Source: Thermoplasmata archaeon (GTDB taxonomy: Archaea > Thermoplasmatota > Thermoplasmata > Halarchaeoplasmatales > Halarchaeoplasmataceae). Taken from it: a stretch of DNA of 64,000 nt. The stretch covers positions 4,315-68,314 of the forward strand of contig JAWOAU010000011.1 of assembly GCA_046498385.1 (NCBI GenBank), in the 5' to 3' direction. How positions within the stretch are numbered: position 1 is the stretch's first letter; the number at the start of each line of letters is the position of its first letter. Shown here in pieces: positions 1 to 64,000 of this stretch. The notes under the pieces were generated by a model that had not been told where the DNA came from, did no database searches, and was given only the letters and a program-made list of their open reading frames with translations. The translations under genes and the position numbers were made by a program.

Positions 1-3000
1 TCACGTAGAAACCTTGGAAATCGGCTTCATCATCTTCGTAGTTGTCCATCACCGTGTTGGTCACAACCCTGAACCGGATGTTGATAACGTTGCCTGAGAA
101 GTCCGATAGGTCAACGCTGAGCCTGTTGAGAGAGCTTGCGTATACCCAGTCCTCGCCTATATCTTCACCGTCGTAACCGCCGTCGTCTCCTCCGGAGACA
201 CCCCAAGATGCTCTTACTCCCAGATTGATGGCAACCCAAGTACGTCCACCGTTATCACTCACTTCCACCCTGAATCCCGGCGGAGGTTTGCCGTCCCTTG
301 AATTTATGTTGAATTTGAATTCCGCTTCAAGATCGGCGGTTTCGGCGTTCCGCAGGTCTATGGGATCGGTGATCAAACTGTTGTCGATACCTTCTTTGAA
401 CGAGTTCCACCATGCGATGGTCGGCTGCCCATCGCTGTCCATGGTGTTATTTAGCCACCATACATCATCGGAATCCATGGTCTCGTTCCACCAATCACCG
501 CTTCGGGTGGTGATGACGCTGGTATCGTCTATCCACCATCCGCCGGGTTTGACCCCGCCGCCGTACTGTTTGTAGTAGAACCGAATTCTGACGCTCTCCA
601 ATGCTTCATAGGAAATATCATATTCATCCTGTAGCACCCACAGTTCCCGCATTAGGTCGAGCTTAACGAACTCCCAATTCATGGTACCGCCGGCACTATT
701 GCCGCTCCAGCAGAAGTGGATATCCTGCCCGAAATCATCCAAATGAGGATCTACGCTGTCGGAATCCAACAGATTACCCGTATAGGGCCCTATATGCGGT
801 CTTATATATCGCCATAGGTAGTCGTTTTCCGGGTCATCTAGATCAGGTACACCGATCTCTATATAAGCCCCGTTTACACCCTGAATCAGCCTATACCTGT
901 GCCAGAAAGTGAGCCACGCTTCATCGGCGTTGGTTAAGTCGAAGACCGGTGTAACCGCCCACTTATCGAAGTTTTCTGGTTCATCCATTAGCTCGTAAGA
1001 ATCGTCATCATTCTGCAGTACGGGGATGTCCACGCTGGTGAGATTCTGGGGGCCTGATAGAGATGCGCCAATTTGTTCAAATATGTCATCAAGATCTGTC
1101 CCATCTTCAGAGTAGTGATACTCTGCTTTTGATGTATTGGCAATTCTCCACAGATTATACTCTACAGTACCGGATTCTATTGCTAAAGGATCTGATGGAT
1201 TGATATATACGTGATTGTTAGGATCATTCCAAAAGTTTCCTTCAGCTACCGGTCTAACGTTTGTAGTAACTGCATCCCAGTTAGGTATATCTTCATAGTG
1301 TTCTAATCCCAAACCAATTGTAAATATTGGAACAGAAGCTCCTAAAAGACCTTTCCGTGTTCCTCCAGTAGGATATACCCAACCCCAGTAGCCAGGCATC
1401 TCTTTGTAATCGTTGAGCTGATATTTTCCTATACGCTCAGAGTATGGTTCTTCGGGATAGTTTGGAGAATCCATGTTGTGCCATGGACTCCATTCTTCGC
1501 TATTTTGTTCAGCCCTATCGAAAGCTACGGGGCGTGGGTTATTTATTGCTGCAGTATCACTTGCCCGGAGGTCACATCCATCGGAAAGAACTACTACTGC
1601 GCGCTGTAATTCAGGTTCTATATCGGCGTATGTATGGACCACCTCCCAATAACCCAAACCTACCGCATCCCATAACGGGGTTTGACCGCCATCCCACCAT
1701 AGAGCGTTTTCTGTATTTAACTCATCTTCTAAAGATTCCCTGTGATCGGCTAACTTATGATATGCACGACCTTCAACAAGATGTACCGCAGGATTAGATC
1801 CACTTCCACCCATGAGTAACACTATGGATTCATTTGATAACTGATTTATTAGGGTAATAGCACCTTGTTGAGCAGCCATCAACCGTTTAATACCTGCGGG
1901 CGTGTCATGATCTTTCATTGAATCAGAACCGTCTATAACAATCGCGACGAACACATCCGCCTTTTGTGCAATATCCCCTTCCGGTTCATACATGAAGTAG
2001 CTGTAGGGATCGCTGAAAGAGTGGTCGCTCACCACCTCGACTCCCTCAGTATCGGACCAGTTACCTGCAACGTTGGTATCCAGATCTGTGTACTCCTCTC
2101 CCATGTAATCTATGGGGCTCTCTCCGCTTATGTAGGCCAGCTGTGCCTCGTGGGACCACTTGCCCGGCCCTTCCTGCATATCGTCCCAGAAGTAGTAAAC
2201 AGGGGTGGTGACGATGGCCTGGTTGTTGAAGCCCATAAGGTCATCGGTTTCCCGTTCTCCGGGTGGATTGGGTACCTCGGGTATCTCATGCAGTGGATCC
2301 ACGATCACCCTGAGATTCCTTTCGGGAGATGCGAACTCGGGGGTCCATCTTAGTTCAACGTCAGCGAAGCCGTTTGCAGGTATGTATGCCGATTCGGAGC
2401 CGAGATGGTTATCACCGTCTCTGAACCGTACCAAGGCTTCGGATTCAACGCCACCGAGGTTCTGTATTCTTGTGGTGATAAAGTAAGACCTACCGATGTT
2501 GGGGTTATCACTCTCTATATCTATATCAACATCGGACACACGCAGTTCGATCCTCTCATCGTAGTGACTGAACCAGTTGTTCACCATATACAAAAATTCA
2601 GCGTGCATGGTTTCCGGTGAATAATCGAATCCCAACAAATCGTACCATTGCTGATATTCCTCGTTTATAGGAGTCCTGAAATGCGATATGTCTACCGAGG
2701 AGAACACCAGGTTGTAGCCTGCCCCGGCTACTCGGTGACCGTAAGTACTATCCGATTCTTTCAATATGGGTACTCCGTCACCCACGGTCTCGTAGGCAAA
2801 GGCATCGTCGTAGGGTTGAAGGCGATAGTTTATCCCATGGCTCAATGGATCATCGAACACGCCTTTCAGTGCTTGAGGGGCTTGTTCTTCTGCATAAGAA
2901 GACCTATCTATGCATAGGAAGAATTCAAAGATCTCATCCATCATAGGATCACCAGAAAGTCCTTGTAGTGCACCATCTCCCATGAGAAGCAGATTCTGAG

Positions 3001-5362
3001 TTCCGGGATATTCCGTATATTCCATGATATCTACCATATCATTCCAACCTAATTCACCTTCTGTTCCCGTTGTCCATATCACCAGATTAAAATTCCTCAT
3101 GAAGTCCGGGGTCAAATCAAGGTCGGTAGCATTTCTTAGCATGTAGGCATAAGTCATATCACCATATGCATTTTCAATATTCTCCACGGAATAATCAGTA
3201 TCCGTTGTATCATCGACTATCAGTGTATGGAATCTTACATGGATAAATATGTCCTGATCCGTGTAGGTTATATCGTTGTTCTCCATATTGGCCTCGGGTA
3301 TACGTTGGTATGGATTCACCACTATCTTGAGTTCGTGGGTACCCACGGGTTCCGCCACCCAATCGAACTGTACAGTTATAGCGCTGTTTTTTGGTATTGC
3401 ATACTCCTTGAATTTTATCTCTTCATCGTTCATCACCAAAGCCACTTCGGTGTAGTTTTGGTCCAAATCACCGTTATTACGTACGGTGGCGGTCACTTCA
3501 ACAGTATCTCTGTAATTGGGCATAGGGTTATAGAATTCCTGACTAGTTACCGCAAGATCGGTCATCCTCTCTTCCGATAGTCCACCGAGCCATGTTATAA
3601 CCTTGTTCACAAGGTCCGACCGGTGACCTGTACCTGCCTCCATAATGCTGTCGATTTTTACGGACTGAAAAAAAGTCCTGTATCCCCCGGGCCCCGTGGT
3701 GTTGTACGCAATGGCAACAGTCTCATTGTTTGTGTTGTCCCTGAGTGCAGGTTTTCCTTGATCAACGGGTATGATGTAATGATCTGGCTGATAGTCCATG
3801 TGTACATTGAATGTTTCCGCCTGTAGGAATATTCCTTCATGGATACCATCAAGATCGCCCAGCGGTGCCATAGCGTCGTTTCCCCTATCTGAATGAAGGT
3901 ATGTTTCGAGGAAGTCGTGATTACTGATGTCATCTGCGATATTTTCACCTATCAACCATAATCTATGGTTCTTATCCAAAAATTCTTCCAACTCATCTTT
4001 ATCGTCTTCGATAAGCGTGTCCGTATTCGATCCGGTTACCCAGATGACGAGGTCGTAGGCGGACAGCTGTATTTCACCTACATCGTATGCAGGACCGCTA
4101 CCTCCAGAAGGTATGATAAAAGTGTCATGACTATAGCCTAATCCCATAAGGGTGTTTCTCATGGTCTGAGCGTCCTGGCTCAAGGTGCTGCTGGTTCGGG
4201 ATAAACCCTTGTCTACCAACAGTATGGTCTGTTGCACGTCTAAATGCTTGCTGCCGTATGCTACGTTGTCGTTGTAATGCGCCTCTACAGTTACGTTGTG
4301 CACCCCTGCAGGTCTTATCCTCCAATCAGCCATTACATCTCTTCCACCACCTGCGGGAACGGTTATGGTTTCCGTATGGACTATGCTCCACGTACCACCA
4401 GGGGAGGTGACATTGAATACGATATCGGCCATGGTTTGAGTACCCCCTCGGTTGTAAATGCCCGCACTTGCCGTTACCATCTCTCCACTGATGGGATATG
4501 CGGGGACGAACTCCATCCGCTGTTCGTCCACGCGAAGTTCAGCCTCATCGAGTTTTTCATCGGGCTCTCCTACGTTGAGTTCCAGATATGCAAAATCTCT
4601 GTTGTCACCTTCGTCGCACGCCCTTATATCCAATCTATAGGTGCCGTTTTCCAGGTCATCAGGGATTGTATGGCGCAAGTTGAAGCGGTAGACACGGTTA
4701 TCTAATCGGCTATGGCGGTACATATCTTTAACTTCGCCTCCGATAGGCTCTAGGTCTAGGGTTACATTTAGGTCTTCAAAGGGCGAATTCATGTCCATGA
4801 CCTCTACCCAGAAGGTAACTCTTTCATCAGGATATGCAAAATCATCCCCGACTATGGGATAATCTACGTCCACCGCTCTTATAATGGGAGCTAGTTCTTT
4901 AAATTCATCCCTTAGGTACATTTGGAATATGGTATGTGACCGGTACTGATCCAGCATTACCAGCTCTATCTTTTCCGCTATAGATAGTCTAACCTGTTCA
5001 GCGCCAGAGAATTCTAAGCGTGCGGTGGCGCCTATGGTCCACTCGGAATTTCCTCCGATGCTGGCACGTATATCGTCCTGTGATACACGTATCATATCTC
5101 GCCCTTCGTCGATAAAGAGCATCATCTCAAGGTCCTGTATCTCGATACTCTTTCCGCCCTCGTGTGATATATTCAGATAATAGGTGTCCAGTTCTTCCCA
5201 GGTTATGGATAATCTGCGGTGTTGTTGGGGTACGGGCGGTTCAAAATTTTGAACGCTGGCGAAGATGGCCGTAAAAAGCACTATCGTTATGCTTAGAGTG
5301 AGTATACTGCCCACTACCTCGGAAACACCTTCTTTGTCCAGCTTAAACCCTCTTCTTAACAT
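1..5362 (-). CDS. Giant acidic secreted protein, paralog of the next gene. It has an N-terminal archaeal type IV pilin-like (class III, PF07790-like) signal peptide. The C-terminal end runs off the window start, so the CDS is partial.
   Basis: The ORF track omits it because there is no in-window stop. Manual reverse translation from the ATG (reverse complement of 5360-5362) gives MLRRGFKLDKEGVSEVVGSILTLSITIVLFTAIFASV... and stays open to position 1. An SD-like GAAGGT lies 8 nt upstream. At positions 1-140 the nucleotide and protein sequences resemble the C-terminal end of the 5368..11994 ORF. Internal segments (..DKGLSRTSSTLSQDAQTMRNTLMGLGY.., CARDB-like NYGG blocks) parallel gene 2. Confidence 0.7.
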   Translation of the reverse strand, partial: MLRRGFKLDKEGVSEVVGSILTLSITIVLFTAIFASVQNFEPPVPQQHRRLSITWEELDTYYLNISHEGGKSIEIQDLEMMLFIDEGRDMIRVSQDDIRASIGGNSEWTIGATARLEFSGAEQVRLSIAEKIELVMLDQYRSHTIFQMYLRDEFKELAPIIRAVDVDYPIVGDDFAYPDERVTFWVEVMDMNSPFEDLNVTLDLEPIGGEVKDMYRHSRLDNRVYRFNLRHTIPDDLENGTYRLDIRACDEGDNRDFAYLELNVGEPDEKLDEAELRVDEQRMEFVPAYPISGEMVTASAGIYNRGGTQTMADIVFNVTSPGGTWSIVHTETITVPAGGGRDVMADWRIRPAGVHNVTVEAHYNDNVAYGSKHLDVQQTILLVDKGLSRTSSTLSQDAQTMRNTLMGLGYSHDTFIIPSGGSGPAYDVGEIQLSAYDLVIWVTGSNTDTLIEDDKDELEEFLDKNHRLWLIGENIADDISNHDFLETYLHSDRGNDAMAPLGDLDGIHEGIFLQAETFNVHMDYQPDHYIIPVDQGKPALRDNTNNETVAIAYNTTGPGGYRTFFQSVKIDSIMEAGTGHRSDLVNKVITWLGGLSEERMTDLAVTSQEFYNPMPNYRDTVEVTATVRNNGDLDQNYTEVALVMNDEEIKFKEYAIPKNSAITVQFDWVAEPVGTHELKIVVNPYQRIPEANMENNDITYTDQDIFIHVRFHTLIVDDTTDTDYSVENIENAYGDMTYAYMLRNATDLDLTPDFMRNFNLVIWTTGTEGELGWNDMVDIMEYTEYPGTQNLLLMGDGALQGLSGDPMMDEIFEFFLCIDRSSYAEEQAPQALKGVFDDPLSHGINYRLQPYDDAFAYETVGDGVPILKESDSTYGHRVAGAGYNLVFSSVDISHFRTPINEEYQQWYDLLGFDYSPETMHAEFLYMVNNWFSHYDERIELRVSDVDIDIESDNPNIGRSYFITTRIQNLGGVESEALVRFRDGDNHLGSESAYIPANGFADVELRWTPEFASPERNLRVIVDPLHEIPEVPNPPGERETDDLMGFNNQAIVTTPVYYFWDDMQEGPGKWSHEAQLAYISGESPIDYMGEEYTDLDTNVAGNWSDTEGVEVVSDHSFSDPYSYFMYEPEGDIAQKADVFVAIVIDGSDSMKDHDTPAGIKRLMAAQQGAITLINQLSNESIVLLMGGSGSNPAVHLVEGRAYHKLADHRESLEDELNTENALWWDGGQTPLWDAVGLGYWEVVHTYADIEPELQRAVVVLSDGCDLRASDTAAINNPRPVAFDRAEQNSEEWSPWHNMDSPNYPEEPYSERIGKYQLNDYKEMPGYWGWVYPTGGTRKGLLGASVPIFTIGLGLEHYEDIPNWDAVTTNVRPVAEGNFWNDPNNHVYINPSDPLAIESGTVEYNLWRIANTSKAEYHYSEDGTDLDDIFEQIGASLSGPQNLTSVDIPVLQNDDDSYELMDEPENFDKWAVTPVFDLTNADEAWLTFWHRYRLIQGVNGAYIEIGVPDLDDPENDYLWRYIRPHIGPYTGNLLDSDSVDPHLDDFGQDIHFCWSGNSAGGTMNWEFVKLDLMRELWVLQDEYDISYEALESVRIRFYYKQYGGGVKPGGWWIDDTSVITTRSGDWWNETMDSDDVWWLNNTMDSDGQPTIAWWNSFKEGIDNSLITDPIDLRNAETADLEAEFKFNINSRDGKPPPGFRVEVSDNGGRTWVAINLGVRASWGVSGGDDGGYDGEDIGEDWVYASSLNRLSVDLSDFSGNVINIRFRVVTNTVMDNYEDDEADFQGFYV

Positions 5363-5367
5363 GGATA

Positions 5368-8300
5368 TCAACCTTCTTCTATAGAGCTACCGCTCACGAT
5401 AACGTTATCAACGTAGAAACCGGCATCCTCCCCGGGATCATCGTAGTGATTGTAACTACCGGTGGTTGTGATCATCCTGAATCGTATGCGGATAACTTCA
5501 CCTCTGAAGTCAGATAGATCCGTCTCCAACCTAGCTAGAGACTCGGCAGAGGTCCATCCGTGACCTATGTCTGTTCCCTGATATCCATCACCGCCGCCGG
5601 AAACACCCCATGAAGTTCTAACACCCAAGTTGATGGCCTGCCACGTCCGTCCGCCGTCGGTGGTGATCTCCACCCGAAATCCGTCCGGTGGTGCGCCGGA
5701 TTGAATATTGAAATTGAACTTAAAGTACGCGCTAAGTGTTGCATTTCGTGCGTTTGTCAGGTCTATGGAGGTGGTTATCAAGCTGTTGTCTATTCCGCTC
5801 TTCAGGTAATCTCCGTCGGGATCGGTAGGATGAGCGTTGCGCCACGCGGTGGTCGGATTTCCGTCCCAACCGGTGACCTCTTCCGTTCTCCAGACGTCCC
5901 GATGAGAATCAGTCAGATCATTATCGCCTCTGCTCACCACCATCCGTACGTCATCCAGGTACCAACCGTAACCTGTACCACCACCGTACTGGGTGTAGTT
6001 GAACATTATCCTTACATCGTCCTCATAACCCTCGGGAACGTACCGCAGCACGTTTATCTGTACCCTGTCCCAGCCGAAGGCTCCCCCACCGCTGGTACCA
6101 CTCCACGCGAAGTTGATATCATTCCCGAAGCTGTCCGTTCTTGTAACATCCATGTCAAGATTACTGGTGTAGGCCCCTTCCGTTGGTATTGCGTAGGTCC
6201 ATGCGTAACCGTGTTCGTCCACCCAATCTGCATCGAGATCCTCATCGGCCATCACGCCTACCATCACGAAACCACCATTGGTACCGGTAACCATTCTGTA
6301 CTTCGAGCGGAAGACGAGTCCAGCTTGCTGGTAATCCTGGAGGCTGAAGGATGGTGTGATCGCGGTTTTGTTGGTATTTTGCTCTCCAGGTTCACCGGGG
6401 TCGAGGTCATCGGGATCCTCTCCCTCAGCAACAGTGGTGAATGACCATGTTGCGGATTCATTCGTCATTGTTCCATCAAATGCTATTGCATACCATGAGT
6501 ATTCAACTTCATATTCAAGACCGTACCATCTAACCCCCGGGGTTCTAGTTCCACTGGGAACATCAAGATCGAAACCGATCAAATTGTCGTTGGATGCATC
6601 AAAGAATGCCACATCCATTGCTTTATCATCCGGGTGGGACACATATACACTCAGACTCGGTGTTGTGCTAACTGATGTTGCCCCGTCGGTGGGGTTTGGG
6701 TTTGTAGGTGAATCCGGAGGGTTTATTGCGGAATCCGAATGGGTAAACCCTTCTATACGAGAATTGTGATCTTCATCACCCCATGAGAAATATGAATATG
6801 TTCGTGTCCACCAGTATCCGTCCCTCTGTGTATAGTAATAAACAGTCCATTCGTTATCACGTAAGCTAACAGCACCCAGTTGTTCTGTGGTGAATTCGGC
6901 TCTTTGATTCCATGCACCACTTCCAAATCTATCGTAAACCCTCACAACGATGGAATCGGTAGTTGAAATTGAACTGTAAGGAGGTGTCCATGTTGCAGAT
7001 TGAATACCCTCGCCGTTTGAACTGCGTGATACTTGAGCAACAGGAGTTCCCGTTGTTATCTCTTCCGTACCACCCATCTCGTCCCGGGCCCAAACTCTTA
7101 TGCCCCATGTAACTGCAACATTAGAATCGATATCGTCTCCAACCGTATCAAAATCCAACCCGGGGCCGTCGGATTCCAATCTATATGTATCCAAGCCGTT
7201 GACATCCCAGGTCGTTGTTTTCATATATCGTGTTTCCGTAGTCTGTGCCCAACTATTTCTTGAAGTATATTCAGTACCAGTATCGTAGATGGCTATATCG
7301 TTGTCGGGAATAGATGTAACATTACCGGCTTCCGCTGACTCCTGAACAACCTCACTGAATATCTGTTGGAATATGCCTCCGAGTTGATCTGAATCAGGGG
7401 CATAGAAGTAACTCCCGTTGGTTGACTTTGCTATCTGGATTAATTGATATTCGCTCGTGAACGGGTATTCGGATGCAAAGGGAGACATGTAACTGGCATC
7501 TCCTGAAGGCAGATACGCACTGGGTGATGTACCCAATGCAACCGTGTACGTTAACATCGGTGCATTCACAAGAGCCAAACGTTCTGTGGAACGACTACTT
7601 GATCTTCTGTATAGGAGTTCTATCCAATCCACACTACCGTCATCCCAACGTAGTACATCATTATTAGATCCACCTTGATCTCGGTAATCGAATGCATCAT
7701 CACCCCATTCGTGACCGCCATCAACTCCCCAGGTATGATCCAAAGGTCCAACCCCTCGAACGCATCCGGGGGCATAAATATTACTTCCTCTTTCCGGAGG
7801 ATCATCAGCAAAATGTTCATCATCACCGTCGGTGAATAGTATAGTCGCTTGAACATAGTCTTCATCAGGAATACCGGTTGGTCTTGGATTGTCAATCACA
7901 TGGTTCAAGGTATAACCTGATGCATCCCAAAGGGGCGTCCCCCCACTTGCTGTGAAATCGTCTACTCTGGATTTAAAGAAATCCTTGTTGTCGTCCGTCA
8001 TGTATCTGAAATCTTCCCATAGGAAGGAGCCATCATCTTTATGATAACTGTCCAAATTAAACAAAGCTACCCGATCGTTCTCATCGAACATGTCTATCAG
8101 ATCTTTGGTTGCTATTTTTGCATCCTCGATTTTATCCCCGGACATACTTCCCGTGGTATCTACCATAACGCCCATATCTATCGGTAACCTGCCGCCGCTT
8201 ATCTCTCCGCCGACGGACTCCTTGAGATGATACGAGTACGGGTCGCTGAAGGCGTATTCATCGGTATTATTGATACCCTCGGACATATCGTTGTCCCAAT

Positions 8301-11300
8301 CATCGATGATTTCGGTGTAAACCGAGTCGTACTCTCCACTGAGATATTCAAGGGGATGCTCTCCGTTGACGTTCATTATGGTGGCTTCGGTCTCCCAGTT
8401 ATCCGCCCCGCTCTCCATATCATCCCAGAAGTAGTAGACCGGCGTCTCTATGAGGGCGTGGTTGTTGAAGCCCATGGTATTGTCGCCGATCTCGTCCACG
8501 GTACAGCGGGGGTCCACCAGCACACGTACGGGACGTACCGGACCGGCGAACAGCGGTCTCCACATAACTTCCGCAGTCGCACTGCCCCCGGAAGGTATGT
8601 ACATGCTCTCAGAGGCGATGTGGGAGTCTCCGTCCTTGAAGCGGACCAGGGCATCGGAGGGACTGTGTCCTAAGTTCGTTATGGTAGCACTCAAAAGATA
8701 AGAACGGCCGAGCATGGGTTGTTGTTCCTCTACGCTTATGTCCACCGAGGATATCTTGAGTTCAACCCTCTCGTCAACGTTCCCTAGATGATCGGTGACC
8801 ATGTATGTTAACTCGGTTTGCACGGGTAAGGAATCCAAGTCGATGTCCTCCTGGAAATCGTCGTACCAATCATCCAGGTAGACAGGACCTGTAAGACGGG
8901 CAAGGTCCATACCCAGGAAGATCACCTTTGAATCCTCGTAATCGTTTCTCGCACCTATCAGGGCATCCTTCTCATCGTTGTGGTAAGTGTATGCGAATCC
9001 GTGGCCACCGTTCAATACAAAAGTAGTGTGGGATCCATCCTCACCGTCAACACTGTATTCCATACCATGACCCAGTTCGTCGTCTATCTCTCCTCTTATC
9101 TCGTGAGGTGCATTGGTAACATTTCCAATATCACCTAAATTTCCGCTTATACCCATCACATCGTCTATGAACCCTGAATCAACTTCCCTAATATGTTCAA
9201 GCACGTTATCGCCGCTCAAAAAGAAGCTAGTCCCTTCTTTTTTGTCAAGGAATTCCTTTATACTCTCGAGCACGTCTCCAGATATAGCCTCTTTTACTTC
9301 CCCTGCATCCCAGTACACTGTATTGTAGCGTTTCAGAGTTTCGTTTATGTCTATGGGATCCCCGTTTTCATCTTCTATGCTTTCATCTTGGTAAGTGTAA
9401 ATATTATGTGCGTACCCCAGTTCTTCCAAAGTGCTCTGGAGCGGCGTATCCTCTCCTTCGACCCGGGCATTCACCAGCATCACCGAGAAGCGCACGTTCA
9501 CCGTGTAGTCAACGTCGGTGTAGCGTATATCGTTGTTCTCCTGAGTTGTCTCTTCTACACGGTTGTAGGGATCAACGACTACCAGTATCTCATGCACGCC
9601 AACCGGTTCGGCCGTCCAGTAAAAGGTAACGTCCTTTGTCTCGCCCTCAGTTATGTTAACGTACTTTCTGTAGTCCTCTCCCCTGAGATAATTACCGTTA
9701 ACCTTGAGCCGTACTTCCACGTTCGTCATATTTTCCACACCGTTGTTGAGTATGGTCCCGGTTACGTTTACTTCTTGCTGATACATGGGATGTATCGGTC
9801 CGTAGACCCCGTCGAATTTCTGGTCGATCAGGGCAAGGTCGTTGCCGTGACGTTGGCTGATGTTTCCAAGCCATTCGAGTACCCTGCCGGCCATCAGTAA
9901 CCTGCTCCCGGGCTCCACGGACCTGAACATATAGGAGTTGAACATGGTCCTGTTTCTTCCGCCTTCCCAGCTAACACCCAGTCCACCTCCTCCGTCACCA
10001 TCTGTCATTGCAAGTGTCCCTTCATCTATTGCATCGATATATCCCCCTTTCCAGGTTCCGGTTGCGGGATAATGCTGTCCCTCGGTGAAAGGCGTGTCTA
10101 TACCGTATATCAGACTTTTAAAGGGTGCATCTGCATTTGCAATATCTATCTCTGCGTGCAGGTTATCTTGGAGCCAACCATCCCAACCATTTTCTTGAGC
10201 ATCGTTCAGGATACCTTCGCCTACGAGCCACAGGAATCCACCTTCTTCGATGAACTTCGCAAGATTCTCCCGGTCAGCTTCAGTGAGGGTTCTGCGCATC
10301 TCTATATTATCTCCTCCTAGGTCCCTCCTGGTCCTACCGGTCATCCATATGACTAGATCCTGTTCTTTCAGCGGAAACTCACCTTCATCCCAAAGGGGAG
10401 GTGAGTTTGTATATCTATAATCCTGATCTAGGCCGTCCAATGCCCCTTTCATCGCCCTTCCGTCGCTGCCATAGGTCTCTTGAGTATCGTCTACCAGTAG
10501 TATGATGGGACTTACGAACAATTCACTCCTGTCGATGTTCAAATCCGGACTGGCATCGCTACCGCCGGTTGAAAAGATGTCGTGCAGTTCGACGGTTATC
10601 TCATGTTCACCGCTGCCGTTCACCTGCCAGGTAACCTGTAAGTCCCTGCCACCTCCAGCGGCCACGTGGAGATGCTCTATGAAGCCTATATTTTCACCGT
10701 AGTCCAACTCATCATACACTTCGTGAGGCAGTCTATCGTAAAACGAAATGTTCATCCTGGCGGAGCTCCCGCCGTAGTTCTCTATGGTGGCCCGGACGGT
10801 AACGCTGTCTCTGTTCGTTGGATTCACAGGAATGAACTCCTGTATATTGACACGCAAGTCGGGCTCTTCACCTACGACTCCGGCCCGGCCCACGTTTAGC
10901 GTAATGTACTCAGACCGTGACCAGGCTACGCTATTGTTCATGGTCCCGTTAACCGCCAGCTCTCGAGATATATCTTCGTTTCCCGTATGTATGTATATCC
11001 GCAGCAAATACGTACCGTTATCCTGTTCTCTAGGCACCGTGAGGGACCCTGAATGGGGGTAAACGAACCGGTTACCTTGTCTGCTCATGTTGTACAGATT
11101 GGAACCCCATGCACCACCATCCTGGAATCCTTCTATACGTCCAAGGTCGACCATCACGTTATCTTTTATATCGTTCAAATCTCCGCCATCCCACTCTATA
11201 TTAGCGTAAAGAGAAACATCTTCTCCTGCATCGACGGCTACATGCCATGGTTGGGGGTACACCACGCCGGCTTCTTTAACATAGGGACGTTCGCCGAGGA

Positions 11301-11823
11301 TACCGCTGATGAATACTTCGCCATCCCACACGATGCCACCGTGGGTTATTATCAATACGGTCAGGCGGTCGACGGAGTTCTCCATCTCACTCCAGTCTTC
11401 ATAACTTAGCTTATCAGGTAGTTCGGTCACGTTTAACATAAGATTCCCTCCGATATCCCAGTATTGTTCATCCCTCCCGGTGATCTCGATTATCTCTTCG
11501 TCGTCGAACATGAAGCGGTGACTGCGAACCCTCTCGTCATAGGACACAATATGAAGACTGGATTCACGAATATTTATGGGATGTCCTCCTTTATGTTCGA
11601 TGGTTATGGTTCTGATCATCTCTTCATCCACCACCTCCCAACTAAAATTAGCTTCCATGGTCAGATAAGCGGTCCTTTCCGGCGATTCCAATCTTGTGAC
11701 AGCGGCAAAGATAGTGGAAAAGAGCACTACCGTTATAGATAAAACAAGGATGGTGCCTACCACTTCCGACACAGCACTTCCGTCTTTACTCAGTCTGCGT
11801 TTGCAAAAATCATTTCGTTTCAA
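5368..11823 (-). CDS. Giant (about 2,150 aa; ORF track gives 5368..11994, 2208 aa) acidic secreted protein. It has an archaeal type IV pilin-like N-terminal signal peptide, CARDB-like and FN3-like beta domains, and a vWA (MIDAS) domain. It is a putative pilus-associated adhesin.
   Basis: The 6.6-kb ORF is uninterrupted. The pilin_N-like motif KRRLSKDGSAVSEVVGTILVLSITVVLFSTIFAAV lies about 60 aa after the track's first Met. A likely true start is TTG at 11821-11823 (reverse complement), preceded by GGGGGT 7 nt upstream. The upstream 170 nt of the track ORF overlaps the divergent gene at 11963. The vWA motifs DTTGSMSG...ASGGTPLWDA...ILFTDGDD map to about 7800-8170. There are many N-x-S/T sequons. 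Confidence 0.75.
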   Translation of the reverse strand: MKRNDFCKRRLSKDGSAVSEVVGTILVLSITVVLFSTIFAAVTRLESPERTAYLTMEANFSWEVVDEEMIRTITIEHKGGHPINIRESSLHIVSYDERVRSHRFMFDDEEIIEITGRDEQYWDIGGNLMLNVTELPDKLSYEDWSEMENSVDRLTVLIITHGGIVWDGEVFISGILGERPYVKEAGVVYPQPWHVAVDAGEDVSLYANIEWDGGDLNDIKDNVMVDLGRIEGFQDGGAWGSNLYNMSRQGNRFVYPHSGSLTVPREQDNGTYLLRIYIHTGNEDISRELAVNGTMNNSVAWSRSEYITLNVGRAGVVGEEPDLRVNIQEFIPVNPTNRDSVTVRATIENYGGSSARMNISFYDRLPHEVYDELDYGENIGFIEHLHVAAGGGRDLQVTWQVNGSGEHEITVELHDIFSTGGSDASPDLNIDRSELFVSPIILLVDDTQETYGSDGRAMKGALDGLDQDYRYTNSPPLWDEGEFPLKEQDLVIWMTGRTRRDLGGDNIEMRRTLTEADRENLAKFIEEGGFLWLVGEGILNDAQENGWDGWLQDNLHAEIDIANADAPFKSLIYGIDTPFTEGQHYPATGTWKGGYIDAIDEGTLAMTDGDGGGGLGVSWEGGRNRTMFNSYMFRSVEPGSRLLMAGRVLEWLGNISQRHGNDLALIDQKFDGVYGPIHPMYQQEVNVTGTILNNGVENMTNVEVRLKVNGNYLRGEDYRKYVNITEGETKDVTFYWTAEPVGVHEILVVVDPYNRVEETTQENNDIRYTDVDYTVNVRFSVMLVNARVEGEDTPLQSTLEELGYAHNIYTYQDESIEDENGDPIDINETLKRYNTVYWDAGEVKEAISGDVLESIKEFLDKKEGTSFFLSGDNVLEHIREVDSGFIDDVMGISGNLGDIGNVTNAPHEIRGEIDDELGHGMEYSVDGEDGSHTTFVLNGGHGFAYTYHNDEKDALIGARNDYEDSKVIFLGMDLARLTGPVYLDDWYDDFQEDIDLDSLPVQTELTYMVTDHLGNVDERVELKISSVDISVEEQQPMLGRSYLLSATITNLGHSPSDALVRFKDGDSHIASESMYIPSGGSATAEVMWRPLFAGPVRPVRVLVDPRCTVDEIGDNTMGFNNHALIETPVYYFWDDMESGADNWETEATIMNVNGEHPLEYLSGEYDSVYTEIIDDWDNDMSEGINNTDEYAFSDPYSYHLKESVGGEISGGRLPIDMGVMVDTTGSMSGDKIEDAKIATKDLIDMFDENDRVALFNLDSYHKDDGSFLWEDFRYMTDDNKDFFKSRVDDFTASGGTPLWDASGYTLNHVIDNPRPTGIPDEDYVQATILFTDGDDEHFADDPPERGSNIYAPGCVRGVGPLDHTWGVDGGHEWGDDAFDYRDQGGSNNDVLRWDDGSVDWIELLYRRSSSRSTERLALVNAPMLTYTVALGTSPSAYLPSGDASYMSPFASEYPFTSEYQLIQIAKSTNGSYFYAPDSDQLGGIFQQIFSEVVQESAEAGNVTSIPDNDIAIYDTGTEYTSRNSWAQTTETRYMKTTTWDVNGLDTYRLESDGPGLDFDTVGDDIDSNVAVTWGIRVWARDEMGGTEEITTGTPVAQVSRSSNGEGIQSATWTPPYSSISTTDSIVVRVYDRFGSGAWNQRAEFTTEQLGAVSLRDNEWTVYYYTQRDGYWWTRTYSYFSWGDEDHNSRIEGFTHSDSAINPPDSPTNPNPTDGATSVSTTPSLSVYVSHPDDKAMDVAFFDASNDNLIGFDLDVPSGTRTPGVRWYGLEYEVEYSWYAIAFDGTMTNESATWSFTTVAEGEDPDDLDPGEPGEQNTNKTAITPSFSLQDYQQAGLVFRSKYRMVTGTNGGFVMVGVMADEDLDADWVDEHGYAWTYAIPTEGAYTSNLDMDVTRTDSFGNDINFAWSGTSGGGAFGWDRVQINVLRYVPEGYEDDVRIMFNYTQYGGGTGYGWYLDDVRMVVSRGDNDLTDSHRDVWRTEEVTGWDGNPTTAWRNAHPTDPDGDYLKSGIDNSLITTSIDLTNARNATLSAYFKFNFNIQSGAPPDGFRVEITTDGGRTWQAINLGVRTSWGVSGGGDGYQGTDIGHGWTSAESLARLETDLSDFRGEVIRIRFRMITTTGSYNHYDDPGEDAGFYVDNVIVSGSSIEEG

Positions 11824-11962
11824 TTTTGATACCCCCAAGGTAACACTACAGCAAGTCTTTCTAGAATATATAAACGTTGTGTGGTAATCACCATTTTCAG
11901 ATGGTAATCGCACTCGACAACATTTATATCGTGTACCGCACCTAAACCCTCTTTGAAATAAC

Positions 11963-12937
11963 ATGAAAATAGGGGTCGTAGGTGTCGGGTCCATGGGTCA
12001 GAATCACGCCCGTGTCCTTGACCAGATAGGGTATCTTGCAGGTGTTATGGATTCTAAAAAAACCGCAGCCAAAGCCGCGGGTGAAAAACACAACGTACCG
12101 TGGTTCACCGATCTAAAGGGATTCCTGGAAACCGGTATGGACGGGGTAACGGTGGCTACACCTGCACGGACCCATGTGGACGTATGCGAAGAGATGATCA
12201 AAGAGGGGATACCGGTACTGGTGGAAAAGCCCATAGCGCTATCGCTCCCAAAGGCTGAAAGTCTGGTGAAACTGGCAGAGGAACAAAACGTTGTTCTGGC
12301 GGCGGGGATGATAGAAAGACACAACCCGGTGGTATCCTCCGCAAAAAAACTTCTCCAGGACGGAAACGTAGGTGACGTGATAACCATCAGCTCCAAGCGG
12401 GTGAGCTCCTTTCCCACTCGTGTAGCGGATATGGGTGTGATCCATGATCTCGCCATCCACGACGTGGACGTCATGCGCTACCTCATAGGAGAAGAACCGG
12501 AAAAGGTATTCGCCTTGGGCGGTCCCGCCAATCAAGGTAAATACGAGGACCACGCCAACATGATGCTGCACTTTCCAGGAGACATAACAGGCGTTTTGGA
12601 GGTCAACTGGCTCACACCTCATAAGGTGAGAAAACTCTCACTCACCTGTTCCAACGATTTCATCGAGATAGACTACATCGCCCAGTCCCTTGTGCTCACC
12701 TCTTCCAGGCTCATGGAATACGATACCAGCAATCTGTTCGACATACCTCTTGAGCACAACATACGCAAGTACACAGTTAAGCGTCAGGAACCGCTCATGA
12801 AGGAGATGGAGGATTTCGTCGGTGCCGTTAAAAAGAAGCACCCGCCCCTAGTTACCGGTAAGGACGGCTTGTTGAGCATGAAAGTGGTGGATGCCGCCAG
12901 ACGCTCCATGGTAGAGGGGAAGGAGGTCTACGTTTGA
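11963..12937 (+). CDS. Gfo/Idh/MocA-family NAD-dependent oxidoreductase (UDP-GlcNAc(A) 3-dehydrogenase, WbpB-like)
   Basis: The N-terminal Rossmann motif MKIGVVGVGSMGQNHARVL and the 324-aa length fit the family. The 4-nt ATGA overlap with the downstream acetyltransferase is typical of wbpB-wbpD-like sugar-modification pairs. Confidence 0.75.
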   Translation: MKIGVVGVGSMGQNHARVLDQIGYLAGVMDSKKTAAKAAGEKHNVPWFTDLKGFLETGMDGVTVATPARTHVDVCEEMIKEGIPVLVEKPIALSLPKAESLVKLAEEQNVVLAAGMIERHNPVVSSAKKLLQDGNVGDVITISSKRVSSFPTRVADMGVIHDLAIHDVDVMRYLIGEEPEKVFALGGPANQGKYEDHANMMLHFPGDITGVLEVNWLTPHKVRKLSLTCSNDFIEIDYIAQSLVLTSSRLMEYDTSNLFDIPLEHNIRKYTVKRQEPLMKEMEDFVGAVKKKHPPLVTGKDGLLSMKVVDAARRSMVEGKEVYV

Positions 12938-13515
12938 AAAAGATGGGGCCTATAATAAAGGGGGAAAACGTATACATCTCAGAGACCGCCATCCTGGGTC
13001 ATCCCGGTAAAAAAAACAAGGACCTTTTGATAACCGGAAGGTTCAACGGACTCCGACCGGTTAAAATAAAAGACGACGTACTGTTGAGAGATCACACCGT
13101 TGTCTACGAAGGCGTAAGCTTGGGAACAGGGGTGGAAACCGGCCACCGTGTACTGATAAGGGAGGATACCGATATAGGTGAACACACCGTCGTCGGCAGC
13201 GGTACTATAATCGAAGCGGGCTGCGAAATAGGAAAAAAAGTGTCCATCCAAAGCTCCGTATATCTAGCCAACGGGACAAAAGTATTGGACGATGCATTCC
13301 TTGGACCTATGGTCTGCTTGATCAACGATAAATACATGGACGGTAGAATCCAACCGTGTACCATCGGCGAAGACGCAAGGATCGGGGCGGGCTCCACCAT
13401 ATTTCCCGGTGTATCGGTAGGTAAAGGGGCGGTGGTAGGTGCCGACTCTCTGGTAACAAAGGACATACCTAACAACAAAAAAGCCTTTGGCAGACCTGCA
13501 AAGCTCCGGGGTTAG
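12934..13515 (+). CDS. Hexapeptide-repeat (left-handed beta-helix) acetyltransferase, WbpD-like UDP-amino-sugar N-acetyltransferase
   Basis: The sequence shows repeated [LIV]-G-x-x-x-x hexapeptides (IGEHTVVGSGTIIEAGCEIGKKVSIQ...), is 193 aa long, and is translationally coupled to the oxidoreductase. Confidence 0.7.
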   Translation: MKKMGPIIKGENVYISETAILGHPGKKNKDLLITGRFNGLRPVKIKDDVLLRDHTVVYEGVSLGTGVETGHRVLIREDTDIGEHTVVGSGTIIEAGCEIGKKVSIQSSVYLANGTKVLDDAFLGPMVCLINDKYMDGRIQPCTIGEDARIGAGSTIFPGVSVGKGAVVGADSLVTKDIPNNKKAFGRPAKLRG

Positions 13516-13558
13516 AAAGGTTTATTTTTGCCACCTGCGTTATCGCCTTTGAGATAAA

Positions 13559-14044
13559 ATGACAGATGCACAGAAACTGCTGGAAGAAGGCGAACGGTTG
13601 CTAAATGAATTCGACTTCGAGGGCGCGTATAAAAAATTTGACAAGGCTCTAAAAACAGAAGAGAGTGCCGCCGCTTACTTTGGAAAAGCGGAGGCAGCCC
13701 TCGGCATGCCGGAAGTGGATGCGGAGAATATAATCCAGGACTACGAAAAGGCGATAGAGATACAGGACGACCCGTTTTATCGTCAGGCGGCTGCCTCTTT
13801 TTGTGTAGACGTGGGAAAGTTCGAAAAGGCTGAAAAGCACTATCGAAAGGCGGCGGAACTCGACCCAGATAACCGGGAGAACTACCTATCCGAGTTTGCG
13901 GTGGGGTATCGGTTCAAAGCGCCTATCATGATGCAGAAGTATCTAGCCCAGGGCGGAGAAGACGTGATACTTCGTAAGGCCTTGAACTATATGCTCGAGG
14001 CCATGGATATAGACCGGGGCAAGGCTCTGGAACTTCTTAAGTGA
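13559..14044 (+). CDS. TPR-repeat protein
   Basis: The 161-aa protein has about 34-aa degenerate helical repeats (AYKKFDKALK..., AAAYFGKAEAALG, EKHYRKAAELDPDN). Confidence 0.55.
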   Translation: MTDAQKLLEEGERLLNEFDFEGAYKKFDKALKTEESAAAYFGKAEAALGMPEVDAENIIQDYEKAIEIQDDPFYRQAAASFCVDVGKFEKAEKHYRKAAELDPDNRENYLSEFAVGYRFKAPIMMQKYLAQGGEDVILRKALNYMLEAMDIDRGKALELLK

Positions 14045-14072
14045 GCAAGCACAAAATATTTAAGAGTGCGCC

Positions 14073-14393
14073 TTGAATAGCTGTTTTAACATGTTCTGCG
14101 AAAAATGCAAATCACTGATGATACCGTCGAAGGGCCTTTGGCAATGTAAAAGATGTTCTCACGAGAAAAAGGTCAACAAGAACGACAAGCAGGTTATCAC
14201 TACCAAAAGAGAAGAACGTGAAACGGTCGTCATAGATCAGGAGGTAGATACTCTCCCCAAGACCAAGGCCCGCTGTGAAAAATGCGATAACAATGAAGCT
14301 TTCTGGCGTCTTCAGCAGACCCGGGCTGCGGACGAACCCGAAACGCGCATATACAGGTGTACCAAGTGTGGTCACACGTGGAGGGAGTATTGA
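14073..14393 (+). CDS. tfs: Transcription factor S (TFS) / RNA polymerase subunit M, a TFIIS-type zinc ribbon protein
   Basis: There is an N-terminal zinc ribbon (CEKCKSLM...CKRC) and a C-terminal TFIIS-type ribbon ending QTRAADEPETRIYRCTKCGHTWREY, with the acidic DE loop. The length is 106 aa. Confidence 0.85.
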   Translation: MNSCFNMFCEKCKSLMIPSKGLWQCKRCSHEKKVNKNDKQVITTKREERETVVIDQEVDTLPKTKARCEKCDNNEAFWRLQQTRAADEPETRIYRCTKCGHTWREY

Positions 14394-14394
14394 A

Positions 14395-15015
14395 TTGTTC
14401 GAGATCGGTAGGATAAGATTCAGACCCTTGGAAAAGGAAGATATATGCTTGATGGACCGCTGGGAGGACCACCATGTGGTCACCCTGTTCGCCAGAGGTA
14501 AAACCCTTGTGTTCAAGGCCAGAGAGGAGATCAAGAGGGAATACGAAGAGTATCTGGAAAACCGATCAAAAACAAGACTTATCGTCGAGCTTGTGGAAGA
14601 TTCTAAGGAAATAGGCATAGCGACTTACAAGGACAGGAACGGTGATGTGAGGTCCACCGATATAGGGTGCTATATAGGTGAACCCAGTTACTGGAACCAG
14701 GGACTAGGTAAGGAGATCGCCCTTGGGTTTTGCGAGATGCTCTTTTATCAACAGAAATACGATAGGTTGAGTGCCTGGAGCAGTTCGGTTAACACCAGGG
14801 CACACAGCGTTTTAGAGTCTGTCGGCTTCCAGCTCTCTGGAAGAGCCAGGAAAAGCGGCTACATGATGGGGAAAAAGATAGATTGGCTCATGTTCGATAT
14901 CCTGCGAGAAGAGTACATACCAAAAAGAAAAGAATACCTCAACAAGTACCTTACGGAAGCCCAGTTGGAGACATATTCTGAAGATTATTGTTCCCTAAAA
15001 TCTTACAAGCCTTGA
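14395..15015 (+). CDS. GNAT-family N-acetyltransferase (RimL/RimJ-like)
   Basis: The motifs IRFRPLEKEDICLMDRWEDHHV and the acetyl-CoA-binding-like block NQGLGKEIALGFCEMLF fit the family. The ORF track starts at 14275 inside tfs. The likely real start is TTG at 14395 just after the tfs stop, or alternatively ATG at 14452. Confidence 0.65.
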   Translation: MFEIGRIRFRPLEKEDICLMDRWEDHHVVTLFARGKTLVFKAREEIKREYEEYLENRSKTRLIVELVEDSKEIGIATYKDRNGDVRSTDIGCYIGEPSYWNQGLGKEIALGFCEMLFYQQKYDRLSAWSSSVNTRAHSVLESVGFQLSGRARKSGYMMGKKIDWLMFDILREEYIPKRKEYLNKYLTEAQLETYSEDYCSLKSYKP

Positions 15016-15052
15016 AAAAATTTATTTATCTAAGGTCATATACCGCTAACAG

Positions 15053-16189
15053 ATGGGAACTAAAGAGCTCACGTACAAGGAGAAGGTCCTTCTATATCTT
15101 AGGGATTACAAGTCTTTGGGTGAAAAGAAGGTTTATCCTAGGGGGATCACTCAAAAAGGTATAGCTGAAGCCGTGGGCATGCGCAGGACCCATGTTTCCA
15201 GGGTGATGAGGGACCTTATAGAAAACAAAGAAGTAGAAGAATATCTAGGACACGTTAAGGGCCGTTCCAGAAAACTAAAGGTTTACACCCTAAGACCGGA
15301 GGGTGTGGCGAGGGGTGACGAGATAATAAAAGAACTTGAAAGTGTGTATGTACAGGTTTCCAAAGAAGGGAGAACCTTCAAGTCCAAACTCACCGAACTT
15401 GAAGAACTTTCTGGAAAAAGACTGAGCCTTCTGGAATCCATCGAGCTGGTTGAAACCTCCGATCAACCTATAGACCTGGATGAATCCGGTTCAAAACGGT
15501 TTGTGACTGAACTTTCCAAGGCACCTGTTGTAGAAGAACTATACGGTAGAAATGAAGTTTTAACGATGATGGACGAATGGATGAAAAAAGATATCCCGGT
15601 TGCGGTTTTGGAGGGGCGAAGAGGTTCCGGCGCATCGTGTACCGCCCGCCGTTTTCTTGATTCGGTGGATGACAGACACCTGCTTTGGGTCGATGTGCAG
15701 GATGATGATGTGATAAAGAAGATAGATGATTTTTTTTTCACCGTCCATGATGATAAAAAAAAATTGTTTCAGGCATTAAAGGAAACTCCTGCATTGATCG
15801 TGATCGATGATTATTACAACGTAGAGGACGAACTTGTGGACTTTTTTGTGGAGATGGTTGATCGATTGGATAAAGAATACCAAACTAAAATACTGGTGAC
15901 TACCAGGGAAGGTCTACCGGTCTACGAACGGTTTTATCACCGAGAACATTTGAAGGAGGGAAAAGTGGACCAAATAAGCATACCCCCACTTAACGAAGAA
16001 GAGGCGGAGTTGATACTGGGCAAAGAGTTGGAATCCAGCGCCCTCCGACGTATAATGTTGATGACCAAGGGTTCGCCCCAGATACTCAAACACCTCCGGG
16101 ACGGCCGTATCGATAAGATAGAGGGGGAAAGTGCATTGGTCAGGGAGCAGGTTTCACTGCTTATGTTTCTAAAGGAACAGACCCGCTGA
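15053..16189 (+). CDS. Winged-HTH plus P-loop-like (degenerate Walker A) domain protein, a putative regulator
   Basis: The N-terminal wHTH is GITQKGIAEAVGMRRTHVSRVMRDLIE. A central degenerate Walker A is VAVLEGRRGSGAS (no Lys) and a Walker-B-like segment is ALIVIDDYY. It resembles archaeal ATPase-domain regulators. Confidence 0.45.
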   Translation: MGTKELTYKEKVLLYLRDYKSLGEKKVYPRGITQKGIAEAVGMRRTHVSRVMRDLIENKEVEEYLGHVKGRSRKLKVYTLRPEGVARGDEIIKELESVYVQVSKEGRTFKSKLTELEELSGKRLSLLESIELVETSDQPIDLDESGSKRFVTELSKAPVVEELYGRNEVLTMMDEWMKKDIPVAVLEGRRGSGASCTARRFLDSVDDRHLLWVDVQDDDVIKKIDDFFFTVHDDKKKLFQALKETPALIVIDDYYNVEDELVDFFVEMVDRLDKEYQTKILVTTREGLPVYERFYHREHLKEGKVDQISIPPLNEEEAELILGKELESSALRRIMLMTKGSPQILKHLRDGRIDKIEGESALVREQVSLLMFLKEQTR

Positions 16190-16242
16190 GGGCAAACCTT
16201 TTAATCGATTTCATGTTCTCTCCTGAAATCACAGCTAGATTT

Positions 16243-16327
16243 GCGGGGGTAGCTCAGCCTGGTAGGGCGATGGACTGCTAATCCATTGGTGCCTTGCACC
16301 CCGGGGGTTCAAATCCCCCTCCCCGCG
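16243..16327 (+). tRNA. tRNA-Ser (anticodon GCU), type II with a long variable arm
   Basis: The cloverleaf fits: acceptor GCGGGGG/UCCCCGC, anticodon stem ATGGA/TCCAT with loop CTGCTAA, a 16-nt variable arm with a GGTGC/GCACC stem, T-loop TTCAAAT and discriminator G. No CCA is encoded. Confidence 0.85.
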
Positions 16328-16353
16328 CTAAATATCACCGGTTCGATGTGAAG

Positions 16354-18120
16354 TCAGTAATCTACCGTCCACTTTACGGCATAGTCTTCACCGTTATACA
16401 CCATGTAACCCTGTCCTGGCGAGAAGGTAAAGTTTCCCGCATCATAATCGTAAGATACGTTGTACTCACCATTCGTATCAAAATATCCTATTTTCGTCAC
16501 TTCTCCCGGGAGGCCGTGATTCCCTTCACTCTCACTAGGTACTCCAACCATGTTCCAGCCAGGATATAGGGCTATGTCGGTGCTGGTCGGTTCGATCCCT
16601 TCCATGGTAAGTAAGTCATCCTTGAGCATACGTATCCAGAAACCCATAGTGTATTCCAAGTTGTGTAGGCTGTTGAAATTCTCAGGCCTGTTCGGTGAGT
16701 AAACCAGCCAATCTTCGATAGAAGCATCGTAATACAACACCCGGTCGTAATTTCCTTCGATATCCGCTAAAAGATATGCAATAGACGTATCTTTCGGCGA
16801 TATGTTAAAAGAAATAAAGTTCCATCCTCCGCTTTCAGGAAAAGCATACAAATTTAGTTCGACGGATCTAACTACCGGCGTATCCTGCCACTGTAGAAGA
16901 GGATAAGTTACATTCTCTATTATGCACCAGATCTCTTGGAAATCCCATCCAACGTCGGTAAAAGTACTCTTGTTTTGCATCTCGGCGGTTATCTTTCTGG
17001 TAGCATTACCAGCGGTTTCTGTCTGATAACTGGTTTCGGAATCCCAGAAGTTGCCAACCATCTGGTAATCACCGTCTACCTTTCCGGCGAATCCATTTTC
17101 ATATGGATCGGACGCTCCATCGTAAAGCACACGTCCCGTGGAATAGCTGTTTGTGATATTCATGCCTTGGTTGAACCCTACAAACCCGCCGAAGCTCGTA
17201 GCATCACCCGATGTGCGAGTTACATTTCCTCTGGAATAAGAGTCAAAGACCGAACCGACGTTGAGTCCTACAAATCCACCGGAGTTGCTAACACCTATAA
17301 CCTCTCCCGTTGCATAACATTTGGACAAGGTTCCCTCCTCGTTCCAGCCTACGAATCCTCCGACGTCATCACCTGTACCGTCTACGTTCCCTGTAGCATA
17401 AGATCTAAGGACGGTGCCGCCCCAGTTGAATCCTACGAGACCACCTATATAGTGGTTTCCGCTAACCCCCCCAACGGCATAGGAGTCGGATATGCTACCA
17501 TCGTTTCTACCTGCAAGACCTCCGAGTCGGGAGCTTCCTTCGATGTTTGCCTCACTATGAGCGTTTGATATCACACCAGTACTTAGCCCTACGAGACCAC
17601 CGACCCAAAACCGTCCTACAATGTGTCCTGCGGTATAGGAATTGTTTATACTACCTCCTTCGTTTGAACCCACCAAACCCCCAACACCATTATCGCCTGT
17701 TATTTTCGCATCGATCATCCTGACCTCGTTTATCTCTGAATTGTCTGTACGACCAAATAGACCTATGTATCTCGAGTCCGGTCTGTTGATGTATAATCCG
17801 GTTATCTCATAGCCATTCCCATCTAATCTGCCGCTGAACTGATAGTCATAGTTCCCTACGGGTTCGAACCCTGCCCCATCGTTCCACTCCTTGGTCACAT
17901 TGGCATCTATATCGTTTGCCAGTGCATAGTGTGCACTCAAATTATTTCTCATCGCCTGCAAATCGTGAACATCGTATATCATATGTGGATCATCCAACGT
18001 ACCGCTTCCCTCACCAAACGTGTGCGATTCTATTTCTATACGGCGCAAATTTCCCACACCACCGGATGCTACTGCTAAAGTACAGACCACAAAAAACACA
18101 GCACAGACCTTTCCCATCAT
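16354..18120 (-). CDS. Secreted GLUG-repeat protein (signal peptide plus about 12 tandem GGLVG/GGFVG GLUG motifs plus a C-terminal beta domain)
   Basis: The signal peptide is MMGKVCAVFFVVCTLAVASG. Repeats of about 20 aa of the form [NS]xSYaTG.V.G....GGLVG (the GLUG motif, PF07581-like) span about 17100-17800. The protein is 588 aa. Confidence 0.7.
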   Translation of the reverse strand: MMGKVCAVFFVVCTLAVASGGVGNLRRIEIESHTFGEGSGTLDDPHMIYDVHDLQAMRNNLSAHYALANDIDANVTKEWNDGAGFEPVGNYDYQFSGRLDGNGYEITGLYINRPDSRYIGLFGRTDNSEINEVRMIDAKITGDNGVGGLVGSNEGGSINNSYTAGHIVGRFWVGGLVGLSTGVISNAHSEANIEGSSRLGGLAGRNDGSISDSYAVGGVSGNHYIGGLVGFNWGGTVLRSYATGNVDGTGDDVGGFVGWNEEGTLSKCYATGEVIGVSNSGGFVGLNVGSVFDSYSRGNVTRTSGDATSFGGFVGFNQGMNITNSYSTGRVLYDGASDPYENGFAGKVDGDYQMVGNFWDSETSYQTETAGNATRKITAEMQNKSTFTDVGWDFQEIWCIIENVTYPLLQWQDTPVVRSVELNLYAFPESGGWNFISFNISPKDTSIAYLLADIEGNYDRVLYYDASIEDWLVYSPNRPENFNSLHNLEYTMGFWIRMLKDDLLTMEGIEPTSTDIALYPGWNMVGVPSESEGNHGLPGEVTKIGYFDTNGEYNVSYDYDAGNFTFSPGQGYMVYNGEDYAVKWTVDY

Positions 18121-18288
18121 TTTTGATACCTCTTCATGACCTCATCTTAATGCCAGATTAAACAATTCGCATCTAGATACAAATAGTTTTTGTACACATA
18201 TCAAACACCTCCCTTATATAGATATAACGAGCTTTTAATAGCGTTCAAGAATTCGACTTGCTCTTTCATCTCCTCATCGCCTTCGGAA

Positions 18289-18400
18289 AATAAAAAGGTG
18301 CAGGGGGCTAGTGTCCCCCTTTACTTCGGAAGGCAACCGCCTTCCTTCAAATGCGTGGGAAGGGAATTTAACGCCAATTTGCATACAGCCTTCCCACTTT
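18289..18400 (-). terminator. An array of three GC-rich hairpins followed by T-tracts (read on the minus strand), downstream of tRNA-Leu and the rpoD operon
   Basis: The hairpins are GGGGG-ctagtgt-CCCCC (18303-18319), GGAAGGC-aacc-GCCTTCC (18328-18345) and GTGGGAAGG-25nt-CCTTCCCAC (18355-18397). On the minus strand they are followed by CACCTTTTTATTTTCC. Confidence 0.4.
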
Positions 18401-18422
18401 TATTTCATTATAAATAAAATAA

Positions 18423-18507
18423 TGCGAGGGAAGGGATTTGAACCCTTGGACCTCTATAGGACAGCGCCCTCAACGCTGCGCCGTTGGCCATGCTTGGCTA
18501 CCCTCGC
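18423..18507 (-). tRNA. tRNA-Leu (anticodon GAG), type II
   Basis: The reverse complement folds with acceptor GCGAGGG/CCCTCGC, anticodon stem CAGCG/CGCTG with loop TTGAGGG, a long variable arm, T-arm AAGGG-TTCAAAT-CCCTT and discriminator A. Confidence 0.85.
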
Positions 18508-18570
18508 TTTAAGAGTGAATTAGTATAGGGAGGAAAACAAAGTTTTCTGCGTTCTTTTGATTATTGAGAT

Positions 18571-19419
18571 CTACTCAATGTTCTGTACCAGTTCCATGAA
18601 CCCGTCGAATTTATCTTGGAGTATCTCCAAAGACTTCTTCAGGACTGCTTCGGTTGTTAAGGAACCGTCGGTTTCGTACCTGAGTATCAGTTTGTCGTCC
18701 AACCCCTCGACGGAGATGGCGTCTCTTTTACATGTTTCTACGCATGATTTGCATAGTTTGCATGCCTCCATGTCGCTGACCTGGATTCCGTCGTCGCCTT
18801 TTTCCAGTATACCCATCGGGCACACTTCCAGACAATCGTCACACTGGTCACATTTATCCTGGTCGATAACGACGTTGGGGTAATACTTGTATCCGACACC
18901 GCTTGTAGGCTGCCATTTGGCGTGCTCATTTGCGGTCCCTAACTCTGCAATCGCGTAGATCAATATAGCTTGATCGTCGGCCAGCTTGATGATGGGTATC
19001 AGGTCGTCGACTACCCTGAGTTCCACTTCACCTACCGGAATCAAGTCTCCTGAATAAACCGTGCACGGTCCTCTTTTATTGAGGCTGTATATCACGGTAC
19101 AGTTTGGACAGCCTTCACCATCACACTCCTCACATTCGTCCCTGAAGTTAAAGAGCTCTAAGTCCGTTGGTATGGGGATCAGACCTAACCTATGCGCGAT
19201 CATCTCGTCAAAAAGGGGCGTTGTACTCTTGTACTCCTTTGTCCCGCTTTCGTCGCCGATGGTCCCCAGGTGAAACTCCACGTCTTCGATTGCCAGCTTT
19301 GGAACGTCAGCGATCAGCACCCGCCGTAATGCATTTACTAGCGTGGGATTTGTATCGCTTAGGAATAATGTTGCCGTCCTTTCCTGCATCTCTCGAATCT
19401 CTATTTTCATCTTATCCAC
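18571..19419 (-). CDS. rpoD: DNA-directed RNA polymerase subunit D (Rpo3), with a ferredoxin-like 4Fe-4S insert
   Basis: The N-terminus IEIREMQERTATLFLSDTNPTLVNALRRVLIADVP matches RpoD. The motifs CDQCDDCLEVCP ... CKLCKSCVETC are the archaeal D-subunit Fe-S domain. The gene follows rps11. Confidence 0.9.
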   Translation of the reverse strand: MDKMKIEIREMQERTATLFLSDTNPTLVNALRRVLIADVPKLAIEDVEFHLGTIGDESGTKEYKSTTPLFDEMIAHRLGLIPIPTDLELFNFRDECEECDGEGCPNCTVIYSLNKRGPCTVYSGDLIPVGEVELRVVDDLIPIIKLADDQAILIYAIAELGTANEHAKWQPTSGVGYKYYPNVVIDQDKCDQCDDCLEVCPMGILEKGDDGIQVSDMEACKLCKSCVETCKRDAISVEGLDDKLILRYETDGSLTTEAVLKKSLEILQDKFDGFMELVQNIE

Positions 19420-19429
19420 AAGCCGTGCT

Positions 19430-19819
19430 CTAAACTCTTCTTCCCCTTCGACCGCCCTTTGGTCTGGTAGTGTCGTGAGGGATGGGAGTTACATCTTCTA
19501 TGGTGCCTATCCTTACCCCTGCCCTGGCAAATGAACGAATGGCCGCCTGAGACCCAGGTCCGGGTGAGTGGGATTTGCTTCCGCCAGGCGCCCTGACCTT
19601 TACATGTATATTGGTGATACCCTTCTCCTTTGCATCGTCTATGGCCTTTCTAGCGGCTTCCATGGCCGCATAGGGTGAGGCCTGGTCCTTGTCTTGTCTC
19701 ACTACCATCCCTCCGGTAGCTTTGGCGATCGTCTCGGCACCAGTGATATCCGTAATGGTGATAAGCACATTGTTATAGGACGCGTATACGTGGGCGATAC
19801 CCCATTTTACCATGATCAT
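19430..19819 (-). CDS. rps11: 30S ribosomal protein S11
   Basis: The motifs [27 protein letters not shown] ... [10 protein letters not shown] match S11. There is a 4-nt overlap with rps4. Confidence 0.9.
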
Positions 19820-20421
19820 CGCCTCCTACGGCGGTTGAATTTTTTTCTTTCTTCTTCTTTTTGCATCCGTTCTTCTATAGTCATGGCCACCGCCTCGTCA
19901 CCGGGTCGCTCTGGATGAAGCTCATCTTTTAACGGGGAGTTATCGTGGTATTCAAGCGCAGCTTCATCTTCTCTATTAACCGTATAGCTGGGTATATTAA
20001 CACGTCTATCTTTTATCCTGATATGTCCGTGGGTGATAAACTGCCGTGCTTGATTGGGACTACGGGCAAGTCCTCGGTTGAAGACCACCGTCTGAAGTCG
20101 CCTGTTCAATATGTTCTCCACTTCCAAGTTCAACACGTCGTTGATCCCTATATTTTCACCTACCAAATATCCCTTTTGGTGGAGCATGCTGAGGAGTTCG
20201 TCTATTTCTTTGGTTGCCTGTTTATCCCCATATCTCAACCTGGCTTGAAGATGGCGTGCCTGTCCTCTTATTCTTTTGAGATTCGACTTTGCCTTCCAGA
20301 ATTCTTTTTTATTCTTAAGACCGTAGTGCCTCATGTAATCGTTTTCAACCTTAATACGATCTGCCTGCCAAGGGTGTGGTGGGTTCTGATATTTCTTTCT
20401 GCTAAATTTTGGGTCGCCCAT
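19816..20421 (-). CDS. rps4: 30S ribosomal protein S4 (S9e-type)
   Basis: The sequence [18 protein letters not shown]... matches S4. The track ORF extends to 20472. The probable start is the Met at 20421, 13 nt after the rps13 stop. Confidence 0.88.
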
Positions 20422-20434
20422 GAGATCACTGTCC

Positions 20435-20911
20435 TTATTTATTCTCTCCCATAACCTTTCTACGCTGTACACCTACAGTCATCCCAGACCTTCCGTTAGA
20501 CCGGGTACGTTGTCCTCTAACCTTCTGACCTTGTTCGTGACGTATACCCCGATAGCAGCTTATCTTCTTGAGCCTGTTGAAATCCTCTCGTAGGGTAAGG
20601 TCCAGATCGTTACCAAAAAGGTGCAGGTTTTTTCCGGAATGGGGATCTCTTTTTCGATTGAACATCCATTCCGGCGCCATATCCGAAAAGCGTTGGAGTG
20701 CGCCCTTTAGCTTTTCTACCTCCTGGTCTTCAAGGGTACCTATCTTTTGAGAGGGATCTACTTCTGCATCCCTAACTATAGACTCCGCTACACGGGTGCC
20801 TACCCCCTTGATGCCTCTAAGTGCATAAAGCGTAGGTTGTTCCCCATCTAGGTCGGTATTCATAAGACGGACTATGTAGTTGAAATCCTCTGCGTGTTCT
20901 TCGTCAGCCAA
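20435..20911 (-). CDS. rps13: 30S ribosomal protein S13
   Basis: The motifs FNYIVRLMNTDLDGEQPTLYALRGIKGVG...RGIRHEQGQKVRGQRTRSNGR match S13. Confidence 0.9.
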   Translation of the reverse strand: MADEEHAEDFNYIVRLMNTDLDGEQPTLYALRGIKGVGTRVAESIVRDAEVDPSQKIGTLEDQEVEKLKGALQRFSDMAPEWMFNRKRDPHSGKNLHLFGNDLDLTLREDFNRLKKISCYRGIRHEQGQKVRGQRTRSNGRSGMTVGVQRRKVMGENK

Positions 20912-21228
20912 GTTAATTTCCTCCTTTTAAGTATGGTGGAGTATTGTTAGGATGAAACGCTACAATGCCGCTCATATAAAAGCGTTGTCCTTTATCAGTC
21001 TGTCAGGTTCTTAGTGATATTTGTACATATCTGTGAAATCATTAAACGTTTGACAGGCTCATTTTGGGATAATTTATTTATAGTACTTCGACCTCAGCCG
21101 CACTTGGAGAACCCTCCATGTACGATAGATCAAGGATGCCGTGCTCAACGTCTTCATGTGTTTTTTGGAATATTTATGGAAGGTTTTCTTTTCGGAGATG
21201 CTTTTTTTGAATAGAGGTGTAATCCATT

Positions 21229-21486
21229 ATGGAAGATAAAAATAAGTCTGACCAGAAATGCTGGTTGATAGAAAAAAAGGAAAAAAAGGGAGAACTCTGC
21301 GTGATCTACGAGAGGTGTAAAGGGTGCGGCTACTGTATCGAGTTCTGCCCGGTAAATGCACTGGAATTTTCCAAAGATACCACTGAAAGAGGTTATCTCC
21401 TCCCTGATATGGTCGGAGAGTGCGTACTCTGTGGAAAATGCGAAAAAATGTGCCCTGAATTTGCAATATATCTAAAGGAGGAATGA
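21229..21486 (+). CDS. 2-oxoacid:ferredoxin oxidoreductase delta subunit (2x[4Fe-4S] ferredoxin-like), first OFOR locus
   Basis: Two CxxCxxCxxxCP motifs are present (CKGCGYCIEFCP, CVLCGKCEKMCP). A GAGGTG SD precedes the ATG. The gene is immediately upstream of the alpha subunit. Confidence 0.8.
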   Translation: MEDKNKSDQKCWLIEKKEKKGELCVIYERCKGCGYCIEFCPVNALEFSKDTTERGYLLPDMVGECVLCGKCEKMCPEFAIYLKEE

Positions 21487-22667
21487 ACATGGGAGTTATG
21501 AAAAAAGGAACGTATTTCATGGACGGCAACACCGCTTGTGCGGAAGGTGCGATAATGGCGGGATGTACCTTTTTTGGCGGCTATCCTATCACCCCAGCAA
21601 CGGAGATCTTAGAAAGACTGACCAACCGTTTTCCCGAGATACACGGTAGCTACCTTCAGATGGAGGACGAACTGGCGAGTATAGCCGCGGTCATCGGTGC
21701 ATCGTGGGCCGGGAGAAAGGCCATGACCGCAACCTCCGGTCCAGGATTCAGTTTGATGATGGAGAACTACGGCTTTGCCCTTATGACCGAAACGCCGTGT
21801 GTTATAGTTAACGTAATGCGGGGAGGACCGTCCACGGGCTTGCCTACTATGGTGGCCCAGGGGGACGTGATGCAGACACGTTGGGGTACTCACGGTGACG
21901 TTGGTGTTATCGTGCTCAGTCCTTCCTCTCCTCAGGAGATGTTCGACTTCACGATCGAAGCATTCAATCTGTCGGAAGAATACCGACTGCCGGTGGTGCT
22001 TTTGTCCGACGAGATGGTTTCTCATATGACGGAGAAGGTTAACATACCTGCAAAGGAAGAAGTTAGGATAATCAACAGAAAGAAACCGGATGTCCCCCCT
22101 GAAGAATATCTACCCTACTGCCCTGACGAAAACCTAGTTCCTCCCATGGCCTGTACCGGCGAGGGATACTCTATACATGTGACAGGGTTAGCCCATGATG
22201 AAAGAGGGTACCCTGTCATAGACGAAAGGGTACAAAACAACCTGGTCACCAGGTTGATAGACAAGATAAGGAAAAATTCTGAAGACATACTTCGGTATGA
22301 AGAATACATGGTGGACGATGCGGATATAATCGTTGTTTCCTACGGCAGTGCGTCCCGCTCCGCCAGAGAAGCCATCGATATGGCTAGGGAGAAAGGTATA
22401 AAAGCCGGCCTTCTACGGCCGATCACCATATGGCCCTTCCCGGAGGACAGAATACACCAGTTGGCTAAAGGGGGACTGAACGCCCTGGTAGTGGCGGAAA
22501 TAAACTTTGGGCAGATAGTTTACGAAGTACAAAGGTGCAGTGACGGCCGCTGCCCCACCTATCTTGTACCCCGTATGGGCGGAAGTATACATACGCCTGA
22601 AGAAATAGTTGAGCGATTGGAGAAGGTAGATAAAGATGAAATACAGTTGGAGGAGGGAGATGTATGA
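21483..22667 (+). CDS. 2-oxoacid:ferredoxin oxidoreductase alpha subunit (Kor/Por/Vor A-type)
   Basis: The motifs GNTACAEGAIMAGCTFFGGYPITPATEI ... TSGPGFSLMMENYGFA match the family. The protein is 394 aa and overlaps the delta subunit by 4 nt. Confidence 0.9.
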   Translation: MNMGVMKKGTYFMDGNTACAEGAIMAGCTFFGGYPITPATEILERLTNRFPEIHGSYLQMEDELASIAAVIGASWAGRKAMTATSGPGFSLMMENYGFALMTETPCVIVNVMRGGPSTGLPTMVAQGDVMQTRWGTHGDVGVIVLSPSSPQEMFDFTIEAFNLSEEYRLPVVLLSDEMVSHMTEKVNIPAKEEVRIINRKKPDVPPEEYLPYCPDENLVPPMACTGEGYSIHVTGLAHDERGYPVIDERVQNNLVTRLIDKIRKNSEDILRYEEYMVDDADIIVVSYGSASRSAREAIDMAREKGIKAGLLRPITIWPFPEDRIHQLAKGGLNALVVAEINFGQIVYEVQRCSDGRCPTYLVPRMGGSIHTPEEIVERLEKVDKDEIQLEEGDV

Positions 22668-23569
22668 GCATAAGAAGGAGCAGAAATTGGTTTTCTCCGG
22701 ACTATTTGAATCAGCGCCGGGAAAAGGAGTCCGTGTACGGCCTTCATCCACTGGACGATTACCTTAAAAAAGAACGTATACCCCATATCTGGTGTCCGGG
22801 ATGCGGGCTTGGAGTAGTCTTGAGTGCTTATCTAAGGGCCTTAAAGGATTCTGGCATACCAAAGGAAAAGGCTGCGGTTGTATCGGGCATAGGTTGTACC
22901 GGTAGGGCGGCGGGGTACGTTAATATGGACTCGTTCCACATGACCCATGGTCGTGCCATACCCTTCGCCACGGGATTAAAGATAGGCAACCCAGATGTGG
23001 TAACCACCGTGTTCAGCGGCGACGGAGACCTTTTCGCCATCGGCGGCAATCACTTCATACATGCCGCCAGACGAAACGTTGATTTCAACGTGATCTGTGT
23101 GAACAACTTCAACTACGGGATGACCGGCGGTCAGGCCGCCCCGACCACGCCTATGGATGCAAAGACTTCCACCACCCCTTACGGCGGTTTCGAACACCCG
23201 TTCAATCTGCCGTCTGTAGCCGCCGGCTCAGGGGCGGTATACGTGGCTAGGTGGACCACCTATCATGTTGAACAGCTTACGAAGGGGATAGAGGAGGCAC
23301 TCAACAAGGAAGGTTTCTGTTTCATTGAAGTCCTATCTCCTTGTCCCACCGGCTATGGTCAAAAGGCAGGTCAGGAGACCGGTAGGGATACCATGAAGTA
23401 TTACAAGGAGAACAGCAGGGTCGAACACGGAGCGGACACTAAGGACGTCTCTCTCCGCAGGGATAAAGAGATAATCGTGGGAAAGTTCGTTGATAGGAGT
23501 GCCCCTACCTTCCAGCAAAAACGTGGCGAAGTATTTCAGAAGGCAAGAGACGACTTGGGGGTAAAATGA
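22664..23569 (+). CDS. 2-oxoacid:ferredoxin oxidoreductase beta subunit (TPP-binding)
   Basis: The motifs WCPGCGLG ... GIGCTGR ... FSGDGDLFAIGGNHFIHAARRN match the TPP-binding beta subunit. Confidence 0.9.
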   Translation: MSIRRSRNWFSPDYLNQRREKESVYGLHPLDDYLKKERIPHIWCPGCGLGVVLSAYLRALKDSGIPKEKAAVVSGIGCTGRAAGYVNMDSFHMTHGRAIPFATGLKIGNPDVVTTVFSGDGDLFAIGGNHFIHAARRNVDFNVICVNNFNYGMTGGQAAPTTPMDAKTSTTPYGGFEHPFNLPSVAAGSGAVYVARWTTYHVEQLTKGIEEALNKEGFCFIEVLSPCPTGYGQKAGQETGRDTMKYYKENSRVEHGADTKDVSLRRDKEIIVGKFVDRSAPTFQQKRGEVFQKARDDLGVK

Positions 23570-24096
23570 TGAGAACAGAACTGCGTTTCGCCGGCTTCGG
23601 AGGTCAAGGAGTGATAATGATGGGGCATATAATGGGAAAGGCCGCAGTTATCGACGGTAAGAACGTTACATTGACCCAGAGCTACGGTCCTGAAGCAAGA
23701 GGCGGTGCATGCAGCGTTGATGTGATAGTTAGCGACGGTGAGATATACTATCCCCATGTAAGGGAGCCGGATGTTCTTGTTATAATGTCCCAATCCGCCC
23801 TAAAATCCTACGCATCAAATGTTAAAAAAGATGGGATACTGCTGGTCGATAACGGTCTTGTGGAATGTTCGAAGATCGACATGGAAGTCAAAGGGCTCCC
23901 GGCGACCGAGTTTGCCAAGGATGAACTGAATACGAGAATAGTTTCCAATATAGTGATGCTTGGTTTTCTAGTAGGTGTGACTGAATTGGTGGACGTTTCG
24001 TCCATGAAAGAAGCCATCCGCAGCCTGGTACCGGGTGGGACCGAGGATAAGAACATCGATGCCTTTGAAATCGGGTACCAAGAAGGAAAAAAATGA
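23566..24096 (+). CDS. 2-oxoacid:ferredoxin oxidoreductase gamma subunit
   Basis: The motifs FAGFGGQGVIMMGHIMGKAA...SYGPEARGG match the gamma subunit. The protein is 176 aa. Confidence 0.85.
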   Translation: MMRTELRFAGFGGQGVIMMGHIMGKAAVIDGKNVTLTQSYGPEARGGACSVDVIVSDGEIYYPHVREPDVLVIMSQSALKSYASNVKKDGILLVDNGLVECSKIDMEVKGLPATEFAKDELNTRIVSNIVMLGFLVGVTELVDVSSMKEAIRSLVPGGTEDKNIDAFEIGYQEGKK

Positions 24097-24150
24097 TCCC
24101 ATGGTCAAAAACGATATATTAATCGATACCTATGAGGGTGCTGATTTACC

Positions 24151-24996
24151 ATGTTGATAAAAGGACCGGGTTCGCCGGGTTTATGTGAACGGTTGGAAGT
24201 TTCTGAGAGTGTTGAAGTTAAAAGCAAGGTGTTCCCCGACGGAGAGATATACGTTCGGTTAGAGGGGGACGTTACCGGTGAAGACTGCGTACTGGTGCAG
24301 ACAACCTATCCCAACAAACACCTTATTGAAATGCTGTTTATACTGGATGCACTGGTGGAAAACCAAGCCTCGTCGGTTACAACGGTGATACCTTACTACA
24401 GCTATTCCAGGCAGGACAAGGCGTTCAAGGAAGGTGAATGCGTAAGCTCTCGTGCCATTGCAAGGATTATATCAACCTGTGCCGATGAATTTTACAGTAT
24501 CGACCTTCATTCTAAAAGTATAGTCAATTTTTTCAACGTACCGGCTGAAAATCTAGAGGCAATGGGCCTCTTGGCAGAACATTCGCTCAAGTACGAGCCG
24601 GACATGCTCCTTTCTCCGGACGAAGGGGGTAGAGGGCGTGTTATGCTCGCTTCCGAAAGGGTAGGCGTACCCTGGGACTATCTTAAAAAGACCAGGATCG
24701 ATGATTCCACCGTTGAGATCAAACCCAAAAACCTGGGAGTAGAGGGCAAGACAGTGGTCATTTTAGACGACATAATCTCCACCGGCGGTACCATGATGGA
24801 GGCAGCAAAACAACTGTACGATAAGGGAGCCGAAGAGGTACATGCAGGGTGCACCCACGGACTGTTCGTTGAAGGTTCCGACAAAAAGCTGAAAAAATAC
24901 TTTGAATCCGTATTTTGCACGGATACAATCGAGGGAAAGAACAGCGATGTAACAGTAGCACCGCTGATCAAAGAAAAGGTATTCCATAGGCTTTAG
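24151..24996 (+). CDS. prs: Ribose-phosphate pyrophosphokinase (PRPP synthetase)
   Basis: The PRPP-binding loop VVILDDIISTGGTM and the IPYYSYSRQDK motif are present. The protein is 281 aa. Confidence 0.85.
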   Translation: MLIKGPGSPGLCERLEVSESVEVKSKVFPDGEIYVRLEGDVTGEDCVLVQTTYPNKHLIEMLFILDALVENQASSVTTVIPYYSYSRQDKAFKEGECVSSRAIARIISTCADEFYSIDLHSKSIVNFFNVPAENLEAMGLLAEHSLKYEPDMLLSPDEGGRGRVMLASERVGVPWDYLKKTRIDDSTVEIKPKNLGVEGKTVVILDDIISTGGTMMEAAKQLYDKGAEEVHAGCTHGLFVEGSDKKLKKYFESVFCTDTIEGKNSDVTVAPLIKEKVFHRL

Positions 24997-25115
24997 TTCG
25001 AAGACTGTGCGAAATTCCTTTTATAATACCTTTACACTTAGAACAACATAAGAAGACATGACGATAAACCTCCTCAACCCTTTTTAAGAGGGTTTTCGAG
25101 GAGATCTCTAGGTGT

Positions 25116-26027
25116 ATGTGGATGACGGTTAAGAAAAGTATCTGGGTCGCCGCAGCGGCATTCATCGTATTAGCAGCATTAGCACCTATTGCACATGCTC
25201 AGCACTCACTTCCGGGTGAATTGGGGGTGGACATAGATACCGAAGAAAACCCCATCATCTCATTATCATCGGAAAAAGACGTTTTCCTTTTCTCGGTAGA
25301 GTATGTTGCACTACAATTTCGGCCCGAAGAGGGCGGCTTGGAGGACGTGTCATTGGATACGGATTGGGAGGTATCGACGAGCTCCTTTACTCACCACGAA
25401 TTCCCCCACATCTACGTGACCATGAAAACGTCTTTACCACTCCAGGACCAGGAGATAGGACTCAACTTCCGTTTTAACATACTTTCCGTAAAAGATACTT
25501 CTGAGATATCATTTAACTTTGAGATAGATAGATTAGACGGGGAGATATTAGGTGATTTCTTTGTGGTACAGACCATCAATGCTAACGGTGAGATAATGCA
25601 CAGCCCGGGATATTTGATACCCGGACAAGACCCCATCATGTATTACGAGTTCGACCTGGTTGAAAATAGGAAAGGTTACTACAGTTGGAGTACCATAGCT
25701 AATGTAGATGGAGGTACGCAAGATACCAAGGTTGAAACACCTTTACCGGATGAACACACCTTGTTTTTAGGTATTTCATACGATGACCCCGAAGCGGATA
25801 GAGTTTACATCTCATCGATCGAGCTGGAAAAGTCCATGGTGAGCGGTGCCCTGGTGCCGGTACCGGAATCGTACAGCCGCCTGCCGTCTTTTGTGATTGG
25901 GATGCTCGTGGCAGGTGGCTTCGTGATAGGTTTCCTTTTCCAGGAGAGGACACGCTTTTACAAAAAAGAAGATTCTACAAGCATAGTTCGATTAGAAGAT
26001 TCTCCTTATTACCGTGGTAAAGAATAA
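25116..26027 (+). CDS. Secreted hypothetical protein with a signal peptide and a C-terminal transmembrane anchor
   Basis: The signal peptide is MWMTVKKSIWVAAAAFIVLAALAPIAHAQ. A C-terminal transmembrane segment LPSFVIGMLVAGGFVIGFLF is followed by a charged tail. It does not look like a canonical PGF-CTERM. Confidence 0.5.
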   Translation: MWMTVKKSIWVAAAAFIVLAALAPIAHAQHSLPGELGVDIDTEENPIISLSSEKDVFLFSVEYVALQFRPEEGGLEDVSLDTDWEVSTSSFTHHEFPHIYVTMKTSLPLQDQEIGLNFRFNILSVKDTSEISFNFEIDRLDGEILGDFFVVQTINANGEIMHSPGYLIPGQDPIMYYEFDLVENRKGYYSWSTIANVDGGTQDTKVETPLPDEHTLFLGISYDDPEADRVYISSIELEKSMVSGALVPVPESYSRLPSFVIGMLVAGGFVIGFLFQERTRFYKKEDSTSIVRLEDSPYYRGKE

Positions 26028-26671
26028 GGAAGTTCAAGCAGATCCGCAAGTTCGGTTAAACCCTTCCCCTTTCTGGCATTGGCTTCTATTAACGTTCCGT
26101 TGGGATTTATCTTTTTGTGATCGCTCCTGATTATGTCAAGGTCAACTTCCATCACATCCACAAGGTCCACTTTGTTCAACACCGTGATATCTGCCTGGGA
26201 AAATATCAGAGGATGCTTACGCACCATATCGTCGCCTTCTGTGACAGATATGACAACTATGTCGCCTTCCGTACCAAGGGGGAAATCTACGGGACATATT
26301 AGATTACCCACGTTCTCTATGAATAGGTAATCTATATCCTCCAGAGGTATATCTTCCAAAGCATGATTGACCAGGTGTGCGTCCAGATGACAGTCCTTTC
26401 CGGTGTTGATGGATATTGAACGTATCCCATGTGATTCAAAACGCATATGGTCGTCTTCACCTGTTAGGTCGCCAGCGATGGCCCCTATGTTTTTGTCTTT
26501 CATCCCTTTGTAAAGTGATTCTATCAGCGTAGTTTTACCAGATCCTATGGCTCCTAGTACGTTGAATGCTCTGATATTGTGTTCCTTAAATGCATGTTCG
26601 TTCAGATGAGCTATGCGTTGATTTTCTTCCAGTATGTTCTTCTCCATACTAACATCACAGATTTTGTGCAT
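26009..26671 (-). CDS. hypB: Hydrogenase nickel-incorporation GTPase HypB
   Basis: The P-loop GAIGSGKTTL, the metal-binding ENVGNLICP and NKVDL motifs of the HypB/UreG family are present. Confidence 0.85.
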   Translation of the reverse strand: MHKICDVSMEKNILEENQRIAHLNEHAFKEHNIRAFNVLGAIGSGKTTLIESLYKGMKDKNIGAIAGDLTGEDDHMRFESHGIRSISINTGKDCHLDAHLVNHALEDIPLEDIDYLFIENVGNLICPVDFPLGTEGDIVVISVTEGDDMVRKHPLIFSQADITVLNKVDLVDVMEVDLDIIRSDHKKINPNGTLIEANARKGKGLTELADLLELPYSLPR

Positions 26672-26695
26672 CGTAGAATCTCATTCCATGGTGTT

Positions 26696-28606
26696 TTATA
26701 AAGTTTGTTCAACTTTTCTATGGAAGAATTCACGTATATCTTGTCCCGGGTCCTCAGTAGGTTTCAATCCCGGTAGATATTCCTTAAAATGGACCGCCCT
26801 ATCGTCCATGATCAAGACCACACCCAGGTCCTTCTCGCTACGCACGACCCGTCCCGAGGACTGGAGTATTTTACGTACCGCCGGCGCCTTAACGGTGTAC
26901 TCCCACCCTTTGCCGAATTTTATATCGTAGTAGTGCTGCAGTCCCTTCTGTCTGGCAGTTGGTTTCGGATAGGGTATGCCCACTATGATCGCCACCTCTA
27001 ACTCCTTTCCCGGAAAGTCCATCCCCTCGCTTATCCGCCCTCCGATTACGGAAAATAGCGTACCCCCGTTTCTCTTGAACCGGTCTACCAGGGCCATCAA
27101 CTCGGGCTGGCTCATGTCCTGCTCCTCCACAAAAGTGTTGTTCTGGCAAAAGGAGATGCACACTTCACTCATCAGCTTGTAACTGGGAAAAAAGACCACG
27201 GTGTTGCGCCGTATGCCGTTTAGGACCCCTTTTAGAACGCCCCTTATCTTCTCCACCATGGTACCGTCTCGCGCGATATACTGGTATTTGGTGGTGATTT
27301 CCTCTAAATAGTACACCGCCTTGTTCTCCGGTGGAAAGGGAGGGGGGTAGATACGGGTAACGGTGTCAAAGGGCAGTCCCAGGGAGTCCCGGTATTCGTT
27401 CAGGGGTTCAAGGGTACCGGACATGTGTATGCTGGTGTGGCAGTGGTTTAAGCACTCGGTTACGTGGCTTGGGTCCAAGCAGTAGCCTTCGATGGCGGGA
27501 TTACTCCCTCCTTTTACCAGCTTTATGTAATGACTTCTCTCCATATTTATCCAGAACTGCAAAAAATTTGCCATGGAGTTCATGTGAGAGCGTGGCAATT
27601 TTTTATCATCCCTCTTTTCCTGCTGTACCAGTTCCCCCTGGAGTTTCAGGTCGAAAACGATATCTTTTATGTCGTTAGTGTTTACCTTCAAAGAGTGCAT
27701 GAGCTCGGTTTTCAGCTCGTCCGGTGGTACCAATCCGTCTTCGTCTGTTACATACTCCCGCACCATTTCATCTATTATCCTAGAAAGTGTCCGACCGAGT
27801 TGGGTCACGGGAATATCCGGTCCTACCTTAGGGTCTTTTCTCTCAACGCCCTCAGAGACGGTCCTTTCGATGCTTATCTGACTCATATCTCCGGACGCAA
27901 GTTCACGGGCGTAGTCCGGTAGGTTATGGGCTTCGTCGACCACCACTATCAGATCATCTATCTCAACACCCATCCACTCCAGCAGCCGCCGGCGTATGAA
28001 GGGAACAAAAAAGTAAACGTAGGGTGCGGTCACAAGGACCGCACTGTTGACCAGCAGCTTTGATGCCTCGTAGGGACAAACGCACAGTTCGGTGCATTTT
28101 TCCATGAGTTCACCGTTGGTCGGCATGCTGTCCTCGGCCCACCTTCTCAGCTCGTCGAAGGGCGAAGTGAGCAGACCGGCATAGTAGGGGCAGCTGAATT
28201 TTTCTTTCCCCTCGCTTACCTGCTGTCTTACCTCTTTTTTTCTGTCTCCACAGTATTTTGAAAGCTCTTCGGCACTGCCCTGGGACAGATCCTCGTCGTT
28301 CAAGGCCAATATACATGTGTTGTTCCTGCCCTGGAGACCTGTGCCAAAAGATCCACCGGTTCGCCTTAGCTCGAGTATCACCTGTTTTTGCTGGGAGTTG
28401 GTCCGGGTAAGGTAAAGGATCCGTTTTCCATTTTTTTTAGCGTATTCTAAGGTGGGTGCCAAGGTACATATGGTTTTTCCCGAACCCGTCGAGGCCTGGA
28501 ATACCAGAGGTATCTTATTTTTAACACTGGACCGTATGTCGTCCATGATATCTTCCTGATTTTTCCTGGGCCTATATGGGAAAAGGGGATTATCGGATAG
28601 AGCCAT
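26696..28606 (-). CDS. XPD/Rad3-family 4Fe-4S DNA helicase
   Basis: The motifs FFPYRPRKNQ, Walker A ASTGSGKT, DEAH (VVVDEAHNL) and Fe-S cysteines (C..C..C..CPY) are present. The track ORF extends to 28762. The likely start is MALSDNPLFPY at 28606. Confidence 0.85.
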   Translation of the reverse strand: MALSDNPLFPYRPRKNQEDIMDDIRSSVKNKIPLVFQASTGSGKTICTLAPTLEYAKKNGKRILYLTRTNSQQKQVILELRRTGGSFGTGLQGRNNTCILALNDEDLSQGSAEELSKYCGDRKKEVRQQVSEGKEKFSCPYYAGLLTSPFDELRRWAEDSMPTNGELMEKCTELCVCPYEASKLLVNSAVLVTAPYVYFFVPFIRRRLLEWMGVEIDDLIVVVDEAHNLPDYARELASGDMSQISIERTVSEGVERKDPKVGPDIPVTQLGRTLSRIIDEMVREYVTDEDGLVPPDELKTELMHSLKVNTNDIKDIVFDLKLQGELVQQEKRDDKKLPRSHMNSMANFLQFWINMERSHYIKLVKGGSNPAIEGYCLDPSHVTECLNHCHTSIHMSGTLEPLNEYRDSLGLPFDTVTRIYPPPFPPENKAVYYLEEITTKYQYIARDGTMVEKIRGVLKGVLNGIRRNTVVFFPSYKLMSEVCISFCQNNTFVEEQDMSQPELMALVDRFKRNGGTLFSVIGGRISEGMDFPGKELEVAIIVGIPYPKPTARQKGLQHYYDIKFGKGWEYTVKAPAVRKILQSSGRVVRSEKDLGVVLIMDDRAVHFKEYLPGLKPTEDPGQDIREFFHRKVEQTL

Positions 28607-28715
28607 CTTTTTCAGGTGCTCATGGACCTTGGACTTAAATAAGTTCCCTAGAGGGGTACGCGAAAGTGAGGCGTAAAAACCTAATAACAGCGTGTTAGTA
28701 AAGGCTAGAATACAC

Positions 28716-29726
28716 ATGTACGGAAAAAAAGTAGGCTCCGCACTAGAGCTTATCGGGGACACACCTTTAGTCAGGATAAACAGGTTGAACCCTCACGACA
28801 ACGTCGAGATATATGCGAAGCTGGAGAAGTTGAACCCCATGGGCTCGGTGAAGGACAGGATCGCATACTACATGATAGACCACGCCGAGAAGATGGGTGA
28901 GATAGACCCGGATACAGTGATCGTAGAAGCAACCAGCGGAAATACCGGCCTGGGTCTGGCTATGGTCTGTGGAATCAAGGGCTACCATCTTCATCTAACG
29001 ATGTCGAGGGGTGTAAGCATAGAGAGGGTGCGCATGCTCACCGCCCTGGGTGCGGAGATTGAGTTCACCCCTGAGCAGGAAGGTACCGACGGTGCCATAA
29101 ATAGGGCGGTGGAACTTTCCCAGGATGAGGGGTACTGGAGACCCAACCAGTTCGACAATCCCGTGAATTCACTGGCCCATTATGAGACGACCGGCAGGGA
29201 GATAGTCGAGGCCGTAGGTGACGAGATGACCCACTTTGTGGCGGGCATGGGGACCACTGGGACCCTCATGGGGGTTTCAAAGAGGTTGAAGGAACACGAC
29301 CAGTCCATCAAGGTTATAGGCGTTGAACCCAATCCCAACTACTGCATACAGGGTCTGAAGAACATGACGGAGGATATCGTTCCGGGGATCTACGATAAAG
29401 AATGGCTGGATGAGATAAGGAACGTTGAGGATGACGATGCCTTTGAGACCGCTAGGAAACTTTCGGTGAAAGAGGGACTCTTCGTTGGCATGAGTTCCGG
29501 TGCGGCCATGTACGTCTGTCTAGAGATGGCTTCCGAACTCGATGGCGGCACGATAGTTACCCTGTTCCCCGATGGCGGTGAAAAGTACTTCAGCACACCC
29601 CTGTTCGATGCCGGCGAGTGTTTGAGATGTGTGAAAGAACATGGTGGATTGGATTCTCACCCACCTGCGAATCTGACTCAATATCTAGACGAGATAAACG
29701 AATTGATAAAAAAGAGTTCCCTATGA
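28716..29726 (+). CDS. PLP-dependent cysteine synthase / O-(phospho)serine sulfhydrylase family
   Basis: The motifs LIGDTPLVRINRL, SVKDRIAYYMI (PLP lysine) and TSGNTGLGLA are present. The track ORF starts at 28692. Confidence 0.8.
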   Translation: MYGKKVGSALELIGDTPLVRINRLNPHDNVEIYAKLEKLNPMGSVKDRIAYYMIDHAEKMGEIDPDTVIVEATSGNTGLGLAMVCGIKGYHLHLTMSRGVSIERVRMLTALGAEIEFTPEQEGTDGAINRAVELSQDEGYWRPNQFDNPVNSLAHYETTGREIVEAVGDEMTHFVAGMGTTGTLMGVSKRLKEHDQSIKVIGVEPNPNYCIQGLKNMTEDIVPGIYDKEWLDEIRNVEDDDAFETARKLSVKEGLFVGMSSGAAMYVCLEMASELDGGTIVTLFPDGGEKYFSTPLFDAGECLRCVKEHGGLDSHPPANLTQYLDEINELIKKSSL

Positions 29727-29737
29727 GGTGATAGAGA

Positions 29738-30163
29738 ATGGACGATGTAACCACTTTCGACATAGACATAAAGCATATAGAAAACATGAAATTCGAGGTA
29801 TCCTTCGACCATGAAGAGATGGGTACCCTGATAACCGACGAGACCCCGGATATCGGGGGTGAAAACGCCGGCCCTACCCCCGGGAGACTGCTTGTGGCCT
29901 CCACTTTGAACTGTCTCATGGCCAGTTTACTGTTCTGCGTGAACAAGAAGAGGGTCGAGATGACGGATCTTCAAGGGGAGATAAGGGGGACCGTTGAAAG
30001 GGTCGAAGGCAGATGGAGGGTAACAAAAATGGATGCGGTGCTCAGGCCCGAGGTCGAGGATCCGGAAAAGATACAGAAGTGCATAGAAATATTCCAGAAT
30101 TACTGCATAGTTACCGAGAGCGTTAGAAACGGTATCGACGTAGATGTGAAGGTAGAGATATGA
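29738..30163 (+). CDS. OsmC/Ohr-family peroxiredoxin-like protein
   Basis: The protein is 141 aa, has the segment PTPGRLLVASTLNCLMASL and the second Cys region of the family. Confidence 0.75.
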   Translation: MDDVTTFDIDIKHIENMKFEVSFDHEEMGTLITDETPDIGGENAGPTPGRLLVASTLNCLMASLLFCVNKKRVEMTDLQGEIRGTVERVEGRWRVTKMDAVLRPEVEDPEKIQKCIEIFQNYCIVTESVRNGIDVDVKVEI

Positions 30164-30696
30164 AATTAAAAGAAAGTATTTCCGAATGTACCCGCTGCCG
30201 TCTCCACAAAACCAGAACCAATTCCGTACCAGGTGAAGGGCCATACGATGCCCAGGTAGTTTTTATCGGCGAGGGTCCTGGAAAAAAGGAGGACCAAGAA
30301 GGAAGGCCCTTCGTCGGGCGTGCCGGGGAACTTTTGAACGACCTCCTCTCCACGGCCGATTTATCGCGGGAAAAGGTGTTCATAACCAATGTGGTAAAAT
30401 GCCGGCCGCCGGGCAACCGTGATCCGCGAAAGGATGAGAAAGAGGCGTGCGAGGTGTATCTGATACAACAGTTGGATATGATAAAACCAAAGGTTGTCTG
30501 TACCTTGGGCAACCATGCCACCGCCTATTTTCTAGGGAGTGCCGGCATAAGTAAAAAGCACGGCATGGTGTTCAAAAAAAACGGTCTTACCATAGTCCCC
30601 CTCTATCATCCCGCCGCGGCGTTATACAATCCCAATCTAAAGACGGCCATGGAAGAGGATTTTAGGTTTCTAGGATCGATGCTCAGACGTAAGTAA
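30160..30696 (+). CDS. Uracil-DNA glycosylase, family 4 (4Fe-4S)
   Basis: The motifs CTRCRLHKTRTNSVPGEGP...VFIGEGPG...RPFVGRAG...VVKCRPPGNRDP are present. The start overlaps the upstream gene by ATGA. Confidence 0.85.
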   Translation: MKLKESISECTRCRLHKTRTNSVPGEGPYDAQVVFIGEGPGKKEDQEGRPFVGRAGELLNDLLSTADLSREKVFITNVVKCRPPGNRDPRKDEKEACEVYLIQQLDMIKPKVVCTLGNHATAYFLGSAGISKKHGMVFKKNGLTIVPLYHPAAALYNPNLKTAMEEDFRFLGSMLRRK

Positions 30697-30735
30697 ATTT
30701 TATTAATAGGCTGTACCTAGACGGTATCCCCATGG

Positions 30736-30810
30736 GGGCCCATGGCTTAGGTTGGTTATAGCGTCCGGCTGATAACCGGGAGGTCGAGAGTTCAAATCTC
30801 TCTGGGCCCA
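30736..30810 (+). tRNA. tRNA-Ile (anticodon GAU)
   Basis: The acceptor GGGCCCA/TGGGCCC, anticodon stem with loop CTGATAA, T-arm GAGAG-TTCAAAT-CTCTC and discriminator A give 75 nt. It is followed by a T-tract. Confidence 0.9.
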
Positions 30811-30826
30811 CTTTTTTCACTTTTTG
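30811..30826 (+). terminator. An oligo-T archaeal terminator after tRNA-Ile
   Basis: The sequence CTTTTTTCACTTTTTG lies immediately 3' of the tRNA. Confidence 0.5.
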
Positions 30827-31776
30827 TAGGCCACGTATATGTCCGCTTCTATCATTTCACTGTGCTCGTGAAAGTGATGTACGAAGTAAAGGTTGCCCGC
30901 ATCGTCCAAAGTTGGCTCTCCGGCGAACTGGGATACTATCATCTCAGGTTCCTGCCAATCACCGTTTATCTTTAGGGAACGAAATATCGCTGGGGTCCCA
31001 AGATGAGTTCTGGTGAACCAAACCTCCTTTCCGTCGGATGATACAAAGGGTAGGCTTTCGTTCTCCTCGGTGTTCACCGCCTCTATGTTGATGGGTTCCG
31101 ACCATCCATCGTTGCTCCTAGTGGTCATCCATATATCTCTACCCCCCTCTCCCCCTGCTCTATCGGAATGAAAGTAAAGGTCGTCTCCGTGTATGTGCAC
31201 CTCGCCGATCTCGAATTCCTTCATGAGTTGATCACCGGCGTAGGTCCAGTCCGTCCAGCTTTCGCCGTCCCACCGCGCGGTGAACATGTTCATATCGGTA
31301 TAATCCCCTCTCGCCGAGCAGAACCACATCTCGTCGTCCTGGATAGCCACCGCACCGTCCAGGGCCAGTTTTCCCGGTTCCTGTAACCACACCCTTTCAG
31401 GCTTGCTCCATGTATTACTTGTCTTATGAGTTACCCAAATGCCACTGATATCGTCCGTTACCTGCTCCTCAGGAGGAATCCTTACATCCGGGGTGAAGAA
31501 AAAGTACAGTGTATTACCGTCCGGTAGTATGAAAGGTGAGTCCTCGGCACCTGCGGTGTTCACCGGGTACGGCAGAGGCACGGGCTCTTCAAACTCATGG
31601 GAATGAAGTATCGGCGGATGAAGGTCCGCTTCAGGTCCCCACTTTGTTATATCCGTCGGGATCTTATCTTCACGGTCCACGTCCGGGTGCTCTTCATTAC
31701 CGATACATCCTGAGAGTCCCATGGCGATCACAAGCAGTGCGATCATCGAAAGTACCTTCACTTTCCCGTTCATCAT
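30817..31776 (-). CDS. Lipoprotein with a PD40/TolB-like beta-propeller repeat domain
   Basis: The signal peptide and lipobox are MMNGKVKVLSMIALLVIAMGLSGC. Repeated motifs of the form DG..LYF.S.R...G..DIW match WD40-like/PD40 repeats. The track ORF starts at 31950. Confidence 0.55.
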   Translation of the reverse strand: MMNGKVKVLSMIALLVIAMGLSGCIGNEEHPDVDREDKIPTDITKWGPEADLHPPILHSHEFEEPVPLPYPVNTAGAEDSPFILPDGNTLYFFFTPDVRIPPEEQVTDDISGIWVTHKTSNTWSKPERVWLQEPGKLALDGAVAIQDDEMWFCSARGDYTDMNMFTARWDGESWTDWTYAGDQLMKEFEIGEVHIHGDDLYFHSDRAGGEGGRDIWMTTRSNDGWSEPINIEAVNTEENESLPFVSSDGKEVWFTRTHLGTPAIFRSLKINGDWQEPEMIVSQFAGEPTLDDAGNLYFVHHFHEHSEMIEADIYVAYKK

Positions 31777-31880
31777 CAAGTATATCTTTATGATAGCATA
31801 TATAATTATCCTTGAAAATCTGATCGACTTATAACCTGCATTAAGGTGAACGTTATTTAACCACAAACATATACAGGAAC

Positions 31881-32438
31881 ATGACAGAAGAGATGATCGG
31901 ACTGAAAGAGGCTGCAAAGGAGGTTGAATTGGTGAGCAGAAGGGTAGCACTGCTCCATATCTCCTATGCGAAAATGCTGACCGAAGAATTCGGTGAAGAA
32001 CGTGGTAGGGAACTGATCTTGAAGGCCGTCAAGGGTTACGGCAGAATCATAGGAGAAAAAAGAAGGAAGGAGATCGAGGAAAGAGGGATGGAGCCTGTGC
32101 CGAAAAACTTCGGAAAAGGAGATGTCCTGAGGATACCACGTTTCGGGGTGCACTCTAGATTAGAGGAAACTGAAGATAGTATGAAACTCTACGGATGCGC
32201 CATGGGTAAACTGTGGAGAGAATACGGTGAAGAAGAACTGGGAAAATTGTACTGCTACGTGGACCCTGCGAAGTACATGGGATTTAACGAGGATTTCATT
32301 CAAGTGCATAGGAAGGCCGTGCCCGCCGGCGGTGATTTTTGTGAATTCGTGGTAAGGCCCTCTACGGAAGAGGAAAGGGAACTTTTCAGATCCGATAAAA
32401 AGGACTTTTCGGATGCTGACCCGGGATTGAAGGGTTAA
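31881..32438 (+). CDS. Hypothetical protein, possibly ATC-hydrolase-like
   Basis: The 185-aa soluble protein carries the segment LYCYVDPAKYMGFN. The family assignment rests on weak recall only. Confidence 0.35.
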   Translation: MTEEMIGLKEAAKEVELVSRRVALLHISYAKMLTEEFGEERGRELILKAVKGYGRIIGEKRRKEIEERGMEPVPKNFGKGDVLRIPRFGVHSRLEETEDSMKLYGCAMGKLWREYGEEELGKLYCYVDPAKYMGFNEDFIQVHRKAVPAGGDFCEFVVRPSTEEERELFRSDKKDFSDADPGLKG

Positions 32439-32474
32439 ATTAATTATAAAGTAAAAAGATACGAAGGAAAGAAC

Positions 32475-33530
32475 ATGGACAGAGATGTATTTAAAGATAG
32501 GAAGATTTTAGCGTTATGTGTAGTAGCGGTAGTAGTTCTCTTGTTGATCTATTCGATATACTACACGTCTTTATTCAACGGGGATAGTGAAACAGGGGAC
32601 GAGAGCGATTGGACTGATTATCCTTACGTGATCCCAGGCACGGACATGAGATTTCCGGATGTCGAAGGTAAATATACACCAGGCGATACCTGGCTCTCAC
32701 TCGGCTTCGAGCTGGATTTCATAGACTCAGATAAGGAAAACGCTCACCTTGCTTTGCTGTACCATCCCAAATATAAGGACGTTTTTTTAAGTACATCTGA
32801 CGATATATTTAAAACACGTTTTAATGGTGAACGGACACTCCCAGTCGGAAAGATAGACATGACTTTCGACGCCCCGGGATTACCTGAAGATAGTTTACGG
32901 GTAAAGGATGGTCAGGCCTTCCATTATGACCTCTTGGCTCATTTTGAAATCGACGGGACGCTGTACCGGTTGGATGTAGAGCTAGAGTCCATAAAACCAC
33001 CTGCCACTATGTTCGACGGCCAGGTAGTAATGGGGAATGAGTATTACAAACTCCACGCGTTAAGCAATTGTGTGACAACCGGCACTTTGAGTATAGGCGA
33101 AGATGTGCACGGAGTAACCGGTCAGGCCTGGTTTGAAAACCAGAGGGGTACCTTTGGATCTATGAAGTGGAATTGGTTTTGCTTTTTCGGCGATGATGAT
33201 ACTGAAATGGAGATAGTAGACCTCTACGGGCCGGATGAACAAAATTTTAACTATGCCATGTATATACAAAGAAACGGCGAGGTTTTGACAATCGACGATA
33301 TATCCATAGAAACCACCTCTTTCATAGAACCTCCCTCGTCTCCGAATAAATTTGGTTATTCATGGGAGATATTTTCCAGCAAATACTATGTATCTTTGAA
33401 CATCACCAGCGTAGAAGAGGATATGTATTACAACGGTTATGCCGTAGGCGTAGGCAGGGTGACCGGAACATTGATGGGTAGGGAGATCGATACCTGGACC
33501 TATGTAGAGCAGACAAAGCTACACTTTTGA
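32475..33530 (+). CDS. Membrane-anchored secreted protein with an AttH/CrtC-like (lipocalin-like) domain
   Basis: An N-terminal transmembrane helix is LALCVVAVVVLLLIYSIYY. The motif GQAWFENQRGTFG resembles the AttH/hydroxyneurosporene-synthase signature G.AW.D.QWG. Confidence 0.45.
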   Translation: MDRDVFKDRKILALCVVAVVVLLLIYSIYYTSLFNGDSETGDESDWTDYPYVIPGTDMRFPDVEGKYTPGDTWLSLGFELDFIDSDKENAHLALLYHPKYKDVFLSTSDDIFKTRFNGERTLPVGKIDMTFDAPGLPEDSLRVKDGQAFHYDLLAHFEIDGTLYRLDVELESIKPPATMFDGQVVMGNEYYKLHALSNCVTTGTLSIGEDVHGVTGQAWFENQRGTFGSMKWNWFCFFGDDDTEMEIVDLYGPDEQNFNYAMYIQRNGEVLTIDDISIETTSFIEPPSSPNKFGYSWEIFSSKYYVSLNITSVEEDMYYNGYAVGVGRVTGTLMGREIDTWTYVEQTKLHF

Positions 33531-33676
33531 TCTGCCTCGCGGAATTTTTCCTTACTAAAGTGCTACTCAAGACTGCGAACGGTTTTTCGACACGCTGCAT
33601 AACCTATGCTTTCCCCGGCCCTATTCAGAAAGTTATATATACTAGGAATGAATTAATTGTATTTAAGGTGTCAAAT

Positions 33677-34042
33677 ATGGCGAATAAGAAACTCGCGGAT
33701 GAGTTGATCGATAGGCTGATAAAAACAGGGTTGCAGAAGAATCTTGCCATAACTCTAGTATTTATCGCCGAACATGAAGAAACCCAAAGTAGAACGATAG
33801 AGGACAATACTAGATTAAGACAGCCGGAGGTGTCTATCGCAACCAATGAACTGCAGAGAAGAGGGTGGATAAAAAAACGAGATATCCCGACCGAAGGAAG
33901 GGGTAGACCGGTAATCGGTTATAGTATGGAAAAACCTATCGATGAGGTAATAGAGGAGATCGAAAAGCAAGAGAGAGAAAAAATCGAGGAAATAGAGTCT
34001 AATATAAAGAGGATCAAGGAGATCAAAGCCAAGATATTTTGA
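33677..34042 (+). CDS. Winged-HTH transcriptional regulator (TrmB/ArsR-like) with a C-terminal coiled coil
   Basis: The sequence MANKKLADELIDRLIKTGLQKNLAITLVFIAEHEETQSRTIEDNTRLRQPEVSIATNELQRRGWIKKR fits the family. A GGTG SD lies 6 nt upstream. The track ORF starts at 33527. Confidence 0.6.
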   Translation: MANKKLADELIDRLIKTGLQKNLAITLVFIAEHEETQSRTIEDNTRLRQPEVSIATNELQRRGWIKKRDIPTEGRGRPVIGYSMEKPIDEVIEEIEKQEREKIEEIESNIKRIKEIKAKIF

Positions 34043-34169
34043 TAATCTCGTCAAATATCGAAGTTTTTTAAAGGCATGTATCGTATGATGTATGACAATA
34101 TAATTACATTACATTGCTTTAGTCGGCTTACGAAAAATTATATTAGATAATGCAACTGTCTAAGAATAT

Positions 34170-34643
34170 ATGGTACATATATTCGATAAGAAACTTGATA
34201 AAAAAACCTTGAAACATTATCTATTCCAAAGCGTCCTTGCCACGTTGGTTTTGTTTCTTTGTCTAAACGTACCTTTCATCGATGATGCGGTTCTTATAGC
34301 GGCCATAGGTTCCACCACATTCATACTGTTCGCCATGCCTAAAACACTTCCCGCACGTCCTAGGAACGTACTGGGCGGTCACTTTGTTTGCGGCTTGATC
34401 GGTATTGTTTTTTCCATGTTCAACAGCGGTTTCATACCCAACACCACAATGTTGAGCCTGGCGGTCGGATTATCCATCCTTGCGATGGTCACACTTGCCA
34501 TCGAACATCCACCTGCCGGAGGTACCGTTATTGCACTATTATTTTCAACAGACTATGTAGCCTTCGTCACCCTGCTTCTATTGTCCAGCATAATGATGCT
34601 CTTCGTTCATCTTCTTAAACCATACATGATCAATCTGATGTGA
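34170..34643 (+). CDS. HPP-family small integral membrane protein
   Basis: There are four transmembrane helices. The motif AAIGSTTFILFAMPKTLPARPRNVLGGH matches the HPP signature. Confidence 0.5.
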   Translation: MVHIFDKKLDKKTLKHYLFQSVLATLVLFLCLNVPFIDDAVLIAAIGSTTFILFAMPKTLPARPRNVLGGHFVCGLIGIVFSMFNSGFIPNTTMLSLAVGLSILAMVTLAIEHPPAGGTVIALLFSTDYVAFVTLLLLSSIMMLFVHLLKPYMINLM

Positions 34644-34681
34644 CACAATTCTAATAAACACCCTACGCTCTCCGAAGTACC

Positions 34682-36826
34682 ATGCGTATCATACTGAAGG
34701 GAATCGTACAGGGAGTCGGCTTTCGGCCAACGGTTTACCGGGTGGCAAAGAACCTCGGTATGAACGGTTACGTAAAGAACATGGGGAGTGAGGTGGAGGT
34801 TGTTATCGACGGTGATGTGGACGAGTTTTTGAGTGAACTGAAAAGGGCGCTACCACCGCTTGCAAAGCTTACATCCGTGGATGTATTCGAGAGCGGTGGG
34901 ACCTATGATGATTTCAGCATAATATCCAGTACAGATGGTGACCGATCGTCCTCCATCCCGGTGGACACGGCCACCTGTAAAAACTGTGTGGCGGAGCTGG
35001 AAGATAGAAAAAATAGACGTTTCACATACCCCTTCATAAACTGCACTGACTGCGGAGCACGTTACTCCGCTATCCGGGAATTACCCTACGACCGTGAGAA
35101 GACCACAATGGCACCCTTCCATATGTGCCCTTCTTGCAGGGAGGAGTACGGCGAGCCCATGGACCGCCGATTTCACGCCCAAACACTTTCATGTCCGGAT
35201 TGTGGCCCTGGGTACACCCTTTACGATAAGAACAAGAAGAGGATAGGCGGGGTTGTGGAATTCATCTCTATGATAGAAGAAGGCTCGGTGGGTGTCGCTA
35301 AGAGTTGGGGCGGTATGCACATAGTCAGCACTCTAGATAGGATACCCGAACTCCGCAGAAGGTACGGTCGTTCACAGAAACCCTTCGCTATAATGGTTAA
35401 AGATCTAGAAACCGCTAGGAAGTACGCCCATATTACCAGGGAGGACGTGTTCACCGGTCCGAGGCGTCCCATAATGATCTACGAGAAAAAAGAACCTCTG
35501 GAAAAAGTGGCACCGGGATTACCAACGGTTGGGATGATGCTCCCCTACACACCCCTACATCATATACTGTTCGACGGGATATCTGAGGATGCACTGGTGA
35601 TGACCAGTGCCAACCTACCCGGCGAGCCAATGATAATAAAGAATAGAGATGCATTTTCACTCGATCTGGACTGCTACCTTCTGCACGATAGGAAGATAGC
35701 AAACCGCATAGACGATTCCCTCATCAGGGTTCATGGTGACGAACTCTGTCCCATAAGGAGATCAAGAGGTTACGTGCCTGAAACATTACCATTCGACAAA
35801 TCCACCGTTTTCGCCGCCGGAGCGGACCAAGGCGGTTGTCTGGCCTTTTCAACGAACGCCCATCTATACCCAAGTCAGTACTTGGGTGACCTGGGGTCCT
35901 ACGGTGCCAAGGTGTTCTACCAGAACACGGTCGAGCACCTGGAGTCCATGCTGGGTATCCAGGAGGTCGAGGCGGTTGCCGTGGACCTGCATCCCGCCTA
36001 CACCAGTAGAAAGCTCGGTTTAGAATATGCAAAAAACAAAGACATCCCGGTGGTAGAAGTGCAGCACCACTGGGCACACGGAGCATCCCTCCTTTTAGAG
36101 CACGATCTAGAACACATAGTGTGCATAGCGGTGGACGGCACGGGATATGGTGAGGACGGAGGGAGCTGGGGTGGTGAGGTATTATACTGTACCGCTGATG
36201 AATACGAAAGAACGGCACATCTGGAACCGTTCCCTCTACTGGGTGGAGAGCAGGCGGTAAAATATCCTAAAAGGTTGGCCCACGCCATCCACAGAAAGCT
36301 CGGTCACGATAGCCCATATTTCGACGACAAAACCGCATCCATATTGGATAAGTTGATGGATAAGAGCGTTAACACCACCAGCTTCGGTAGGCTGCTGGAT
36401 GCGGTATCGGCCGCACTGGGAGCGTGCACCGGACGTACATACGAGGGGGAACCGGCCATGAAGCTGGAGAAACTGCAGTTGGAAGGTGAAAATACCAGAG
36501 AATATACGGTTTATCGAAAGGGAGATACCATACACACACTGAAAGGGTTCGTTGAGATGCTAAAAGACCGTTCACCCGATGCAGACAGGGCGGCTTCCTA
36601 CGCCGCACAGGTATCATACGCTTTGTCAGACGCCGCAGCGGACGCCGCAGAAAAGTACGGCGCACCCGTAGGCATCTCCGGGGGAGTTTCCTACAACAGA
36701 CACATAGTGGATCAGGTACGAAGCCGGTTAAAAGAACGCGGATACCAACTGTTGGTGCATCAAAGAGTACCAAATGGAGATATGGGCGTGTGTGTCGGCC
36801 AAGCATCCATCGCCGCCAGTATGTGA
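34682..36826 (+). CDS. hypF: [NiFe]-hydrogenase maturation carbamoyltransferase HypF
   Basis: There is an N-terminal acylphosphatase domain (GIVQGVGFRPTVYRVA), two CxxC-x18-CxxC zinc fingers, YrdC-like and Kae1-like domains. The protein is 714 aa. Confidence 0.9.
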   Translation: MRIILKGIVQGVGFRPTVYRVAKNLGMNGYVKNMGSEVEVVIDGDVDEFLSELKRALPPLAKLTSVDVFESGGTYDDFSIISSTDGDRSSSIPVDTATCKNCVAELEDRKNRRFTYPFINCTDCGARYSAIRELPYDREKTTMAPFHMCPSCREEYGEPMDRRFHAQTLSCPDCGPGYTLYDKNKKRIGGVVEFISMIEEGSVGVAKSWGGMHIVSTLDRIPELRRRYGRSQKPFAIMVKDLETARKYAHITREDVFTGPRRPIMIYEKKEPLEKVAPGLPTVGMMLPYTPLHHILFDGISEDALVMTSANLPGEPMIIKNRDAFSLDLDCYLLHDRKIANRIDDSLIRVHGDELCPIRRSRGYVPETLPFDKSTVFAAGADQGGCLAFSTNAHLYPSQYLGDLGSYGAKVFYQNTVEHLESMLGIQEVEAVAVDLHPAYTSRKLGLEYAKNKDIPVVEVQHHWAHGASLLLEHDLEHIVCIAVDGTGYGEDGGSWGGEVLYCTADEYERTAHLEPFPLLGGEQAVKYPKRLAHAIHRKLGHDSPYFDDKTASILDKLMDKSVNTTSFGRLLDAVSAALGACTGRTYEGEPAMKLEKLQLEGENTREYTVYRKGDTIHTLKGFVEMLKDRSPDADRAASYAAQVSYALSDAAADAAEKYGAPVGISGGVSYNRHIVDQVRSRLKERGYQLLVHQRVPNGDMGVCVGQASIAASM

Positions 36827-36915
36827 TGCAAAACAAAAATATGAAATATCACCCGTTTCCTTCTCCTGGTTGTGGATCATGTTCCAAGCAATTATAGACC
36901 GGAGAGGAGGATAAC

Positions 36916-37932
36916 GTGGCCCAGAGACTCATCGAGTTGGTGGTACCTGCACACTTTGAGGACGATGTAGAACAACTTCTCGAAAAGGACGACAAGGTAT
37001 TTGATTTTTGGTGCGCAAGGGCATCCGGTGAAAAGGTTCAGTTCAAGATCTTAGTGGATGCCGAGGAAAGTCAAACCGTCATCGATCAGCTAGAAAATAA
37101 TTATGACACCACTGAGGGATTCAGACTTTTGATGTTCCATGTAGAGGCCTCCCTACCTATTCAAAAGGAGGAGGAAAAAGAGGAGGAAAAGGAAAAAAAA
37201 GAGGATGATGATGGGGAGGAGACACGTGGAGTTAGCAGGGTAGAACTGTACACGGCGGCGTCGGACCAGATAAAACTGTCAAGCGTGTATCTGCTGCTGA
37301 TGGGGCTATCCGCTATAGTCGCCGCTATCGGTGTTCTTAGAAGCGACGTAGCGGTCATTATCGGTGCTATGGTGATCGCACCACTCCTGGGACCTAATGT
37401 AGGTTTATCACTGGCAACTACTCTGGCGGATTCGCAACTAGCTAAGAAAGCAATAAGAACCAACCTTGCAGGTGTCCTTCTATCATTCGTCATAGCAGTG
37501 ATCATAGGAATTCTATTCACAGAGAATCCAACCGGGTCCGTGGAATTGATGGCTAGAACAAATGTGGGATACGGCGACGTGGCTTTAGCCTTGGCCGCCG
37601 GTAGTGCCGGAGCTTTGGCATACACCCGAAGTATACCTGCGGCTCTGATCGGAGTTATGGTGGCAATAGCTCTGGTTCCGACCATAGTCACATCCGGCCT
37701 TTTACTGGGTGCCGGCTATTTTACTCTTTCCTTCTACGCATTGATGTTGTTTTTGATAAATTTAATTTGTATAAACCTATCCGGTGTGTTCACTTTCTTG
37801 ATGCAGGGCTTCACCCCTAGTCAGTGGTGGAAAGCGGATAAAGCAAAGAAATTGACTCGACTAGCTATCGCCATCTGGGTAGCTTTATTACTCTTTCTAG
37901 TTGGTGTGATCTCTTATCTGAGATTTTTGTAA
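36916..37932 (+). CDS. DUF389/TIGR00341-like membrane protein (a soluble N-terminal domain, an acidic low-complexity linker, and a C-terminal multi-TM domain)
   Basis: An acidic linker KEEEKEEEKEKKEDDDGEE is followed by about six transmembrane helices (AIVAAIGVL..., VIIGAMVIAPLLGPN...). Confidence 0.45.
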   Translation: MAQRLIELVVPAHFEDDVEQLLEKDDKVFDFWCARASGEKVQFKILVDAEESQTVIDQLENNYDTTEGFRLLMFHVEASLPIQKEEEKEEEKEKKEDDDGEETRGVSRVELYTAASDQIKLSSVYLLLMGLSAIVAAIGVLRSDVAVIIGAMVIAPLLGPNVGLSLATTLADSQLAKKAIRTNLAGVLLSFVIAVIIGILFTENPTGSVELMARTNVGYGDVALALAAGSAGALAYTRSIPAALIGVMVAIALVPTIVTSGLLLGAGYFTLSFYALMLFLINLICINLSGVFTFLMQGFTPSQWWKADKAKKLTRLAIAIWVALLLFLVGVISYLRFL

Positions 37933-38133
37933 AAAAAGAAGGGGAGGGGGCTAGACTGGAAGGATGGTGGGATGGGATGCACTCTAACCGACTAGCCCGA
38001 GTTATCCCCTGTATGTAGTTTATTTCCTTAAGGGCCATATATATTTTGTGGTAAAAATATCGATCTGCCAGGGGAAGCTTTAAATACCATATCCAAAAAA
38101 AAGAAAAAAAAGGTCTTTTTTGTTGTCATACCT

Positions 38134-39075
38134 TCAGTCTCTCGTACCTTCCCCTTTGACAACGAATACGGCCTCTCCGTCAGGCAGGTTAGGTGAATCC
38201 ACCAGCCGAGCTATACGTTTGTTCCCCTTGCTCTTTCGAAGATATATCCTAAAGGTAGCGGTATGTCCTAGTATGTGTCCGCCTATAGGCTTAGTAGGAT
38301 CTCCGAAGAATTGATCTGGATTGGCCGATACCTGATTGGTCACAACTATCGCCGAGTTGAACCTGTCGGCAAAGCGCAGTAACTTATGTAGGTGTTTGTT
38401 CAAAGTCTGCTGTCTCTCGGCCAACGCCCCTCTGCCGACGTACTCCGCCCTGAAGTGAGATGTAAGTGAGTCCACTACCAGCAGTTTTATCGGTGCCTCT
38501 TCGGCTACTTCCAAGGCCTTCTCGGCAAGCAGCATCTGGTGATGGGAGTTGAAGGCCCGTGCCACTTTGATCTTTTTCAAGACCTCTTCTGGATCTTGAT
38601 CTAATCCTTCTGCCATCTGGATTATCCTTTCCGGTCGGAAACTGTTTTCCGTATCGATTATGATGACCTCGCCTTCCAGTCCCCCTTCACTTTTGGGCAT
38701 GGTAGCAGTCACCGCCAGCTGATGGACTAGTTGTGTCTTACCTGAGCCGTACTCTCCGAAAAATTCGGTTATCGATCTGGTCTCCACACCTCCGCCGAGC
38801 AGCGAATCCATGGATTCGGCACACGTGGTCAGCTTTCCGATTTCCTTTCGTTTTTCCATTACTTGGTCCCCAGTTTCGAAATCTCCTATATCTGCGGAAG
38901 CTTTTGCAGCGTTTATTATCTTTGCAGCGGTGGCTTCACCTATCTCTGCAACGTCGGATAACACTCTCGGGGATTCCACGGCGATGGCCAAGTAATCCTT
39001 GTAACCTGCTTCGATGAGCTTCTCTGCAGTTGCGGGTCCTACTCCTGGCAACTCTTGTATTTCTTCTTTGCTCAT
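38134..39075 (-). CDS. radA: DNA repair and recombination protein RadA
   Basis: The N-terminal HhH ([12 protein letters not shown]), Walker [10 protein letters not shown] and Walker B LLVVDS are present. The protein is 313 aa. Confidence 0.95.
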
Positions 39076-39141
39076 TTTATCGGCCTCCTTTAGCGAATAT
39101 TCCTTTATAACCTTTTGTCAGAGGGTAGGGTGAAAGTGGCT

Positions 39142-39552
39142 TCACACATCGAAGATCACCCTGATCTTTCCCTCTCTATCGACCAATATTTCATGATATG
39201 AAACCGCCTTAATAGCGGTATCTAAGGGGTGCTTATCCAAGTCTATCTCCTCACCTCTGCACACCGCCTCAAGTGTGAACTCTTTGCTTTCTTGTATCCT
39301 TACTTGGAATTCGCAGAACAGCATACTTTTCACCTCGAACATGAATACGAATTCAGATAGAAAGTCGACTAAAAGAGTCTCCAAAGAATCACTGGCAGCC
39401 TTGATCTCGTGTTTCTCACGAGGTTCCACGGTATCTATATCCGTAAAAACGTCGAACATACCCTTTGCCGCTTCCTGGAATGCCTTTTCCAAATTATCTC
39501 CCCATGCCTCCAACCCTATGTCGGCGGTATGTTCGAACTGTTTATAGGGCAT
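39142..39552 (-). CDS. Archease
   Basis: The N-terminal signature is MPYKQFEHTADIGLEAWG. The protein is 136 aa. Confidence 0.85.
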   Translation of the reverse strand: MPYKQFEHTADIGLEAWGDNLEKAFQEAAKGMFDVFTDIDTVEPREKHEIKAASDSLETLLVDFLSEFVFMFEVKSMLFCEFQVRIQESKEFTLEAVCRGEEIDLDKHPLDTAIKAVSYHEILVDREGKIRVIFDV

Positions 39553-39556
39553 GATC

Positions 39557-40024
39557 TCATCTCATGGACAGCAGGTTCATCTTTCTGCTTTTGTCGTACT
39601 TCCTTGTTAGAGTAACGTCATCAAAGACCAGTATGACCATCTCCACGACATTGAAAATCGTACCGTTATCAAGGTGCCCTCCACGGAGCATATGATCCTC
39701 CCCTGAGATGCTGGCATGAAGATGTATGGTTCCTTCGTCGCTTATGCTGCCGCCGAGGTTCACCAGTTCCATGGGTTCGTGGAAATTTTCCCAGGAATAC
39801 TCGCCGTTCTTGCTGTTGTAGTACCCAAGCTTAAAATCCTTTAACATACCTATCCCAGATACCACCATACCACTGTTTCGGTCCAATTCCGAAAGTATGT
39901 CCTTGATATCTTGAAATATATTCGCACCGTGATCCAGCTTAGCGACCACGATATTTTTTTCTATCTTATAATCCATGTTATCGATATGTGATTGCGTACC
40001 TAGGTAATAAACATTATTTTTCAT
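39557..40024 (-). CDS. PPC/DUF296-domain protein
   Basis: The segments MVVSGIGMLKDFKLGYY ... HLHASISGEDHMLRGGHL match the DUF296 pattern. Confidence 0.5.
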   Translation of the reverse strand: MKNNVYYLGTQSHIDNMDYKIEKNIVVAKLDHGANIFQDIKDILSELDRNSGMVVSGIGMLKDFKLGYYNSKNGEYSWENFHEPMELVNLGGSISDEGTIHLHASISGEDHMLRGGHLDNGTIFNVVEMVILVFDDVTLTRKYDKSRKMNLLSMR

Positions 40025-40187
40025 CCAACGTTCAGTTGATCACTTGTGGATCCTTCCCTCCCTGGCGGAAGGGGCTTCCAAAGAAGTTTGACGGGTATTT
40101 TACGACGCCATCCTTATTCTCTGTAGCGTATCCATTTTTGAAAATACCGATGATACCACCGTTGTTGAATACTGGATAGGTATTTTT

Positions 40188-41126
40188 TCATTTCAAAGGC
40201 CGTGCATGGATACCCAATTCACCCTCCACCGCCGAGCAGAATTCCTTACCACTGCCGTGCACGGTAAGGACCTCCTCCGGATCGCACTTTTCAACAAACT
40301 CCATCAGCTCATCGAATCCTGCATGGTCTGATAACGGAAACTGAGCGTCTATGTCCTTACTTCTGAAAAAGGAATAGAATGCACACCAGCCTGATAGATA
40401 TGCGATGTTTCCATTTTTTTTACGAGCGAGCCCGGCAAAACCGGACGATGGTTTTTTCAACTCCGCCGGGGTGACCACCGCTGTAAAATTATCTTGGGGT
40501 TCATCGGTCCTGTATTCTAGGTCCACACCGTGATCTCTGTATATATCACATATATCCGCTATCTTCTTTGGCACCGATGGAGTTTTTCCCATGGAGTTCA
40601 GGATGGCAATGGTCTCCTGTGCCTTGCCGAACTCGTAGGCACCGAAGACCACGGGTCCTTCGTTGAGCATCATCTTCGTCCACACTTTAAGGTCCTCTTC
40701 CACCTTGTTCTTCGGAGGTAACCTGTACTTTTTTTTCCCGTAAGTTGTTTCTATGATCAGGGTCTCACACCTCCGAGGTTCCGCTTTGCCGCATGTCATG
40801 CCGCCCAGAGTGTTGAAATCACCCGTATAAAGAATATCGCCTACGCTTATCATCGCGGAGCCGAACACATGCCCTGCGGGTGAGAGTGTGATATCTTCAA
40901 AACCTCCTATGCAGATATCTTCACCGTAGGGAACGGGTTTCCCCCTGCGTTCTCCCAGGCGTACTTCCAATATATCCAGTGTATGGGGTGTCATGTAGGC
41001 GTCCTTGACCAGATGGTCGAGATGTCCGTGGGTGACTATACCTATATCACTCTGGTGTGATGGATCCAGCAGCAGTTTTTTATTTCCTTCCCTGAGGACT
41101 ATGCCTCGTTCATATCCTATATTCAT
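40188..41126 (-). CDS. Metallo-beta-lactamase-fold hydrolase (beta-CASP-like nuclease family)
   Basis: The HxHxDH motif (VTHGHLDHL) and downstream D/H motifs are present. The protein is 312 aa. Confidence 0.6.
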   Translation of the reverse strand: MNIGYERGIVLREGNKKLLLDPSHQSDIGIVTHGHLDHLVKDAYMTPHTLDILEVRLGERRGKPVPYGEDICIGGFEDITLSPAGHVFGSAMISVGDILYTGDFNTLGGMTCGKAEPRRCETLIIETTYGKKKYRLPPKNKVEEDLKVWTKMMLNEGPVVFGAYEFGKAQETIAILNSMGKTPSVPKKIADICDIYRDHGVDLEYRTDEPQDNFTAVVTPAELKKPSSGFAGLARKKNGNIAYLSGWCAFYSFFRSKDIDAQFPLSDHAGFDELMEFVEKCDPEEVLTVHGSGKEFCSAVEGELGIHARPLK

Positions 41127-41129
41127 CTT

Positions 41130-41534
41130 TTACTTCTCCTGATCAAATTCAAAGTGATATCTGGTGGGGACCCGTCTTTTTAAAGAGGTCCAGTAAGGGC
41201 ATTGGGTGCACCTGTATCCCAGTGTGACCGTACCGCCGAATATTGTTTCGTTCTTAGTTGTTTTGAGTTTACCACCACATACAGGACACTTTCCTCTCAA
41301 GCTCTTTACCTTATCTTTCTGCCGTGCATCGATACTCACCTTCAGAAAAGGTGCCCTCGCGGCCATTTTTCTAAGTCTTTCCCGGCTTATGGTGTAAGAA
41401 GGGTCCCGGTTCTTCAATTCCTTTAAGATAAGAGTACGCAACTTGGTAAGAGAATTGATCCCCTTCATCCTCCGCATGACCGACCGCAGAGCATCTAGTA
41501 CCTCTTCGTCATCGGGAATCGAGTAGGGCATCAA
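41130..41534 (-). CDS. Hypothetical zinc-ribbon protein
   Basis: The pattern CPVCGGK...CTQCPYW suggests a zinc ribbon. Confidence 0.4.
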   Translation of the reverse strand: MMPYSIPDDEEVLDALRSVMRRMKGINSLTKLRTLILKELKNRDPSYTISRERLRKMAARAPFLKVSIDARQKDKVKSLRGKCPVCGGKLKTTKNETIFGGTVTLGYRCTQCPYWTSLKRRVPTRYHFEFDQEK

Positions 41535-41567
41535 AGGGGGTATCGCGGTAGGATTACTTATTTTTAT

Positions 41568-41969
41568 CTATTTAGTACTCTTGTAAAGCTTGACCACGCT
41601 TTCCACAGCATTTTTCGCCCTTTCTATACGCTGTTCGGCCTGCATCCTCGTCATACCCGGACCAGTTATACCTAGGCTCACCGGCTTACCGTAATCCAGG
41701 GACAGGTCCGCTATCTTCCGTGCGGCGTGAGAGATCACGGTTTCGTCGTGATCTGTTTCTCCCTTTATCACGGCACCCAAGGTGACCACGCCGTCGATAT
41801 CCTTATTCTCCAGCAGCTTTTTGATAACCAGCGGCATATCGAATACCCCGGGAACGTGCTTTATCTCTTTTACCTCTATTCCAAGGAATTTAGCATGTTC
41901 CTTTGCCCTCTCGAGCATCATGTGCGTTATGTCGTAGTTGAATTCCGACACTACTATTCCTATTTTCAT
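41568..41969 (-). CDS. ribH: 6,7-dimethyl-8-ribityllumazine synthase
   Basis: The sequence [26 protein letters not shown]...[16 protein letters not shown] matches lumazine synthase. Confidence 0.85.
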
Positions 41970-41982
41970 ATCTATTCACCTT

Positions 41983-42444
41983 TTATCTAATTGGTTCTGC
42001 ATCGGGATGTCCTTCCCGCTGACCGGTACCGGCCATCCTCTGAAGCCTTTCTTGCCTAAAGAGCAGGTCGTAGGCGTTCGCCGCGTGTTCTCTTGCTCTG
42101 TTGTGGGCAAGTCGGCCCAGTTCTTTATCGTCATCTGCTTCGTCTTCGTGGACGAAGACCTCCAGTATGTGTACATCGTGCTTTATCTCTACCTGCAGCA
42201 GTGCACGGGACGCCTGGTCCGCACACTGCTTGTCTATGGGTTCGGGACCGGGCATCCCGAGAGCTAGTACCAGATCGCACCCCATTTCAATGAGTTTCTG
42301 GGATGCTATGGCAAGGTCTTTGATCCCGGGTACAGTATATCTTTTAACCTTAAAACCTGTTCCCATGGAATTGAGCTCGTTCACCACACTGCGGTACATA
42401 TCGCACCTGGCGAAGGTAGTATCCGCAACTCCTATTGTCTTCAT
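41983..42444 (-). CDS. ribC: Archaeal-type riboflavin synthase
   Basis: The sequence MKTIGVADTTFAR...GCDLVLALGMPG matches the archaeal enzyme. The track ORF extends to 42486. Confidence 0.75.
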   Translation of the reverse strand: MKTIGVADTTFARCDMYRSVVNELNSMGTGFKVKRYTVPGIKDLAIASQKLIEMGCDLVLALGMPGPEPIDKQCADQASRALLQVEIKHDVHILEVFVHEDEADDDKELGRLAHNRAREHAANAYDLLFRQERLQRMAGTGQREGHPDAEPIR

Positions 42445-42899
42445 CGGCCTTCCACCTGCTCTAGTTCTTTTTTCATACTGTACCAATCCACTATCTTTCG
42501 AATTATCTTCCTGGTACCGTCGAGATCGTCTTTGTAGTGTTGCATCCTTACCACGTTCGCTCTTATCCCTCTCTCTTTCAGTTCCTTCTGTATGGTCCCT
42601 TCCTCGTGGATCTGATCGTATCCCAATGCGATAATATCCGGCCCGATCTCTTCAACGGTGCGGTACTTGTCCTCCTCATGCCCCACTATCACTTCGTCTA
42701 CCGGCTTTAGGGCTGCCACCATCTCCGCCCTCACGTCCTCTTTCATCAATGGTTCGTGTTTTTGCTTCCTCACCGTTTCATCGCAGGCAACCACCACTAT
42801 CAACCGCTCTCCCAATTTTTTTGCTTCTTTAAGGTAATGTACGTGTCCGAGATGTAAAATATCGAATACTCCTACCGCCATCACCTTTTTATCAGCCAT
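42441..42899 (-). CDS. ribL: Archaeal CTP-dependent FAD synthetase RibL (cytidylyltransferase fold)
   Basis: The sequence VMAVGVFDILHLGHVHYLKEAKKLG matches RibL. The start is chosen at MADKK, 2 nt after the ribB stop. The track gives 42923. Confidence 0.75.
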   Translation of the reverse strand: MADKKVMAVGVFDILHLGHVHYLKEAKKLGERLIVVVACDETVRKQKHEPLMKEDVRAEMVAALKPVDEVIVGHEEDKYRTVEEIGPDIIALGYDQIHEEGTIQKELKERGIRANVVRMQHYKDDLDGTRKIIRKIVDWYSMKKELEQVEGR

Positions 42900-43593
42900 T
42901 ATTTTCCTCCCACACCGATACAAGGTCCCTTCCTTCGATCAATGGAATATCGTTTTCTTCTCCATATATGGAAGCCTCCTCTTCGGACATACTTCCACCA
43001 CCGTCTGAGAGCATCTCGCAGATGGTCATACTGGGATATAGAGAAGTCAGGCTTAATATGTATGTAGCCAGTTCGGTGTGTCCCATCCTCTCATCCAGTA
43101 AACCTTCAGAAGCGTTCAGTAAAAAAACATGACCCGGAGTACGGAATTCTTTTCCGAATTCTACCGATGCCTCTCCTTGTTTCATATCTTTTATTCTTTC
43201 TCCTAAAACAGCCATGCGTTTGATGGTCAGAGACCGGTCCAAATCGGTGATTCCTGTGAATGTATCACGATGGTTTACCGAGAGAGAGAAGGTAGATTTC
43301 TCGTCATATGGTATGTCGTCGGCCTCCATGTATCTGAGTATTTCAAACCTGTCCGATGAATGAGTGTATATATCCTGCAGATAGGGCAGTGTCAACTTGC
43401 TCCATGTATCTTGTGGTATGGTTACACAGATAAGCCCGCCGGCGTCCTGCCTCAGCCTCCTCACCTTTCGCGGAGTGATCTTTTGTGAGGGTGTGACAAG
43501 GTCTACTTCCTCCTCTCTACCATCGGAGTCGTATATCATAACGAACCCTCCTTTCTTTAACCTGCCTACCGCTTCTTCCACCGTGTCGAGCAT
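42892..43593 (-). CDS. ribB: 3,4-dihydroxy-2-butanone-4-phosphate synthase
   Basis: The sequence GGFVMIYDSDGREEEVDLV...RMGHTELA matches the enzyme. The protein is 233 aa. Confidence 0.85.
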   Translation of the reverse strand: MLDTVEEAVGRLKKGGFVMIYDSDGREEEVDLVTPSQKITPRKVRRLRQDAGGLICVTIPQDTWSKLTLPYLQDIYTHSSDRFEILRYMEADDIPYDEKSTFSLSVNHRDTFTGITDLDRSLTIKRMAVLGERIKDMKQGEASVEFGKEFRTPGHVFLLNASEGLLDERMGHTELATYILSLTSLYPSMTICEMLSDGGGSMSEEEASIYGEENDIPLIEGRDLVSVWEENNG

Positions 43594-43706
43594 GCTCGTG
43601 GAATAATTTTGGGTTATAATAGAGTTTTGGTTTGCACGGTATAAGGGCAGTTAACGACGTTGTGCGTTCCCCAAAACGTAAATTCCGGATTTGTAATATC
43701 GTGTAG

Positions 43707-44096
43707 ATGATACAACTCTCCACGGTGATGGTTTTCTCATACGATTATCGAAATAGCTTGATAGTAGATTCGCTATGTGGATACTTCACAACATGCTGCC
43801 TTTTCCTTTTGTTCGTGGCTATCATCATGATCATATATTATCTCATAAAGCCGGGCCGGCTTAGAGTCGTTTCATGGAAAAGCAAACAATGTCCAAACTG
43901 TGGGATACCCTTGAAATACGAGGGTGAAAGATGCCCGCGGTGCGGCGGGATACAGACGGAAGAAAAAAAGACATCTTCTTTTTTCTCAAAATTTACTCGC
44001 AAGGGTAAGAAGAGGTGTGAGGAATGTGATGTAGAGATGATCCGCCAAGAGGAGATCGACGCCTGGTATTGTCCCTCCTGCCGTACTTATAAATGA
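43707..44096 (+). CDS. Hypothetical membrane protein with a C-terminal zinc ribbon
   Basis: Two transmembrane helices are followed by CPNCG...CPRCGG and a C..C...CPSC pattern. Confidence 0.4.
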   Translation: MIQLSTVMVFSYDYRNSLIVDSLCGYFTTCCLFLLFVAIIMIIYYLIKPGRLRVVSWKSKQCPNCGIPLKYEGERCPRCGGIQTEEKKTSSFFSKFTRKGKKRCEECDVEMIRQEEIDAWYCPSCRTYK

Positions 44097-44104
44097 AAAA
44101 TATA

Positions 44105-45109
44105 TTATGGTGGAAGGCCGGATCTTTCCATCATAAAGATCATGGTCGCGGATAGGACAGGGATGATCACGTTATCCTCGTTGAGTATCTCCAGGTATCC
44201 CTTGAAATATATCCCCTCAACGAACATCACCACCGATGCGGCGGCGAATGCGGTCACGGGCTGCACCAGCAAAGATGCCACCACCCCGCTTAAGATCGCC
44301 CCTACTATATGCCCTTCGATGTTCTTATCTTTGCTGAGAGGGTGCTTGACGGTTCCGAAGTGAGTGCCTACGACATGGGAAGTGGAGTCACCTACGGCCA
44401 GAATCAGCAGTGCCGCTCCTATTATGTGCTCCTGAAAGAACAAAGATATCGCAAAGGCACCGAGGAAAAACAAAAAGCAGCCTTTTCCCGGAAATTCATA
44501 CCGGAGTTCCTTTCTTTCGAACTTATCCAAAAACCAGTGGATAACGGGGATATCGATTTTTCTAGAGGTCCACACCGTTGTTCCTCCGATAACCAAAATC
44601 ATCAAAAATGTCCTAGACACCGGCGGCAGAGGTTCCAACGGTATGTAGGATCCGATTTCGCCCAAGAAACCTTTGATCAACAGCACCACAAGGGATATCC
44701 CTAACAATGCGTGAAAAAGCTGTCTTTTTAGCTCTGTTTCTTCTATGATAAATTTATAATTCAAGAATGCCAACCCTACAAGATATCCTACCATGGCACC
44801 GAATATTATATCGCTTAAGTAATGTGCCCCCAAGTAGAGCCTTGAGACGGCTACCAAGAGTCCGAAAGATATCCAAAGTCCTTTGTATCTGGGAAGTACT
44901 TTTATCAATATCGGGATCGCCGCAAAGGCCACGGCGGTGTAACCGCATAGAAAGGAGCACTGCCATATCTTTAACGATACACCTATCAGTTCTATCTTTC
45001 CGGGCATGGTTCTCGTAAAGGCGTTCTGAAACCCGATGGCCACGAAGGTACCGAAGAGGATAGAGGCCATCAAAGGTGGCGTCCACCATATCTTGTCGTT
45101 TTTCCACAA
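44105..45109 (-). CDS. Polytopic membrane protein with PAP2-like phosphatase motif 3 (SRLYLGAHYLSD) fused to a polyprenol/dolichol-kinase-like (CdsA-superfamily) C-terminal domain
   Basis: About 10 transmembrane helices are predicted. The C-terminal segment SKDKNIEGHIVGAILSG resembles the dolichol kinase/CdsA family motif. Confidence 0.45.
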   Translation of the reverse strand: MWKNDKIWWTPPLMASILFGTFVAIGFQNAFTRTMPGKIELIGVSLKIWQCSFLCGYTAVAFAAIPILIKVLPRYKGLWISFGLLVAVSRLYLGAHYLSDIIFGAMVGYLVGLAFLNYKFIIEETELKRQLFHALLGISLVVLLIKGFLGEIGSYIPLEPLPPVSRTFLMILVIGGTTVWTSRKIDIPVIHWFLDKFERKELRYEFPGKGCFLFFLGAFAISLFFQEHIIGAALLILAVGDSTSHVVGTHFGTVKHPLSKDKNIEGHIVGAILSGVVASLLVQPVTAFAAASVVMFVEGIYFKGYLEILNEDNVIIPVLSATMIFMMERSGLPP

Positions 45110-45249
45110 TAAAATATCCCTTGTGTTTCATACTTTTCAACATTTACTAATTTTGTTGAATATCCATCTCCTTCATATAAACCTTGGGCTCAAATTTAAA
45201 AAACTAGTTTCCAAAAGATACTTAACGGTGGGGCAAATCTCGGGTTCGT

Positions 45250-45453
45250 ATGGGAAAAGAAGACGAAGTAAAGATAGAAGAAGTAGGTAAAGGAGAAGAA
45301 ATAGGTGTAAAAGTAGCCGATTGGCTAGCTGAAAAGAACAGGATACCTGAAGGAGTGGTTGAAGGTACCGTTGAGGCGGTGACTGAAAAGGCCATCTTAG
45401 TCAACGACGATTGGATACCAAAAAGCCAGGTTGAAAAGGCTTGGCTACTGTAA
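45250..45453 (+). CDS. Small acidic hypothetical protein (67 aa)
   Basis: It sits in an otherwise empty intergenic region upstream of hdrA and has no recognised motifs. Confidence 0.3.
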   Translation: MGKEDEVKIEEVGKGEEIGVKVADWLAEKNRIPEGVVEGTVEAVTEKAILVNDDWIPKSQVEKAWLL

Positions 45454-45483
45454 TGGGCTGCTGTAATGATTTAATAAACGAAC

Positions 45484-45500
45484 CGAAGGTATTATAAACT
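45484..45500 (+). promoter_or_regulatory. Putative BRE/TATA promoter of the hdrA operon
   Basis: The sequence CGAAGGTATTATAAA lies about 50 nt upstream of the ATG. A GGTAGGT SD-like element lies 4 nt before the ATG. Confidence 0.35.
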
Positions 45501-45549
45501 ACTTGATGTTCCACCCTTCAGAATATCCATTGCCCGATGGTAGGTACAT

Positions 45550-48549
45550 ATGAAAAAAGATGTTTTAATAATCGGCGGCGGAATCTCTGGCGTTCAATCC
45601 GCACTTGACCTGGCCCAGAAGGGTTATGAGGTGGTGCTGGTTGATAAATCTCCTAGTATAGGTGGGAACATGGTGAAATTGGATAAGACTTTTCCTACTA
45701 ACGACTGTTCTATATGCATATCGGCTCCTAAGATGGTGGAAGCCAGCAGGAACGAGAATATTACATTACTGACTTACTCGGAGGTAAAGGAACTTATCGG
45801 CAACGCTGGTGGATTCAAGGTTAAAATCTGGAAGAGAACAAAGTACGTTGACCCCGAGGTCTGCACAGGATGCGGAGACTGCGAAGAGGTCTGTCCGGTG
45901 GAAGTACCGAGCGAGTTCGAGCAGAAATTGTCCGACAGAAAGGCGATTTACGTTGAATTCCCTCAATCGGTTCCCCTCACATACACCCTGGATTACGCAA
46001 ACTGCGTGGGCTGCGGCGCCTGCGAGCGGGTGTGCGATGCCGGGGCCATCAATTTCCTGGAAAACTCAAGGGAGATCGCGATAGAGGTTGGAAGCATAAT
46101 CGTGGCTACGGGTTACGAGATGATGCAGCCCGACGAGTGGAGGGAAGAGTACGGTTACGGTAAATATCCCAATGTGTTAACAGCCATGGAGTACGAGAGA
46201 TTGCTGTCCGCCTCAGGACCCACCGGCGGCAAGGTGCTGAAAAGAAGTGACGGAAAACCCCCGGAGTCGGTCGCGTGGATACAGTGCGTCGGCTCCAGGT
46301 GCAAGCAGAAGGGTATGCCCTACTGTTCAAGGGTATGCTGTATGTACGCTACCAAACAAGCGTCCATAAGCAAGGGAGAGAATCCGGAGCTTGATACTGC
46401 GGTTCACTACATTGATCTTAGGGCTTATGGCAAGGACTTCCAGCAGTACTTTGACAAGGCGAAAAAAGAGGGTGTCAACTATTTAAGGGGCAGGCCGTCT
46501 AGAGTTTACCAGACCGAGGATGGAAGGTTAGCAGTAGAATATGAGGATACTGAAAGGGGAGAAGTCACAACTAACGTCGTCGATATGGTAGTCTTGTCTG
46601 CAGCCATTATACCATCCTACGGAAACCAGAAGTTGGCGGAGATTTTGGATATAGAGTTAGACGAGAACGGTTTCTTCGAATCCAAGGATCTTCTCACTGC
46701 ACCTACGGATTCTACACGGGAAGGTATCTACCTAGCTGGATGTGCCCAAGCACCTAAGGATATTCCCGACAGTGTTGCACAGGCCAGCGGTGCAGCGGCA
46801 CAGGCGATGACCCCTATCAAGAACAGGAAAAGGAAAGGTGTACCAGAGAAAACTCCTGAAAAAGATGTAAGCGCCGAAGGACCGTGCATAGGCGTTATCG
46901 TTTGCGACTGCGGAAAGAATATAGCTAACTATATCGACGTTCCGGATGTAGTGGAGAGAATAAAGGATTGGCCGGGTGTTGTCCACGTTGAAGAGACCAT
47001 GTTCGCATGCTCTGAAGACTCGCAGACGAGAATCAAAGAGATGATCGAAGAAAAGAACCTGAACAGGCTGGTGATAGCGGCATGTTCGCCGACCACCCAC
47101 GGACCACTTTTCCAAGATACCTTGGAAGAAGCCGGATTGAACCGCTACCTTTTCGAGATGGCAAATATAAGAAATCAGTGCAGCTGGGTTCATAGTCATG
47201 ATGTCGAAAAAGCCACTGATAAAGCAGAGATCTTGACAGAGATGGCAGTCGAGAAGGTGAAGAATTTAAGTCCCTTGGAAGAGCAGACCATCGAGATCAG
47301 AGACCGGTCGATAATCATAGGGGGAGGTGTTGCGGGGATGCAAACTGCGCTGAGCCTTGCGGATTCCAGCATCAAAGTTACCTTGATAGAGAGGGAAGAA
47401 AAACTCGGGGGTAAATTGAACACGTTGAATACGCTTTTCCCAACCGATATCGATGCCCAGGAATTAGCTGACAAGCTTATACATCTCGTGGGGGACAGCG
47501 ATAATATCAGGGTGATGACAAATGCCAACATCGAAGCTATCGACGGGTACATAGGCAATTATGAAGTGCAGGTAGATGGAGAGACGATAGATGGGGACAC
47601 GATAATCCTAACCACTGGATTCCAGGAGATCGATCCAACTGATTTCTATCACTACGGTGATGACGACCGGATAATGACACAGCTGGAACTCGACCGGGCT
47701 CTTCAAAGGGACGAATTGAAAGACCCGAAAAATGTCGTTTTCATCAACTGTGTAGGTGCCATGGAAGAAGAAAGACCGTGGTGCTGTCGTGTAGGATGCG
47801 GGAACTCACTGAAGAACGCCAAAGCGATCAAAGAGAAATATCCAGATTCAAACGTTTACATCATGTACAAAGACATGAGGGTGTTCGGTAAAAGGGAAGA
47901 GGAGTACTACATGGACGTTTCAGAGAAGGACGGGGTCATCTTTCTTCGATACTCGACGGAGAATAAACCCGATGTCACTGTTGGAGAAGATCAGCTCGAC
48001 ATCAAAGTTTATGACAACCTTTTGGATGAGGACTTGGAGATAGATGCGGATTATCTTGTTCTCGCTATGCAACTCGAAGGTGACAAGAGCGCAAGAGAGC
48101 TCAAAAAGATGTTGAAGATCTCTTCTAATCCAGCGAACTTTTACATGGAGGCACACGCCAAACTAAGGCCTTTAGAATTCCCTGCCGAAGGTGTTTATCT
48201 GGCAGGTGGGGCACACTATCCAAAAAACATCTCGGATACTTTGGCTCAAGCCCTAGGAGCCGCTTCGAAGGCTTCGATCCCTATGATGAAGGGGTTCACT
48301 AAAAGTGAAGGCATAACTGCAGTCGTTGACGAAGACACCTGCATGGGATGCAGATTGTGTATAGATGTGTGCCCCTTCGGATCCATCGATTTCAACGAAG
48401 AAAAAGGTGTTGCAAAAGTTACTCCCGTTCTTTGTAAGGGGTGCGGGCTCTGTACTGCTACATGCCGTTCAGGTTCTATACAACAGAAGGGGTTTACGGA
48501 TAACCAGATACTTTCTATGATCAAAAATGCCACCAAAGGGGCGACTTAA
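45550..48549 (+). CDS. hdrA: Heterodisulfide reductase subunit A, a double-length (999 aa) form with two complete FAD-binding HdrA modules and ferredoxin-like domains
   Basis: The first module begins [24 protein letters not shown] and includes ...CxxCxxCxxxCP. The second begins at about residue 590 with [19 protein letters not shown]...GGKL, followed by [12 protein letters not shown] and [11 protein letters not shown]. Confidence 0.9.
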
Positions 48550-48550
48550 T

Positions 48551-48991
48551 ATGGGGGATGAAAATAAAATAGGAAATTGGGACCCGGTCATCGTCGGTTT
48601 CTGCTGTAACTGGTGCAGTTACGCCGGTGCAGATCTCGCAGGAACATCTAGAGAGCAGTACCCACCGAATATCAGGGTTATCAAGGTCATGTGCTCGGGC
48701 AGGATAAGTCCGGAATTTATTTTGAAGACGTTCCAGGAAGGGGCAGACGGCGTGCTGGTTTCTGGCTGCCATCCGGGAGATTGCCACTACATAGAAGGGA
48801 ATTACTACACTCGAAGAAGGCTGACCATCCTTTGGGATTTCCTAGATTACATGGGTATAGAACCAGAAAGACTTAAGCTATCATGGATATCGGCAGCCGA
48901 GGGCAAAAAATTCGCAAACGTTGTTGAGGAGTTCACTGACAAGGTGAGAGAACTAGGACCGCAGAAAAAACTACGGAAAGGGGTAGAATGA
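48551..48991 (+). CDS. mvhD: MvhD/FlxD-like delta subunit ([2Fe-2S] electron-transfer partner of HdrA)
   Basis: The motifs [19 protein letters not shown] ... KVMCSGRI...[10 protein letters not shown] match MvhD. The protein is 146 aa. Confidence 0.85.
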
Positions 48992-49872
48992 CCAGAGATT
49001 ACGAAAAGATAGAAGAAGAGATAAAAGAACAGGCGAAGGAGTGGCTGGAAAACGACGACGTGAATTACCTTATAGGATATGAAAAGGGGTCCGACCCACT
49101 CATCGCGAGACCAGTCTTCATCAGAACTCCAGAAGATGCAGACAGGTTAGTATGGAATCAGGGATGCGTCAACAACCTCACGAGATTTTTGGTCGAGAAC
49201 ATAAGGAAAGAGAAGGACACCACAATCGGTATAGTCGTGAAACCGTGCGACTCCAAAGCGATCGTCGAACTGATCAAGGAGAACGTTCTACCAAGAGAAA
49301 GAATGAAGATAATAGGCGTTACATGTGAAGGCATGATAGATAAGGACAAGGAAGAGGACGATACCTTGGCAGATAAGTGTCAGGTCTGTACAACTCATAA
49401 TCCAGTTATAGCCGATGTTGTCTTTGGCCCCGAAGTCGAGGAAGATTTTACAGATGAATATCAAGATATACAGGACATCGAAGAGATGGATGTTGAGGAG
49501 AGATGGGAGTACTGGGAAGATCAACTTTCCAAGTGCATACGCTGCTATGCGTGCAGAGACGTATGCCCAATGTGCTATTGTGAGGAATGTGTTTTCGAGC
49601 GTGAGAAACCACATCGATGGCTGGACAAGAGCGTTACGAAAGAAGATAATTTTTTCTACCACATGATAAGAGCGTTGCACCTTGCGGGTCGATGTATAGA
49701 CTGCGGTGAGTGCGAGAGGGTCTGTCCCATGGACATCCCTATAAGAAAGATGAACAGGATATTGGAGAAATGTGTGAAAAAGAGATTCGATTTGAAACCA
49801 GGTATGGATGTGGATGATAAAAGTCTGTTCGGTTCTTATGATAAAGATGATCCAGAGGAGGTCATTGTATAG
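48988..49872 (+). CDS. Iron-sulfur cluster-binding protein (FlxC/FrhB-like) with two 4Fe-4S ferredoxin motifs
   Basis: The motifs [16 protein letters not shown] and [12 protein letters not shown] are present. The protein is 294 aa and overlaps mvhD by ATGA. Confidence 0.6.
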
Positions 49873-49873
49873 G

Positions 49874-50917
49874 ATGAGTGATACAGTGAATTATGTCCTA
49901 AAAAAAGAGGATTTAACTGACTTCCTGAGTTCATTTTCAGATTATAAAGTTGTTCTGCCCGTAAAAAAGGACGGAGCAGTCAAGTTTAGAACGTACGATG
50001 GCGAAGGGCCTGATTTGGAAGTTGGGCCCACACAAAAATCATGCAAAGAAGTCTTCTTCCCACAGACGGAAAAGATGTTCGACTTTAAAAGAGAAAGGAA
50101 CAGATTCGTCGGGACGGAAGAAGTAAATTTTGAGCCTGAAAAAACCCTCCTATTTGGTGTAAGGCCCTGCGATGCCAGGGCGATGACACAATTGGACAAA
50201 GTTTTCGGAGAAGACTACAGGGATAACTACTATATGGATCGAAGGGAAAAAACAACTATCATCTCCGTAGGATGTGAAGAATCCGCTAAGAACTGTTTTT
50301 GTACATCCGTGGGTGGTGGACCTCATACCGAGGAGGGCTCTGATATGCTCTGGACAGACATAGGCGACAGCTACCATGTTGAGATTCTCACCGAGAAAGG
50401 TGAGGAGATAGTCAAGAACACCGAGGATTTCTTGGACAAGGCATCCAAGGAAGATGAAAAGAAATCGGAAAAAGTGAAGGAGGATGCGGTGGATAAGATA
50501 AATAGATCACTGGATACTGATGGCCTACAGGATGCCCTAGAAGACGTGTTCGAAAACGATTACTGGGAGCAGGTAGCAGATAGGTGCATAGGCTGCGGTA
50601 TCTGCACGCTATTGTGTCCTACTTGTTACTGCTTCGATATCAACGATATTATAGTTGGAGATAAGGGGTGGAGAGAACGCAACTGGGACTCTTGTCAATT
50701 CGATTATTATTCCATACACGCTTCGGGATACAACCCGAGACCCGAGAAAAAGCACAGGCTGAGAAACAGATTGTATCACAAGTACCTATATATGCCTAAG
50801 AATATCGACGTGATCGGCTGTGTTGGATGCGGGAGATGCATAACGAATTGTCCCACGGACATAGACATAATCGAGGTACTGGAACAGGTGGAGGAGGTGA
50901 GTAGCGATGGAAAATGA
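49874..50917 (+). CDS. AsrA/HydB-like 4Fe-4S subunit (sulfhydrogenase-beta / anaerobic sulfite reductase A family)
   Basis: The motifs CIGCGICTLLCPTCYC and CVGCGRCITNCP are present. The track ORF starts at 49808. The likely start is MSDTVNY at 49874. Confidence 0.65.
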   Translation: MSDTVNYVLKKEDLTDFLSSFSDYKVVLPVKKDGAVKFRTYDGEGPDLEVGPTQKSCKEVFFPQTEKMFDFKRERNRFVGTEEVNFEPEKTLLFGVRPCDARAMTQLDKVFGEDYRDNYYMDRREKTTIISVGCEESAKNCFCTSVGGGPHTEEGSDMLWTDIGDSYHVEILTEKGEEIVKNTEDFLDKASKEDEKKSEKVKEDAVDKINRSLDTDGLQDALEDVFENDYWEQVADRCIGCGICTLLCPTCYCFDINDIIVGDKGWRERNWDSCQFDYYSIHASGYNPRPEKKHRLRNRLYHKYLYMPKNIDVIGCVGCGRCITNCPTDIDIIEVLEQVEEVSSDGK

Positions 50918-51854
50918 TTCACCATACAGACCATTCACCGCAACACTCATAGATATCAGGTTGGAGTGCGGTGGAGAAAGACCCATAAGAACCTTTAGAT
51001 TGGAAATAGATGATGAAGAAGCAAAAGAAAATTTTGATTACAAGCCAGGTCAGTTCGTGATGGTTTCCGTGTTCGGAGAAGGAGAATCTCCATTCGCGCT
51101 GTCATCCCCCCCTACCGATGAGGTACTCGAGGTCACAGTGATGAGGGTTGGTAATGTGACAACTAGTCTCCATTCGTTGAACGTAGGAGACAAGGTAGGT
51201 ATTAGAGGGCCCTACGGAAATGGTTTCCCAGTGGGGGAATGGGAAGGTAAGAACTTGGTTTTCATCGGTGCAGGTATAGGTATAGCGCCCCTTCGCTCGG
51301 TATATGGTTATGTTCTCAGTGATGAACATCGGGACAAATTTGGAGATGTGAACCTTATTTACGGTGCCAGGAGCATAAACGATATGGCTTACAAGGACCA
51401 ACTAGAGGAGTTGGGCGGAAGAAACGACTTAGAGCTCTGGAGATGCATAGATTGGAACTTCGGTGAAGAAGGCATCATCAAAGAGTGTGCTGAAGAGGGA
51501 TGGGAACCGGTCGATCTAGATTATAAGGAAGAGACGAGGACTTGTTCACTCGATAACTGCTACACTGCGTTCGTTCCAGAGCTGGTGAGAATCGTAGAAC
51601 CGGATCCCGAGAACACCATAGCACTTACATGCGGTCCACCCATAGCTATCAAACTCACCCTAAAAGCCTTGATGGATTTGGGTTGGCAGCCTTCAAATGT
51701 TTACACTACTTTGGAGAACCGGATGAAATGCGGTATAGGTAAATGCGGCCGGTGCAACATAGGGAACAAGTACGTTTGTAAGGATGGGCCAGTCTTCAAT
51801 TATGAAGAGCTGATGGAGATGAAACCGGAGAACGAAGTCACCGAGGAGGCCTAG
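50907..51854 (+). CDS. AsrB/HydG/PyrK-like FAD- and NAD(P)H-binding subunit with a C-terminal 2Fe-2S
   Basis: The FAD/NAD ferredoxin-reductase fold is indicated by RTFRLEID...PGQFVMVS...GPYGNGF...VFIGAGIGIAP. The C-terminal cysteines are CGIGKCGRC...C. Confidence 0.7.
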   Translation: MENDSPYRPFTATLIDIRLECGGERPIRTFRLEIDDEEAKENFDYKPGQFVMVSVFGEGESPFALSSPPTDEVLEVTVMRVGNVTTSLHSLNVGDKVGIRGPYGNGFPVGEWEGKNLVFIGAGIGIAPLRSVYGYVLSDEHRDKFGDVNLIYGARSINDMAYKDQLEELGGRNDLELWRCIDWNFGEEGIIKECAEEGWEPVDLDYKEETRTCSLDNCYTAFVPELVRIVEPDPENTIALTCGPPIAIKLTLKALMDLGWQPSNVYTTLENRMKCGIGKCGRCNIGNKYVCKDGPVFNYEELMEMKPENEVTEEA

Positions 51855-51867
51855 GGGTTGAATTAAC

Positions 51868-52254
51868 ATGAAAGTGAAAAGAGATAAGGAATTTCTTGAT
51901 AAAGTAGAAGAACTGTCAGGACAGTCAGTCACTTCTTGTATCCGATGCGGGACTTGTTCTGCTGGATGTCCTTTTGTGGAGGAAATGGACGAACTACCAG
52001 AGAGAGTATTCGAAAGGATAATCCTCGGTGACAAAGAAGGGGTGTTGGAGAGGAACACCATGTGGATATGTGCAGCGTGCTTCCAGTGCAGCGTGAGATG
52101 CCCGAGGGATATCGATATCGCCAAGATCATGGAAGCAGTAAGACAGATCACGTTAAGAAAAAACATCGATAAAGTAGATTTAGATCATGTGGAAAATATG
52201 GCTGAACTACCGCAGCTCGCTGTAGTTGGCTGCTTCAGGAAGGAGACTGGATAA
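51868..52254 (+). CDS. hdrC: Heterodisulfide reductase subunit C-like (2x4Fe-4S)
   Basis: The motifs CIRCGTCSAGCP and CAACFQCSVRCP are present. The protein is 128 aa and lies immediately upstream of hdrB. Confidence 0.8.
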   Translation: MKVKRDKEFLDKVEELSGQSVTSCIRCGTCSAGCPFVEEMDELPERVFERIILGDKEGVLERNTMWICAACFQCSVRCPRDIDIAKIMEAVRQITLRKNIDKVDLDHVENMAELPQLAVVGCFRKETG

Positions 52255-52255
52255 C

Positions 52256-53110
52256 ATGGACGGGGATGCACTGTTGTACTATCCAGGATGTACGCTAAAG
52301 ACAAAGGCCAGCGATTACGAACAGAGCGCTATGGCGGTCATGGAAGCTCTGGGGAAACCGTTGGTCGAGATGGATAACTGGTACTGTTGTGGAGCCGTCC
52401 AATCGTTGACCACCGATGATATCATGCACCAGATCGCACCGATAAGAACAATGTGCTGTGCACAGGAACAGGGTGAGAAAGAAGTCATCACGCTGTGTGA
52501 TATGTGCTACAACGTTCTAAAACAGGCTAACGAGAGGATGAAGGATAAACCGGATGACCTGGAAACAATGAACGAGTTCCTGACCGAGGATTCGGATTAC
52601 GAAGGTAACGTAGATGTAAAACACCTTTTCCAGATATTGATCGATATGAAGGACGAGATCAAGAAGCGGGTTACCAAACCATTGGATAATCTAAAAGTGG
52701 CTACTTACTACGGCTGCATGCTGTTAAGACCGGACATTGTCGCCATCGACGGCCCTGAGAACCCGACTATCATGGGAGATCTGCTGGAGTGCACTGGTGC
52801 ACAGGTGATCAGAACCCCGAAGAGGACAGAATGCTGTGGATCGTATCACACGGTAAACAGGAGCGATATCGTTGAAAAGAGGGTGGAAGATATCGTGGGC
52901 AGGGCCGTGGAGGAGGGGGCAGAAGCCATCGTGCTTTCGTGCCCCTTGTGCCAGTTCAACCTTGACTTTCACCAAAGGGCTACCGAATACGAGATACCGG
53001 TCTTTTACCTGACCGAACTGATAACCCTCTCATTTGGATTGGATGTAGAGATGAAGAAACATAAGGTCGACCCGAAAAAATTACTAAAGGATAAGGATAT
53101 TTTGGAGTGA
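52256..53110 (+). CDS. hdrB: Heterodisulfide reductase subunit B-like (two CCG domains)
   Basis: The segments YYPGCTLKT...WYCCGA and YYGCMLLRP...ECCGS are present. The track ORF starts at 52226. Confidence 0.85.
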   Translation: MDGDALLYYPGCTLKTKASDYEQSAMAVMEALGKPLVEMDNWYCCGAVQSLTTDDIMHQIAPIRTMCCAQEQGEKEVITLCDMCYNVLKQANERMKDKPDDLETMNEFLTEDSDYEGNVDVKHLFQILIDMKDEIKKRVTKPLDNLKVATYYGCMLLRPDIVAIDGPENPTIMGDLLECTGAQVIRTPKRTECCGSYHTVNRSDIVEKRVEDIVGRAVEEGAEAIVLSCPLCQFNLDFHQRATEYEIPVFYLTELITLSFGLDVEMKKHKVDPKKLLKDKDILE

Positions 53111-53117
53111 GATTGGT

Positions 53118-53834
53118 ATGCCTGAAGATGAAGAGAAAGATAAAGAAGAGGAAGAAAATCTAATCGACATATACGTCATGGGTAAGAGGTACAAAGTACC
53201 CGAAGGACTCACTATCATGACTGCGCTCGAGTATGCAGGATACAAGTTCGTACGTGGATGTGGTTGCAGAGGAGGTTTCTGCGGAGCGTGTGCCACGGTC
53301 TACAGGAGTAAGGACGAGTACAAGTTGAAGATGGATTTAGCGTGTCAAACGGCAGTCGAGGAGGGAATGTTCTTGGTGCAGCTACCCTTCGTTCCTGGTG
53401 TCAGGGAAGAATATGACATCGATGAAGTGAATCCTGAGAAAAGGGACAACGTGATGTTGGAGTACTATCCTGAGATCGCCAGGTGCGTATCCTGCAATAC
53501 CTGCACAAAATCTTGTCCACAAGATATCGAAGTGATGGATTACGTACAGGCAGCGCTACGAGGGGATATCGAAAGATGTGCAGATCTATCGTTCGATTGT
53601 ATCCAATGCGGTTTATGCTCTATAAGATGTCCCGCAGATATCAAACATTATCATCTCGCACAGCTTGCTAGGAGGATAACTGGCAAGTATATTGACAAGG
53701 ACAGTGAAGAACTTGAGAAGAGGGTTAAAGAGATCGAGGAAGGAAAGTTCGATAAAGATTTCGAAAAATTGGTCAACATGAGCGAAGAGGAGTTGAAGAA
53801 AGCCTATGACGAGAGAAAATTCGAAAAGGAGTGA
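53118..53834 (+). CDS. Succinate dehydrogenase / fumarate reductase iron-sulfur subunit (SdhB/TfrB-like; 2Fe-2S plus 4Fe-4S/3Fe-4S)
   Basis: The 2Fe-2S segment is RGCGCRGGFCGACA. The motifs CVSCNTCTKSCP and CIQCGLCSIRCP are also present. Confidence 0.75.
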   Translation: MPEDEEKDKEEEENLIDIYVMGKRYKVPEGLTIMTALEYAGYKFVRGCGCRGGFCGACATVYRSKDEYKLKMDLACQTAVEEGMFLVQLPFVPGVREEYDIDEVNPEKRDNVMLEYYPEIARCVSCNTCTKSCPQDIEVMDYVQAALRGDIERCADLSFDCIQCGLCSIRCPADIKHYHLAQLARRITGKYIDKDSEELEKRVKEIEEGKFDKDFEKLVNMSEEELKKAYDERKFEKE

Positions 53835-55492
53835 TCACGATGGCTGACGGTTATCCAGAATATATGAGAAAATCCATTGAAAAAGTAGAAAAAACGAGAC
53901 CTGATAGGATCGGTAAGACCTTCGAAAGGATGTCAGCTGAACAGGCTGATGAGACGCTTCATAACTTCCATCCCGATTATAGAGAAGGTGGAAAAAGAGA
54001 AATTAAAATAGGGCCCAGTAAGGGTGAGATCGGTCCGACAGAACTTGTAGATCTCCTGGAGGCTCACAGCCTCATCGCCCCTTCTGATATAGATCTGTCA
54101 CAGGTAGATCACGATGTCGATATACTGGTCATCGGAGGCGGGGGTGCAGGTACAGTTTCAGCTCTCTGGGCTGTAAAAGAAGGCATCAAACCGGAGAATA
54201 TACTAATATCTACAAAACTCAGACACGGTGATGCAAACAGCATGATGGCACAAGGAGGGATTCAAGCTGCTGATAAGAAAGATGATTCACCTGTACAGCA
54301 TTACTTAGATGCCATGGGAGGAGGGCACTACACGAACAAACCCGAACTAGTAAAGATACTGACCAGAGATGCACCGAAGATAATCCACTGGCACGAAGAA
54401 CTTGGAGTGATGTACGATAGGGACGAAGATGGTAATTTTATCGAATTGCCCGGTGGTGGAACATCTAGGTACAGATTACACTCTGCTAGAGATTATACCG
54501 GTCTTGAACTGATGAGGGTCATCAGGGATGAAGCTAGGAATTTAGAGATTCCTGTATTGGAGTTCACCCCAGCGGTAGAACTCCTTAAGGATGATAAAGG
54601 TCAGGTGGCCGGTGCGATCCTGATGAATTTGGAGACCAATGAATACTACGTCGTCAAAGCAAAGTCAACAGTTATGGCAACTGGTGGTTTCGGTAGACTG
54701 CACATACAATCATATCCTACGACAAACCATTATGGCGCCACCGGAGATGGTCTCATAATGGGCTACAAAGCTGGCATCCCCTTGAGAGATATGGACAGCG
54801 TTCAATATCATCCAACTGGTGCAGCTTATCCAGACCAGATAGTAGGGCTTCTTGTTACAGAAAAGGTTAGAAGTCTAGGTGGTCAACCAGTGAATAAACA
54901 CGGAGAACTGTTCGTGAATCCTCTCGAACCTAGGGATATCGAAGCATCTGCACTTATCAGGGAATGCTACGGAAGAGATAACGGTGTAACAACACCTACG
55001 GGGATGAAAGGTGTCTGGCTTGATGCTCCGTTGATAGATGAGATCAAGGGTGAAGGAACGGTAGCTGAAAGGCTCCCCGCTATGGTAAGACAGTATGAGA
55101 GGTTCGGAATCGACATGACAAAGGATCCAATATTGGTATTTCCCACACTTCACTATCAAAACGGCGGTTTAGTGATCGATACAAACGCATCTACACCTGT
55201 ACCAGGATTGTTTGCTGGTGGTGAGGTAGAAGGTGGTGTCCACGGGAAGAACAGACTGATGGGTAATTCTCTGTTGGACTACAGCGTATTCGGTAGGATA
55301 GCAGGTATCAGTGCTGCTAAGCACGTTAAGAAAGCAAAGATTGGTAAGCTGAGCCTCCAACACATAACGGATTACGAAAAAGAGATGGAGAAGAACGGGA
55401 TAAAAACGGATAGAGAATCGCCTATGCTTCTGCCGGAGTACAGAGGTAAGAGAGTATTAGAAAGGCACCTCGATGTAGAGGTGACCCTGTAG
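53831..55492 (+). CDS. Fumarate reductase / succinate dehydrogenase flavoprotein subunit (SdhA/TfrA-like)
   Basis: The dinucleotide fold is DILVIGGGGAGTVSALWA. The covalent/FAD region QGGIQAA and the conserved HYQNGG are present. The protein is 553 aa. Confidence 0.85.
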   Translation: MITMADGYPEYMRKSIEKVEKTRPDRIGKTFERMSAEQADETLHNFHPDYREGGKREIKIGPSKGEIGPTELVDLLEAHSLIAPSDIDLSQVDHDVDILVIGGGGAGTVSALWAVKEGIKPENILISTKLRHGDANSMMAQGGIQAADKKDDSPVQHYLDAMGGGHYTNKPELVKILTRDAPKIIHWHEELGVMYDRDEDGNFIELPGGGTSRYRLHSARDYTGLELMRVIRDEARNLEIPVLEFTPAVELLKDDKGQVAGAILMNLETNEYYVVKAKSTVMATGGFGRLHIQSYPTTNHYGATGDGLIMGYKAGIPLRDMDSVQYHPTGAAYPDQIVGLLVTEKVRSLGGQPVNKHGELFVNPLEPRDIEASALIRECYGRDNGVTTPTGMKGVWLDAPLIDEIKGEGTVAERLPAMVRQYERFGIDMTKDPILVFPTLHYQNGGLVIDTNASTPVPGLFAGGEVEGGVHGKNRLMGNSLLDYSVFGRIAGISAAKHVKKAKIGKLSLQHITDYEKEMEKNGIKTDRESPMLLPEYRGKRVLERHLDVEVTL

Positions 55493-55494
55493 GG

Positions 55495-55713
55495 TTGACA
55501 CTGATGATAGAAGTAAATGAGGATTACTGTAAAGGATGCAACCTGTGCATATTGTTCTGCCCTAGGGATGCACTCGAGGAGAGTGAAGAATTGAACAAAA
55601 AAGGAGTTCATCAACCAGTGGAGATAGAAGGTAGATGCAACAACTGCAGATTGTGTGAATTGATATGTCCGGACTTTGCTATTACGGTTGTTGAGGATGA
55701 AGAAGATGAATGA
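55495..55713 (+). CDS. 2-oxoacid:ferredoxin oxidoreductase delta subunit (ferredoxin-like), second OFOR locus
   Basis: The motifs CKGCNLCILFCP and CNNCRLCELICP are present. The protein is 72 aa. Confidence 0.75.
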   Translation: MTLMIEVNEDYCKGCNLCILFCPRDALEESEELNKKGVHQPVEIEGRCNNCRLCELICPDFAITVVEDEEDE

Positions 55714-56869
55714 AGAAGATTTCGACTTAGAGAAGGTAAAAAAGGTATTGGGTGCCAAGCAGCAGTTCATCCACGGCGATGCAGCCGTTTGCTACGGTGC
55801 ACTATTGGCGGGGTGCACTTTCTTCGGCGGATATCCCATAACACCGGCTTCTGAGATAGCCGAGATGATGTCAAGACTGCTACCCAAGGTCAGTGGTAGA
55901 TATATCCAGATGGAGGACGAGTTGGCGAGTATGGCATCGATCATCGGATCTTCGTGGACAGGTGCCAAAGCCATGACTGCAACCAGTGGACCCGGTTTTT
56001 CCCTTATGCAGGAGAATATAGGTTTCGCTGCTATGAGTGAAACACCAGTTGTTGTTGCTAATGTTCAAAGATCGGGGCCGTCTACAGGTCAGCCTACGTT
56101 GGGGGCACAGGGAGATGTCATGCAGGGCAGGTACGGCTCTCACGGTGATTATCATCCCATAGTTTTATCTCCTAACACTATCCAAGAGACCGTAGAATTA
56201 ACGATCAGAAGTTTCAATCTTGCAGAGGAGTACAGGACACCTGTTTTCTTGTTCATTAGTGCCGATTTGGGCCACATGAGAGAGATGATAGAGATACCAG
56301 ATGAAGTAGACCTATTTTACAGGAAGGAACCTAAGGTCCGTCCGGATGAGTATATACCCTTCGGAGAAGGTAATTACGGTAAGAAGAAAGTCCCTGAATT
56401 CGCCCCGTTCGGCACAGGGTACAGAACTTACGTTACTGGTTTGACACACGATGAACACGGATTCCCTGCAACGGATGACCAAGAAGATCACGACAAGCTG
56501 ATTCGAAGACAGATGGAGAAGGTCACCGATGATAGGGAGATATTAACGGATATCGAAGAGAGAAACATCGATGATGCAGATATAGCTATACTATCATACG
56601 GTATAGCTAGCAGGAGTGCGTTAGGTGCGGTTAACAAAGCGAGGAGACAAGGCAACAAGGTGGGCTATTTTAGGCTTAAAACACTTTGGCCGTTCCCTAT
56701 AAAAGCTGTAGAAGAGCTTTCAACAAAAGTAGACAAGATAGTTGTTGCGGAGATGAATACAGGCATGCTGTATCATAAAGTCAACGAATACGCTGATTGC
56801 AAGGTCGTTCTTGCCAGTGAGATCGGTGGAGAACTACACAAACCCGACGAGATATTGGAGGTGATCTGA
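55706..56869 (+). CDS. 2-oxoacid:ferredoxin oxidoreductase alpha subunit (paralog 2)
   Basis: The motifs GDAAVCYGALLAGCTFFGGYPITPASEI...TSGPGFSLMQENIGFA are present. The track ORF starts at 55676. The chosen start is MNEEDFD, overlapping the delta stop. Confidence 0.88.
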   Translation: MNEEDFDLEKVKKVLGAKQQFIHGDAAVCYGALLAGCTFFGGYPITPASEIAEMMSRLLPKVSGRYIQMEDELASMASIIGSSWTGAKAMTATSGPGFSLMQENIGFAAMSETPVVVANVQRSGPSTGQPTLGAQGDVMQGRYGSHGDYHPIVLSPNTIQETVELTIRSFNLAEEYRTPVFLFISADLGHMREMIEIPDEVDLFYRKEPKVRPDEYIPFGEGNYGKKKVPEFAPFGTGYRTYVTGLTHDEHGFPATDDQEDHDKLIRRQMEKVTDDREILTDIEERNIDDADIAILSYGIASRSALGAVNKARRQGNKVGYFRLKTLWPFPIKAVEELSTKVDKIVVAEMNTGMLYHKVNEYADCKVVLASEIGGELHKPDEILEVI

Positions 56870-56871
56870 AG

Positions 56872-57744
56872 ATGGTTTCAGAGAATAAAACTAAGAACGT
56901 AGACGTAGCTAGCGGTGAAAAGATAAGGGAAAAATACCTGAGAAAGGAGATGATGCCGCATATATTCTGCAACGGATGCGGTCTAGGTAATGTACTGGAT
57001 TACACACTCTGGGCCATAGAAAAGGAAGGCCTCGATATGGATAACACGGTCTTCCTATCCGGCATCGGCTGCTCTTCCAGGATACCGGGCTATGTGAAAG
57101 TCGATGCACTTCACACGACTCACGGCAGAGCACTAGCATTTGCTACTGGGGTCAAAGTAACAAATCCAGAGCTGAGCGTAGTCGTTTTCACCGGCGATGG
57201 TGATTGCATCGGTATAGGTGGAAATCACTTCATCCACGCCGTTAGAAGAAATATCGATCTGACCGTTATAGTGGTCAACAATTTCATCTATGGGATGACT
57301 GGAGGACAGGTTGCTCCGACGACGCCCGAAGGAGATTATGCAACTACTGCACCTTACGGTTGTATCGAACCCCCATTCGATATAAGCAAGATGGCGATTG
57401 CAGCTGGGGCATCATACGTTGCTAGATGGCCTGTTAACCGACCTAATCAACCAATCAACTCTATACGTCAGGGGCTTCAGAATAAAGGGTTCAGCTTAAT
57501 CGAGATGCTTTCACCATGTACGACAGCATACGGAAGGCGTAACAAATTCAGAGAGATCAAGGACCTTTGGAATCACTACGAAGAGATAACTATACTTACT
57601 GAAGATTACGATATGATCATGAAGTATGGTAGTGAAGAAGAGAAGAAGGAGATCAAAGATAAGATAAAAATCGGGGTGCTGCACAACGAGAGTAAGATAT
57701 CTTTAGGTGAAAGGTACGAAGAACTATTGGAGAGATTTAAATGA
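56872..57744 (+). CDS. 2-oxoacid:ferredoxin oxidoreductase beta subunit (paralog 2, TPP-binding)
   Basis: The motifs FCNGCGLG...GIGCSSR...FTGDGDCIGIGGNHFIHAVRRN are present. Confidence 0.88.
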   Translation: MVSENKTKNVDVASGEKIREKYLRKEMMPHIFCNGCGLGNVLDYTLWAIEKEGLDMDNTVFLSGIGCSSRIPGYVKVDALHTTHGRALAFATGVKVTNPELSVVVFTGDGDCIGIGGNHFIHAVRRNIDLTVIVVNNFIYGMTGGQVAPTTPEGDYATTAPYGCIEPPFDISKMAIAAGASYVARWPVNRPNQPINSIRQGLQNKGFSLIEMLSPCTTAYGRRNKFREIKDLWNHYEEITILTEDYDMIMKYGSEEEKKEIKDKIKIGVLHNESKISLGERYEELLERFK

Positions 57745-58283
57745 GGAAGAATATACGATTGTGTGGAAGCGGTGGTCAGGGCATTATGACTGCAGGTTAT
57801 ATCCTTGGAAAAGCAGCATCGGTTTTCCATGACTACAATGCCGTACAGATGCAGAGCTATGGCCCAGAAGCGAGGGGAGGGGCGGCCCGTTCTGAAGTAG
57901 TTATATCCGACCGTGAGATCGGATACTGTGGATTACCTAGTACTGACAATATGATGGTGATGTCTCAACCCGCTTGGGACAAGTACCACAAGGACCTTAC
58001 AGAGGAATCTATCGTTGTATTGGACCCGGACCTAGTTGTCAATTATGATTTCGAAAATGTCATAGAGATTCCAGCCACCCAGATGGCTGAGGACCTGGGT
58101 AATAAGATCGTGGCAAATATTGTCATGATCGGCGGATTCAACGCTGTTACAAAGCTGGTTCCCGACGAGGCATTGGAGGAATCCGTCAAGGACAGCGTAC
58201 CCAAACAATTCACGGAATTGAACTTTAACGCCCTGAAGAGGGGAAGGGACTACGTTACCAGTCACCACACCAAGAAGGATTGA
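57741..58283 (+). CDS. 2-oxoacid:ferredoxin oxidoreductase gamma subunit (paralog 2)
   Basis: The motifs LCGSGGQGIMTAGYILGKAA...SYGPEARGG are present. Confidence 0.85.
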   Translation: MRKNIRLCGSGGQGIMTAGYILGKAASVFHDYNAVQMQSYGPEARGGAARSEVVISDREIGYCGLPSTDNMMVMSQPAWDKYHKDLTEESIVVLDPDLVVNYDFENVIEIPATQMAEDLGNKIVANIVMIGGFNAVTKLVPDEALEESVKDSVPKQFTELNFNALKRGRDYVTSHHTKKD

Positions 58284-60247
58284 CCTATCAGTATAACAAT
58301 GGTCAATATGATGGTACATACCATCAACACTCTGCCAAGGGCGAATTTAAATTCCGTAGGATCGGATTGGTACTTTATTCCCACCGAAAAATAGGTGATC
58401 ACCGCACTCATAGTTAGTAAATACCCCGCTATAACAAGGGTAAATTCGTAGGGAGTTATTATCCCCTGACCCGAGATGTCCATAAACACTCTATATAACA
58501 TTGAATAAAGGGCCACTATTATACCCATGACCACGGGAGCGAAGAACATGGATGTGGCTTCCATCATCTCCACCGATTGGACCAGCTCCGAACGTATATC
58601 CTTTTCCATCTCCTGCATATCCTTGAGATACTCGGAATTTTGTAATATGATGGTACCTGCGGATGGTGGACTCTTTTGAGAGACGGATATCACGGATTTC
58701 ATACTGGCTTTGATCGTCCTAGAGGGGTGTGAGTTCAAGATCCCTTTGTTTCCAAAGAGGGCATCTTTTAAAGGCATCCTTTTTAATCTCGTTAAGGTGG
58801 TTATGTTTTTAAACAAGTTTCCGGCCTTGGAGCCGCTCATGCTTTTTCCGGTCTCTTCTATGGATTTTTCTAGGGATTTCCCCTCGGCCATCCTGCTCCC
58901 CAGCTGAAAAAGTGCATCGGGAAATTCTTTCTCCAGTTCCAATATCTCCATCCTTTGCTTTCTTTGTTTCCAGGAACTACTTATAAGGTAGTAAGAGACT
59001 GCAAGGACGGGAGCCCATATCCAGGGCAGGGGCATCAAAAATTCCAGTTGAGTGCGAAATAACCATACTAATATTAGTCCCGAAACAAGGATCGCCGACG
59101 GTATATAGTATGCAGTTTTCTCATCAGTGTCCATGGACGGTAAAACAGTGGTGCCAGGGCGGTTGATCAATATCTTATATGAATAAACAAATGCACCGAA
59201 GGGTATCAGTATGTTCATCAGAAGGACCACGTGGGCCAGTTTCAGACCACCGGTCTGTTCAGCCTGTTCTTGGTATATTGAGGTCAAATCCAGACCACCT
59301 AGGGTCATCATAGGCATCATGGCGCCGATTATAAGGGGCAGTAAGATACCTAGGGCAAAAAGTATGGTAGTGGGTGTTTTAAGAGAATTGGAAAAGTCCC
59401 GTATCTTTTGCTTTGTTCCTGTTGTTATGATGTCGTTGGCACGTTGAAGGGTGGCCTCTAGTCCTTCTTGGGTATTTTCCAATACAGACGAACGGATAAC
59501 ATAAAGTGATCTTTTTAGGTCGTCGTTCCATTCGCCCCATTCGCCCGCAAGGGCTATGATTGAGTCCTCCAAACTGCTCCTCTGCCTCAGATACACTTCC
59601 CAAATGGCTTTTTTTAGCCTTGATGCCAGGGGTTCGTCTACATTATTCGCCGCAAACAATATCGCATTGTGCAGTGACGGATGTGCCCTCATGGACATGG
59701 TCATGTAATTTATCCCTTCGGGGGCGGAACCTATTGTTTTGGCTTTGAGCTGTTGCGATCTGATCTCAGGATAATTGGCTAAATAGACGAGCACGCCCAT
59801 GGGAGCGGCCAAAAATAATGGTATCACCCACAATAGGACGGATATAAAGCTTAACCCGTAGGTCAGGTGGAATATGGATACTATGACTAATAATATCATA
59901 AAGGTTACAAATGCTCCGAAGACGGAGAGCAGCATTATTTCTTCTTCCTCAACATCGTAACCTATGAATTCCGCGGTACGATCGAACTCCGCTTTGGTGT
60001 AGGAACGTTGAATAACTTTGTATTTTTTTGATTTTTTCTCTTTTTCTTTTAAGCACTTTTTGTATTCCAAAGAATCCTTTCCATGCAGCACCAGTGCCTG
60101 GACTAGGTCCCTTTCAGCATCCTTTAGTTTCCGACGGGCTTCAAGGTATTTTTCCTTTTTTTCCTTTCTCTTTTCTATTATCTCTACCCGTGATGCTCCA
60201 AACCTTTTGTTTACTGCCTTGCAGAGTTTGATATATTGATCAGACAT
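58262..60247 (-). CDS. Archaeal type IV pilus/archaellum-type membrane platform protein (FlaJ/TadC/PilC-like) with an N-terminal coiled-coil extension
   Basis: About 9 transmembrane helices and two cytoplasmic T2SS-F-like domains are present. The N-terminal 100 aa are K/E-rich and precede the first transmembrane helix. The gene follows the ATPase gene. Confidence 0.7.
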   Translation of the reverse strand: MSDQYIKLCKAVNKRFGASRVEIIEKRKEKKEKYLEARRKLKDAERDLVQALVLHGKDSLEYKKCLKEKEKKSKKYKVIQRSYTKAEFDRTAEFIGYDVEEEEIMLLSVFGAFVTFMILLVIVSIFHLTYGLSFISVLLWVIPLFLAAPMGVLVYLANYPEIRSQQLKAKTIGSAPEGINYMTMSMRAHPSLHNAILFAANNVDEPLASRLKKAIWEVYLRQRSSLEDSIIALAGEWGEWNDDLKRSLYVIRSSVLENTQEGLEATLQRANDIITTGTKQKIRDFSNSLKTPTTILFALGILLPLIIGAMMPMMTLGGLDLTSIYQEQAEQTGGLKLAHVVLLMNILIPFGAFVYSYKILINRPGTTVLPSMDTDEKTAYYIPSAILVSGLILVWLFRTQLEFLMPLPWIWAPVLAVSYYLISSSWKQRKQRMEILELEKEFPDALFQLGSRMAEGKSLEKSIEETGKSMSGSKAGNLFKNITTLTRLKRMPLKDALFGNKGILNSHPSRTIKASMKSVISVSQKSPPSAGTIILQNSEYLKDMQEMEKDIRSELVQSVEMMEATSMFFAPVVMGIIVALYSMLYRVFMDISGQGIITPYEFTLVIAGYLLTMSAVITYFSVGIKYQSDPTEFKFALGRVLMVCTIILTIVILIGQSFLVW

Positions 60248-61961
60248 ATCTCGTCCTCATTTCGTACCATTCCATCCACTCTTTTTTTATCTCCTCATGT
60301 GAACCGGTTCCGTGATACTCCTCCACCAGATTCCAAAACTTGTCGTTGGTTTCCGAAACCCATGATGGACTTAGGAGATCCATTCCTTTCTTTTTCGACG
60401 TCTCTACCATCTTCGCTCTTAGGTCTGAACGCAAGTTGATATTCTCTATGGCTTGCTCATAGGTGATCGCCCATGACCGGGCGATGTGACCTATACGCTC
60501 GGAGTCTCTTTTCAATGTATTCGTGCTCTTTAGACCGTTGTCATAACGCATAAGGTCTGTAAAGGTACCTTCCTCGTATTCGGAGACATGTGTCAAGGTT
60601 CTTATCCTTCGCTGGGTTCCCCCTGGACGTATCATCCCGGCTATAAGCACTAAGTCCGTTGCGGAGAAGCTCTCCTCTGATATACCCATATCGAAGACCA
60701 CCCTTTCATAGACCGCATCCGGGGAGTCGCCGTGTATGGTCCCCATCACCGCACTTCCCGCGGTGCCGGCCCTCATAGCCTCGTATAGGGTTCTGGCTTC
60801 CTTACCTCTAACCTCACCAAGTACTAGGGATGATTCCCCGAGGCGTAAAGATACCCGCAGGGCATCGTCGGCGGTCATCTCGTTCTTTTCAAGAAGGGAA
60901 CCCACCGTTAGACTCTGTATGTTGTAACCCAACTGCTGCATGGTACGGGAAGGGAGTTCCCGAGTATCTTCGATGGTGAGTATCCGCTGACTTCTGGGGA
61001 ATTCCATCATCAACGCACTGAGTATAGATGTCTTACCCGCACCTCTGCTGCCTGCTACAAGTAAGGTACTTCGCCCGTCGACAAGAAAGGAAAGCAAACC
61101 TGCGGCTAGGGGTGTCATGCTCCCCACCCTGATCAGCTTCGGTAAGGTCCATGGTTCCTTGTTTCTTCTTCTGAGGGCCAAAGCGATCCCTTCCTGGCTC
61201 AAAGGTCTGCCGATGGCGGTAATACGGGTCTCGAACTCTTTTAAATTAGTTTCCAATACCGGGAATGCCTCGGAGAAGGGCTTTCCGCTTTCGGCCCTGA
61301 ACCGGGCCAACATACTCTCCACTTCTTCGTTGGTCAGATATATGTTAGTCCTGCATTTGTCCCTTATATCCGGTACACCCCCGAGCTCAACGTAAACGTT
61401 ATTGTCCTCCGAAGGGGCATCGATATAGATGTCCTGTACATGGGGGTCCCTTAACAGGGTTTCCACGACGCCATAGCCTGCGGTGTATTTTGTCAGTATG
61501 TCTACCAACACCTGAATGTCACTTGCAGTTTCTTCCCTGTTATCCTCCAAGGATATATCCAATTTTTCCGATGTCTTACTTATCATCTGTTTGCCTATGG
61601 ACTTGATGTACCTCCGTACCCCTTCGGTCGATGAAAGATCGGCCTTGATAGATGAATGGGCGTATAGGTTATCCATCACCTCGTTTAGTAGGACGTAGTA
61701 TTTCTTATCGAGGGTATATTCGTTGGGGGCGATGTAGTAATAATCATCGGTGCTATTTTTATCTCTGTACAAAGACACCTTGGTGTGCTTGATATAATAT
61801 TCTAGAACTTTTTCCAGATATTCGGGCAGTTTTATCGTCACCCAGGTGTAGGAAAAGCTGGGTCTCAATTCTCTTTCTCTCTCAGATATCTTTAGGATGC
61901 CGTTGAAAAACCGGTCGCCCCTTATATTTCCTATCTCCTTTACCTGCTCTGCGAAATTCAT
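60240..61961 (-). CDS. Type II/IV secretion-family ATPase (FlaI/ArlI/TadA/PilB-like) for archaeal type IV pilus assembly
   Basis: Walker A is LVAGSRGAGKTS, Walker B is LVLGEVRG, and His-box-like TIHG is present. The protein is 573 aa. Confidence 0.8.
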   Translation of the reverse strand: MNFAEQVKEIGNIRGDRFFNGILKISERERELRPSFSYTWVTIKLPEYLEKVLEYYIKHTKVSLYRDKNSTDDYYYIAPNEYTLDKKYYVLLNEVMDNLYAHSSIKADLSSTEGVRRYIKSIGKQMISKTSEKLDISLEDNREETASDIQVLVDILTKYTAGYGVVETLLRDPHVQDIYIDAPSEDNNVYVELGGVPDIRDKCRTNIYLTNEEVESMLARFRAESGKPFSEAFPVLETNLKEFETRITAIGRPLSQEGIALALRRRNKEPWTLPKLIRVGSMTPLAAGLLSFLVDGRSTLLVAGSRGAGKTSILSALMMEFPRSQRILTIEDTRELPSRTMQQLGYNIQSLTVGSLLEKNEMTADDALRVSLRLGESSLVLGEVRGKEARTLYEAMRAGTAGSAVMGTIHGDSPDAVYERVVFDMGISEESFSATDLVLIAGMIRPGGTQRRIRTLTHVSEYEEGTFTDLMRYDNGLKSTNTLKRDSERIGHIARSWAITYEQAIENINLRSDLRAKMVETSKKKGMDLLSPSWVSETNDKFWNLVEEYHGTGSHEEIKKEWMEWYEMRTRYV

Positions 61962-61965
61962 GTAT

Positions 61966-62466
61966 TCACCCTATTATTCCGTAGGCCTTATGTTTAACAT
62001 CATTTGATATGGTAATAAATTTACCACCTATGCGTTCAAGGTCCTCCTTGGTTGTTTTACGGCATTTCGGACAATCATCGGCTTTCATCAAGTTGAAAGC
62101 TATTTTTTTGTAGGTTTTAAAAAGTTCTTGGGGGTCCTTTTTTATCTTGTTGTCAAGTTCACTGAATAATATCTTCGGGGATACCTTGCAATCCTTGCAT
62201 TTACTTTCATTCGTTTTTCTCAATGACAATCTTTTCAATTCTCTAGATAGTGTACCCAAGTTGCTTAAAATCCGCACCGCATCGCCCTTTATCATGGTTT
62301 CTTTATGGTCTGAAAATATGATATTGTCTATGTTATATTCCATGGACATCATGCTCACAATTTGCGGGTAGCATCTTTTCAGGTCGAAATCCACTTCACA
62401 CTCTATGCAGTTAACGATGATTCTCCTGCCGCTGGGTTTTTCTTTAACATCATAATCACATTTCAT
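61966..62466 (-). CDS. Cys-rich hypothetical protein (several CxxC pairs) leading the pilus ATPase operon
   Basis: The pairs CIEC, CKDC and CPKC are present. The protein is 166 aa, and its stop lies 4 nt before the ATPase start. Confidence 0.45.
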   Translation of the reverse strand: MKCDYDVKEKPSGRRIIVNCIECEVDFDLKRCYPQIVSMMSMEYNIDNIIFSDHKETMIKGDAVRILSNLGTLSRELKRLSLRKTNESKCKDCKVSPKILFSELDNKIKKDPQELFKTYKKIAFNLMKADDCPKCRKTTKEDLERIGGKFITISNDVKHKAYGIIG

Positions 62467-62566
62467 ATGATCAACGCCATGACATTTGAGCAGACACTAG
62501 AATAATATAAAAGGCTTGCTATTCTGAGGACGGTAACATTTTTATCTTATGACTTAATCCACCGTA

Positions 62567-62866
62567 TTGATTATCATGTATGCAGTATTCGAAGTTCCCG
62601 GGGATAAAAAAGACATAGTACCTAAGGTACTCTCCGATGAGTTGGTAAGCAGACAGAGTTCCAGTGTTAGAGATGGTGAAAGTCTGGGATTTGAGGATGG
62701 AACTACCTACGCTTTGATCGAGGGTATGGAAGAAGGTGTAGGGAAGGCCGAGGAACTCTTCAAAGAGAACGATATAGAAGCGATGGAAGACGATAAAGAA
62801 GTCTACGAAGCCATCAAAGCAGCCGACGAGGATGCAGCAGCAGGTGTTGGCACTATCTTCGGATGA
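62567..62866 (+). CDS. Small highly acidic hypothetical protein (about 96-99 aa)
   Basis: It is a stand-alone ORF in a divergent intergenic region. Its sequence runs MYAVFEVPGDKKDIVPKV...EAIKAADEDAAAGVGTIFG. Confidence 0.35.
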   Translation: MIIMYAVFEVPGDKKDIVPKVLSDELVSRQSSSVRDGESLGFEDGTTYALIEGMEEGVGKAEELFKENDIEAMEDDKEVYEAIKAADEDAAAGVGTIFG

Positions 62867-63083
62867 ATGTTTTGTGTGCAGGATCCCATCCTTTCGGTTC
62901 TACTAGAACGTACTTCCACTTACCCGGAAGGATACGGCAGTTATCGCACAACGGATTGTTATACCTCCCACTATAATCGGCGGAGTCGATTAGCTTTTTA
63001 TAAAAAGCCCGATAAACGATCCAAATGTTTTTAGTTTCATGGGAAACTGTTATATAGGATAGTTTCGTAGGAAACTTGTTTCT

Positions 63084-64000
63084 ATGAAATACGACCCATC
63101 AGATCCGGAAAAGGATGAACAATCCGTTCACCTAGGAAAATTTCACCGGCTTAAAGATATAATGTCTCAACCAAAAAAGGATGAGATAATCGAAGGCAAT
63201 ATCGTTCTTGTTATGTTCAAACTCGCTTGGCCCCTTATGATATCTTCTTTCCTCATGACCCTATACAATCTGGTGGATACCATATGGCTCGGAAGGCTCC
63301 CGGGAGAGGAAGCACGGTACTCTGTTGGTGCCATGGGTATGTCCTGGTCTGTTGTATTCTTGATGATGGGTCTGGGAATGGGCTTTGGAATAGCGGCTCT
63401 CGCTCTGATATCGCAACATACTGGCGCTAAACAGTTCGAGGAAGCGAATCGGGATGCGGGACAGCTTTACATATTGGCGATCCTGTTCTCCATGGTTGTA
63501 GGGGTCATTGGTTATCTGTTAACTCCGTTTTTTCTGGATTTCTTGACGGGGTCCGGTGCGGAAGCTGCTGCCCTAGCAAGTTACGGGACCCAATATCTAC
63601 AGATCATATTCCTGGGTCTGCCTTTCATGTTCATGTTCTTTTCCTTTTCCTTCATACTACGGGGTTGGGGGGATACTATCACACCCATGATTATCACGGC
63701 GGTTTCGGTATTCATAAACATAATATTGGACCCGATACTGATCTTCGGCTTCGGACCCATACCCAAGATGGGAATCCAAGGGGCGGCTATTGCTACTGTA
63801 GCAACCAGGGGTATAGGCGCATTGATCGGATTATATCTTCTTTTCCATGGCAACCTGGGTATCAGACTCAAATTATCATATCTCATACCGGACTTTACCA
63901 AGATAAAAAAGCTGTTGTCCATCGGGATTCCCGCATCCCTGGGCCGTGAAGGCAGCGCCATGGGGTTCATACTGATATGGTACTTTATAAACCGTTTACC
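63084..64000 (+). CDS. MATE-family (MatE/NorM-like) multidrug/oligosaccharide efflux transporter; the N-terminal 305 aa are present and the gene runs off the window end (partial)
   Basis: Manual translation from ATG 63084 is open to position 64000. The segments LAWPLMISSFLMTLYNLVDTIWLGRLPGEEA...QGAAIATVATRG match MATE transporters. Confidence 0.7.
   Translation, partial: MKYDPSDPEKDEQSVHLGKFHRLKDIMSQPKKDEIIEGNIVLVMFKLAWPLMISSFLMTLYNLVDTIWLGRLPGEEARYSVGAMGMSWSVVFLMMGLGMGFGIAALALISQHTGAKQFEEANRDAGQLYILAILFSMVVGVIGYLLTPFFLDFLTGSGAEAAALASYGTQYLQIIFLGLPFMFMFFSFSFILRGWGDTITPMIITAVSVFINIILDPILIFGFGPIPKMGIQGAAIATVATRGIGALIGLYLLFHGNLGIRLKLSYLIPDFTKIKKLLSIGIPASLGREGSAMGFILIWYFINRL

Follow-up and report, generated by a model that had tools for sequence, protein, structure and literature searches.

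Giant tandem proteins with predicted archaeal type IV pilin N-termini in uncultured Thermoplasmatota

The locus and its genes

The window (the whole stretch of 64,000 nucleotides analysed here) opens on two consecutive giant genes on the minus strand, A and B (Table 1), which are present as open reading frames with intact frames. Their frames stay open for ~2,000 codons at 48% GC, which makes chance ORFs impossible, and their GC content matches that of the flanks. Gene A corresponds at 100% to MFO8109113.1, a 'CARDB domain-containing protein'. The NCBI call for this gene starts at 11838 and yields 2,156 aa, and the ORF list holds an entry of 2,208 codons (5368-11994) whose first 57 codons are an artefactual extension overlapping a GFO/IDH/MocA oxidoreductase gene on the plus strand (11963-12937). 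Judged against an ortholog that begins MNRKHF where the present protein begins MKRNDF, the real start is the TTG at 11823. About 27 nt ahead of the NCBI start (TTG at 11838) lies a TATA-like TTTATATATT (11865-11874), which may be the promoter of gene A. Gene B is visible for 1,787 aa, and the window start cuts it inside the GFYV motif; because its orthologs all end 11-14 residues past that motif, 11-14 residues should be missing and the full length should be ~1,800 aa. The closest complete pair is at locus L064; its downstream gene and gene B are 43% identical along the whole of B. The short spacer between the genes (TGA-TATCC-ATG) and a GAAGGT 8-13 nt upstream of the gene B ATG suggest that A and B are probably co-transcribed, and the tandem genes of related loci are likewise separated by 3-11 nt or overlap. 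An earlier note on this DNA had described the two giant genes, the spacer, the GAAGGT and the truncation of the downstream gene by the window start, and in all of these it was correct, the spacer and GAAGGT reading exactly as quoted.

The two proteins are collinear and 27% identical, a divergence that excludes the assembly duplication that the note had named as a possible undoing of its proposal. Their strong acidity, also claimed there, is evident from a pI of 4.2 in both (D+E ~17.5%, K+R ~6.7%); the pI of the window's cytoplasmic proteins is mostly 4.4-6.6. N-glycosylation sequons number 22 in A and 15 in B, and each whole protein has 3-4 Cys.

Two other features of the window may bear on the giant genes. 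A divergently oriented gene for a winged-helix/STAND-like protein is a candidate regulator: its homologs lie directly upstream of the giant genes in five other loci (tblastn), and the upstream HTH gene of two distant family members, L066 and L068, matches window positions 15098-15400. The window's only TadA/TadC-like pair, accompanied by a Cys-rich 166-aa protein and with no pilin gene attached, lies 46 kb from A and B. Among NCBIfam models its ATPase scores higher as TadA-like than as an archaellum motor (114 bits against a cutoff of 550), and with the BasE model (cutoff 1000) it reaches only 81 bits. No prepilin peptidase, small pilin, DUF7289 gene or KaiC-like gene was found in the 64-kb window.

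Table 1. Positions of the genes, protein segments and other features in the window, with the basis for each
Feature	Position	Strand	Content and basis
Gene A	5368..11823	(-)	Giant pilin-headed protein, 2,151 aa; ORF and translation, Pfam
A residues 1-172	11308..11823	(-)	Pilin module; Pilin_N, structure homology, AF2, motif conservation
A residues 180-1112	8488..11286	(-)	Ig-like, CARDB1, GATase1-like 1, CARDB2, GATase1-like 2, CARDB3
A residues 1122-1500	7324..8460	(-)	Conserved 'VYYFWDDME..W' segment, then vWA
A residues 1500-1820	6364..7323	(-)	Lineage-variable insert; no conservation in alignments, no Pfam match
A residues 1820-2151	5371..6366	(-)	Jelly-roll pair; InhA-like_MAM E 8.7e-10, Foldseek, alignment conservation
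Gene A upstream region	11824..11962	(-)	Putative promoter; sequence only
A/B spacer	5363..5367	(-)	TATCC, 5 nt, between A stop and B start; sequence
Gene B	1..5362, runs past base 1	(-)	Paralogous giant pilin-headed protein, ATG 5362; translation
B residues 1-160	4883..5362	(-)	Pilin module; Pilin_N, 8FJ5 aligns over residues 9-125
B residues 1139-1772	47..1948	(-)	vWA and jelly rolls; VWA_2 and InhA-like_MAM under cutoff, alignment with A
Winged-helix and STAND-like protein	15053..16189	(+)	378 aa; weak Pfam/NCBIfam matches
Possible cognate machinery	58262..62466	(-)	Pfam T2SSE, T2SSF; ORF list
TadA/FlaI-family ATPase	60240-61961	(-)	Pfam T2SSE
TadC/FlaJ-like platform protein	58262-60247	(-)	Pfam T2SSF

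Pilin module and cargo domains

Each of A and B is predicted to be a ~200-kDa protein whose N-terminal part is a full archaeal type IV pilin. Both score above the Pfam cutoff of 25.2 for Pilin_N (PF07790; 45.9 bits for A, 42.4 bits for B) and so belong to that family; the TIGR02537 (arch_flag_Nterm) scores of the pair, 14.1 and 17.8 bits, are under the cutoff of 20. Positions 12-126 of a family profile match the H. volcanii pilus subunit 8FJ5 (E 2e-10, chain residues 6-129 of 145), and the profile also matches Natrinema PilA2 and 9MYG. By these profile matches, the pilin head is homologous to a filament-forming pilin of solved structure. In A, a basic leader (net charge +4) would be cut at a predicted prepilin-peptidase site, A17↓V18-S-E-V-V-G, ahead of an alpha-1 helix (18-44) and a beta-sandwich head (55-171) in which AF2 places beta strands with pLDDT 70-87; residues 18-42 are uncharged except for E20. 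The predicted site in B is G12↓V13-S-E-V-V-G. Across 58 relatives the motif G/A↓V-S-E-[VI]-[VI]-G is nearly invariant: residue -1 is G in 44/58 and A in 14/58, V+1 and S+2 occur in 56/58, E+3 and G+6 in 58/58, and the sequence after -1 reads VSE[VI][VI]GTIL. By analogy with E5 of bacterial pilins, an invariant buried acidic residue would be expected where helices pack in type IV filaments, and not in a plain membrane anchor. The single hydrophobic segment of each protein is the N-terminal one, and the sequence scan found neither a C-terminal anchor nor a C-terminal hydrophobic segment in A or B. The N-termini quoted in the earlier note and its assignment to the archaeal type IV pilin N-terminal domain are thus upheld: G/A is conserved at -1, there is one long N-terminal hydrophobic helix, and the N-terminus is not the ordinary Sec signal that it had considered as the alternative.

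The cargo C-terminal to the pilin module comprises about 1,650-2,000 residues and follows the same order in both proteins: an Ig-like domain, two units each of CARDB and a non-catalytic GATase1/GIFT-like domain, a further CARDB, a vWA domain with MIDAS, and two jelly-roll domains. Pfam detects Pilin_N, CARDB, VWA/VWA_2 and a C-terminal InhA-like MAM in both, with the MAM and VWA_2 matches of B falling under cutoff. The HMM comparison called for earlier therefore recovered Pilin_N, CARDB and VWA in each protein; of the CARDB and Ig/FN3 modules then proposed, the CARDB and Ig-like ones are present, alongside vWA and lectin-like domains, but no FN3 family was detected by Pfam in A or B. In A, the GATase1-like domains span residues 430-655 and 774-1012 and flank CARDB2 (676-765 by Pfam); they lack the catalytic Cys and with it the Cys-His-Glu triad of class I glutamine amidotransferases. 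The MIDAS of A consists of D1222-x-T-x-S1226 (DTTGS), T1296 and D1332, and that of B (DGSDS) is perfect. The MIDAS columns are kept in 44-49 of 58 sequences, or in 51 if S/T is allowed at the second position. Profile matches of the A vWA in the PDB include ITIH, PTMP1, Mfa5 and S. sanguinis PilB, with Foldseek matches as well, and we liken the domain to the vWAs of the pilus and fimbrial adhesins S. sanguinis PilB, Mfa5, SpaC and LapA. The insert that follows in A is beta-rich, has pLDDT <50 over most of its length and is missing from B-type proteins. The jelly rolls of A, which are MAM, reelin-subrepeat or CBM-like and end in GFYVDNV, match reelin repeats and CBM22 in Foldseek, from a C-terminal model of low overall confidence (pLDDT 56). 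A C-terminal block is indeed shared by A and B, as had been noted, but it comprises these two jelly rolls and ~330 aa, not ~100 aa.

Taken together, the cargo looks like a set of binding modules. The architecture is strongly conserved in the family over the N-terminal ~1,200 and the C-terminal ~330 residues; adhesins usually vary, and this observation counts against reading the proteins as adhesins. HExxH and thioester motifs are absent from A and B, and assignment to the M6 (InhA) metallopeptidases was rejected, only the C-terminal MAM-like domain matching. Recognized features of archaeal S-layer proteins are likewise absent: neither Pfam nor NCBIfam gave an S-layer family match for A or B, and a C-terminal TM helix or PGF-CTERM anchor is missing. 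Nor did Pfam match a PilY1 beta-propeller or DUF2341, either with whole proteins at E <= 0.1 or with segments at E <= 10.

Relatives and comparison with known systems

The A-then-B order is found again in dozens of MAG loci from several Thermoplasmatota lineages and independent assemblies, the lineages living in soda-lake, hypersaline, marine-sediment and groundwater habitats. Orthologs of the A type, from many genomes, group apart from those of the B type in a clade of their own, so the description of the pair as duplicated holds in that the genes are paralogs, but the duplication is old. B-type proteins have a fixed length of about 1,770-1,890 aa. No homologs were found in cultured organisms, cultured Thermoplasmatales included; the family appears confined to uncultured Thermoplasmatota and the gene pair appears undescribed, going unmentioned in the searched text of PMC4858521 and bioRxiv 10.64898/2026.04.22.720090. 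Directly after the pair, L066 and L068 carry two pilin-like genes (one above the DUF7289 cutoff) and then a T2SSE ATPase, and DUF7289-like class III genes flank the giant genes in four more loci. A KaiC/ArlH-like ATPase gene lies directly upstream in eight loci. Within 10 kb of the giant genes, a T2SSE/T2SSF homolog was found at 0/60 loci of the genome scan, which counts against the pilus reading. Physical linkage to pilus genes is seen only in distant family members. Many non-halophilic loci continue after the pair with a gene for a ~1,046-aa protein containing Peptidase_M14 and Peptidase_C11; this neighbor is absent from L064, where a convergent gene follows, and from other halo-clade loci. 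Host lineages include predicted protein degraders, such as a MAG named 'Proteinoplasmatales SG8-5'.

With their grafted functional modules behind an N-terminal pilin module, A and B resemble the bacterial modular type IV pilins, among which S. sanguinis PilB joins a pilin to a vWA and PilC a pilin to a concanavalin-A-like lectin (Raynaud et al. 2021, PMC8179133). As in PilB, the vWA has an intact MIDAS (the profile matches 7B7P at E 1e-4, and Foldseek matches 7BA2), and as in PilC there are lectin-like modules, here jelly rolls; for A and B, too, steric reasoning predicts a location at the tip. The pilin itself is of the archaeal Pilin_N type and not the N-methylation type; since a Pfam scan at E <= 0.1 gave no bacterial prepilin signature (IPR012902/N_methyl) in A or B, the likeness is functional and architectural and does not imply membership of the bacterial set. 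PilB has ~430 aa and the survey names no modular pilin longer than 860 residues (PMC8179133), in contrast to 1,800-2,600 aa, ~12 domains and a conserved tandem pair in the present family, whose genes usually lie outside any pilus operon and whose repeated CARDB and GATase1-like units have no described counterpart among modular pilins.

Among archaeal proteins, the N-terminal ~125 residues, helix and head, are homologous to the PilA-family pilins of Haloferax volcanii and Natrinema (8FJ5, 8GI2), and the leader resembles the ...D-x-A↓VSPVIGVILMVAITV of their adhesion pilins. Those pilins are filament-forming major subunits of 145-165 aa with Pro at +3, whereas in the present family +3 is invariably Glu and a C-terminal extension of ~2,000 residues follows. 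Adhesin-like proteins of archaeal pilus loci comprise the DUF2341/PilY1-like arCOG03508, the Ig-rich arCOG05616 and arCOG07037, and archaeal pilus systems have KaiC-like ATPases and vWA proteins among their noted partners (Makarova et al. 2016, PMC4858521; bioRxiv 10.64898/2026.04.22.720090). A and B are similarly large, secreted and multi-Ig, as are these proposed pilus-associated adhesins, but unlike arCOG03508 they have neither DUF2341 nor a PilY1 beta-propeller, and in them pilin and adhesin-like part form a single protein. Sulfolobus binding proteins carry archaeal class III signals on non-filament proteins (bioRxiv 10.64898/2026.04.22.720090); A and B share with these bindosome substrates a pilin-type N-terminus, a large non-pilin cargo and genes unlinked to the assembly ATPase, but not the solute-binding-protein fold. 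The novelty claimed in the earlier note is therefore partial: bacteria were already known to have modular pilins with vWA or lectin modules, and archaeal pilus loci to encode large adhesin-like proteins; the new elements are the size, an architecture that stays fixed and the conservation of the tandem pair.

Possible roles at the cell surface

We favor, with moderate confidence, the explanation that A and B are co-transcribed, anciently duplicated giant 'modular' archaeal type IV pilin-like surface proteins that are anchored or displayed via the pilin pathway for binding. The two proteins would be inserted in a Sec-dependent manner and cut by a prepilin peptidase after G/A(-1), and their hydrophobic alpha-1 helix, in which Glu+3 is invariant, would then keep them in the membrane until a TadA/TadC-type machine encoded elsewhere raised them as a short stalk or brought them to the tip of a small-pilin filament. 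A filament body in which each subunit bore 200 kDa of cargo would suffer clashes, so A and B would be low-copy tip or base subunits, possibly as an A/B pair. There, their metal-dependent vWA and their glycan- or protein-binding modules could attach the cell to surfaces, particles or other cells. The DUF7289-type pilin-like genes that adjoin the giant genes in several lineages are supporting context. Since the window offers the TadA/TadC-like pair only at a distance of 46 kb, and no prepilin peptidase, small pilin or DUF7289 gene, we infer rather than observe the roles of pilus-tip adhesin and of type IV pilus machine substrate that the earlier note put forward.

The conserved architecture means that a structural role fits A and B at least equally well, and a possible, if rather unlikely, alternative is that they are cell-envelope coat proteins whose pilin-type N-terminus, cleaved or uncleaved, is only a membrane anchor, with no filament formed. 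A and B, perhaps as a heterodimer, would make up much of the glycoprotein layer of S-layer-less Thermoplasmatota. The near-universal, syntenic pair, its rigid architecture and fixed B length, the lack of linked pilus machinery at most loci, and the sequons and acidic pI would all suit such a coat. Cultured Thermoplasmatales bear a disordered glycoprotein layer in place of an S-layer (PMC12448462), and the class III signals of the Sulfolobus proteins offer a precedent away from filaments (bioRxiv 10.64898/2026.04.22.720090). However, the whole pilin head is kept rather than the helix alone, together with the invariant Glu+3; DUF7289, T2SSE and KaiC-like genes adjoin in several lineages; the cultured Thermoplasmatales searched have no homolog; and neither an S-layer family match nor a C-terminal anchor is present. 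A bolder idea, improbable in our view, holds that A and B are not rare tip subunits: S-layer-less Thermoplasmatota would have a surface organelle or coat of a kind not seen before, assembled from A and B or resting on them as an obligatory heterodimeric base. Such 200-kDa pilins would polymerize via their alpha-1 helices into a 'bottle-brush' fiber or membrane-rooted palisade, with packing driven by the invariant Glu+3 and control by the conserved KaiC-like ATPase and winged-helix regulator. If true, this would identify the extracellular protein layer of the phylum, and A and B would be the largest known type IV filament subunits.

We give still less credence to an anchored substrate-trapping or docking scaffold that, with secreted peptidases, would serve the capture and degradation of extracellular proteins or polymers instead of attachment. 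The C-terminal match to the MAM of InhA-type M6 peptidases, the M14/C11 neighbor and the predicted protein degraders among the host lineages are compatible with it, as is the appearance of alpha-2-macroglobulin and complement proteins as top Foldseek matches of the N-terminal model, but those matches have a TM-score of ~0.1 and reflect only strings of beta-sandwich domains. Moreover, the proteins have no thioester or HExxH motif, few Cys and no catalytic Cys in the GATase1-like domains, and the peptidase neighbor is missing from L064 and other halo-clade loci. That the pair is an artefact of assembly duplication, a chimeric contig or decaying pseudogenes is refuted, even for a metagenome-assembled genome, by the 27% identity, two intact frames of ~2,000 codons with GC like the flanks, and the same arrangement in assemblies made independently in many studies.

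A type IV pilin normally has a mass of 10-20 kDa, and the grafting of functional modules onto them is a recently recognized bacterial strategy. As modular pilin-like surface proteins, the A/B family would carry this idea to archaea at an extreme size of 200-280 kDa and with about a dozen domains, in a fixed two-gene layout conserved over a large, uncultured part of Thermoplasmatota. It brings together new domain combinations (Pilin_N, CARDB, GIFT-like, vWA, MAM) behind an annotation that currently says just 'CARDB domain-containing protein'. A and B are concrete candidates for the attachment of these wall-less, S-layer-less archaea to particles or partners or, alternatively, for their surface-layer material.

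Two adjacent genes with pilin N-termini

The first 12 kb of the window is taken up by two consecutive minus-strand giant genes, gene A upstream and its paralog gene B downstream. An earlier note, made from the sequence alone, had placed them 5 nt apart with an SD-like GAAGGT inside the first, and the junction confirms this: gene B starts at ATG 5362, 5 nt after the gene A TGA, with GAAGGT just ahead of that stop, and the two genes are probably co-transcribed. Mechanical ORF calling overstated the size of protein A (2,208 versus 2,151 aa), the ORF 5368-11994 of 2,208 codons being overlong at its 5′ end by 57 codons, which overlap an opposite-strand GFO/IDH/MocA oxidoreductase gene. Because the start of the ortholog P0002, ‘MNRKHFCKRRLSK...’, matches ‘MKRNDFCKRRLSK...’ at the same place in gene A, the real start is TTG 11823. 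NCBI calls the gene from TTG 11838 (2,156 aa; MFO8109113.1, ‘CARDB domain-containing protein’, Thermoplasmata archaeon MAG), and a TATA-like TTTATATATT lies ~27 nt upstream of that codon. Gene B runs out at base 1 within the motif GFYV, as the earlier note had recognized in placing the window start in its last codons; since every ortholog terminates 11-14 residues past this motif, the complete protein should be ~1,800 aa. The pair is not an assembly duplication, an artefact that the earlier note had thought worth checking, because A and B, though collinear, are only 27% identical. The flanks have the same GC content as the pair, and the remainder of the window is ordinary archaeal chromosome, with an S13-S4-S11-RpoD operon, RadA, HypF, two 2-oxoacid:ferredoxin oxidoreductase operons and an Hdr-like cluster. 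A large redox cluster suggests anaerobic metabolism with electron bifurcation; it encodes an HdrA-like flavoprotein of 999 aa, an FAD_binding_2 flavoprotein, MvhD/FlpD-like and CCG-domain proteins, several Fe-S proteins and a 2-oxoacid:ferredoxin oxidoreductase.

Judged by homology, the N-terminus of each protein is a real pilin and not merely a signal. The type IV pilin start that had been read by eye scores well above the curated Pfam threshold of 25.2 bits for Pilin_N (PF07790), at 45.9 bits in A and 42.4 bits in B. A profile of the giant family (58 members) matches the Haloferax volcanii type IV pilus subunit 8FJ5 (E 2e-10; profile positions 12-126) as well as Natrinema PilA2 (8GI2) and 9MYG, and because the 8FJ5 alignment spans chain residues 6-129 of 145 it takes in the globular beta-sandwich head plus the helix. 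AlphaFold2 likewise predicts a helix (residues 18-44) and then a beta domain (55-171) for A. The leader is basic across the family, and a small residue occupies -1 in every member (G in 44 and A in 14 of the 58 sequences), followed by a mature end with the consensus V-S-E-[VI]-[VI]-G-T-I-L-x-L-[SA]-I-T-V-V-L-F, in which Glu+3, Gly+6 and Ile+8 never vary. At +3 standard haloarchaeal pilins carry Pro, whereas the invariant Glu+3 recalls the buried Glu5 of bacterial pilins; such a buried acidic residue would speak for packing between helices and against a passive membrane anchor. The pilin helix is the one hydrophobic segment in each protein, no C-terminal anchor was found in A or B, and a motif scan of the 64-kb window for more class III proteins returned only these two.

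Features of the window, of protein A (approximate residue numbering) and of related loci
Feature	Location	Strand	Remark
Gene B	1-5362	-	1,787 aa visible
Gene A	5368-11823	-	2,151 aa
Mechanical 5′ extension of gene A	11824-11994	-
GFO/IDH/MocA oxidoreductase	11963-12937	+
Winged-helix plus STAND/AAA-like protein	15053-16189	+	378 aa; homologs near giant genes
GLUG-motif protein	16354-18120	-	588 aa
Redox cluster	45550-57744	+
TadA/FlaI-family ATPase and TadC/FlaJ-like platform protein	58262-61961	-	573 and 661 aa; 46 kb from A/B
Whole ATPase/platform module	58262-62466	-
Pilin module	A 1-172
Ig-like	A 180-315
CARDB1	A 320-420
Alpha/beta domain 1	A 430-655		GATase1-like
CARDB2	A 660-770
Alpha/beta domain 2	A 774-1012		GATase1-like
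CARDB3	A 1020-1112
‘VYYFWDDME..W’ segment	A 1122-1210		conserved
vWA	A about 1216-1500		MIDAS motif intact
Variable insert	A about 1500-1820		not present in B-type proteins
Two jelly-roll domains	A 1820-2151		conserved
Nine-gene operon	L001 6663-9821; L003 6614-9837	-	divergent from pair
KaiC-like ATPase and zinc-ribbon protein	L067 7861-9618		also L042, L043, L055, L051, L045, L027, L057
DUF7289 (PF23960) clusters	L066 22665-25653; L068 22744-25495; L053 8066-8983; L056 17835-19531; L054 26554-29137
DUF7289 (PF23960) cluster	L002 8830-9840	-
Genes after the pair (M14/C11 domains in L002 and L067)	L002 20944-25550; L067 23290-27821		also L037, L041, L044, L047, L055, L058, L061

The extracellular cargo

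The CARDB and Ig-like modules that the earlier note had proposed are present in A, as is a vWA domain, and the FN3-like modules of the note are not borne out, no sequence model matching FN3 in either protein. By profile comparison the CARDB plus alpha/beta unit is an internal duplication (hhalign E 6e-34 between the two alpha/beta domains; CARDB domains compared with one another give 1e-11 to 1e-13). The GATase1-like domains of A cannot hold a Cys-His-Glu triad, since its three cysteines all sit outside these domains. The vWA MIDAS is complete in both proteins (DTTGS...T1296...D1332 in A, DGSDS in B) and conserved in most of the family; the nearest solved relatives of the domain include pilus or fimbrial adhesive modules (Streptococcus sanguinis PilB, Porphyromonas Mfa5, Lactobacillus SpaC and Pseudomonas LapA), and other structural relatives are ITIH, PTMP1 and the calcium-channel alpha2-delta subunit. 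The C-terminal block, whose structure model has low overall confidence, resembles the MAM domain found in InhA-type peptidases (E 8.7e-10 for the isolated segment), reelin subrepeats and tandem CBM22. Neither A nor B contains an HExxH or thioester motif. Foldseek leads from the N-terminal model to alpha-2-macroglobulin, complement C3/C5 and mastigoneme entries in the PDB were set aside as generic multi-Ig chains (TM ~0.1).

Both proteins are strongly acidic, as had been noted, with a pI of 4.2 each; they are cysteine-poor and carry 22 (A) and 15 (B) N-glycosylation sequons. Acidity is no more than moderate among the cytoplasmic proteins of the window (pI mostly 4.4-6.6), so the low pI is mainly a trait of secreted proteins, and a proteome-wide ‘salt-in’ acidity was rejected as its cause. 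The window also encodes an acidic GLUG-motif protein (pI 4.3, 11 sequons), homologs of which lie near giant genes at two other loci (L023 and L049).

Family extent and neighboring genes

A word-indexed search returned 66 relatives, nearly all of 1.7-2.6 kaa with Pilin_N and CARDB and all from Thermoplasmata/Thermoplasmatota MAGs or metagenomes. Searching 1.84 billion cluster representatives with a profile of the first 1,200 residues gave 955 proteins below 1e-30, a count inflated among the lower-scoring matches by CARDB repeats; among the top 150, roughly two-thirds span the N-terminal architecture wholly or for the most part. When one genome per GTDB species was scanned, 301 confirmed stretches and 60 loci resulted, all in MAGs and nearly all labelled Thermoplasmata, Thermoplasmatota or the older Methanobacteriota, with hosts that include the soda-lake and hypersaline Ca. 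Haladaptatiplasma, Saliniplasma and Natronoplasma, SG8-5 ‘Proteinoplasmatales’ and UBA147-like groups. Members are labelled variously as ‘CARDB domain-containing protein’, ‘type IV pilin’, ‘Ig-like domain-containing protein’ or ‘FlaG/FlaF family flagellin’.

Wherever the contig is long enough, two family genes stand head to tail, and some loci have three or four, with few-nt spacing or overlap. The first gene varies in length (1,850-2,650 aa), and the last is of B type (1,770-1,890 aa), collinear with gene B over its full length. In the closest complete relative (L064), A′ (2,145 aa, 53% identical to A) and B′ (1,820 aa, 43% identical to B) are 4 nt apart, and a convergent gene after B′ indicates that the array in this lineage is a pair. 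In a neighbor-joining tree, a simple distance tree of the N-terminal 1,250 residues, A-type and B-type orthologs separate within each of two major clades, so the duplication predates the radiation of each; these sequences may reflect either one duplication at the root with later partial homogenization or two duplications.

Upstream of the pair, the window and its closest relatives (L004 and L005) share a sugar-modifying gene pair (GFO/IDH oxidoreductase and hexapeptide transferase), a TPR protein, a GNAT protein and the winged-helix/STAND-like protein. Homologs of the last lie directly upstream of giant genes in L004, L033, L044, L054 and L059, and the upstream HTH gene of L066 and L068 matches it too, making it a candidate dedicated regulator of the giant genes. 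Its homologs in several distant lineages are divergent from the giant pilin genes immediately downstream. In two halo-clade MAGs a nine-gene operon immediately upstream encodes products of 72-165 aa with no Pfam match on record, which look like coiled-coil, short-TM and PRC-barrel-like proteins. Many non-halophilic loci have, after the pair, a ~1,010-1,046-aa protein (Peptidase_M14 plus Peptidase_C11 in L002 and L067) and then a CARDB and zinc-ribbon protein of ~1,850-1,950 aa, which together with the pair look like a larger conserved four-gene surface module.

Pilus machinery, proposed mode of display and significance

Genes for pilin-like proteins, for a pilus ATPase and for a KaiC-like ATPase lie beside the giant pair in more distant members, which supports an association with type IV systems at the level of the family. 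Behind the pair, L066 (a 471-kb JGI contig) and L068 encode a ~550-aa pilin-like protein, then a DUF7289 protein of 307-360 aa that has a class III-type N-terminus and exceeds the Pfam cutoff, and then a T2SSE ATPase containing N- and C-terminal PilB3 domains. In L002/L050, L053, L054 and L056 the giant genes are likewise flanked by DUF7289-like genes, whose leaders read ‘[DE]-G|VS..IG’. With their pilin-like ‘[DE]G|VS..I..’ N-termini and their clustering with giant pilins and the T2SSE ATPase, DUF7289 proteins appear to be an unannotated archaeal minor-pilin or FlaF/G-like group. In eight loci of non-halophilic Thermoplasmatota the pair has, right upstream of it, a highly conserved 236-aa KaiC-like ATPase (71-98% identity among loci) and a double-zinc-ribbon coiled-coil protein (312 aa), both absent from the window; archaeal type IV systems are known or predicted to have KaiC-like ATPases as partners (PMC4858521), and ArlH of the archaellum belongs to this family (PMC10334743). 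Two ordinary small Pilin_N pilins lie 1.4 kb downstream of the pair in L049. For the genome of the window the association is circumstantial. Its sole ATPase/platform pair comes after a Cys-rich protein of 166 aa that has four CxxC pairs, no pilin gene adjoins this module, and tblastn found no DUF7289 or KaiC-like gene in the window; nor did tblastn with the ATPase and platform protein find T2SSE/T2SSF homologs within 10 kb in the 60 scan loci. The ATPase was rejected as an archaellum motor (114 bits against a cutoff of 550).

The cargo fused to the pilin module is long, conserved and multi-domain, with a metal-dependent adhesion site and lectin-like domains. We lean toward the view that A and B are modular giant pilins displayed through a TadA/TadC machine at a stalk or tip for attachment or capture. 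A prepilin peptidase would remove the leader, the alpha-1 helix would retain the protein in the membrane, and the machine would insert A and B at low copy into the stalk or filament tip, because 200 kDa of cargo per subunit would clash in the filament body, a steric argument also made for S. sanguinis PilB (PMC8179133). The cargo may then mediate attachment to, or capture of, glycans, proteins or surfaces. The main rival, a non-filamentous envelope or coat role, seems to us less likely; it is favored by the unusually rigid conservation, by the fact that most loci show no linkage to machinery, and by the unidentified glycoprotein layer that covers S-layer-less Thermoplasmatales (PMC12448462). 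Quite improbable is a substrate-capture scaffold working with the M14/C11 peptidase, to which the downstream peptidase genes of many non-halophilic loci lend some weak support. An artefactual origin of the pair is excluded.

For modular giant pilins, the nearest functional concept is the bacterial ‘modular pilin’ (PilB with a vWA domain, PilC with a ConA-like lectin), which has the same design; the giant family falls outside that set because it has Pilin_N and lacks the N_methyl signature. The most extreme multi-domain case in the modular-pilin survey has 860 residues (PMC8179133). In archaeal type IV surveys, large adhesin-like proteins (DUF2341/PilY1-like, Ig-rich arCOGs) adjoin pilus genes (PMC4858521; bioRxiv 10.64898/2026.04.22.720090), whereas the giant family has none of these domains and neither survey text mentions it. 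The Thermococcales VARTIG Ig-protein module was judged unrelated. A full-text literature search, with many subscription-journal papers outside its scope, found no description of the giant family and no mention of DUF7289. The modular-pilin concept is already known, and what is new is its archaeal setting, the giant size, the fixed architecture and the conserved tandem pair. The family breaks no paradigm, but it gives the surface biology of an uncultured radiation of archaea a concrete candidate that is conserved widely and unstudied.

Follow-up and report, generated by a model that had tools for sequence, protein, structure and literature searches.

A von Willebrand factor A domain in a giant pilin-like protein of a Thermoplasmata archaeon and its tandem paralogue

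Gene A of a Thermoplasmata archaeon encodes a giant pilin-like protein that contains a genuine von Willebrand factor A (vWA) domain. The protein is one of a conserved family of giant pilin-anchored proteins that are encoded in pairs. The gene lies in a 64,000-nucleotide stretch of contig JAWOAU010000011.1, which was analysed whole and is called the window here, and is directly followed by its paralogue, gene B. The features of the two genes, all on the minus strand and in window coordinates, are as follows:

5368..11823, minus strand: gene A, giant pilin-like protein, 2,151 aa from TTG 11823 (ORF call and start-site reasoning)
11299..11823, minus strand (aa 1 to ~175): class III signal peptide and PilA-type pilin module of gene A (Pfam Pilin_N, PDB profile, AF2)
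10591..10863, minus strand (aa 321-411): CARDB-like Ig-fold domain 1 of gene A, a weak match (Pfam CARDB 19.6 bits, segment scan)
9529..9798, minus strand (aa 676-765): CARDB domain 2 of gene A (Pfam CARDB 50.9 bits)
8488..8742, minus strand (aa 1028-1112): CARDB-like domain 3 of gene A, a weak match (Pfam CARDB 18.8 and 16.9 bits, two overlapping segments)
~7324..8181, minus strand (aa ~1215-1500): complete vWA domain of gene A (Pfam, PDB profile matches, AF2 model, Foldseek, MIDAS conservation)
7555..7827, minus strand (aa ~1333-1423): structured insertion of ~90 residues between strands beta4 and beta5 of this vWA domain (alignment and AF2 model)
5395..5790, minus strand (aa 2012-2143): C-terminal MAM-like jelly roll of gene A (Pfam InhA-like_MAM 41.9-43.2 bits)
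2..5362, minus strand: gene B, tandem paralogue of gene A (at least 1,787 aa in the window; full length 1,799 aa, P0095)
1043..1948, minus strand (aa ~1139-1440): vWA domain of gene B, with a canonical MIDAS, DGSDS ... T ... D

The product of gene A is 100% identical to NCBI MFO8109113.1 ('MAG: CARDB domain-containing protein [Thermoplasmata archaeon]'). Its length, given as about 2,150 aa in the preliminary description, is right with a start at TTG 11823 or at TTG 11838 (2,156 aa, the NCBI choice); a third candidate, ATG 11994 (2,208 aa), is an unlikely start, which shares sequence with the divergent gene 11963-12937 and has a TATA-like TTTATATA box downstream of it. The protein is acidic (pI 4.2; D+E 17.5%) and has a single hydrophobic segment (aa 15-45) and no C-terminal anchor. 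N-glycosylation sequons number 22, compared with 16.3 +/- 3.6 in shuffles; this difference is not significant, and the count was dropped as evidence.

The vWA domain had been proposed from three motifs within positions 7800-8170, and all three are found in the minus-strand translation of ORF 5368..11994: VDTTGSMSG (nt 8137-8163), SGGTPLWDA (nt 7921-7947) and ILFTDGDD (nt 7819-7842). The Pfam search suggested as a check gave a significant match, with the Pfam-A VWA profile (PF00092; gathering cutoff 23.8 bits) scoring 30.0 bits (E 7.5e-7) over aa 1273-1394 in longest-ORF numbering (nt 7813-8178). The proposed span thus lies inside a real vWA domain but covers its first two thirds only, corresponding to Pfam profile positions 1-117 of 174. 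Beyond the PF00092 match, the C-terminal third was recovered by a family profile and an AF2 model; the domain ends as far away as ~nt 7324 because the ~90-residue insertion separates beta4 (..TDGDD) from beta5 (..TYTVALG). A profile built from 18 family sequences matches dozens of solved vWA domains in the PDB (best E 4.7e-13). The AF2 model (pLDDT 84.9, pTM 0.86) has alternating beta and alpha elements, and Foldseek matches it with probability 1.00 to many solved vWA domains, in agreement with the Rossmann-like alpha/beta fold of this superfamily; against ITIH4 the probability is 1.00 and the TM score, normalised to the ITIH4 vWA, 0.79. The other matches of the model include PilB (7b7p/7ba2, E ~1e-7), SpaC, RrgA, GBS104, Mfa5, the LapA vWFA domain and ArnB. 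A chance match of the motifs is ruled out by the E-values, the fold model and conservation in the family.

All five MIDAS positions are filled in gene A (D1222, T1224, S1226, T1296 and D1332 in the 2,151-aa numbering, that is, D-T-S-T-D). The preliminary description had read the first motif as DxSxS; the positions are as it supposed, but the motif is D-x-T-x-S, with Thr in place of the first Ser. This replacement is shared by 3 of the 34 other aligned family vWA regions, and DTSGS is the form in most of the family. The alignment, proposed earlier as a check on MIDAS conservation, bears it out: of 35 family vWA regions, 30 retain the complete set of D, S/T, S, T and D, and five have a clearly degenerate MIDAS (for example, D-G-x-K-D); the first position is D in every region and the last in 34. 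In the AF2 model of gene A the MIDAS residues sit at the canonical loops, those that follow beta1 and beta4 and the one that precedes helix 103-116. Metal binding by the Thr variant is putative.

Only over its first ~120 residues can the family domain be aligned with generic vWA relatives. The insertion that follows beta4 bears the family motif GSxxYxP...W; strands are predicted in it at residues 195-206 of the AF2 model, where the 10-residue blocks average pLDDT 86 and 80, and pLDDT is below 50 in its first ~10 residues (143-150 of the model). In an exhaustive search, the insertion-type vWA was also found on giant proteins that have an ordinary signal peptide of the Sec type, and the module is therefore independent of the pilin anchor.

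The other half of the architecture, a pilin-like N-terminus, is on the evidence of sequence a genuine archaeal PilA-type pilin N-terminus, as had been supposed. It reads MKRNDFCKRRLSKDGSA before and VSEVVGTILVLSITVVLFSTIFAAV after the processing site, with the charged leader, the G/A at -1 and the hydrophobic helix of a class III signal peptide; prepilin cleavage is predicted between ..KDGSA and VSEVVGTILVLSITVVLFS, and the leader and the cleavage motif [GA]/VSE[VI][VI]GTIL are kept in at least 60 relatives. Pfam Pilin_N (PF07790; cutoff 25.2 bits) scores 45.8-48.8 bits, and a family pilin profile matches solved archaeal pilins (8fj5_A, E 1.3e-11 over residues 6-126 of 145; 8gi2, E 1e-7; 9myg, E 7e-7). 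In the AF2 model of this module (pLDDT 87.8) a helix at 16-43 appears to be followed by a beta-sandwich; FlaG and archaellin are matched weakly by Foldseek (E ~2e-3). The signal peptide would presumably be cleaved. Archaeal class III signal peptides are, however, also found on non-pilus surface proteins, such as the sugar-binding proteins of the Sulfolobus bindosome, so that this N-terminus is no proof of incorporation into a pilus.

With its Pilin_N module, three CARDB stretches (77.6 bits for the whole protein), vWA domain and MAM-like domain on one polypeptide, gene A has the composition of a modular pilin. The two regions of ~260 residues at aa 412-675 and aa 770-1025 gave no informative sequence match in the PDB; scFv matches to them were discarded as caused by a Gly-rich linker. 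Gene B begins at ATG 5362, a few bases within the end of gene A (ORF end 5368). It has a vWA of its own and shares with gene A the pilin N-terminus and the CARDB and MAM domains. Identity between the two proteins is 27% across ~1,500 aa and 46% in the final 341 aa. Pfam VWA_2 scores 20.3 bits on gene B, below its cutoff of 27; aligned with the family vWA, the domain keeps all five MIDAS positions.

Among complete Pilin_N proteins, a vWA occupies the same position (aa ~1145-1510) in 26 of the 27 that are at least 1,700 aa long and in none of the 29 shorter ones. The tandem pair of an A-type and a B-type gene is kept in every locus inspected, and in seven of eight loci it is the pair's second gene that gene B resembles most. 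The pair was found only in metagenome genomes of Thermoplasmatota, where 206 stretches were confirmed in species-representative genomes; the architecture is thus present in many public Thermoplasmatota MAGs besides its source genome. A word-indexed search with the vWA profile, uninformative on distribution, returned only 12 generic bacterial SBP+vWA proteins and no family member, and was replaced by the exhaustive search. Members of the family come from many uncultured Thermoplasmatota of hypersaline, soda-lake, soil and sediment habitats; the source of gene A itself is an uncultured salt-lake archaeon.

Our literature search found no paper on a combined pilin and vWA architecture in archaea, and the earlier statement that this is not a described archaeal pilin architecture agrees with the searchable literature (PMC4858521, PMC8179133). 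A 2016 census of archaeal type IV pili mentions vWA only for ArnB-like regulators (PMC4858521). The survey of modular pilins by Raynaud et al. (2021) searched InterPro with IPR012902 and covers monoderm and diderm bacteria, the word 'archaea' being absent from its main text; its definition of a modular pilin uses this bacterial signature, which the gene A protein does not have (PMC8179133). Surveys based on IPR012902 have accordingly missed the archaeal counterpart. The principle itself is already familiar from bacteria (PilB, TadG, PilY1), so that the finding is incremental in concept; the archaeal family is undescribed so far.

Among the closest known parallels is PilB of Streptococcus sanguinis (7b7p), in which an N-terminal type IV pilin module is likewise fused to a MIDAS vWA (PMC8179133). 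The PilB vWA binds host proteins in a MIDAS-dependent manner and is thought to be located at the tip (PMC8179133). PilB is among the top Foldseek matches of our vWA model and is matched in the PDB by the family sequence profile at E 0.008, and it acts with a second modular pilin, PilC, as gene A is paired with gene B. By contrast, PilB is bacterial, with an N-methylated class III signal of the IPR012902 type where gene A has the archaeal Pilin_N; it is a protein of ~50 kDa with one extra module, compared with ~235 kDa and at least seven modules in gene A; its vWA is without the ~90-residue insertion; and sequence identity is only ~12-14%. The haloarchaeal PilA-type adhesion pilins (Pilin_N/DUF1628; 8fj5, 8gi2, 9myg) are homologous to the gene A module in leader, cleavage motif, alpha1 and the 'ITHxGG' motif of the beta-sandwich, but they are repeating subunits of 135-165 residues, whereas the module makes up the first ~8% of gene A; at +3 after cleavage they have Pro (VSPVIG) where gene A has Glu (VSEVVG).

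Other comparisons rest on the vWA domain. TadG and Pseudomonas aeruginosa PilY1, which we compared by generic vWA similarity, are likewise cases of a vWA joined to, or occurring with, components of type IV filaments; TadG, however, is small and thought to act at the pilus base, and PilY1, for which a role in force sensing has been proposed, is not a pilin and docks via a beta-propeller. Tad systems are bacterial relatives of archaeal pili. The tip adhesins of sortase-assembled and type V pili (RrgA 2ww8, GBS104 3tvy, SpaC 6m48, Mfa5 6to1) also bear a MIDAS vWA on an Ig-like stalk at the pilus tip, often with arms inserted near the MIDAS face, and are matched by both Foldseek (E 5e-7 to 3e-6) and the family profile; they differ in being bacterial, in lacking a pilin alpha-helix and in being polymerised covalently by sortase or joined by strand exchange. 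ArnB (8s05; PMC4858521) has an archaeal vWA fold (Foldseek E 6e-7 to the gene A model) but is a cytoplasmic archaellum regulator without a signal peptide.

Machinery of the type IV kind is also encoded in the window, ~46 kb from genes A and B:

60240-61961 and 58262-60247, minus strand: T2SSE-family ATPase and T2SSF/TadC-like membrane protein (Pfam T2SSE 78.1 bits, T2SSF 27.4 bits)

By NCBIfam the ATPase is TadA/FlaI-like and far below the cutoff of the archaellum (FlaI) equivalog, and no archaellin genes were seen beside it; an archaellum motor was rejected on these grounds, and a generic type IV filament machine remains, which is a candidate for assembling the products of genes A and B. A crude regular expression found no prepilin peptidase (peptidase A24) motif in the window, which also yielded no small major pilin or other pilins, and an Rfam scan of it returned two tRNAs only. 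At most loci of the family there is no assembly ATPase within 10 kb of the giant pair; in a single relative (L002/L003) two further proteins with class III signals and a PilB3-type ATPase come after the pair.

Archaea adhere mainly by means of type IV pili, and the archaeal pilins we know to have been characterised are small. Bacteria gain binding specificity by grafting vWA and other adhesive modules onto minor pilins, and the locus described here looks like that solution at an extreme scale, with ~1,950 residues including a conserved-MIDAS vWA added to a PilA-type module. On balance we favour the hypothesis, which we hold to be probable rather than secure, that the product of gene A is a modular type IV pilin, acting as a pilin-anchored metal-dependent adhesin at the pilus tip or the membrane. 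A prepilin peptidase would cleave the protein before VSEVVG; its N-terminal helix would keep it in the membrane, and a machine of the T2SSE/T2SSF type may pull it from there into a filament. The PilA-type module would then carry the extracellular residues, comprising CARDB/Ig-like spacers, the two ~260-residue regions, the vWA and the MAM-like jelly roll. Being far too bulky for a repeating subunit, the protein would therefore stand with its partner B at the filament tip, or form a membrane-anchored stalk. The MIDAS would bind a divalent cation, and an acidic group of the ligand (a particle, a polymer or another cell) would complete the coordination, giving metal-dependent adhesion. Points against this hypothesis are the ~46 kb between the pair and the T2SSE/T2SSF genes, the usual lack of an assembly ATPase near the pair at other loci, the negative result for a prepilin peptidase motif and a small major pilin in the window, the weak Foldseek matches of the N-terminal model and the Thr in the MIDAS; vWA domains may, besides, make contacts within a molecule or between subunits instead of binding an external ligand.

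The same protein could instead belong to the cell envelope and to no pilus: its pilin helix would serve as an anchor, as in the archaeal bindosome, A and B would form a large heteromeric surface layer or glycocalyx, and the MIDAS would make lattice, partner or cell-cell contacts. We regard this as a somewhat unlikely reading, with a good deal in its favour: the pair is widespread (the 206 stretches above) and usually not beside a type IV assembly ATPase, the split into A-type and B-type is old with a fixed gene order, the proteins are ~2,000 aa long with many Ig-like spacers, and the presence of the insertion-type vWA on Sec-signal giants means that it has no need for a pilin anchor. Against it, the N-terminus is a complete PilA-type domain whose ~110 residues homologous to filament-forming pilins extend beyond a signal peptide, and the one relative mentioned above has the pair clustered with pilin-like genes and a PilB3-type ATPase. 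A different role inside the pilus system seems improbable to us, namely one in filament assembly or anchoring, like that of TadG or of a minor pilin, in which the pilin module primes assembly and the vWA anchors, stabilises or senses force with no environmental ligand. The ~1,950 extracellular residues, with their Ig-like spacers and terminal jelly roll, look like a display stalk and not like a basal component, and the pair is usually encoded apart from the machinery; yet minor pilins commonly prime assembly, and a conserved two-gene pair would fit a priming complex. Anchoring of the pilus is the role suggested for the bacterial vWA pseudopilin TadG (cited in PMC4858521), and the PilY1 vWA is also found in modular pilins (PMC8179133).

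A further alternative is that the vWA is a degenerate structural remnant without metal-dependent function, which might be suspected because Thr replaces the first MIDAS Ser in gene A and three other family regions; the five clearly degenerate regions indicate, moreover, that loss is tolerated in some lineages. We consider this very improbable: Thr still offers a hydroxyl for coordination, gene A has the remaining four positions intact, and the family alignment and the modelled loops both argue for a kept site.

Taking the two genes together, we suggest, more tentatively than for the adhesin itself, that the A/B pair may be a lineage-defining surface apparatus of the Thermoplasmatota: a heterodimeric giant adhesin or envelope scaffold that sits on a type IV filament, takes the place of one or coats the cell, and whose MIDAS sites would let it attach, in a cation-dependent way, to particles or partner cells where brines are rich in divalent cations. 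If so, it would be the first archaeal modular pilin system, built of the largest pilin-type proteins of which we are aware. The family offers a concrete target for asking how uncultured Thermoplasmatota attach to particles or partners. Its genes bear generic database names ('CARDB domain-containing protein', 'FlaG/FlaF family flagellin'), which could be improved.

In the best-supported reading, protein A, the product of the giant pilin-like gene A (window 5368-11823, minus strand), is an archaeal type IV pilin of the modular kind and serves as an adhesin that depends on cations; tested for membership of the vWA and the Pilin_N families, it proved to belong to both. The three vWA motifs quoted in the preliminary description are all present in the translation of the open reading frame (ORF) 5368..11994, within 7800-8170:

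8137-8163, minus strand: VDTTGSMSG motif
7921-7947, minus strand: SGGTPLWDA motif
7819-7842, minus strand: ILFTDGDD motif

That this stretch encodes a vWA domain, as had been proposed, was confirmed far above chance by sequence profiles and by a structure model. The Pfam VWA profile (PF00092) matches significantly (30.0 bits against a gathering cutoff of 23.8, E 7.5e-7) at aa 1273-1394 of the longest ORF, equivalent to nt 7813-8178. A profile of alignment A1, which combines the vWA region of protein A with its counterparts in 16 relatives and in the downstream paralogue B, matches dozens of solved vWA domains in the PDB, including collagen VI (E 4.7e-13), ITIH4, the calcium-channel alpha2delta subunit, the fimbrial tip protein Mfa5, RrgA and S. 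sanguinis PilB. The stretch nt 7294-8238 (315 residues) was modelled with AlphaFold2 (mean pLDDT 84.9, pTM 0.86), and Foldseek matched the model to vWA domains in the PDB with probability 1.00; ITIH4 was the best match (E 6e-9, TM 0.79 normalised to the target), PilB, a minor pilin of S. sanguinis, was also among the top matches (E ~1e-7), and further matches included ITIH1, alpha2delta, mussel PTMP1, archaeal ArnB, the LapA vWFA domain, and the pilus adhesins SpaC, RrgA, GBS104 and Mfa5. The span 7800-8170 lies inside the domain but corresponds only to positions 1-117 of the 174 in the Pfam profile. In the model, beta4 (ending ..FTDG) is followed by a structured insertion of about 90 residues bearing the family motif GSxxYxP...W, and then by beta5 (TYTVALG), the helix EYQLIQIAKS, beta6 (SYFY) and the last helix; on the basis of alignment and model, the complete domain therefore occupies approximately nt 7324-8181 (minus strand). 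Generic vWA proteins outside the family can be aligned to the first ~120 residues only, and the insertion-bearing half is thus family-specific.

The metal-ion-dependent adhesion site (MIDAS) had been described as DxSxS: the motif is present, but as D-T-T-G-S, that is D-x-T-x-S, with threonine for the first serine, as in three other aligned family vWA regions (family consensus DTSGS). Its ligand positions fall at the expected places in the model (D27, T29 and S31 after beta1, T101 before helix 103-116, and D137 after beta4, in segment numbering). Conservation was counted in 35 family vWA regions aligned to the family HMM: those of genes A and B, and others from loci in metagenome contigs and species-representative genomes. 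Aspartate is invariant at the first position and occupies the fifth in 34 regions; the second is serine in 27 and threonine in 4, the third serine in 33, and the fourth threonine in 29 and serine in 1. Thirty of the 35 regions keep the whole set of five, so the site withstands the alignment check proposed for it. Protein A would bind a metal ion there.

The longest ORF opens 171 nt upstream of the likely start of gene A, at an ATG (11994) that is an unlikely start, since the divergent gene 11963-12937 overlaps it and a TATA-like TTTATATA box follows downstream. The plausible starts are the in-frame TTG codons at 11838 and 11823: the former is the NCBI start (2,156 aa; MFO8109113.1, 'MAG: CARDB domain-containing protein [Thermoplasmata archaeon]'), and the latter yields 2,151 aa, in agreement with the ~2,150 aa first estimated. 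The N-terminus reads MKRNDFCKRRLSKDGSA/VSEVVGTILVLSITVVLFSTIFAAV (slash, predicted cleavage), and its pilin-like character is borne out by Pfam (Pilin_N, 45.8 bits). A profile of 35 family N-termini (alignment A2) matches solved archaeal pilins along almost their entire length, taking in the leader, alpha1 and the 'ITHxGG' motif (8fj5, E 1.3e-11, residues 6-126 of 145; Natrinema PilA2 8gi2, E 1e-7; 9myg, E 7e-7). The AlphaFold2 model of the N-terminus (pLDDT 87.8) has a predicted helix at 16-43 and, after it, a predicted beta-sandwich; Foldseek gave no informative match for this model. The N-terminal hydrophobic segment is the sole one in protein A, and no C-terminal anchor was found. The protein is very acidic (pI 4.2, 17.5% D+E), which fits a salt-adapted organism. 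Segment-wise Pfam scans, in 2,151-aa numbering, gave the following map around the vWA domain (all gene A, minus strand):

aa 16-93: Pilin_N
aa 321-411: CARDB-like
aa ~412-675: no family assigned
aa 676-765: CARDB
aa ~770-1025: no family assigned
aa 1028-1112: CARDB-like
aa ~1215-1500: vWA
aa ~1500-2010: no family assigned; weak MAM-like match at ~1765-1861
aa 2012-2143: InhA-like MAM jelly roll

Directly downstream of gene A lies its tandem paralogue:

2-5362, minus strand: gene B, second giant pilin-like gene

Its ATG (5362) falls within a few bases of the end of gene A (ORF end 5368), and the full-length protein B (P0095) has 1,799 aa, extending 12 aa beyond the window start. Protein B shares the pilin-type N-terminus (..KLDKEG/VSEVVGSILTLSITIVLF) and also has a CARDB domain and a MAM-like C-terminus. 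Its own vWA domain scores below the Pfam threshold (VWA_2, 20.3 bits) and has a canonical MIDAS (DGSDS..T..D). Identity between the two proteins is 27% across ~1,500 residues and reaches 46% in the last 341, and protein A is ~290 residues longer after the vWA domain.

Whole-protein search returned 66 homologues of 1.2-2.6 kaa, nearly all with Pilin_N and CARDB and many with vWA; those named are all from Thermoplasmata or Thermoplasmatota MAGs, including Ca. Saliniplasma. A scan for the pattern [GA]VSE[VI][VIL]G[TD]IL, run on a single genome for each GTDB species, gave 206 confirmed stretches; the 76 loci kept all belong to MAGs of Thermoplasmatota, some of them deposited under Euryarchaeota or Methanobacteriota. 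Soda-lake and hypersaline samples are the source of the closest loci (HAP27 and CSSed10_214, 55-56% identity), with Ca. Haladaptatiplasma, Saliniplasma and Natronoplasma represented. Of 27 complete Pilin_N ORFs that reach 1,700 aa or more, 26 were found with a family-specific vWA HMM to carry the domain, at aa ~1145-1510; none of the 29 complete ORFs below that length does. The tandem pair is conserved across Thermoplasmatota: every relative locus examined has the longer gene followed by the shorter, and two have three in a row. In 7 of 8 loci protein B most resembles the second member of the pair, and in 5 of 8 protein A most resembles the first; the A-type/B-type duplication is therefore old and the pair has been retained.

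Its ~235 kDa make protein A too large to be the unit that repeats along a helical filament. If filament-borne, it must occupy the tip, probably with B beside it; in this role it would be cleaved, would join the polymer and would mediate adhesion. A parallel is the tip complex of S. sanguinis, in which two modular pilins, PilB (vWA) and PilC (lectin module), sit with PilA (PMC8179133, PMC10191384). Alternatively, the pilin helix may be a mere membrane anchor and the A/B pair a surface coat, in favour of which assembly genes are usually absent beside the giant pair: most loci have no ATPase within 10 kb. In the window, a motif search found neither a prepilin peptidase nor a small pilin. The window holds an assembly pair, 46 kb away:

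58262-61961, minus strand: T2SSF/TadC-like membrane protein (661 aa) and T2SSE-family ATPase (573 aa)

This ATPase is TadA/FlaI-like, far under the archaellum equivalog threshold; no pilin or archaellin genes were seen beside the pair, and the 166-aa ORF upstream of the ATPase (61966-62466) has no family match. In the L002/L003 lineage, the giant pair is followed by two proteins with class-III-like N-termini (..EDG/LTNVIAIVLII and ..SSA/VSNIVTSIMML, the second DUF7289) and a PilB3-type ATPase.

The coat reading also draws on the occurrence of the insertion-type vWA in giants whose signal peptide is of the ordinary Sec type. When 1.84 billion cluster representatives were searched exhaustively with HMMER for the vWA domain, 134 proteins were found at E<=1e-30. 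The entire insertion-type domain was matched by 83 of 136 new representatives, 30 of which have a Pilin_N N-terminus; the rest are fragments or Sec-type giants of 1,200-2,400 aa (P0105, P0108-P0111, P0130, P0131, P0144 and P0145), with the domain at aa ~270-570 or ~950-1220. The module has thus been combined with more than one kind of export or anchor signal.

For protein A as a modular pilin, the closest functional analogue is bacterial PilB; others are TadG, PilY1 and the vWA-bearing adhesins at the tips of sortase and type V pili. The archaeal type IV pilus census discusses vWA in ArnB-type regulators only, and its mention of large proteins with class III signals goes no further than possible adhesins (PMC4858521). 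The survey of modular pilins, based on an InterPro search for IPR012902, describes them in monoderm and diderm bacteria; the word archaea is absent from its main text (PMC8179133). In line with the suggestion that the architecture is undescribed in archaea, no account was found in the literature searched on modular pilins, PF07790/DUF1628, Thermoplasmatota, CARDB and adhesins, and the candidate genera concerned. The family represents an archaeal form of the modular pilin, giant and paired, in which the insertion-type vWA is conserved; its genes are already in public MAGs under generic names, so it is not categorically new.

Among the relatives, three soil and sediment Thermoplasmata MAGs (L043, L050, L055) encode Pilin_N proteins of 540-620 aa with a VSEVVG N-terminus and without vWA, which, unlike the giants, lie within 10 kb of a T2SSE ATPase. 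At two loci (L001 7976-9738, L004 642-2405) a KaiC-like ATPase (PF06745, 236 aa) and a ~313-aa protein precede the giant pair; the latter has no Pfam match and, as read in L001 only, a coiled-coil-like N-terminus. KaiC-family ATPases were proposed as type IV pilus regulators in the 2016 archaeal census (PMC4858521).

Upstream of gene A are a TPR protein, a GNAT and the following genes, beyond which lie rpoD and ribosomal protein genes:

11963-13515, plus strand: GFO/IDH/MocA sugar oxidoreductase and hexapeptide acyltransferase, divergent from gene A
15053-16189, plus strand: 378-aa protein with N-terminal Crp-like HTH and weak STAND/NB-ARC NTPase match, adjoining a tRNA (16243-16327)
16354-18120, minus strand: 588-aa protein with four GLUG motifs (Pfam, 92 bits) and no further family match

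Pairing of such an oxidoreductase with a hexapeptide acyltransferase is typical of amino-sugar modification, and this pair may be linked to surface-protein glycosylation; sequon enrichment in protein A was not significant (22 vs 16.3 +/- 3.6). The HTH-STAND protein may be a regulator or a defence-type NTPase. GLUG repeats are known in bacterial adhesins and IgA proteases, and the GLUG protein may be another surface protein. Housekeeping and energy genes occupy 34682-36826, 45550-48549 and 53831-57744, including the HypF hydrogenase maturation factor, a 999-aa FAD/4Fe-4S oxidoreductase of HdrA-like architecture, an FAD-binding dehydrogenase, and the alpha and beta subunits of 2-oxoacid:ferredoxin oxidoreductase; this set fits an anaerobic heterotroph.

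Follow-up and report, generated by a model that had tools for sequence, protein, structure and literature searches.

A predicted two-gene unit for 2,3-diacetamido-sugar biosynthesis beside giant pilin-like genes in the Thermoplasmatota

Background

In a 64-kb stretch of DNA from the metagenome-assembled genome of an uncultured archaeon of the Thermoplasmata (the whole stretch is called the window here), two plus-strand genes lie back to back with genes for giant pilin-like surface proteins. The question raised by this locus is whether the two halves form one system. The original prediction read the pair as WbpB/WbpD-like enzymes for a glucuronic acid-type diacetamido sugar, made locally for the glycosylation of the giant proteins next door. 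By analogy of role, the precedent for such an idea would be MMP0350 of Methanococcus maripaludis, an acetyltransferase proposed to act in making the diacetylated second sugar in the N-glycan of archaellins and pilins; its loss abolishes archaella and leaves pili detached (PMC2952790). MMP0350 differs from the proposed arrangement in that it belongs to the general N-glycan synthesis of M. maripaludis and not to a module tied to one target. We therefore consider separately what the two enzymes are likely to do and what ties them to their neighbours.

Results and discussion

The oxidoreductase

The first gene of the pair (OXR; 11963..12937, plus strand) encodes a 324-residue Gfo/Idh/MocA oxidoreductase, as judged from Pfam, NCBIfam and PDB matches; its NCBI record carries just the name 'Gfo/Idh/MocA family oxidoreductase'. 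Both the N-terminal Rossmann NAD-binding domain and the C-terminal alpha/beta domain are present according to Pfam (PF01408, 83.1 bits against a cut-off of 24; PF22725, 67.4 against 27; PF02894, 60.1 against 22.9). The top NCBIfam model is NF040723, archaeal UDP-GlcNAc 3-dehydrogenase, at 290.6 bits, with a match spanning OXR residues 1-315 and model positions 1-300 of 302. Second comes iolG (TIGR04380) at 138.5 bits, some 150 bits lower; an identity as myo-inositol 2-dehydrogenase (IolG) was dropped, since that score is neither the best nor at the model's equivalog cut-off of 355 bits. OXR nevertheless stays below the curated equivalog cut-off of NF040723, which is 450 bits, so that its substrate is predicted rather than assured. 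Against NF040723, type A, B and C orthologues reach 293-324 bits, likewise below 450, and the fact that all of the Thermoplasmatota proteins tested behave in this way makes them a sister branch of NF040723 and not certified equivalogs.

The best solved structure for OXR is 7bvj, matched over nearly the full length with 107 bits from the single sequence (phmmer) and 159.8 bits from a profile. We take 7bvj and 7bvk, which their depositors named 'Oxidoreductase, NAD-binding', to be GnnA of Acidithiobacillus ferrooxidans. Two entries annotated as inositol dehydrogenase (4hkt and 3ezy) rank next. WlbA (3q2k) lies far below 7bvj, with 39 bits by phmmer and 90.6 by profile, and WbpB/WlbA was accordingly dropped as the closest kin. 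Residues E88-K89-P90 (EKP) and D162/H166 (Asp-x3-His) of OXR do not vary among 13 orthologues and line up with their counterparts in 7bvj; the EKP lysine and the Asp-x3-His motif have a catalytic role in the Gfo/Idh/MocA family. OXR is thus best described as a predicted UDP-GlcNAc 3-dehydrogenase of the MMP0352/GnnA kind. MMP0352 of M. maripaludis, a UDP-GlcNAc dehydrogenase (bioRxiv 10.1101/2023.03.18.533286), has the same fold, and the family model of its type is the full-length best match of OXR; OXR differs from it in scoring below 450 bits, in having no adjacent aminotransferase gene and in having a function that is predicted. GnnA, whose oxidation of UDP-GlcNAc yields the 3-oxo sugar (PMC11446377), is bacterial and serves the GlcN3N of lipid A, where the amine is acylated and not acetylated by a QdtC-like enzyme.

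The acyltransferase

The second gene (AcT; 12943..13515, plus strand) encodes a left-handed beta-helix (hexapeptide) acyltransferase, recognised from its Hexapep repeats, PDB matches and orthologues. NCBI names the 190-residue protein 'acyltransferase'. The repeats reach 75.5 bits, over the Pfam cut-off, and together with the domains of OXR they bear out the oxidoreductase and hexapeptide transferase calls of the original prediction. The best PDB match is QdtC (3fs8; E 2.3e-24, 89.5 bits, residues 8-187), which makes up the top four with the FdtD-like 4mzu and two N-acetyltransferases of the 7s3u type; perosamine N-acetyltransferase 4eab is fifth and WlbB (3mqg, 48.6 bits) sixth. QdtC, 4mzu and 7s3u all act on nucleotide sugars, acetylating the nitrogen of a 3-amino group. 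AcT shares with QdtC of Thermoanaerobacterium thermosaccharolyticum extra N-terminal turns and the Asn-Asp pair within ...L(T/I)ND...: the segment ...CLINDKY... of AcT aligns with ...VLTNDPT... of QdtC, whose N159/D160 we take to be the Asn-Asp pair at the sugar-amine site. AcT is predicted to be a QdtC-like enzyme that N-acetylates a nucleotide sugar at its 3-amino group. QdtC is longer (273 residues) and acts on a dTDP-3-amino-3,6-dideoxy sugar, whereas the operon partner of AcT suggests a UDP-GlcNAc-derived substrate; with a dTDP-sugar enzyme as nearest relative, the nucleotide carrier is not certain.

Other identities scored poorly. Maltose and galactoside O-acetyltransferase models gave 40.7 bits (NF007499, cut-off 314) and 47.5 bits (NF007076, cut-off 347), O-acetyltransferase models as a whole gave 40-57 bits against cut-offs of 243-347, and maltose O-acetyltransferases in the PDB gave at most 39 bits. 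A maltose/galactoside O-acetyltransferase was rejected on these model and PDB scores; DapD, LpxA/LpxD and GlmU were also considered and dropped on score.

The transcription unit

The two genes had been described as translationally coupled through an ATGA overlap. The junction (12935..12945, plus strand) reads gttTGAaaaagATGggg: the TGA stop of OXR (12935-12937) is followed by a 5-nt spacer and then by the ATG of AcT at 12943, so that there is no such overlap. This start agrees with the NCBI protein and with an MGP N-terminus conserved in relatives, and the sole candidate start overlapping the OXR stop is an in-frame TTG at 12934 that is not conserved. The arrangement TGA-N5-ATGGG(A/G)CC recurs in four related loci (L006, L001, L008 and L010), and OXR and AcT are 4-24 nt apart in most relatives. 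The short gap supports co-transcription, if not the overlap. Directly 3' of the AcT stop, a T-tract (TTTATTTTT; 13521..13529, plus strand) is a possible archaeal terminator that would end the two-gene unit. The output of a scan for sigma-70 promoters and hairpin terminators was disregarded because such signals do not apply to archaea.

The giant genes and the divergent intergenic region

The divergent adjacency of the pair to giant pilin-like genes is as originally described. Two tandem minus-strand genes lie upstream: giant1 (5368..11823) encodes a surface protein of 2151 residues, and its paralogue giant2 (2..5362) runs past the start of the window and encodes more than 1787 residues. Both have the Pilin_N/CARDB/VWA/MAM architecture in Pfam, including the archaeal type IV pilin N-terminal domain (PF07790), and they are 27% identical over about 1600 residues. 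The Pilin_N model was used here because a pattern search for class III signal peptides proved too strict and missed giant1. The TTG start of giant1 at 11823 is kept in two close relatives (loci L006 and L007). Sequons are many, as had been noted, in absolute number (22 in giant1, 15 in giant2), but they are not significantly enriched over composition-preserving shuffles (z=1.6 and z=1.0), so that their number largely follows from length and Asn content.

Between giant1 and OXR lie 139 bp (11824..11962), which we aligned among the window, L006 and L007. TATA-like boxes, inferred from sequence to be promoters, are found on the OXR side (TTTATAT, 11924-11930) and on the minus strand for giant1 (TTTATATA, at about 11866-11873). 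The two boxes flank a conserved 35-bp block (11875-11909), found once in the window, which holds two TGGTAATC repeats at 11882 and 11902, 20 nt apart. An identical run of 28 nt, including the first repeat, is common to these three giant-bearing genomes, where the divergent units could be co-regulated. The block is absent from L001, a fourth giant-bearing locus. The TATA-like box near OXR recurs in almost every clade member examined, among giant-bearing genomes and among those that lack giants.

Orthologous loci and the history of the clade

Elsewhere in the Thermoplasmatota, OXR orthologues that are 46-51% identical occur in OXR-AcT-DegT or AcT-DegT-OXR/WecC/WecB operons. The former order, with an AcT of the window type, was found at 12 species loci, and the acyltransferase between OXR and DegT in these loci is 41-49% identical to AcT over 165-190 residues. 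At about 14 other loci a WlbB-like AcT, DegT and OXR are accompanied by a gene in convergent orientation that resembles archaeal UDP-ManNAc dehydrogenases, and in many cases by wecB. The acetyltransferase of this second operon type is a different paralogue from AcT, and scores 132 bits to WlbB. The operons with DegT and a hexapeptide acetyltransferase resemble the MMP0350-0353 cluster, in which we take MMP0352 to be accompanied by just such a DegT aminotransferase and hexapeptide acetyltransferase. The family scores and these orthologous operons uphold the central claim of the original prediction, that the pair is a dehydrogenase/N-acetyltransferase couple for a 2,3-diacetamido sugar. Scattering of the pathway genes is also frequent across the phylum: several loci have their AcT and DegT 3-8 kb away from OXR or lack them within 10 kb.

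The window belongs to a set of 17 genomes that share an OXR-AcT-TPR-TFS-GNAT block. In the window, AcT is followed on the plus strand by genes assigned by Pfam and NCBIfam to a TPR protein (13559-14044), transcription factor S (TFS, 14073-14393), a GNAT acetyltransferase (ending at 15015) and an HTH/STAND-like protein (15053-16189). This downstream block (13559..16189) accompanies the pair in most of the clade genomes whose sequence extends far enough past AcT, L003 retaining only the TPR gene, and it stands where DegT stands in more distant relatives.

On the other side of the pair the clade is not uniform. Giant Pilin_N genes lie upstream in just 4 of the 17 genomes, namely the closest ones (OXR at least 76% identical), and one of these, L001, has a UbiA-family gene between the giants and the pair. 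In all 13 clade genomes without giants, the gene upstream of OXR is a small one with PF01877. A neighbour-joining tree, computed without support values and with an outgroup sequence that was incomplete and had been taken from a printed alignment, places the 17 genomes in one group and the giant-bearing genomes in one subclade. As all four cases fall within this shallow subclade, the adjacency represents a single event; with the PF01877 gene exchanged for the giants in one ancestor, it is of recent origin, a rearrangement rather than a conserved functional module.

The original prediction was right that no WbpE-like aminotransferase is present in the window. Across the 64 kb, neither Pfam searches of every ORF with 100 or more residues nor tblastn (E<=1) detected a DegT-type aminotransferase, WecB or WecC, and tblastn detected no nucleotide-sugar 6-dehydrogenase. 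Among the ORFs of at least 100 residues, Pfam found no oligosaccharyltransferase (AglB), glycosyltransferase or flippase; the sole match to the MOP superfamily in the window, a partial MatE transporter, lies some 50 kb distant. Nor does any of the 17 genomes of the clade have an aminotransferase gene within 10 kb of the pair, so the pathway is incomplete at this locus. A search with the type-B DegT returned 7990 matches, none assignable to assemblies of the window clade.

A proposed pathway and its alternatives

The two proteins most likely catalyse the first and the last step of the 2,3-diacetamido-sugar route known from archaea. Family membership and orthologue context suggest that OXR would use NAD+ to oxidise C-3 of UDP-GlcNAc, giving a 3-keto sugar, which a PLP-dependent aminotransferase of the DegT family, encoded elsewhere, would convert to UDP-GlcNAc3N. 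Judging from its homology to QdtC, FdtD and WlbB, AcT would then transfer an acetyl group from acetyl-CoA to the 3-amino group. The product, UDP-2,3-diacetamido-2,3-dideoxyglucose, may later be epimerised or oxidised by other enzymes and would presumably feed the general surface glycoconjugate or N-glycan synthesis of the cell. The pair would be part of a conserved block of housekeeping type, a PF01877 gene followed by OXR-AcT-TPR-TFS-GNAT, in which an ancestor common to the window organism and the three genomes nearest to it probably exchanged the upstream gene for two giant pilin-like genes. We put the probability of this reading as a whole, a two-gene unit of nucleotide-sugar biosynthesis that the giants came to adjoin by one recent rearrangement, at about 75%.

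Two alternatives concern the chemistry. It is highly improbable that the pair follows the WbpB/WbpD pathway to the letter, acting on UDP-GlcNAcA after oxidation at C-6, with NADH recycled by 2-oxoglutarate and a glucuronic or mannuronic product. The enzymes of that pathway in Pseudomonas and Bordetella (WbpB/WlbA and WbpD/WlbB, for UDP-ManNAc3NAcA) catalyse the same two steps on homologous folds, 3-oxidation and, following transamination, 3-N-acetylation. The overall chemistry is therefore the same, WlbA (3q2k, 3q2i) and WlbB (3mqg) are detectable homologues, and some orthologues in the phylum adjoin the UDP-ManNAc-dehydrogenase-like gene. Those enzymes, however, act on the uronic acid form and are further from the pair than GnnA and QdtC: WlbA falls well behind 7bvj for OXR, whose best family model is a UDP-GlcNAc-specific archaeal one, AcT is QdtC-like and not WlbB-like, and the truly WlbB-like enzyme sits in the other operon type. 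The label WbpB/WbpD-like thus holds for the 3-dehydrogenase/3-N-acetyltransferase chemistry and misplaces the nearest characterised relatives, MMP0352/GnnA and QdtC, while the glucuronic acid-type sugar is unsupported here, the window having no nucleotide-sugar 6-dehydrogenase by tblastn and no uronic-acid-forming dehydrogenase near the pair. A diverged function, in which OXR and AcT would serve another substrate, for example by 3-dehydrogenation of a sugar or cyclitol and then O-acetylation, and might yield no 3-acetamido sugar, is quite unlikely. The absence of DegT from the locus in 17 of 17 clade genomes, with a TPR gene in its place, would fit it, as would the sub-threshold NF040723 score, the inositol-dehydrogenase-annotated runners-up among PDB matches and the many O-acetyltransferases among hexapeptide transferases. 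Against it stand the wide lead of the UDP-GlcNAc 3-dehydrogenase model over iolG, an OXR score within the range of orthologues that are operonic with DegT, the full-length orthology of AcT to the acyltransferase encoded between OXR and DegT elsewhere and the poor O-acetyltransferase scores. The tight coupling of OXR and AcT, kept throughout the clade, is also what would be expected if both still serve one pathway.

The remaining alternative concerns the neighbours, and is the one that the original prediction favoured: a dedicated system, co-regulated from a shared promoter region, in which the pair makes its sugar specifically for the giants. We regard this as unlikely. It draws on the direct divergent adjacency seen in the window, L006 and L007, where some 139 bp lie between the two units, on the 28 identical nucleotides with the first TGGTAATC between the TATA-like boxes, on the secreted-type character and the sequons of the giants and on the truncated N-glycan and disturbed archaella and pili that follow loss of MMP0350 in M. 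maripaludis (PMC2952790). Other large secreted proteins are also encoded near 3 of the 12 OXR-AcT-DegT loci (a beta-helix protein at L031, a C25 peptidase with CARDB at L045 and a subtilase with PKD at L055), but these are unrelated proteins and their frequency is not clearly above chance, so a recurrent pattern was rejected. A typical locus of this kind, L064, sits amid purine biosynthesis, MarC, MFS and GTPase genes; such housekeeping surroundings make genomic context uninformative about the glycan acceptor. The linked system is further disfavoured by an adjacency confined to one shallow subclade and produced by one rearrangement, by the intervening UbiA-family gene and missing block in L001, by a TATA-like box that OXR keeps even where the giants are absent, by sequons that are not in excess and by the lack of any linked AglB, glycosyltransferase, flippase or aminotransferase gene in the window. 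Giant1 is a divergent neighbour with at most a putative functional tie to the pair. A general N-glycosylation pathway that uses the diacetamido sugar could still place it on the giants, as on other secreted proteins. A narrower proposal, that one regulator bound at 11875-11909 governs both the giant operon and OXR-AcT in the window organism and those nearest to it, giving a lineage-specific 'glycosylated giant pilin' module, seems to us decidedly doubtful; if true, the supply of diacetamido sugar would be turned on alongside the giant fibre proteins.

Conclusions

The locus reveals no new system, and a single rearrangement is all that underlies the tie between the pair and the giant pilin-like proteins. 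Two genes that had been named in general terms gain a specific predicted function in nucleotide-sugar biosynthesis. In the Thermoplasmatota the archaeal 2,3-diacetamido-sugar pathway is found in no fewer than three gene arrangements, across which two acetyltransferase paralogues occur, one QdtC-like and the other WlbB-like. To our knowledge, no surface glycan is known from these uncultured lineages; the pathway therefore predicts a component, a 2,3-diacetamido sugar, that may be sought in them.

Predicted identity of the two enzymes

Two plus-strand genes from an uncultured Thermoplasmata archaeon encode an oxidoreductase with N- and C-terminal Gfo/Idh/MocA domains (OXR, 11963-12937) and an acyltransferase with hexapeptide repeats (AcT, ATG at 12943, end at 13515). 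The 324-aa OXR product matches, at 100% identity, a MAG protein at NCBI that is encoded on a contig of 70,063 bp and named merely 'Gfo/Idh/MocA family oxidoreductase'. The AcT start agrees with the 190-aa NCBI 'acyltransferase' and with a Met-Gly-Pro N-terminus conserved among relatives. Since the OXR stop occupies 12935-12937, the two genes are separated by 5 nt (junction gttTGAaaaagATGggg) and do not share the ATGA overlap that had been claimed for them.

The top NCBIfam model for OXR is NF040723, the archaeal UDP-GlcNAc 3-dehydrogenase equivalog, which matches over the full length at 290.6 bits; this score lies below the curated cut-off of 450 bits, as do those of three more distant orthologues (293-324 bits). 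Assignment as an inositol dehydrogenase was rejected, the inositol 2-dehydrogenase model reaching 138.5 bits. Among solved structures, the best match is 7bvj, which we take to be GnnA: the single OXR sequence scores 107 bits against it and a profile of 13 sequences 159.8 bits, where WlbA (3q2k) reaches 39 and 90.6 bits, respectively. EKP and Asp-x3-His motifs are invariant among the OXR orthologues. GnnA oxidizes UDP-GlcNAc to UDP-3-oxo-GlcNAc (PMC11446377), and MMP0352 is a UDP-GlcNAc dehydrogenase (bioRxiv 10.1101/2023.03.18.533286).

AcT finds its best structural matches in QdtC (2.3e-24), an FdtD-like protein, two 7s3u-type N-acetyltransferases and WlbB, enzymes that all acetylate the 3-amino group of a nucleotide sugar; O-acetyltransferases score far below these enzymes, and this alternative was set aside. 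By model and structure scores, therefore, the pair does not fall with inositol dehydrogenases or maltose acetyltransferases. The original prediction of a diacetamido-sugar enzyme pair is supported and also refined, in that MMP0352/GnnA and QdtC, rather than WbpB and WbpD, come out as the nearest relatives.

Gene arrangements in Thermoplasmatota

Eighty Thermoplasmatota loci, drawn from one scan of GTDB species genomes, were screened in tblastn searches that took as queries the window proteins and the pathway proteins of another locus (L005). Outside the window's own clade, three arrangements were found in this set. Type A runs from a WlbB-like acetyltransferase through a DegT-family aminotransferase to OXR and is accompanied by a UDP-ManNAc-dehydrogenase-like gene in convergent orientation, frequently also by wecB; type B (12 loci) runs from OXR through a window-type AcT (41-49% identity) to DegT; type C has only OXR and the convergent dehydrogenase, the acetyltransferase and DegT lying several kilobases off or more than 10 kb away. 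Both types of acetyltransferase, and the OXR family with them, are linked by these contexts to a 3-amino-sugar pathway. A representative OXR-AcT-DegT locus (L064) is surrounded by housekeeping genes.

The window belongs to a group of 17 genomes (OXR identity 59-80%) that forms one clade in a neighbour-joining tree built without support values, and in which the gene order is OXR-AcT-TPR-TFS-GNAT-HTH/STAND (TFS, transcription factor S). Neither DegT nor the 2-epimerase WecB nor the UDP-ManNAc-type dehydrogenase WecC occurs within 10 kb of OXR in this clade, and none was detected in the window by tblastn at E<=1, which bears out the earlier remark that the window holds no aminotransferase. A 161-aa TPR protein (13559-14044) invariably follows AcT in the clade, in the place taken by DegT in distant relatives, and is better conserved than AcT (62-86% versus 49-63% identity). 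The longest GNAT ORF (GTG at 14275) starts inside the TFS gene and shares 14275-14393 with its 3' end; this is probably an ORF-calling artefact, as the GNAT calls of relatives (200-227 aa) suggest a later start.

Relation to the giant pilin-like genes

Upstream of OXR, on the minus strand, lie giant1 (5368-11823, 2151 aa) and giant2 (<2-5362, >1787 aa), tandem paralogues with 27% identity and a 5-nt spacer. Both carry Pilin_N (the archaeal type IV pilin N-terminal domain), CARDB, VWA and MAM domains, a composition that suggests adhesins anchored or processed as type IV pilins are. The most likely giant1 start is the TTG at 11823, kept in the relatives L006 and L007, which gives a divergent spacer of 139 bp to OXR.

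The pair and the giants had been proposed to constitute a linked glycosylation system, a reading that the comparison does not sustain. Pilin_N giants lie 5' of OXR in only four of the 17 clade genomes, namely the window and its closest relatives (L006, L007 and L001, all with giant orthologues; OXR identity at least 76%), and in L001 a UbiA-family gene (8310-9860, 516 aa), co-directional with the giants, separates them from OXR. All 13 genomes without giants instead have a small co-directional PF01877 gene 5' of OXR, directly adjacent in 12 and 2.9 kb upstream in L017. The adjacency is thus the outcome of one rearrangement. The giants do contain many sequons, as had been observed (22 in giant1 and 15 in giant2), but these counts are merely 1.6 and 1.0 SD above composition-preserving shuffles, and no AglB or glycosyltransferase was found among window ORFs of at least 100 aa.

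The one feature favouring co-regulation of the giants and OXR lies in the spacer. The window, L006 and L007 share an identical stretch of 28 nt (ATATATAAACGTTGTGTGGTAATCACCA, about 11866-11893), although their proteins show only 77-80% identity. It overlaps a conserved block (CGTTGTGTGGTAATCACCAttttcaGATGGTAATC, 11875-11909) between the divergent TATA-like boxes, in which TGGTAATC occurs twice, 20 nt from first to second. The block occurs once in the window and is missing in L001 and in genomes without giants. It is a candidate transcription-factor site that may be the operator of the giant-gene promoter and could in principle also act on OXR. Of the clade members examined, nearly all show a TATA-like box about 33-38 nt 5' of the OXR start, whether or not they carry giants, so that OXR-AcT seems to be served by a promoter of its own.

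Several further genes of these regions were recorded. The window lacks a counterpart of the L001 UbiA-family prenyltransferase, which is unusually long for its family, the UbiA domain covering residues 271-499 only. Three type-B loci of distant Thermoplasmatota lie near other large secreted proteins: a beta-helix/NosD protein (L031, 1098-6311), a C25 peptidase with CARDB (L045, 3174-7178) and a subtilase that carries PKD together with a HINT/intein-like insert (L055, 7475-12709). These are unrelated to the giants, and their frequency is not clearly above chance; they are possibly coincidental. In the window, sequons are densest for the region, at 1.87 per 100 aa (11 in all, z=1.9), in a secreted-type protein of 588 aa that contains GLUG motifs (16354-18120, minus strand). 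At 58262-61961 (minus strand), a 573-aa ATPase of the T2SSE family and a 661-aa membrane protein resembling T2SSF make up an assembly pair of the type IV pilus or archaellum kind, which could serve as assembly machinery for the Pilin_N giants, about 46 kb away. A heterodisulfide-reductase/Mvh-like cluster of electron-bifurcation components (45550-55492) encodes an HdrA-like flavoprotein of 999 aa, an FlpD/MvhD-like protein, several 4Fe-4S proteins, one CCG-domain protein and one FAD_binding_2 protein; 2-oxoacid:ferredoxin oxidoreductase subunits follow on its 3' side, with a second set at 21.5-24.1 kb. A transporter gene of the MatE family (MOP superfamily; 63063-63998, plus strand) is cut off by the window end and shows only weak similarity to Polysacc_synt and MurJ.

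Proposed pathway

The original observation was largely correct apart from the ATGA overlap; its enzymatic reading is supported in refined form, and the linked system is not supported. In the best-supported mechanism, OXR would oxidize UDP-GlcNAc at C-3, an unlinked DegT-type aminotransferase would yield UDP-GlcNAc3N, and AcT would acetylate the new amine to give UDP-GlcNAc3NAc. Family membership and the operon context of orthologues are observed; the substrates, the existence of an unlinked aminotransferase and the later use of the product are inferred. GlcNAc3NAcA occurs in the N-glycans of M. voltae. M. maripaludis without MMP0350 has a truncated glycan and disturbed archaella and pili (PMC2952790). 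It is thus plausible in general that pilin-like proteins are glycosylated with a sugar of this kind, with nothing specific to the giants. The UDP-GlcNAc3NAc made by this route would enter general surface glycan synthesis.
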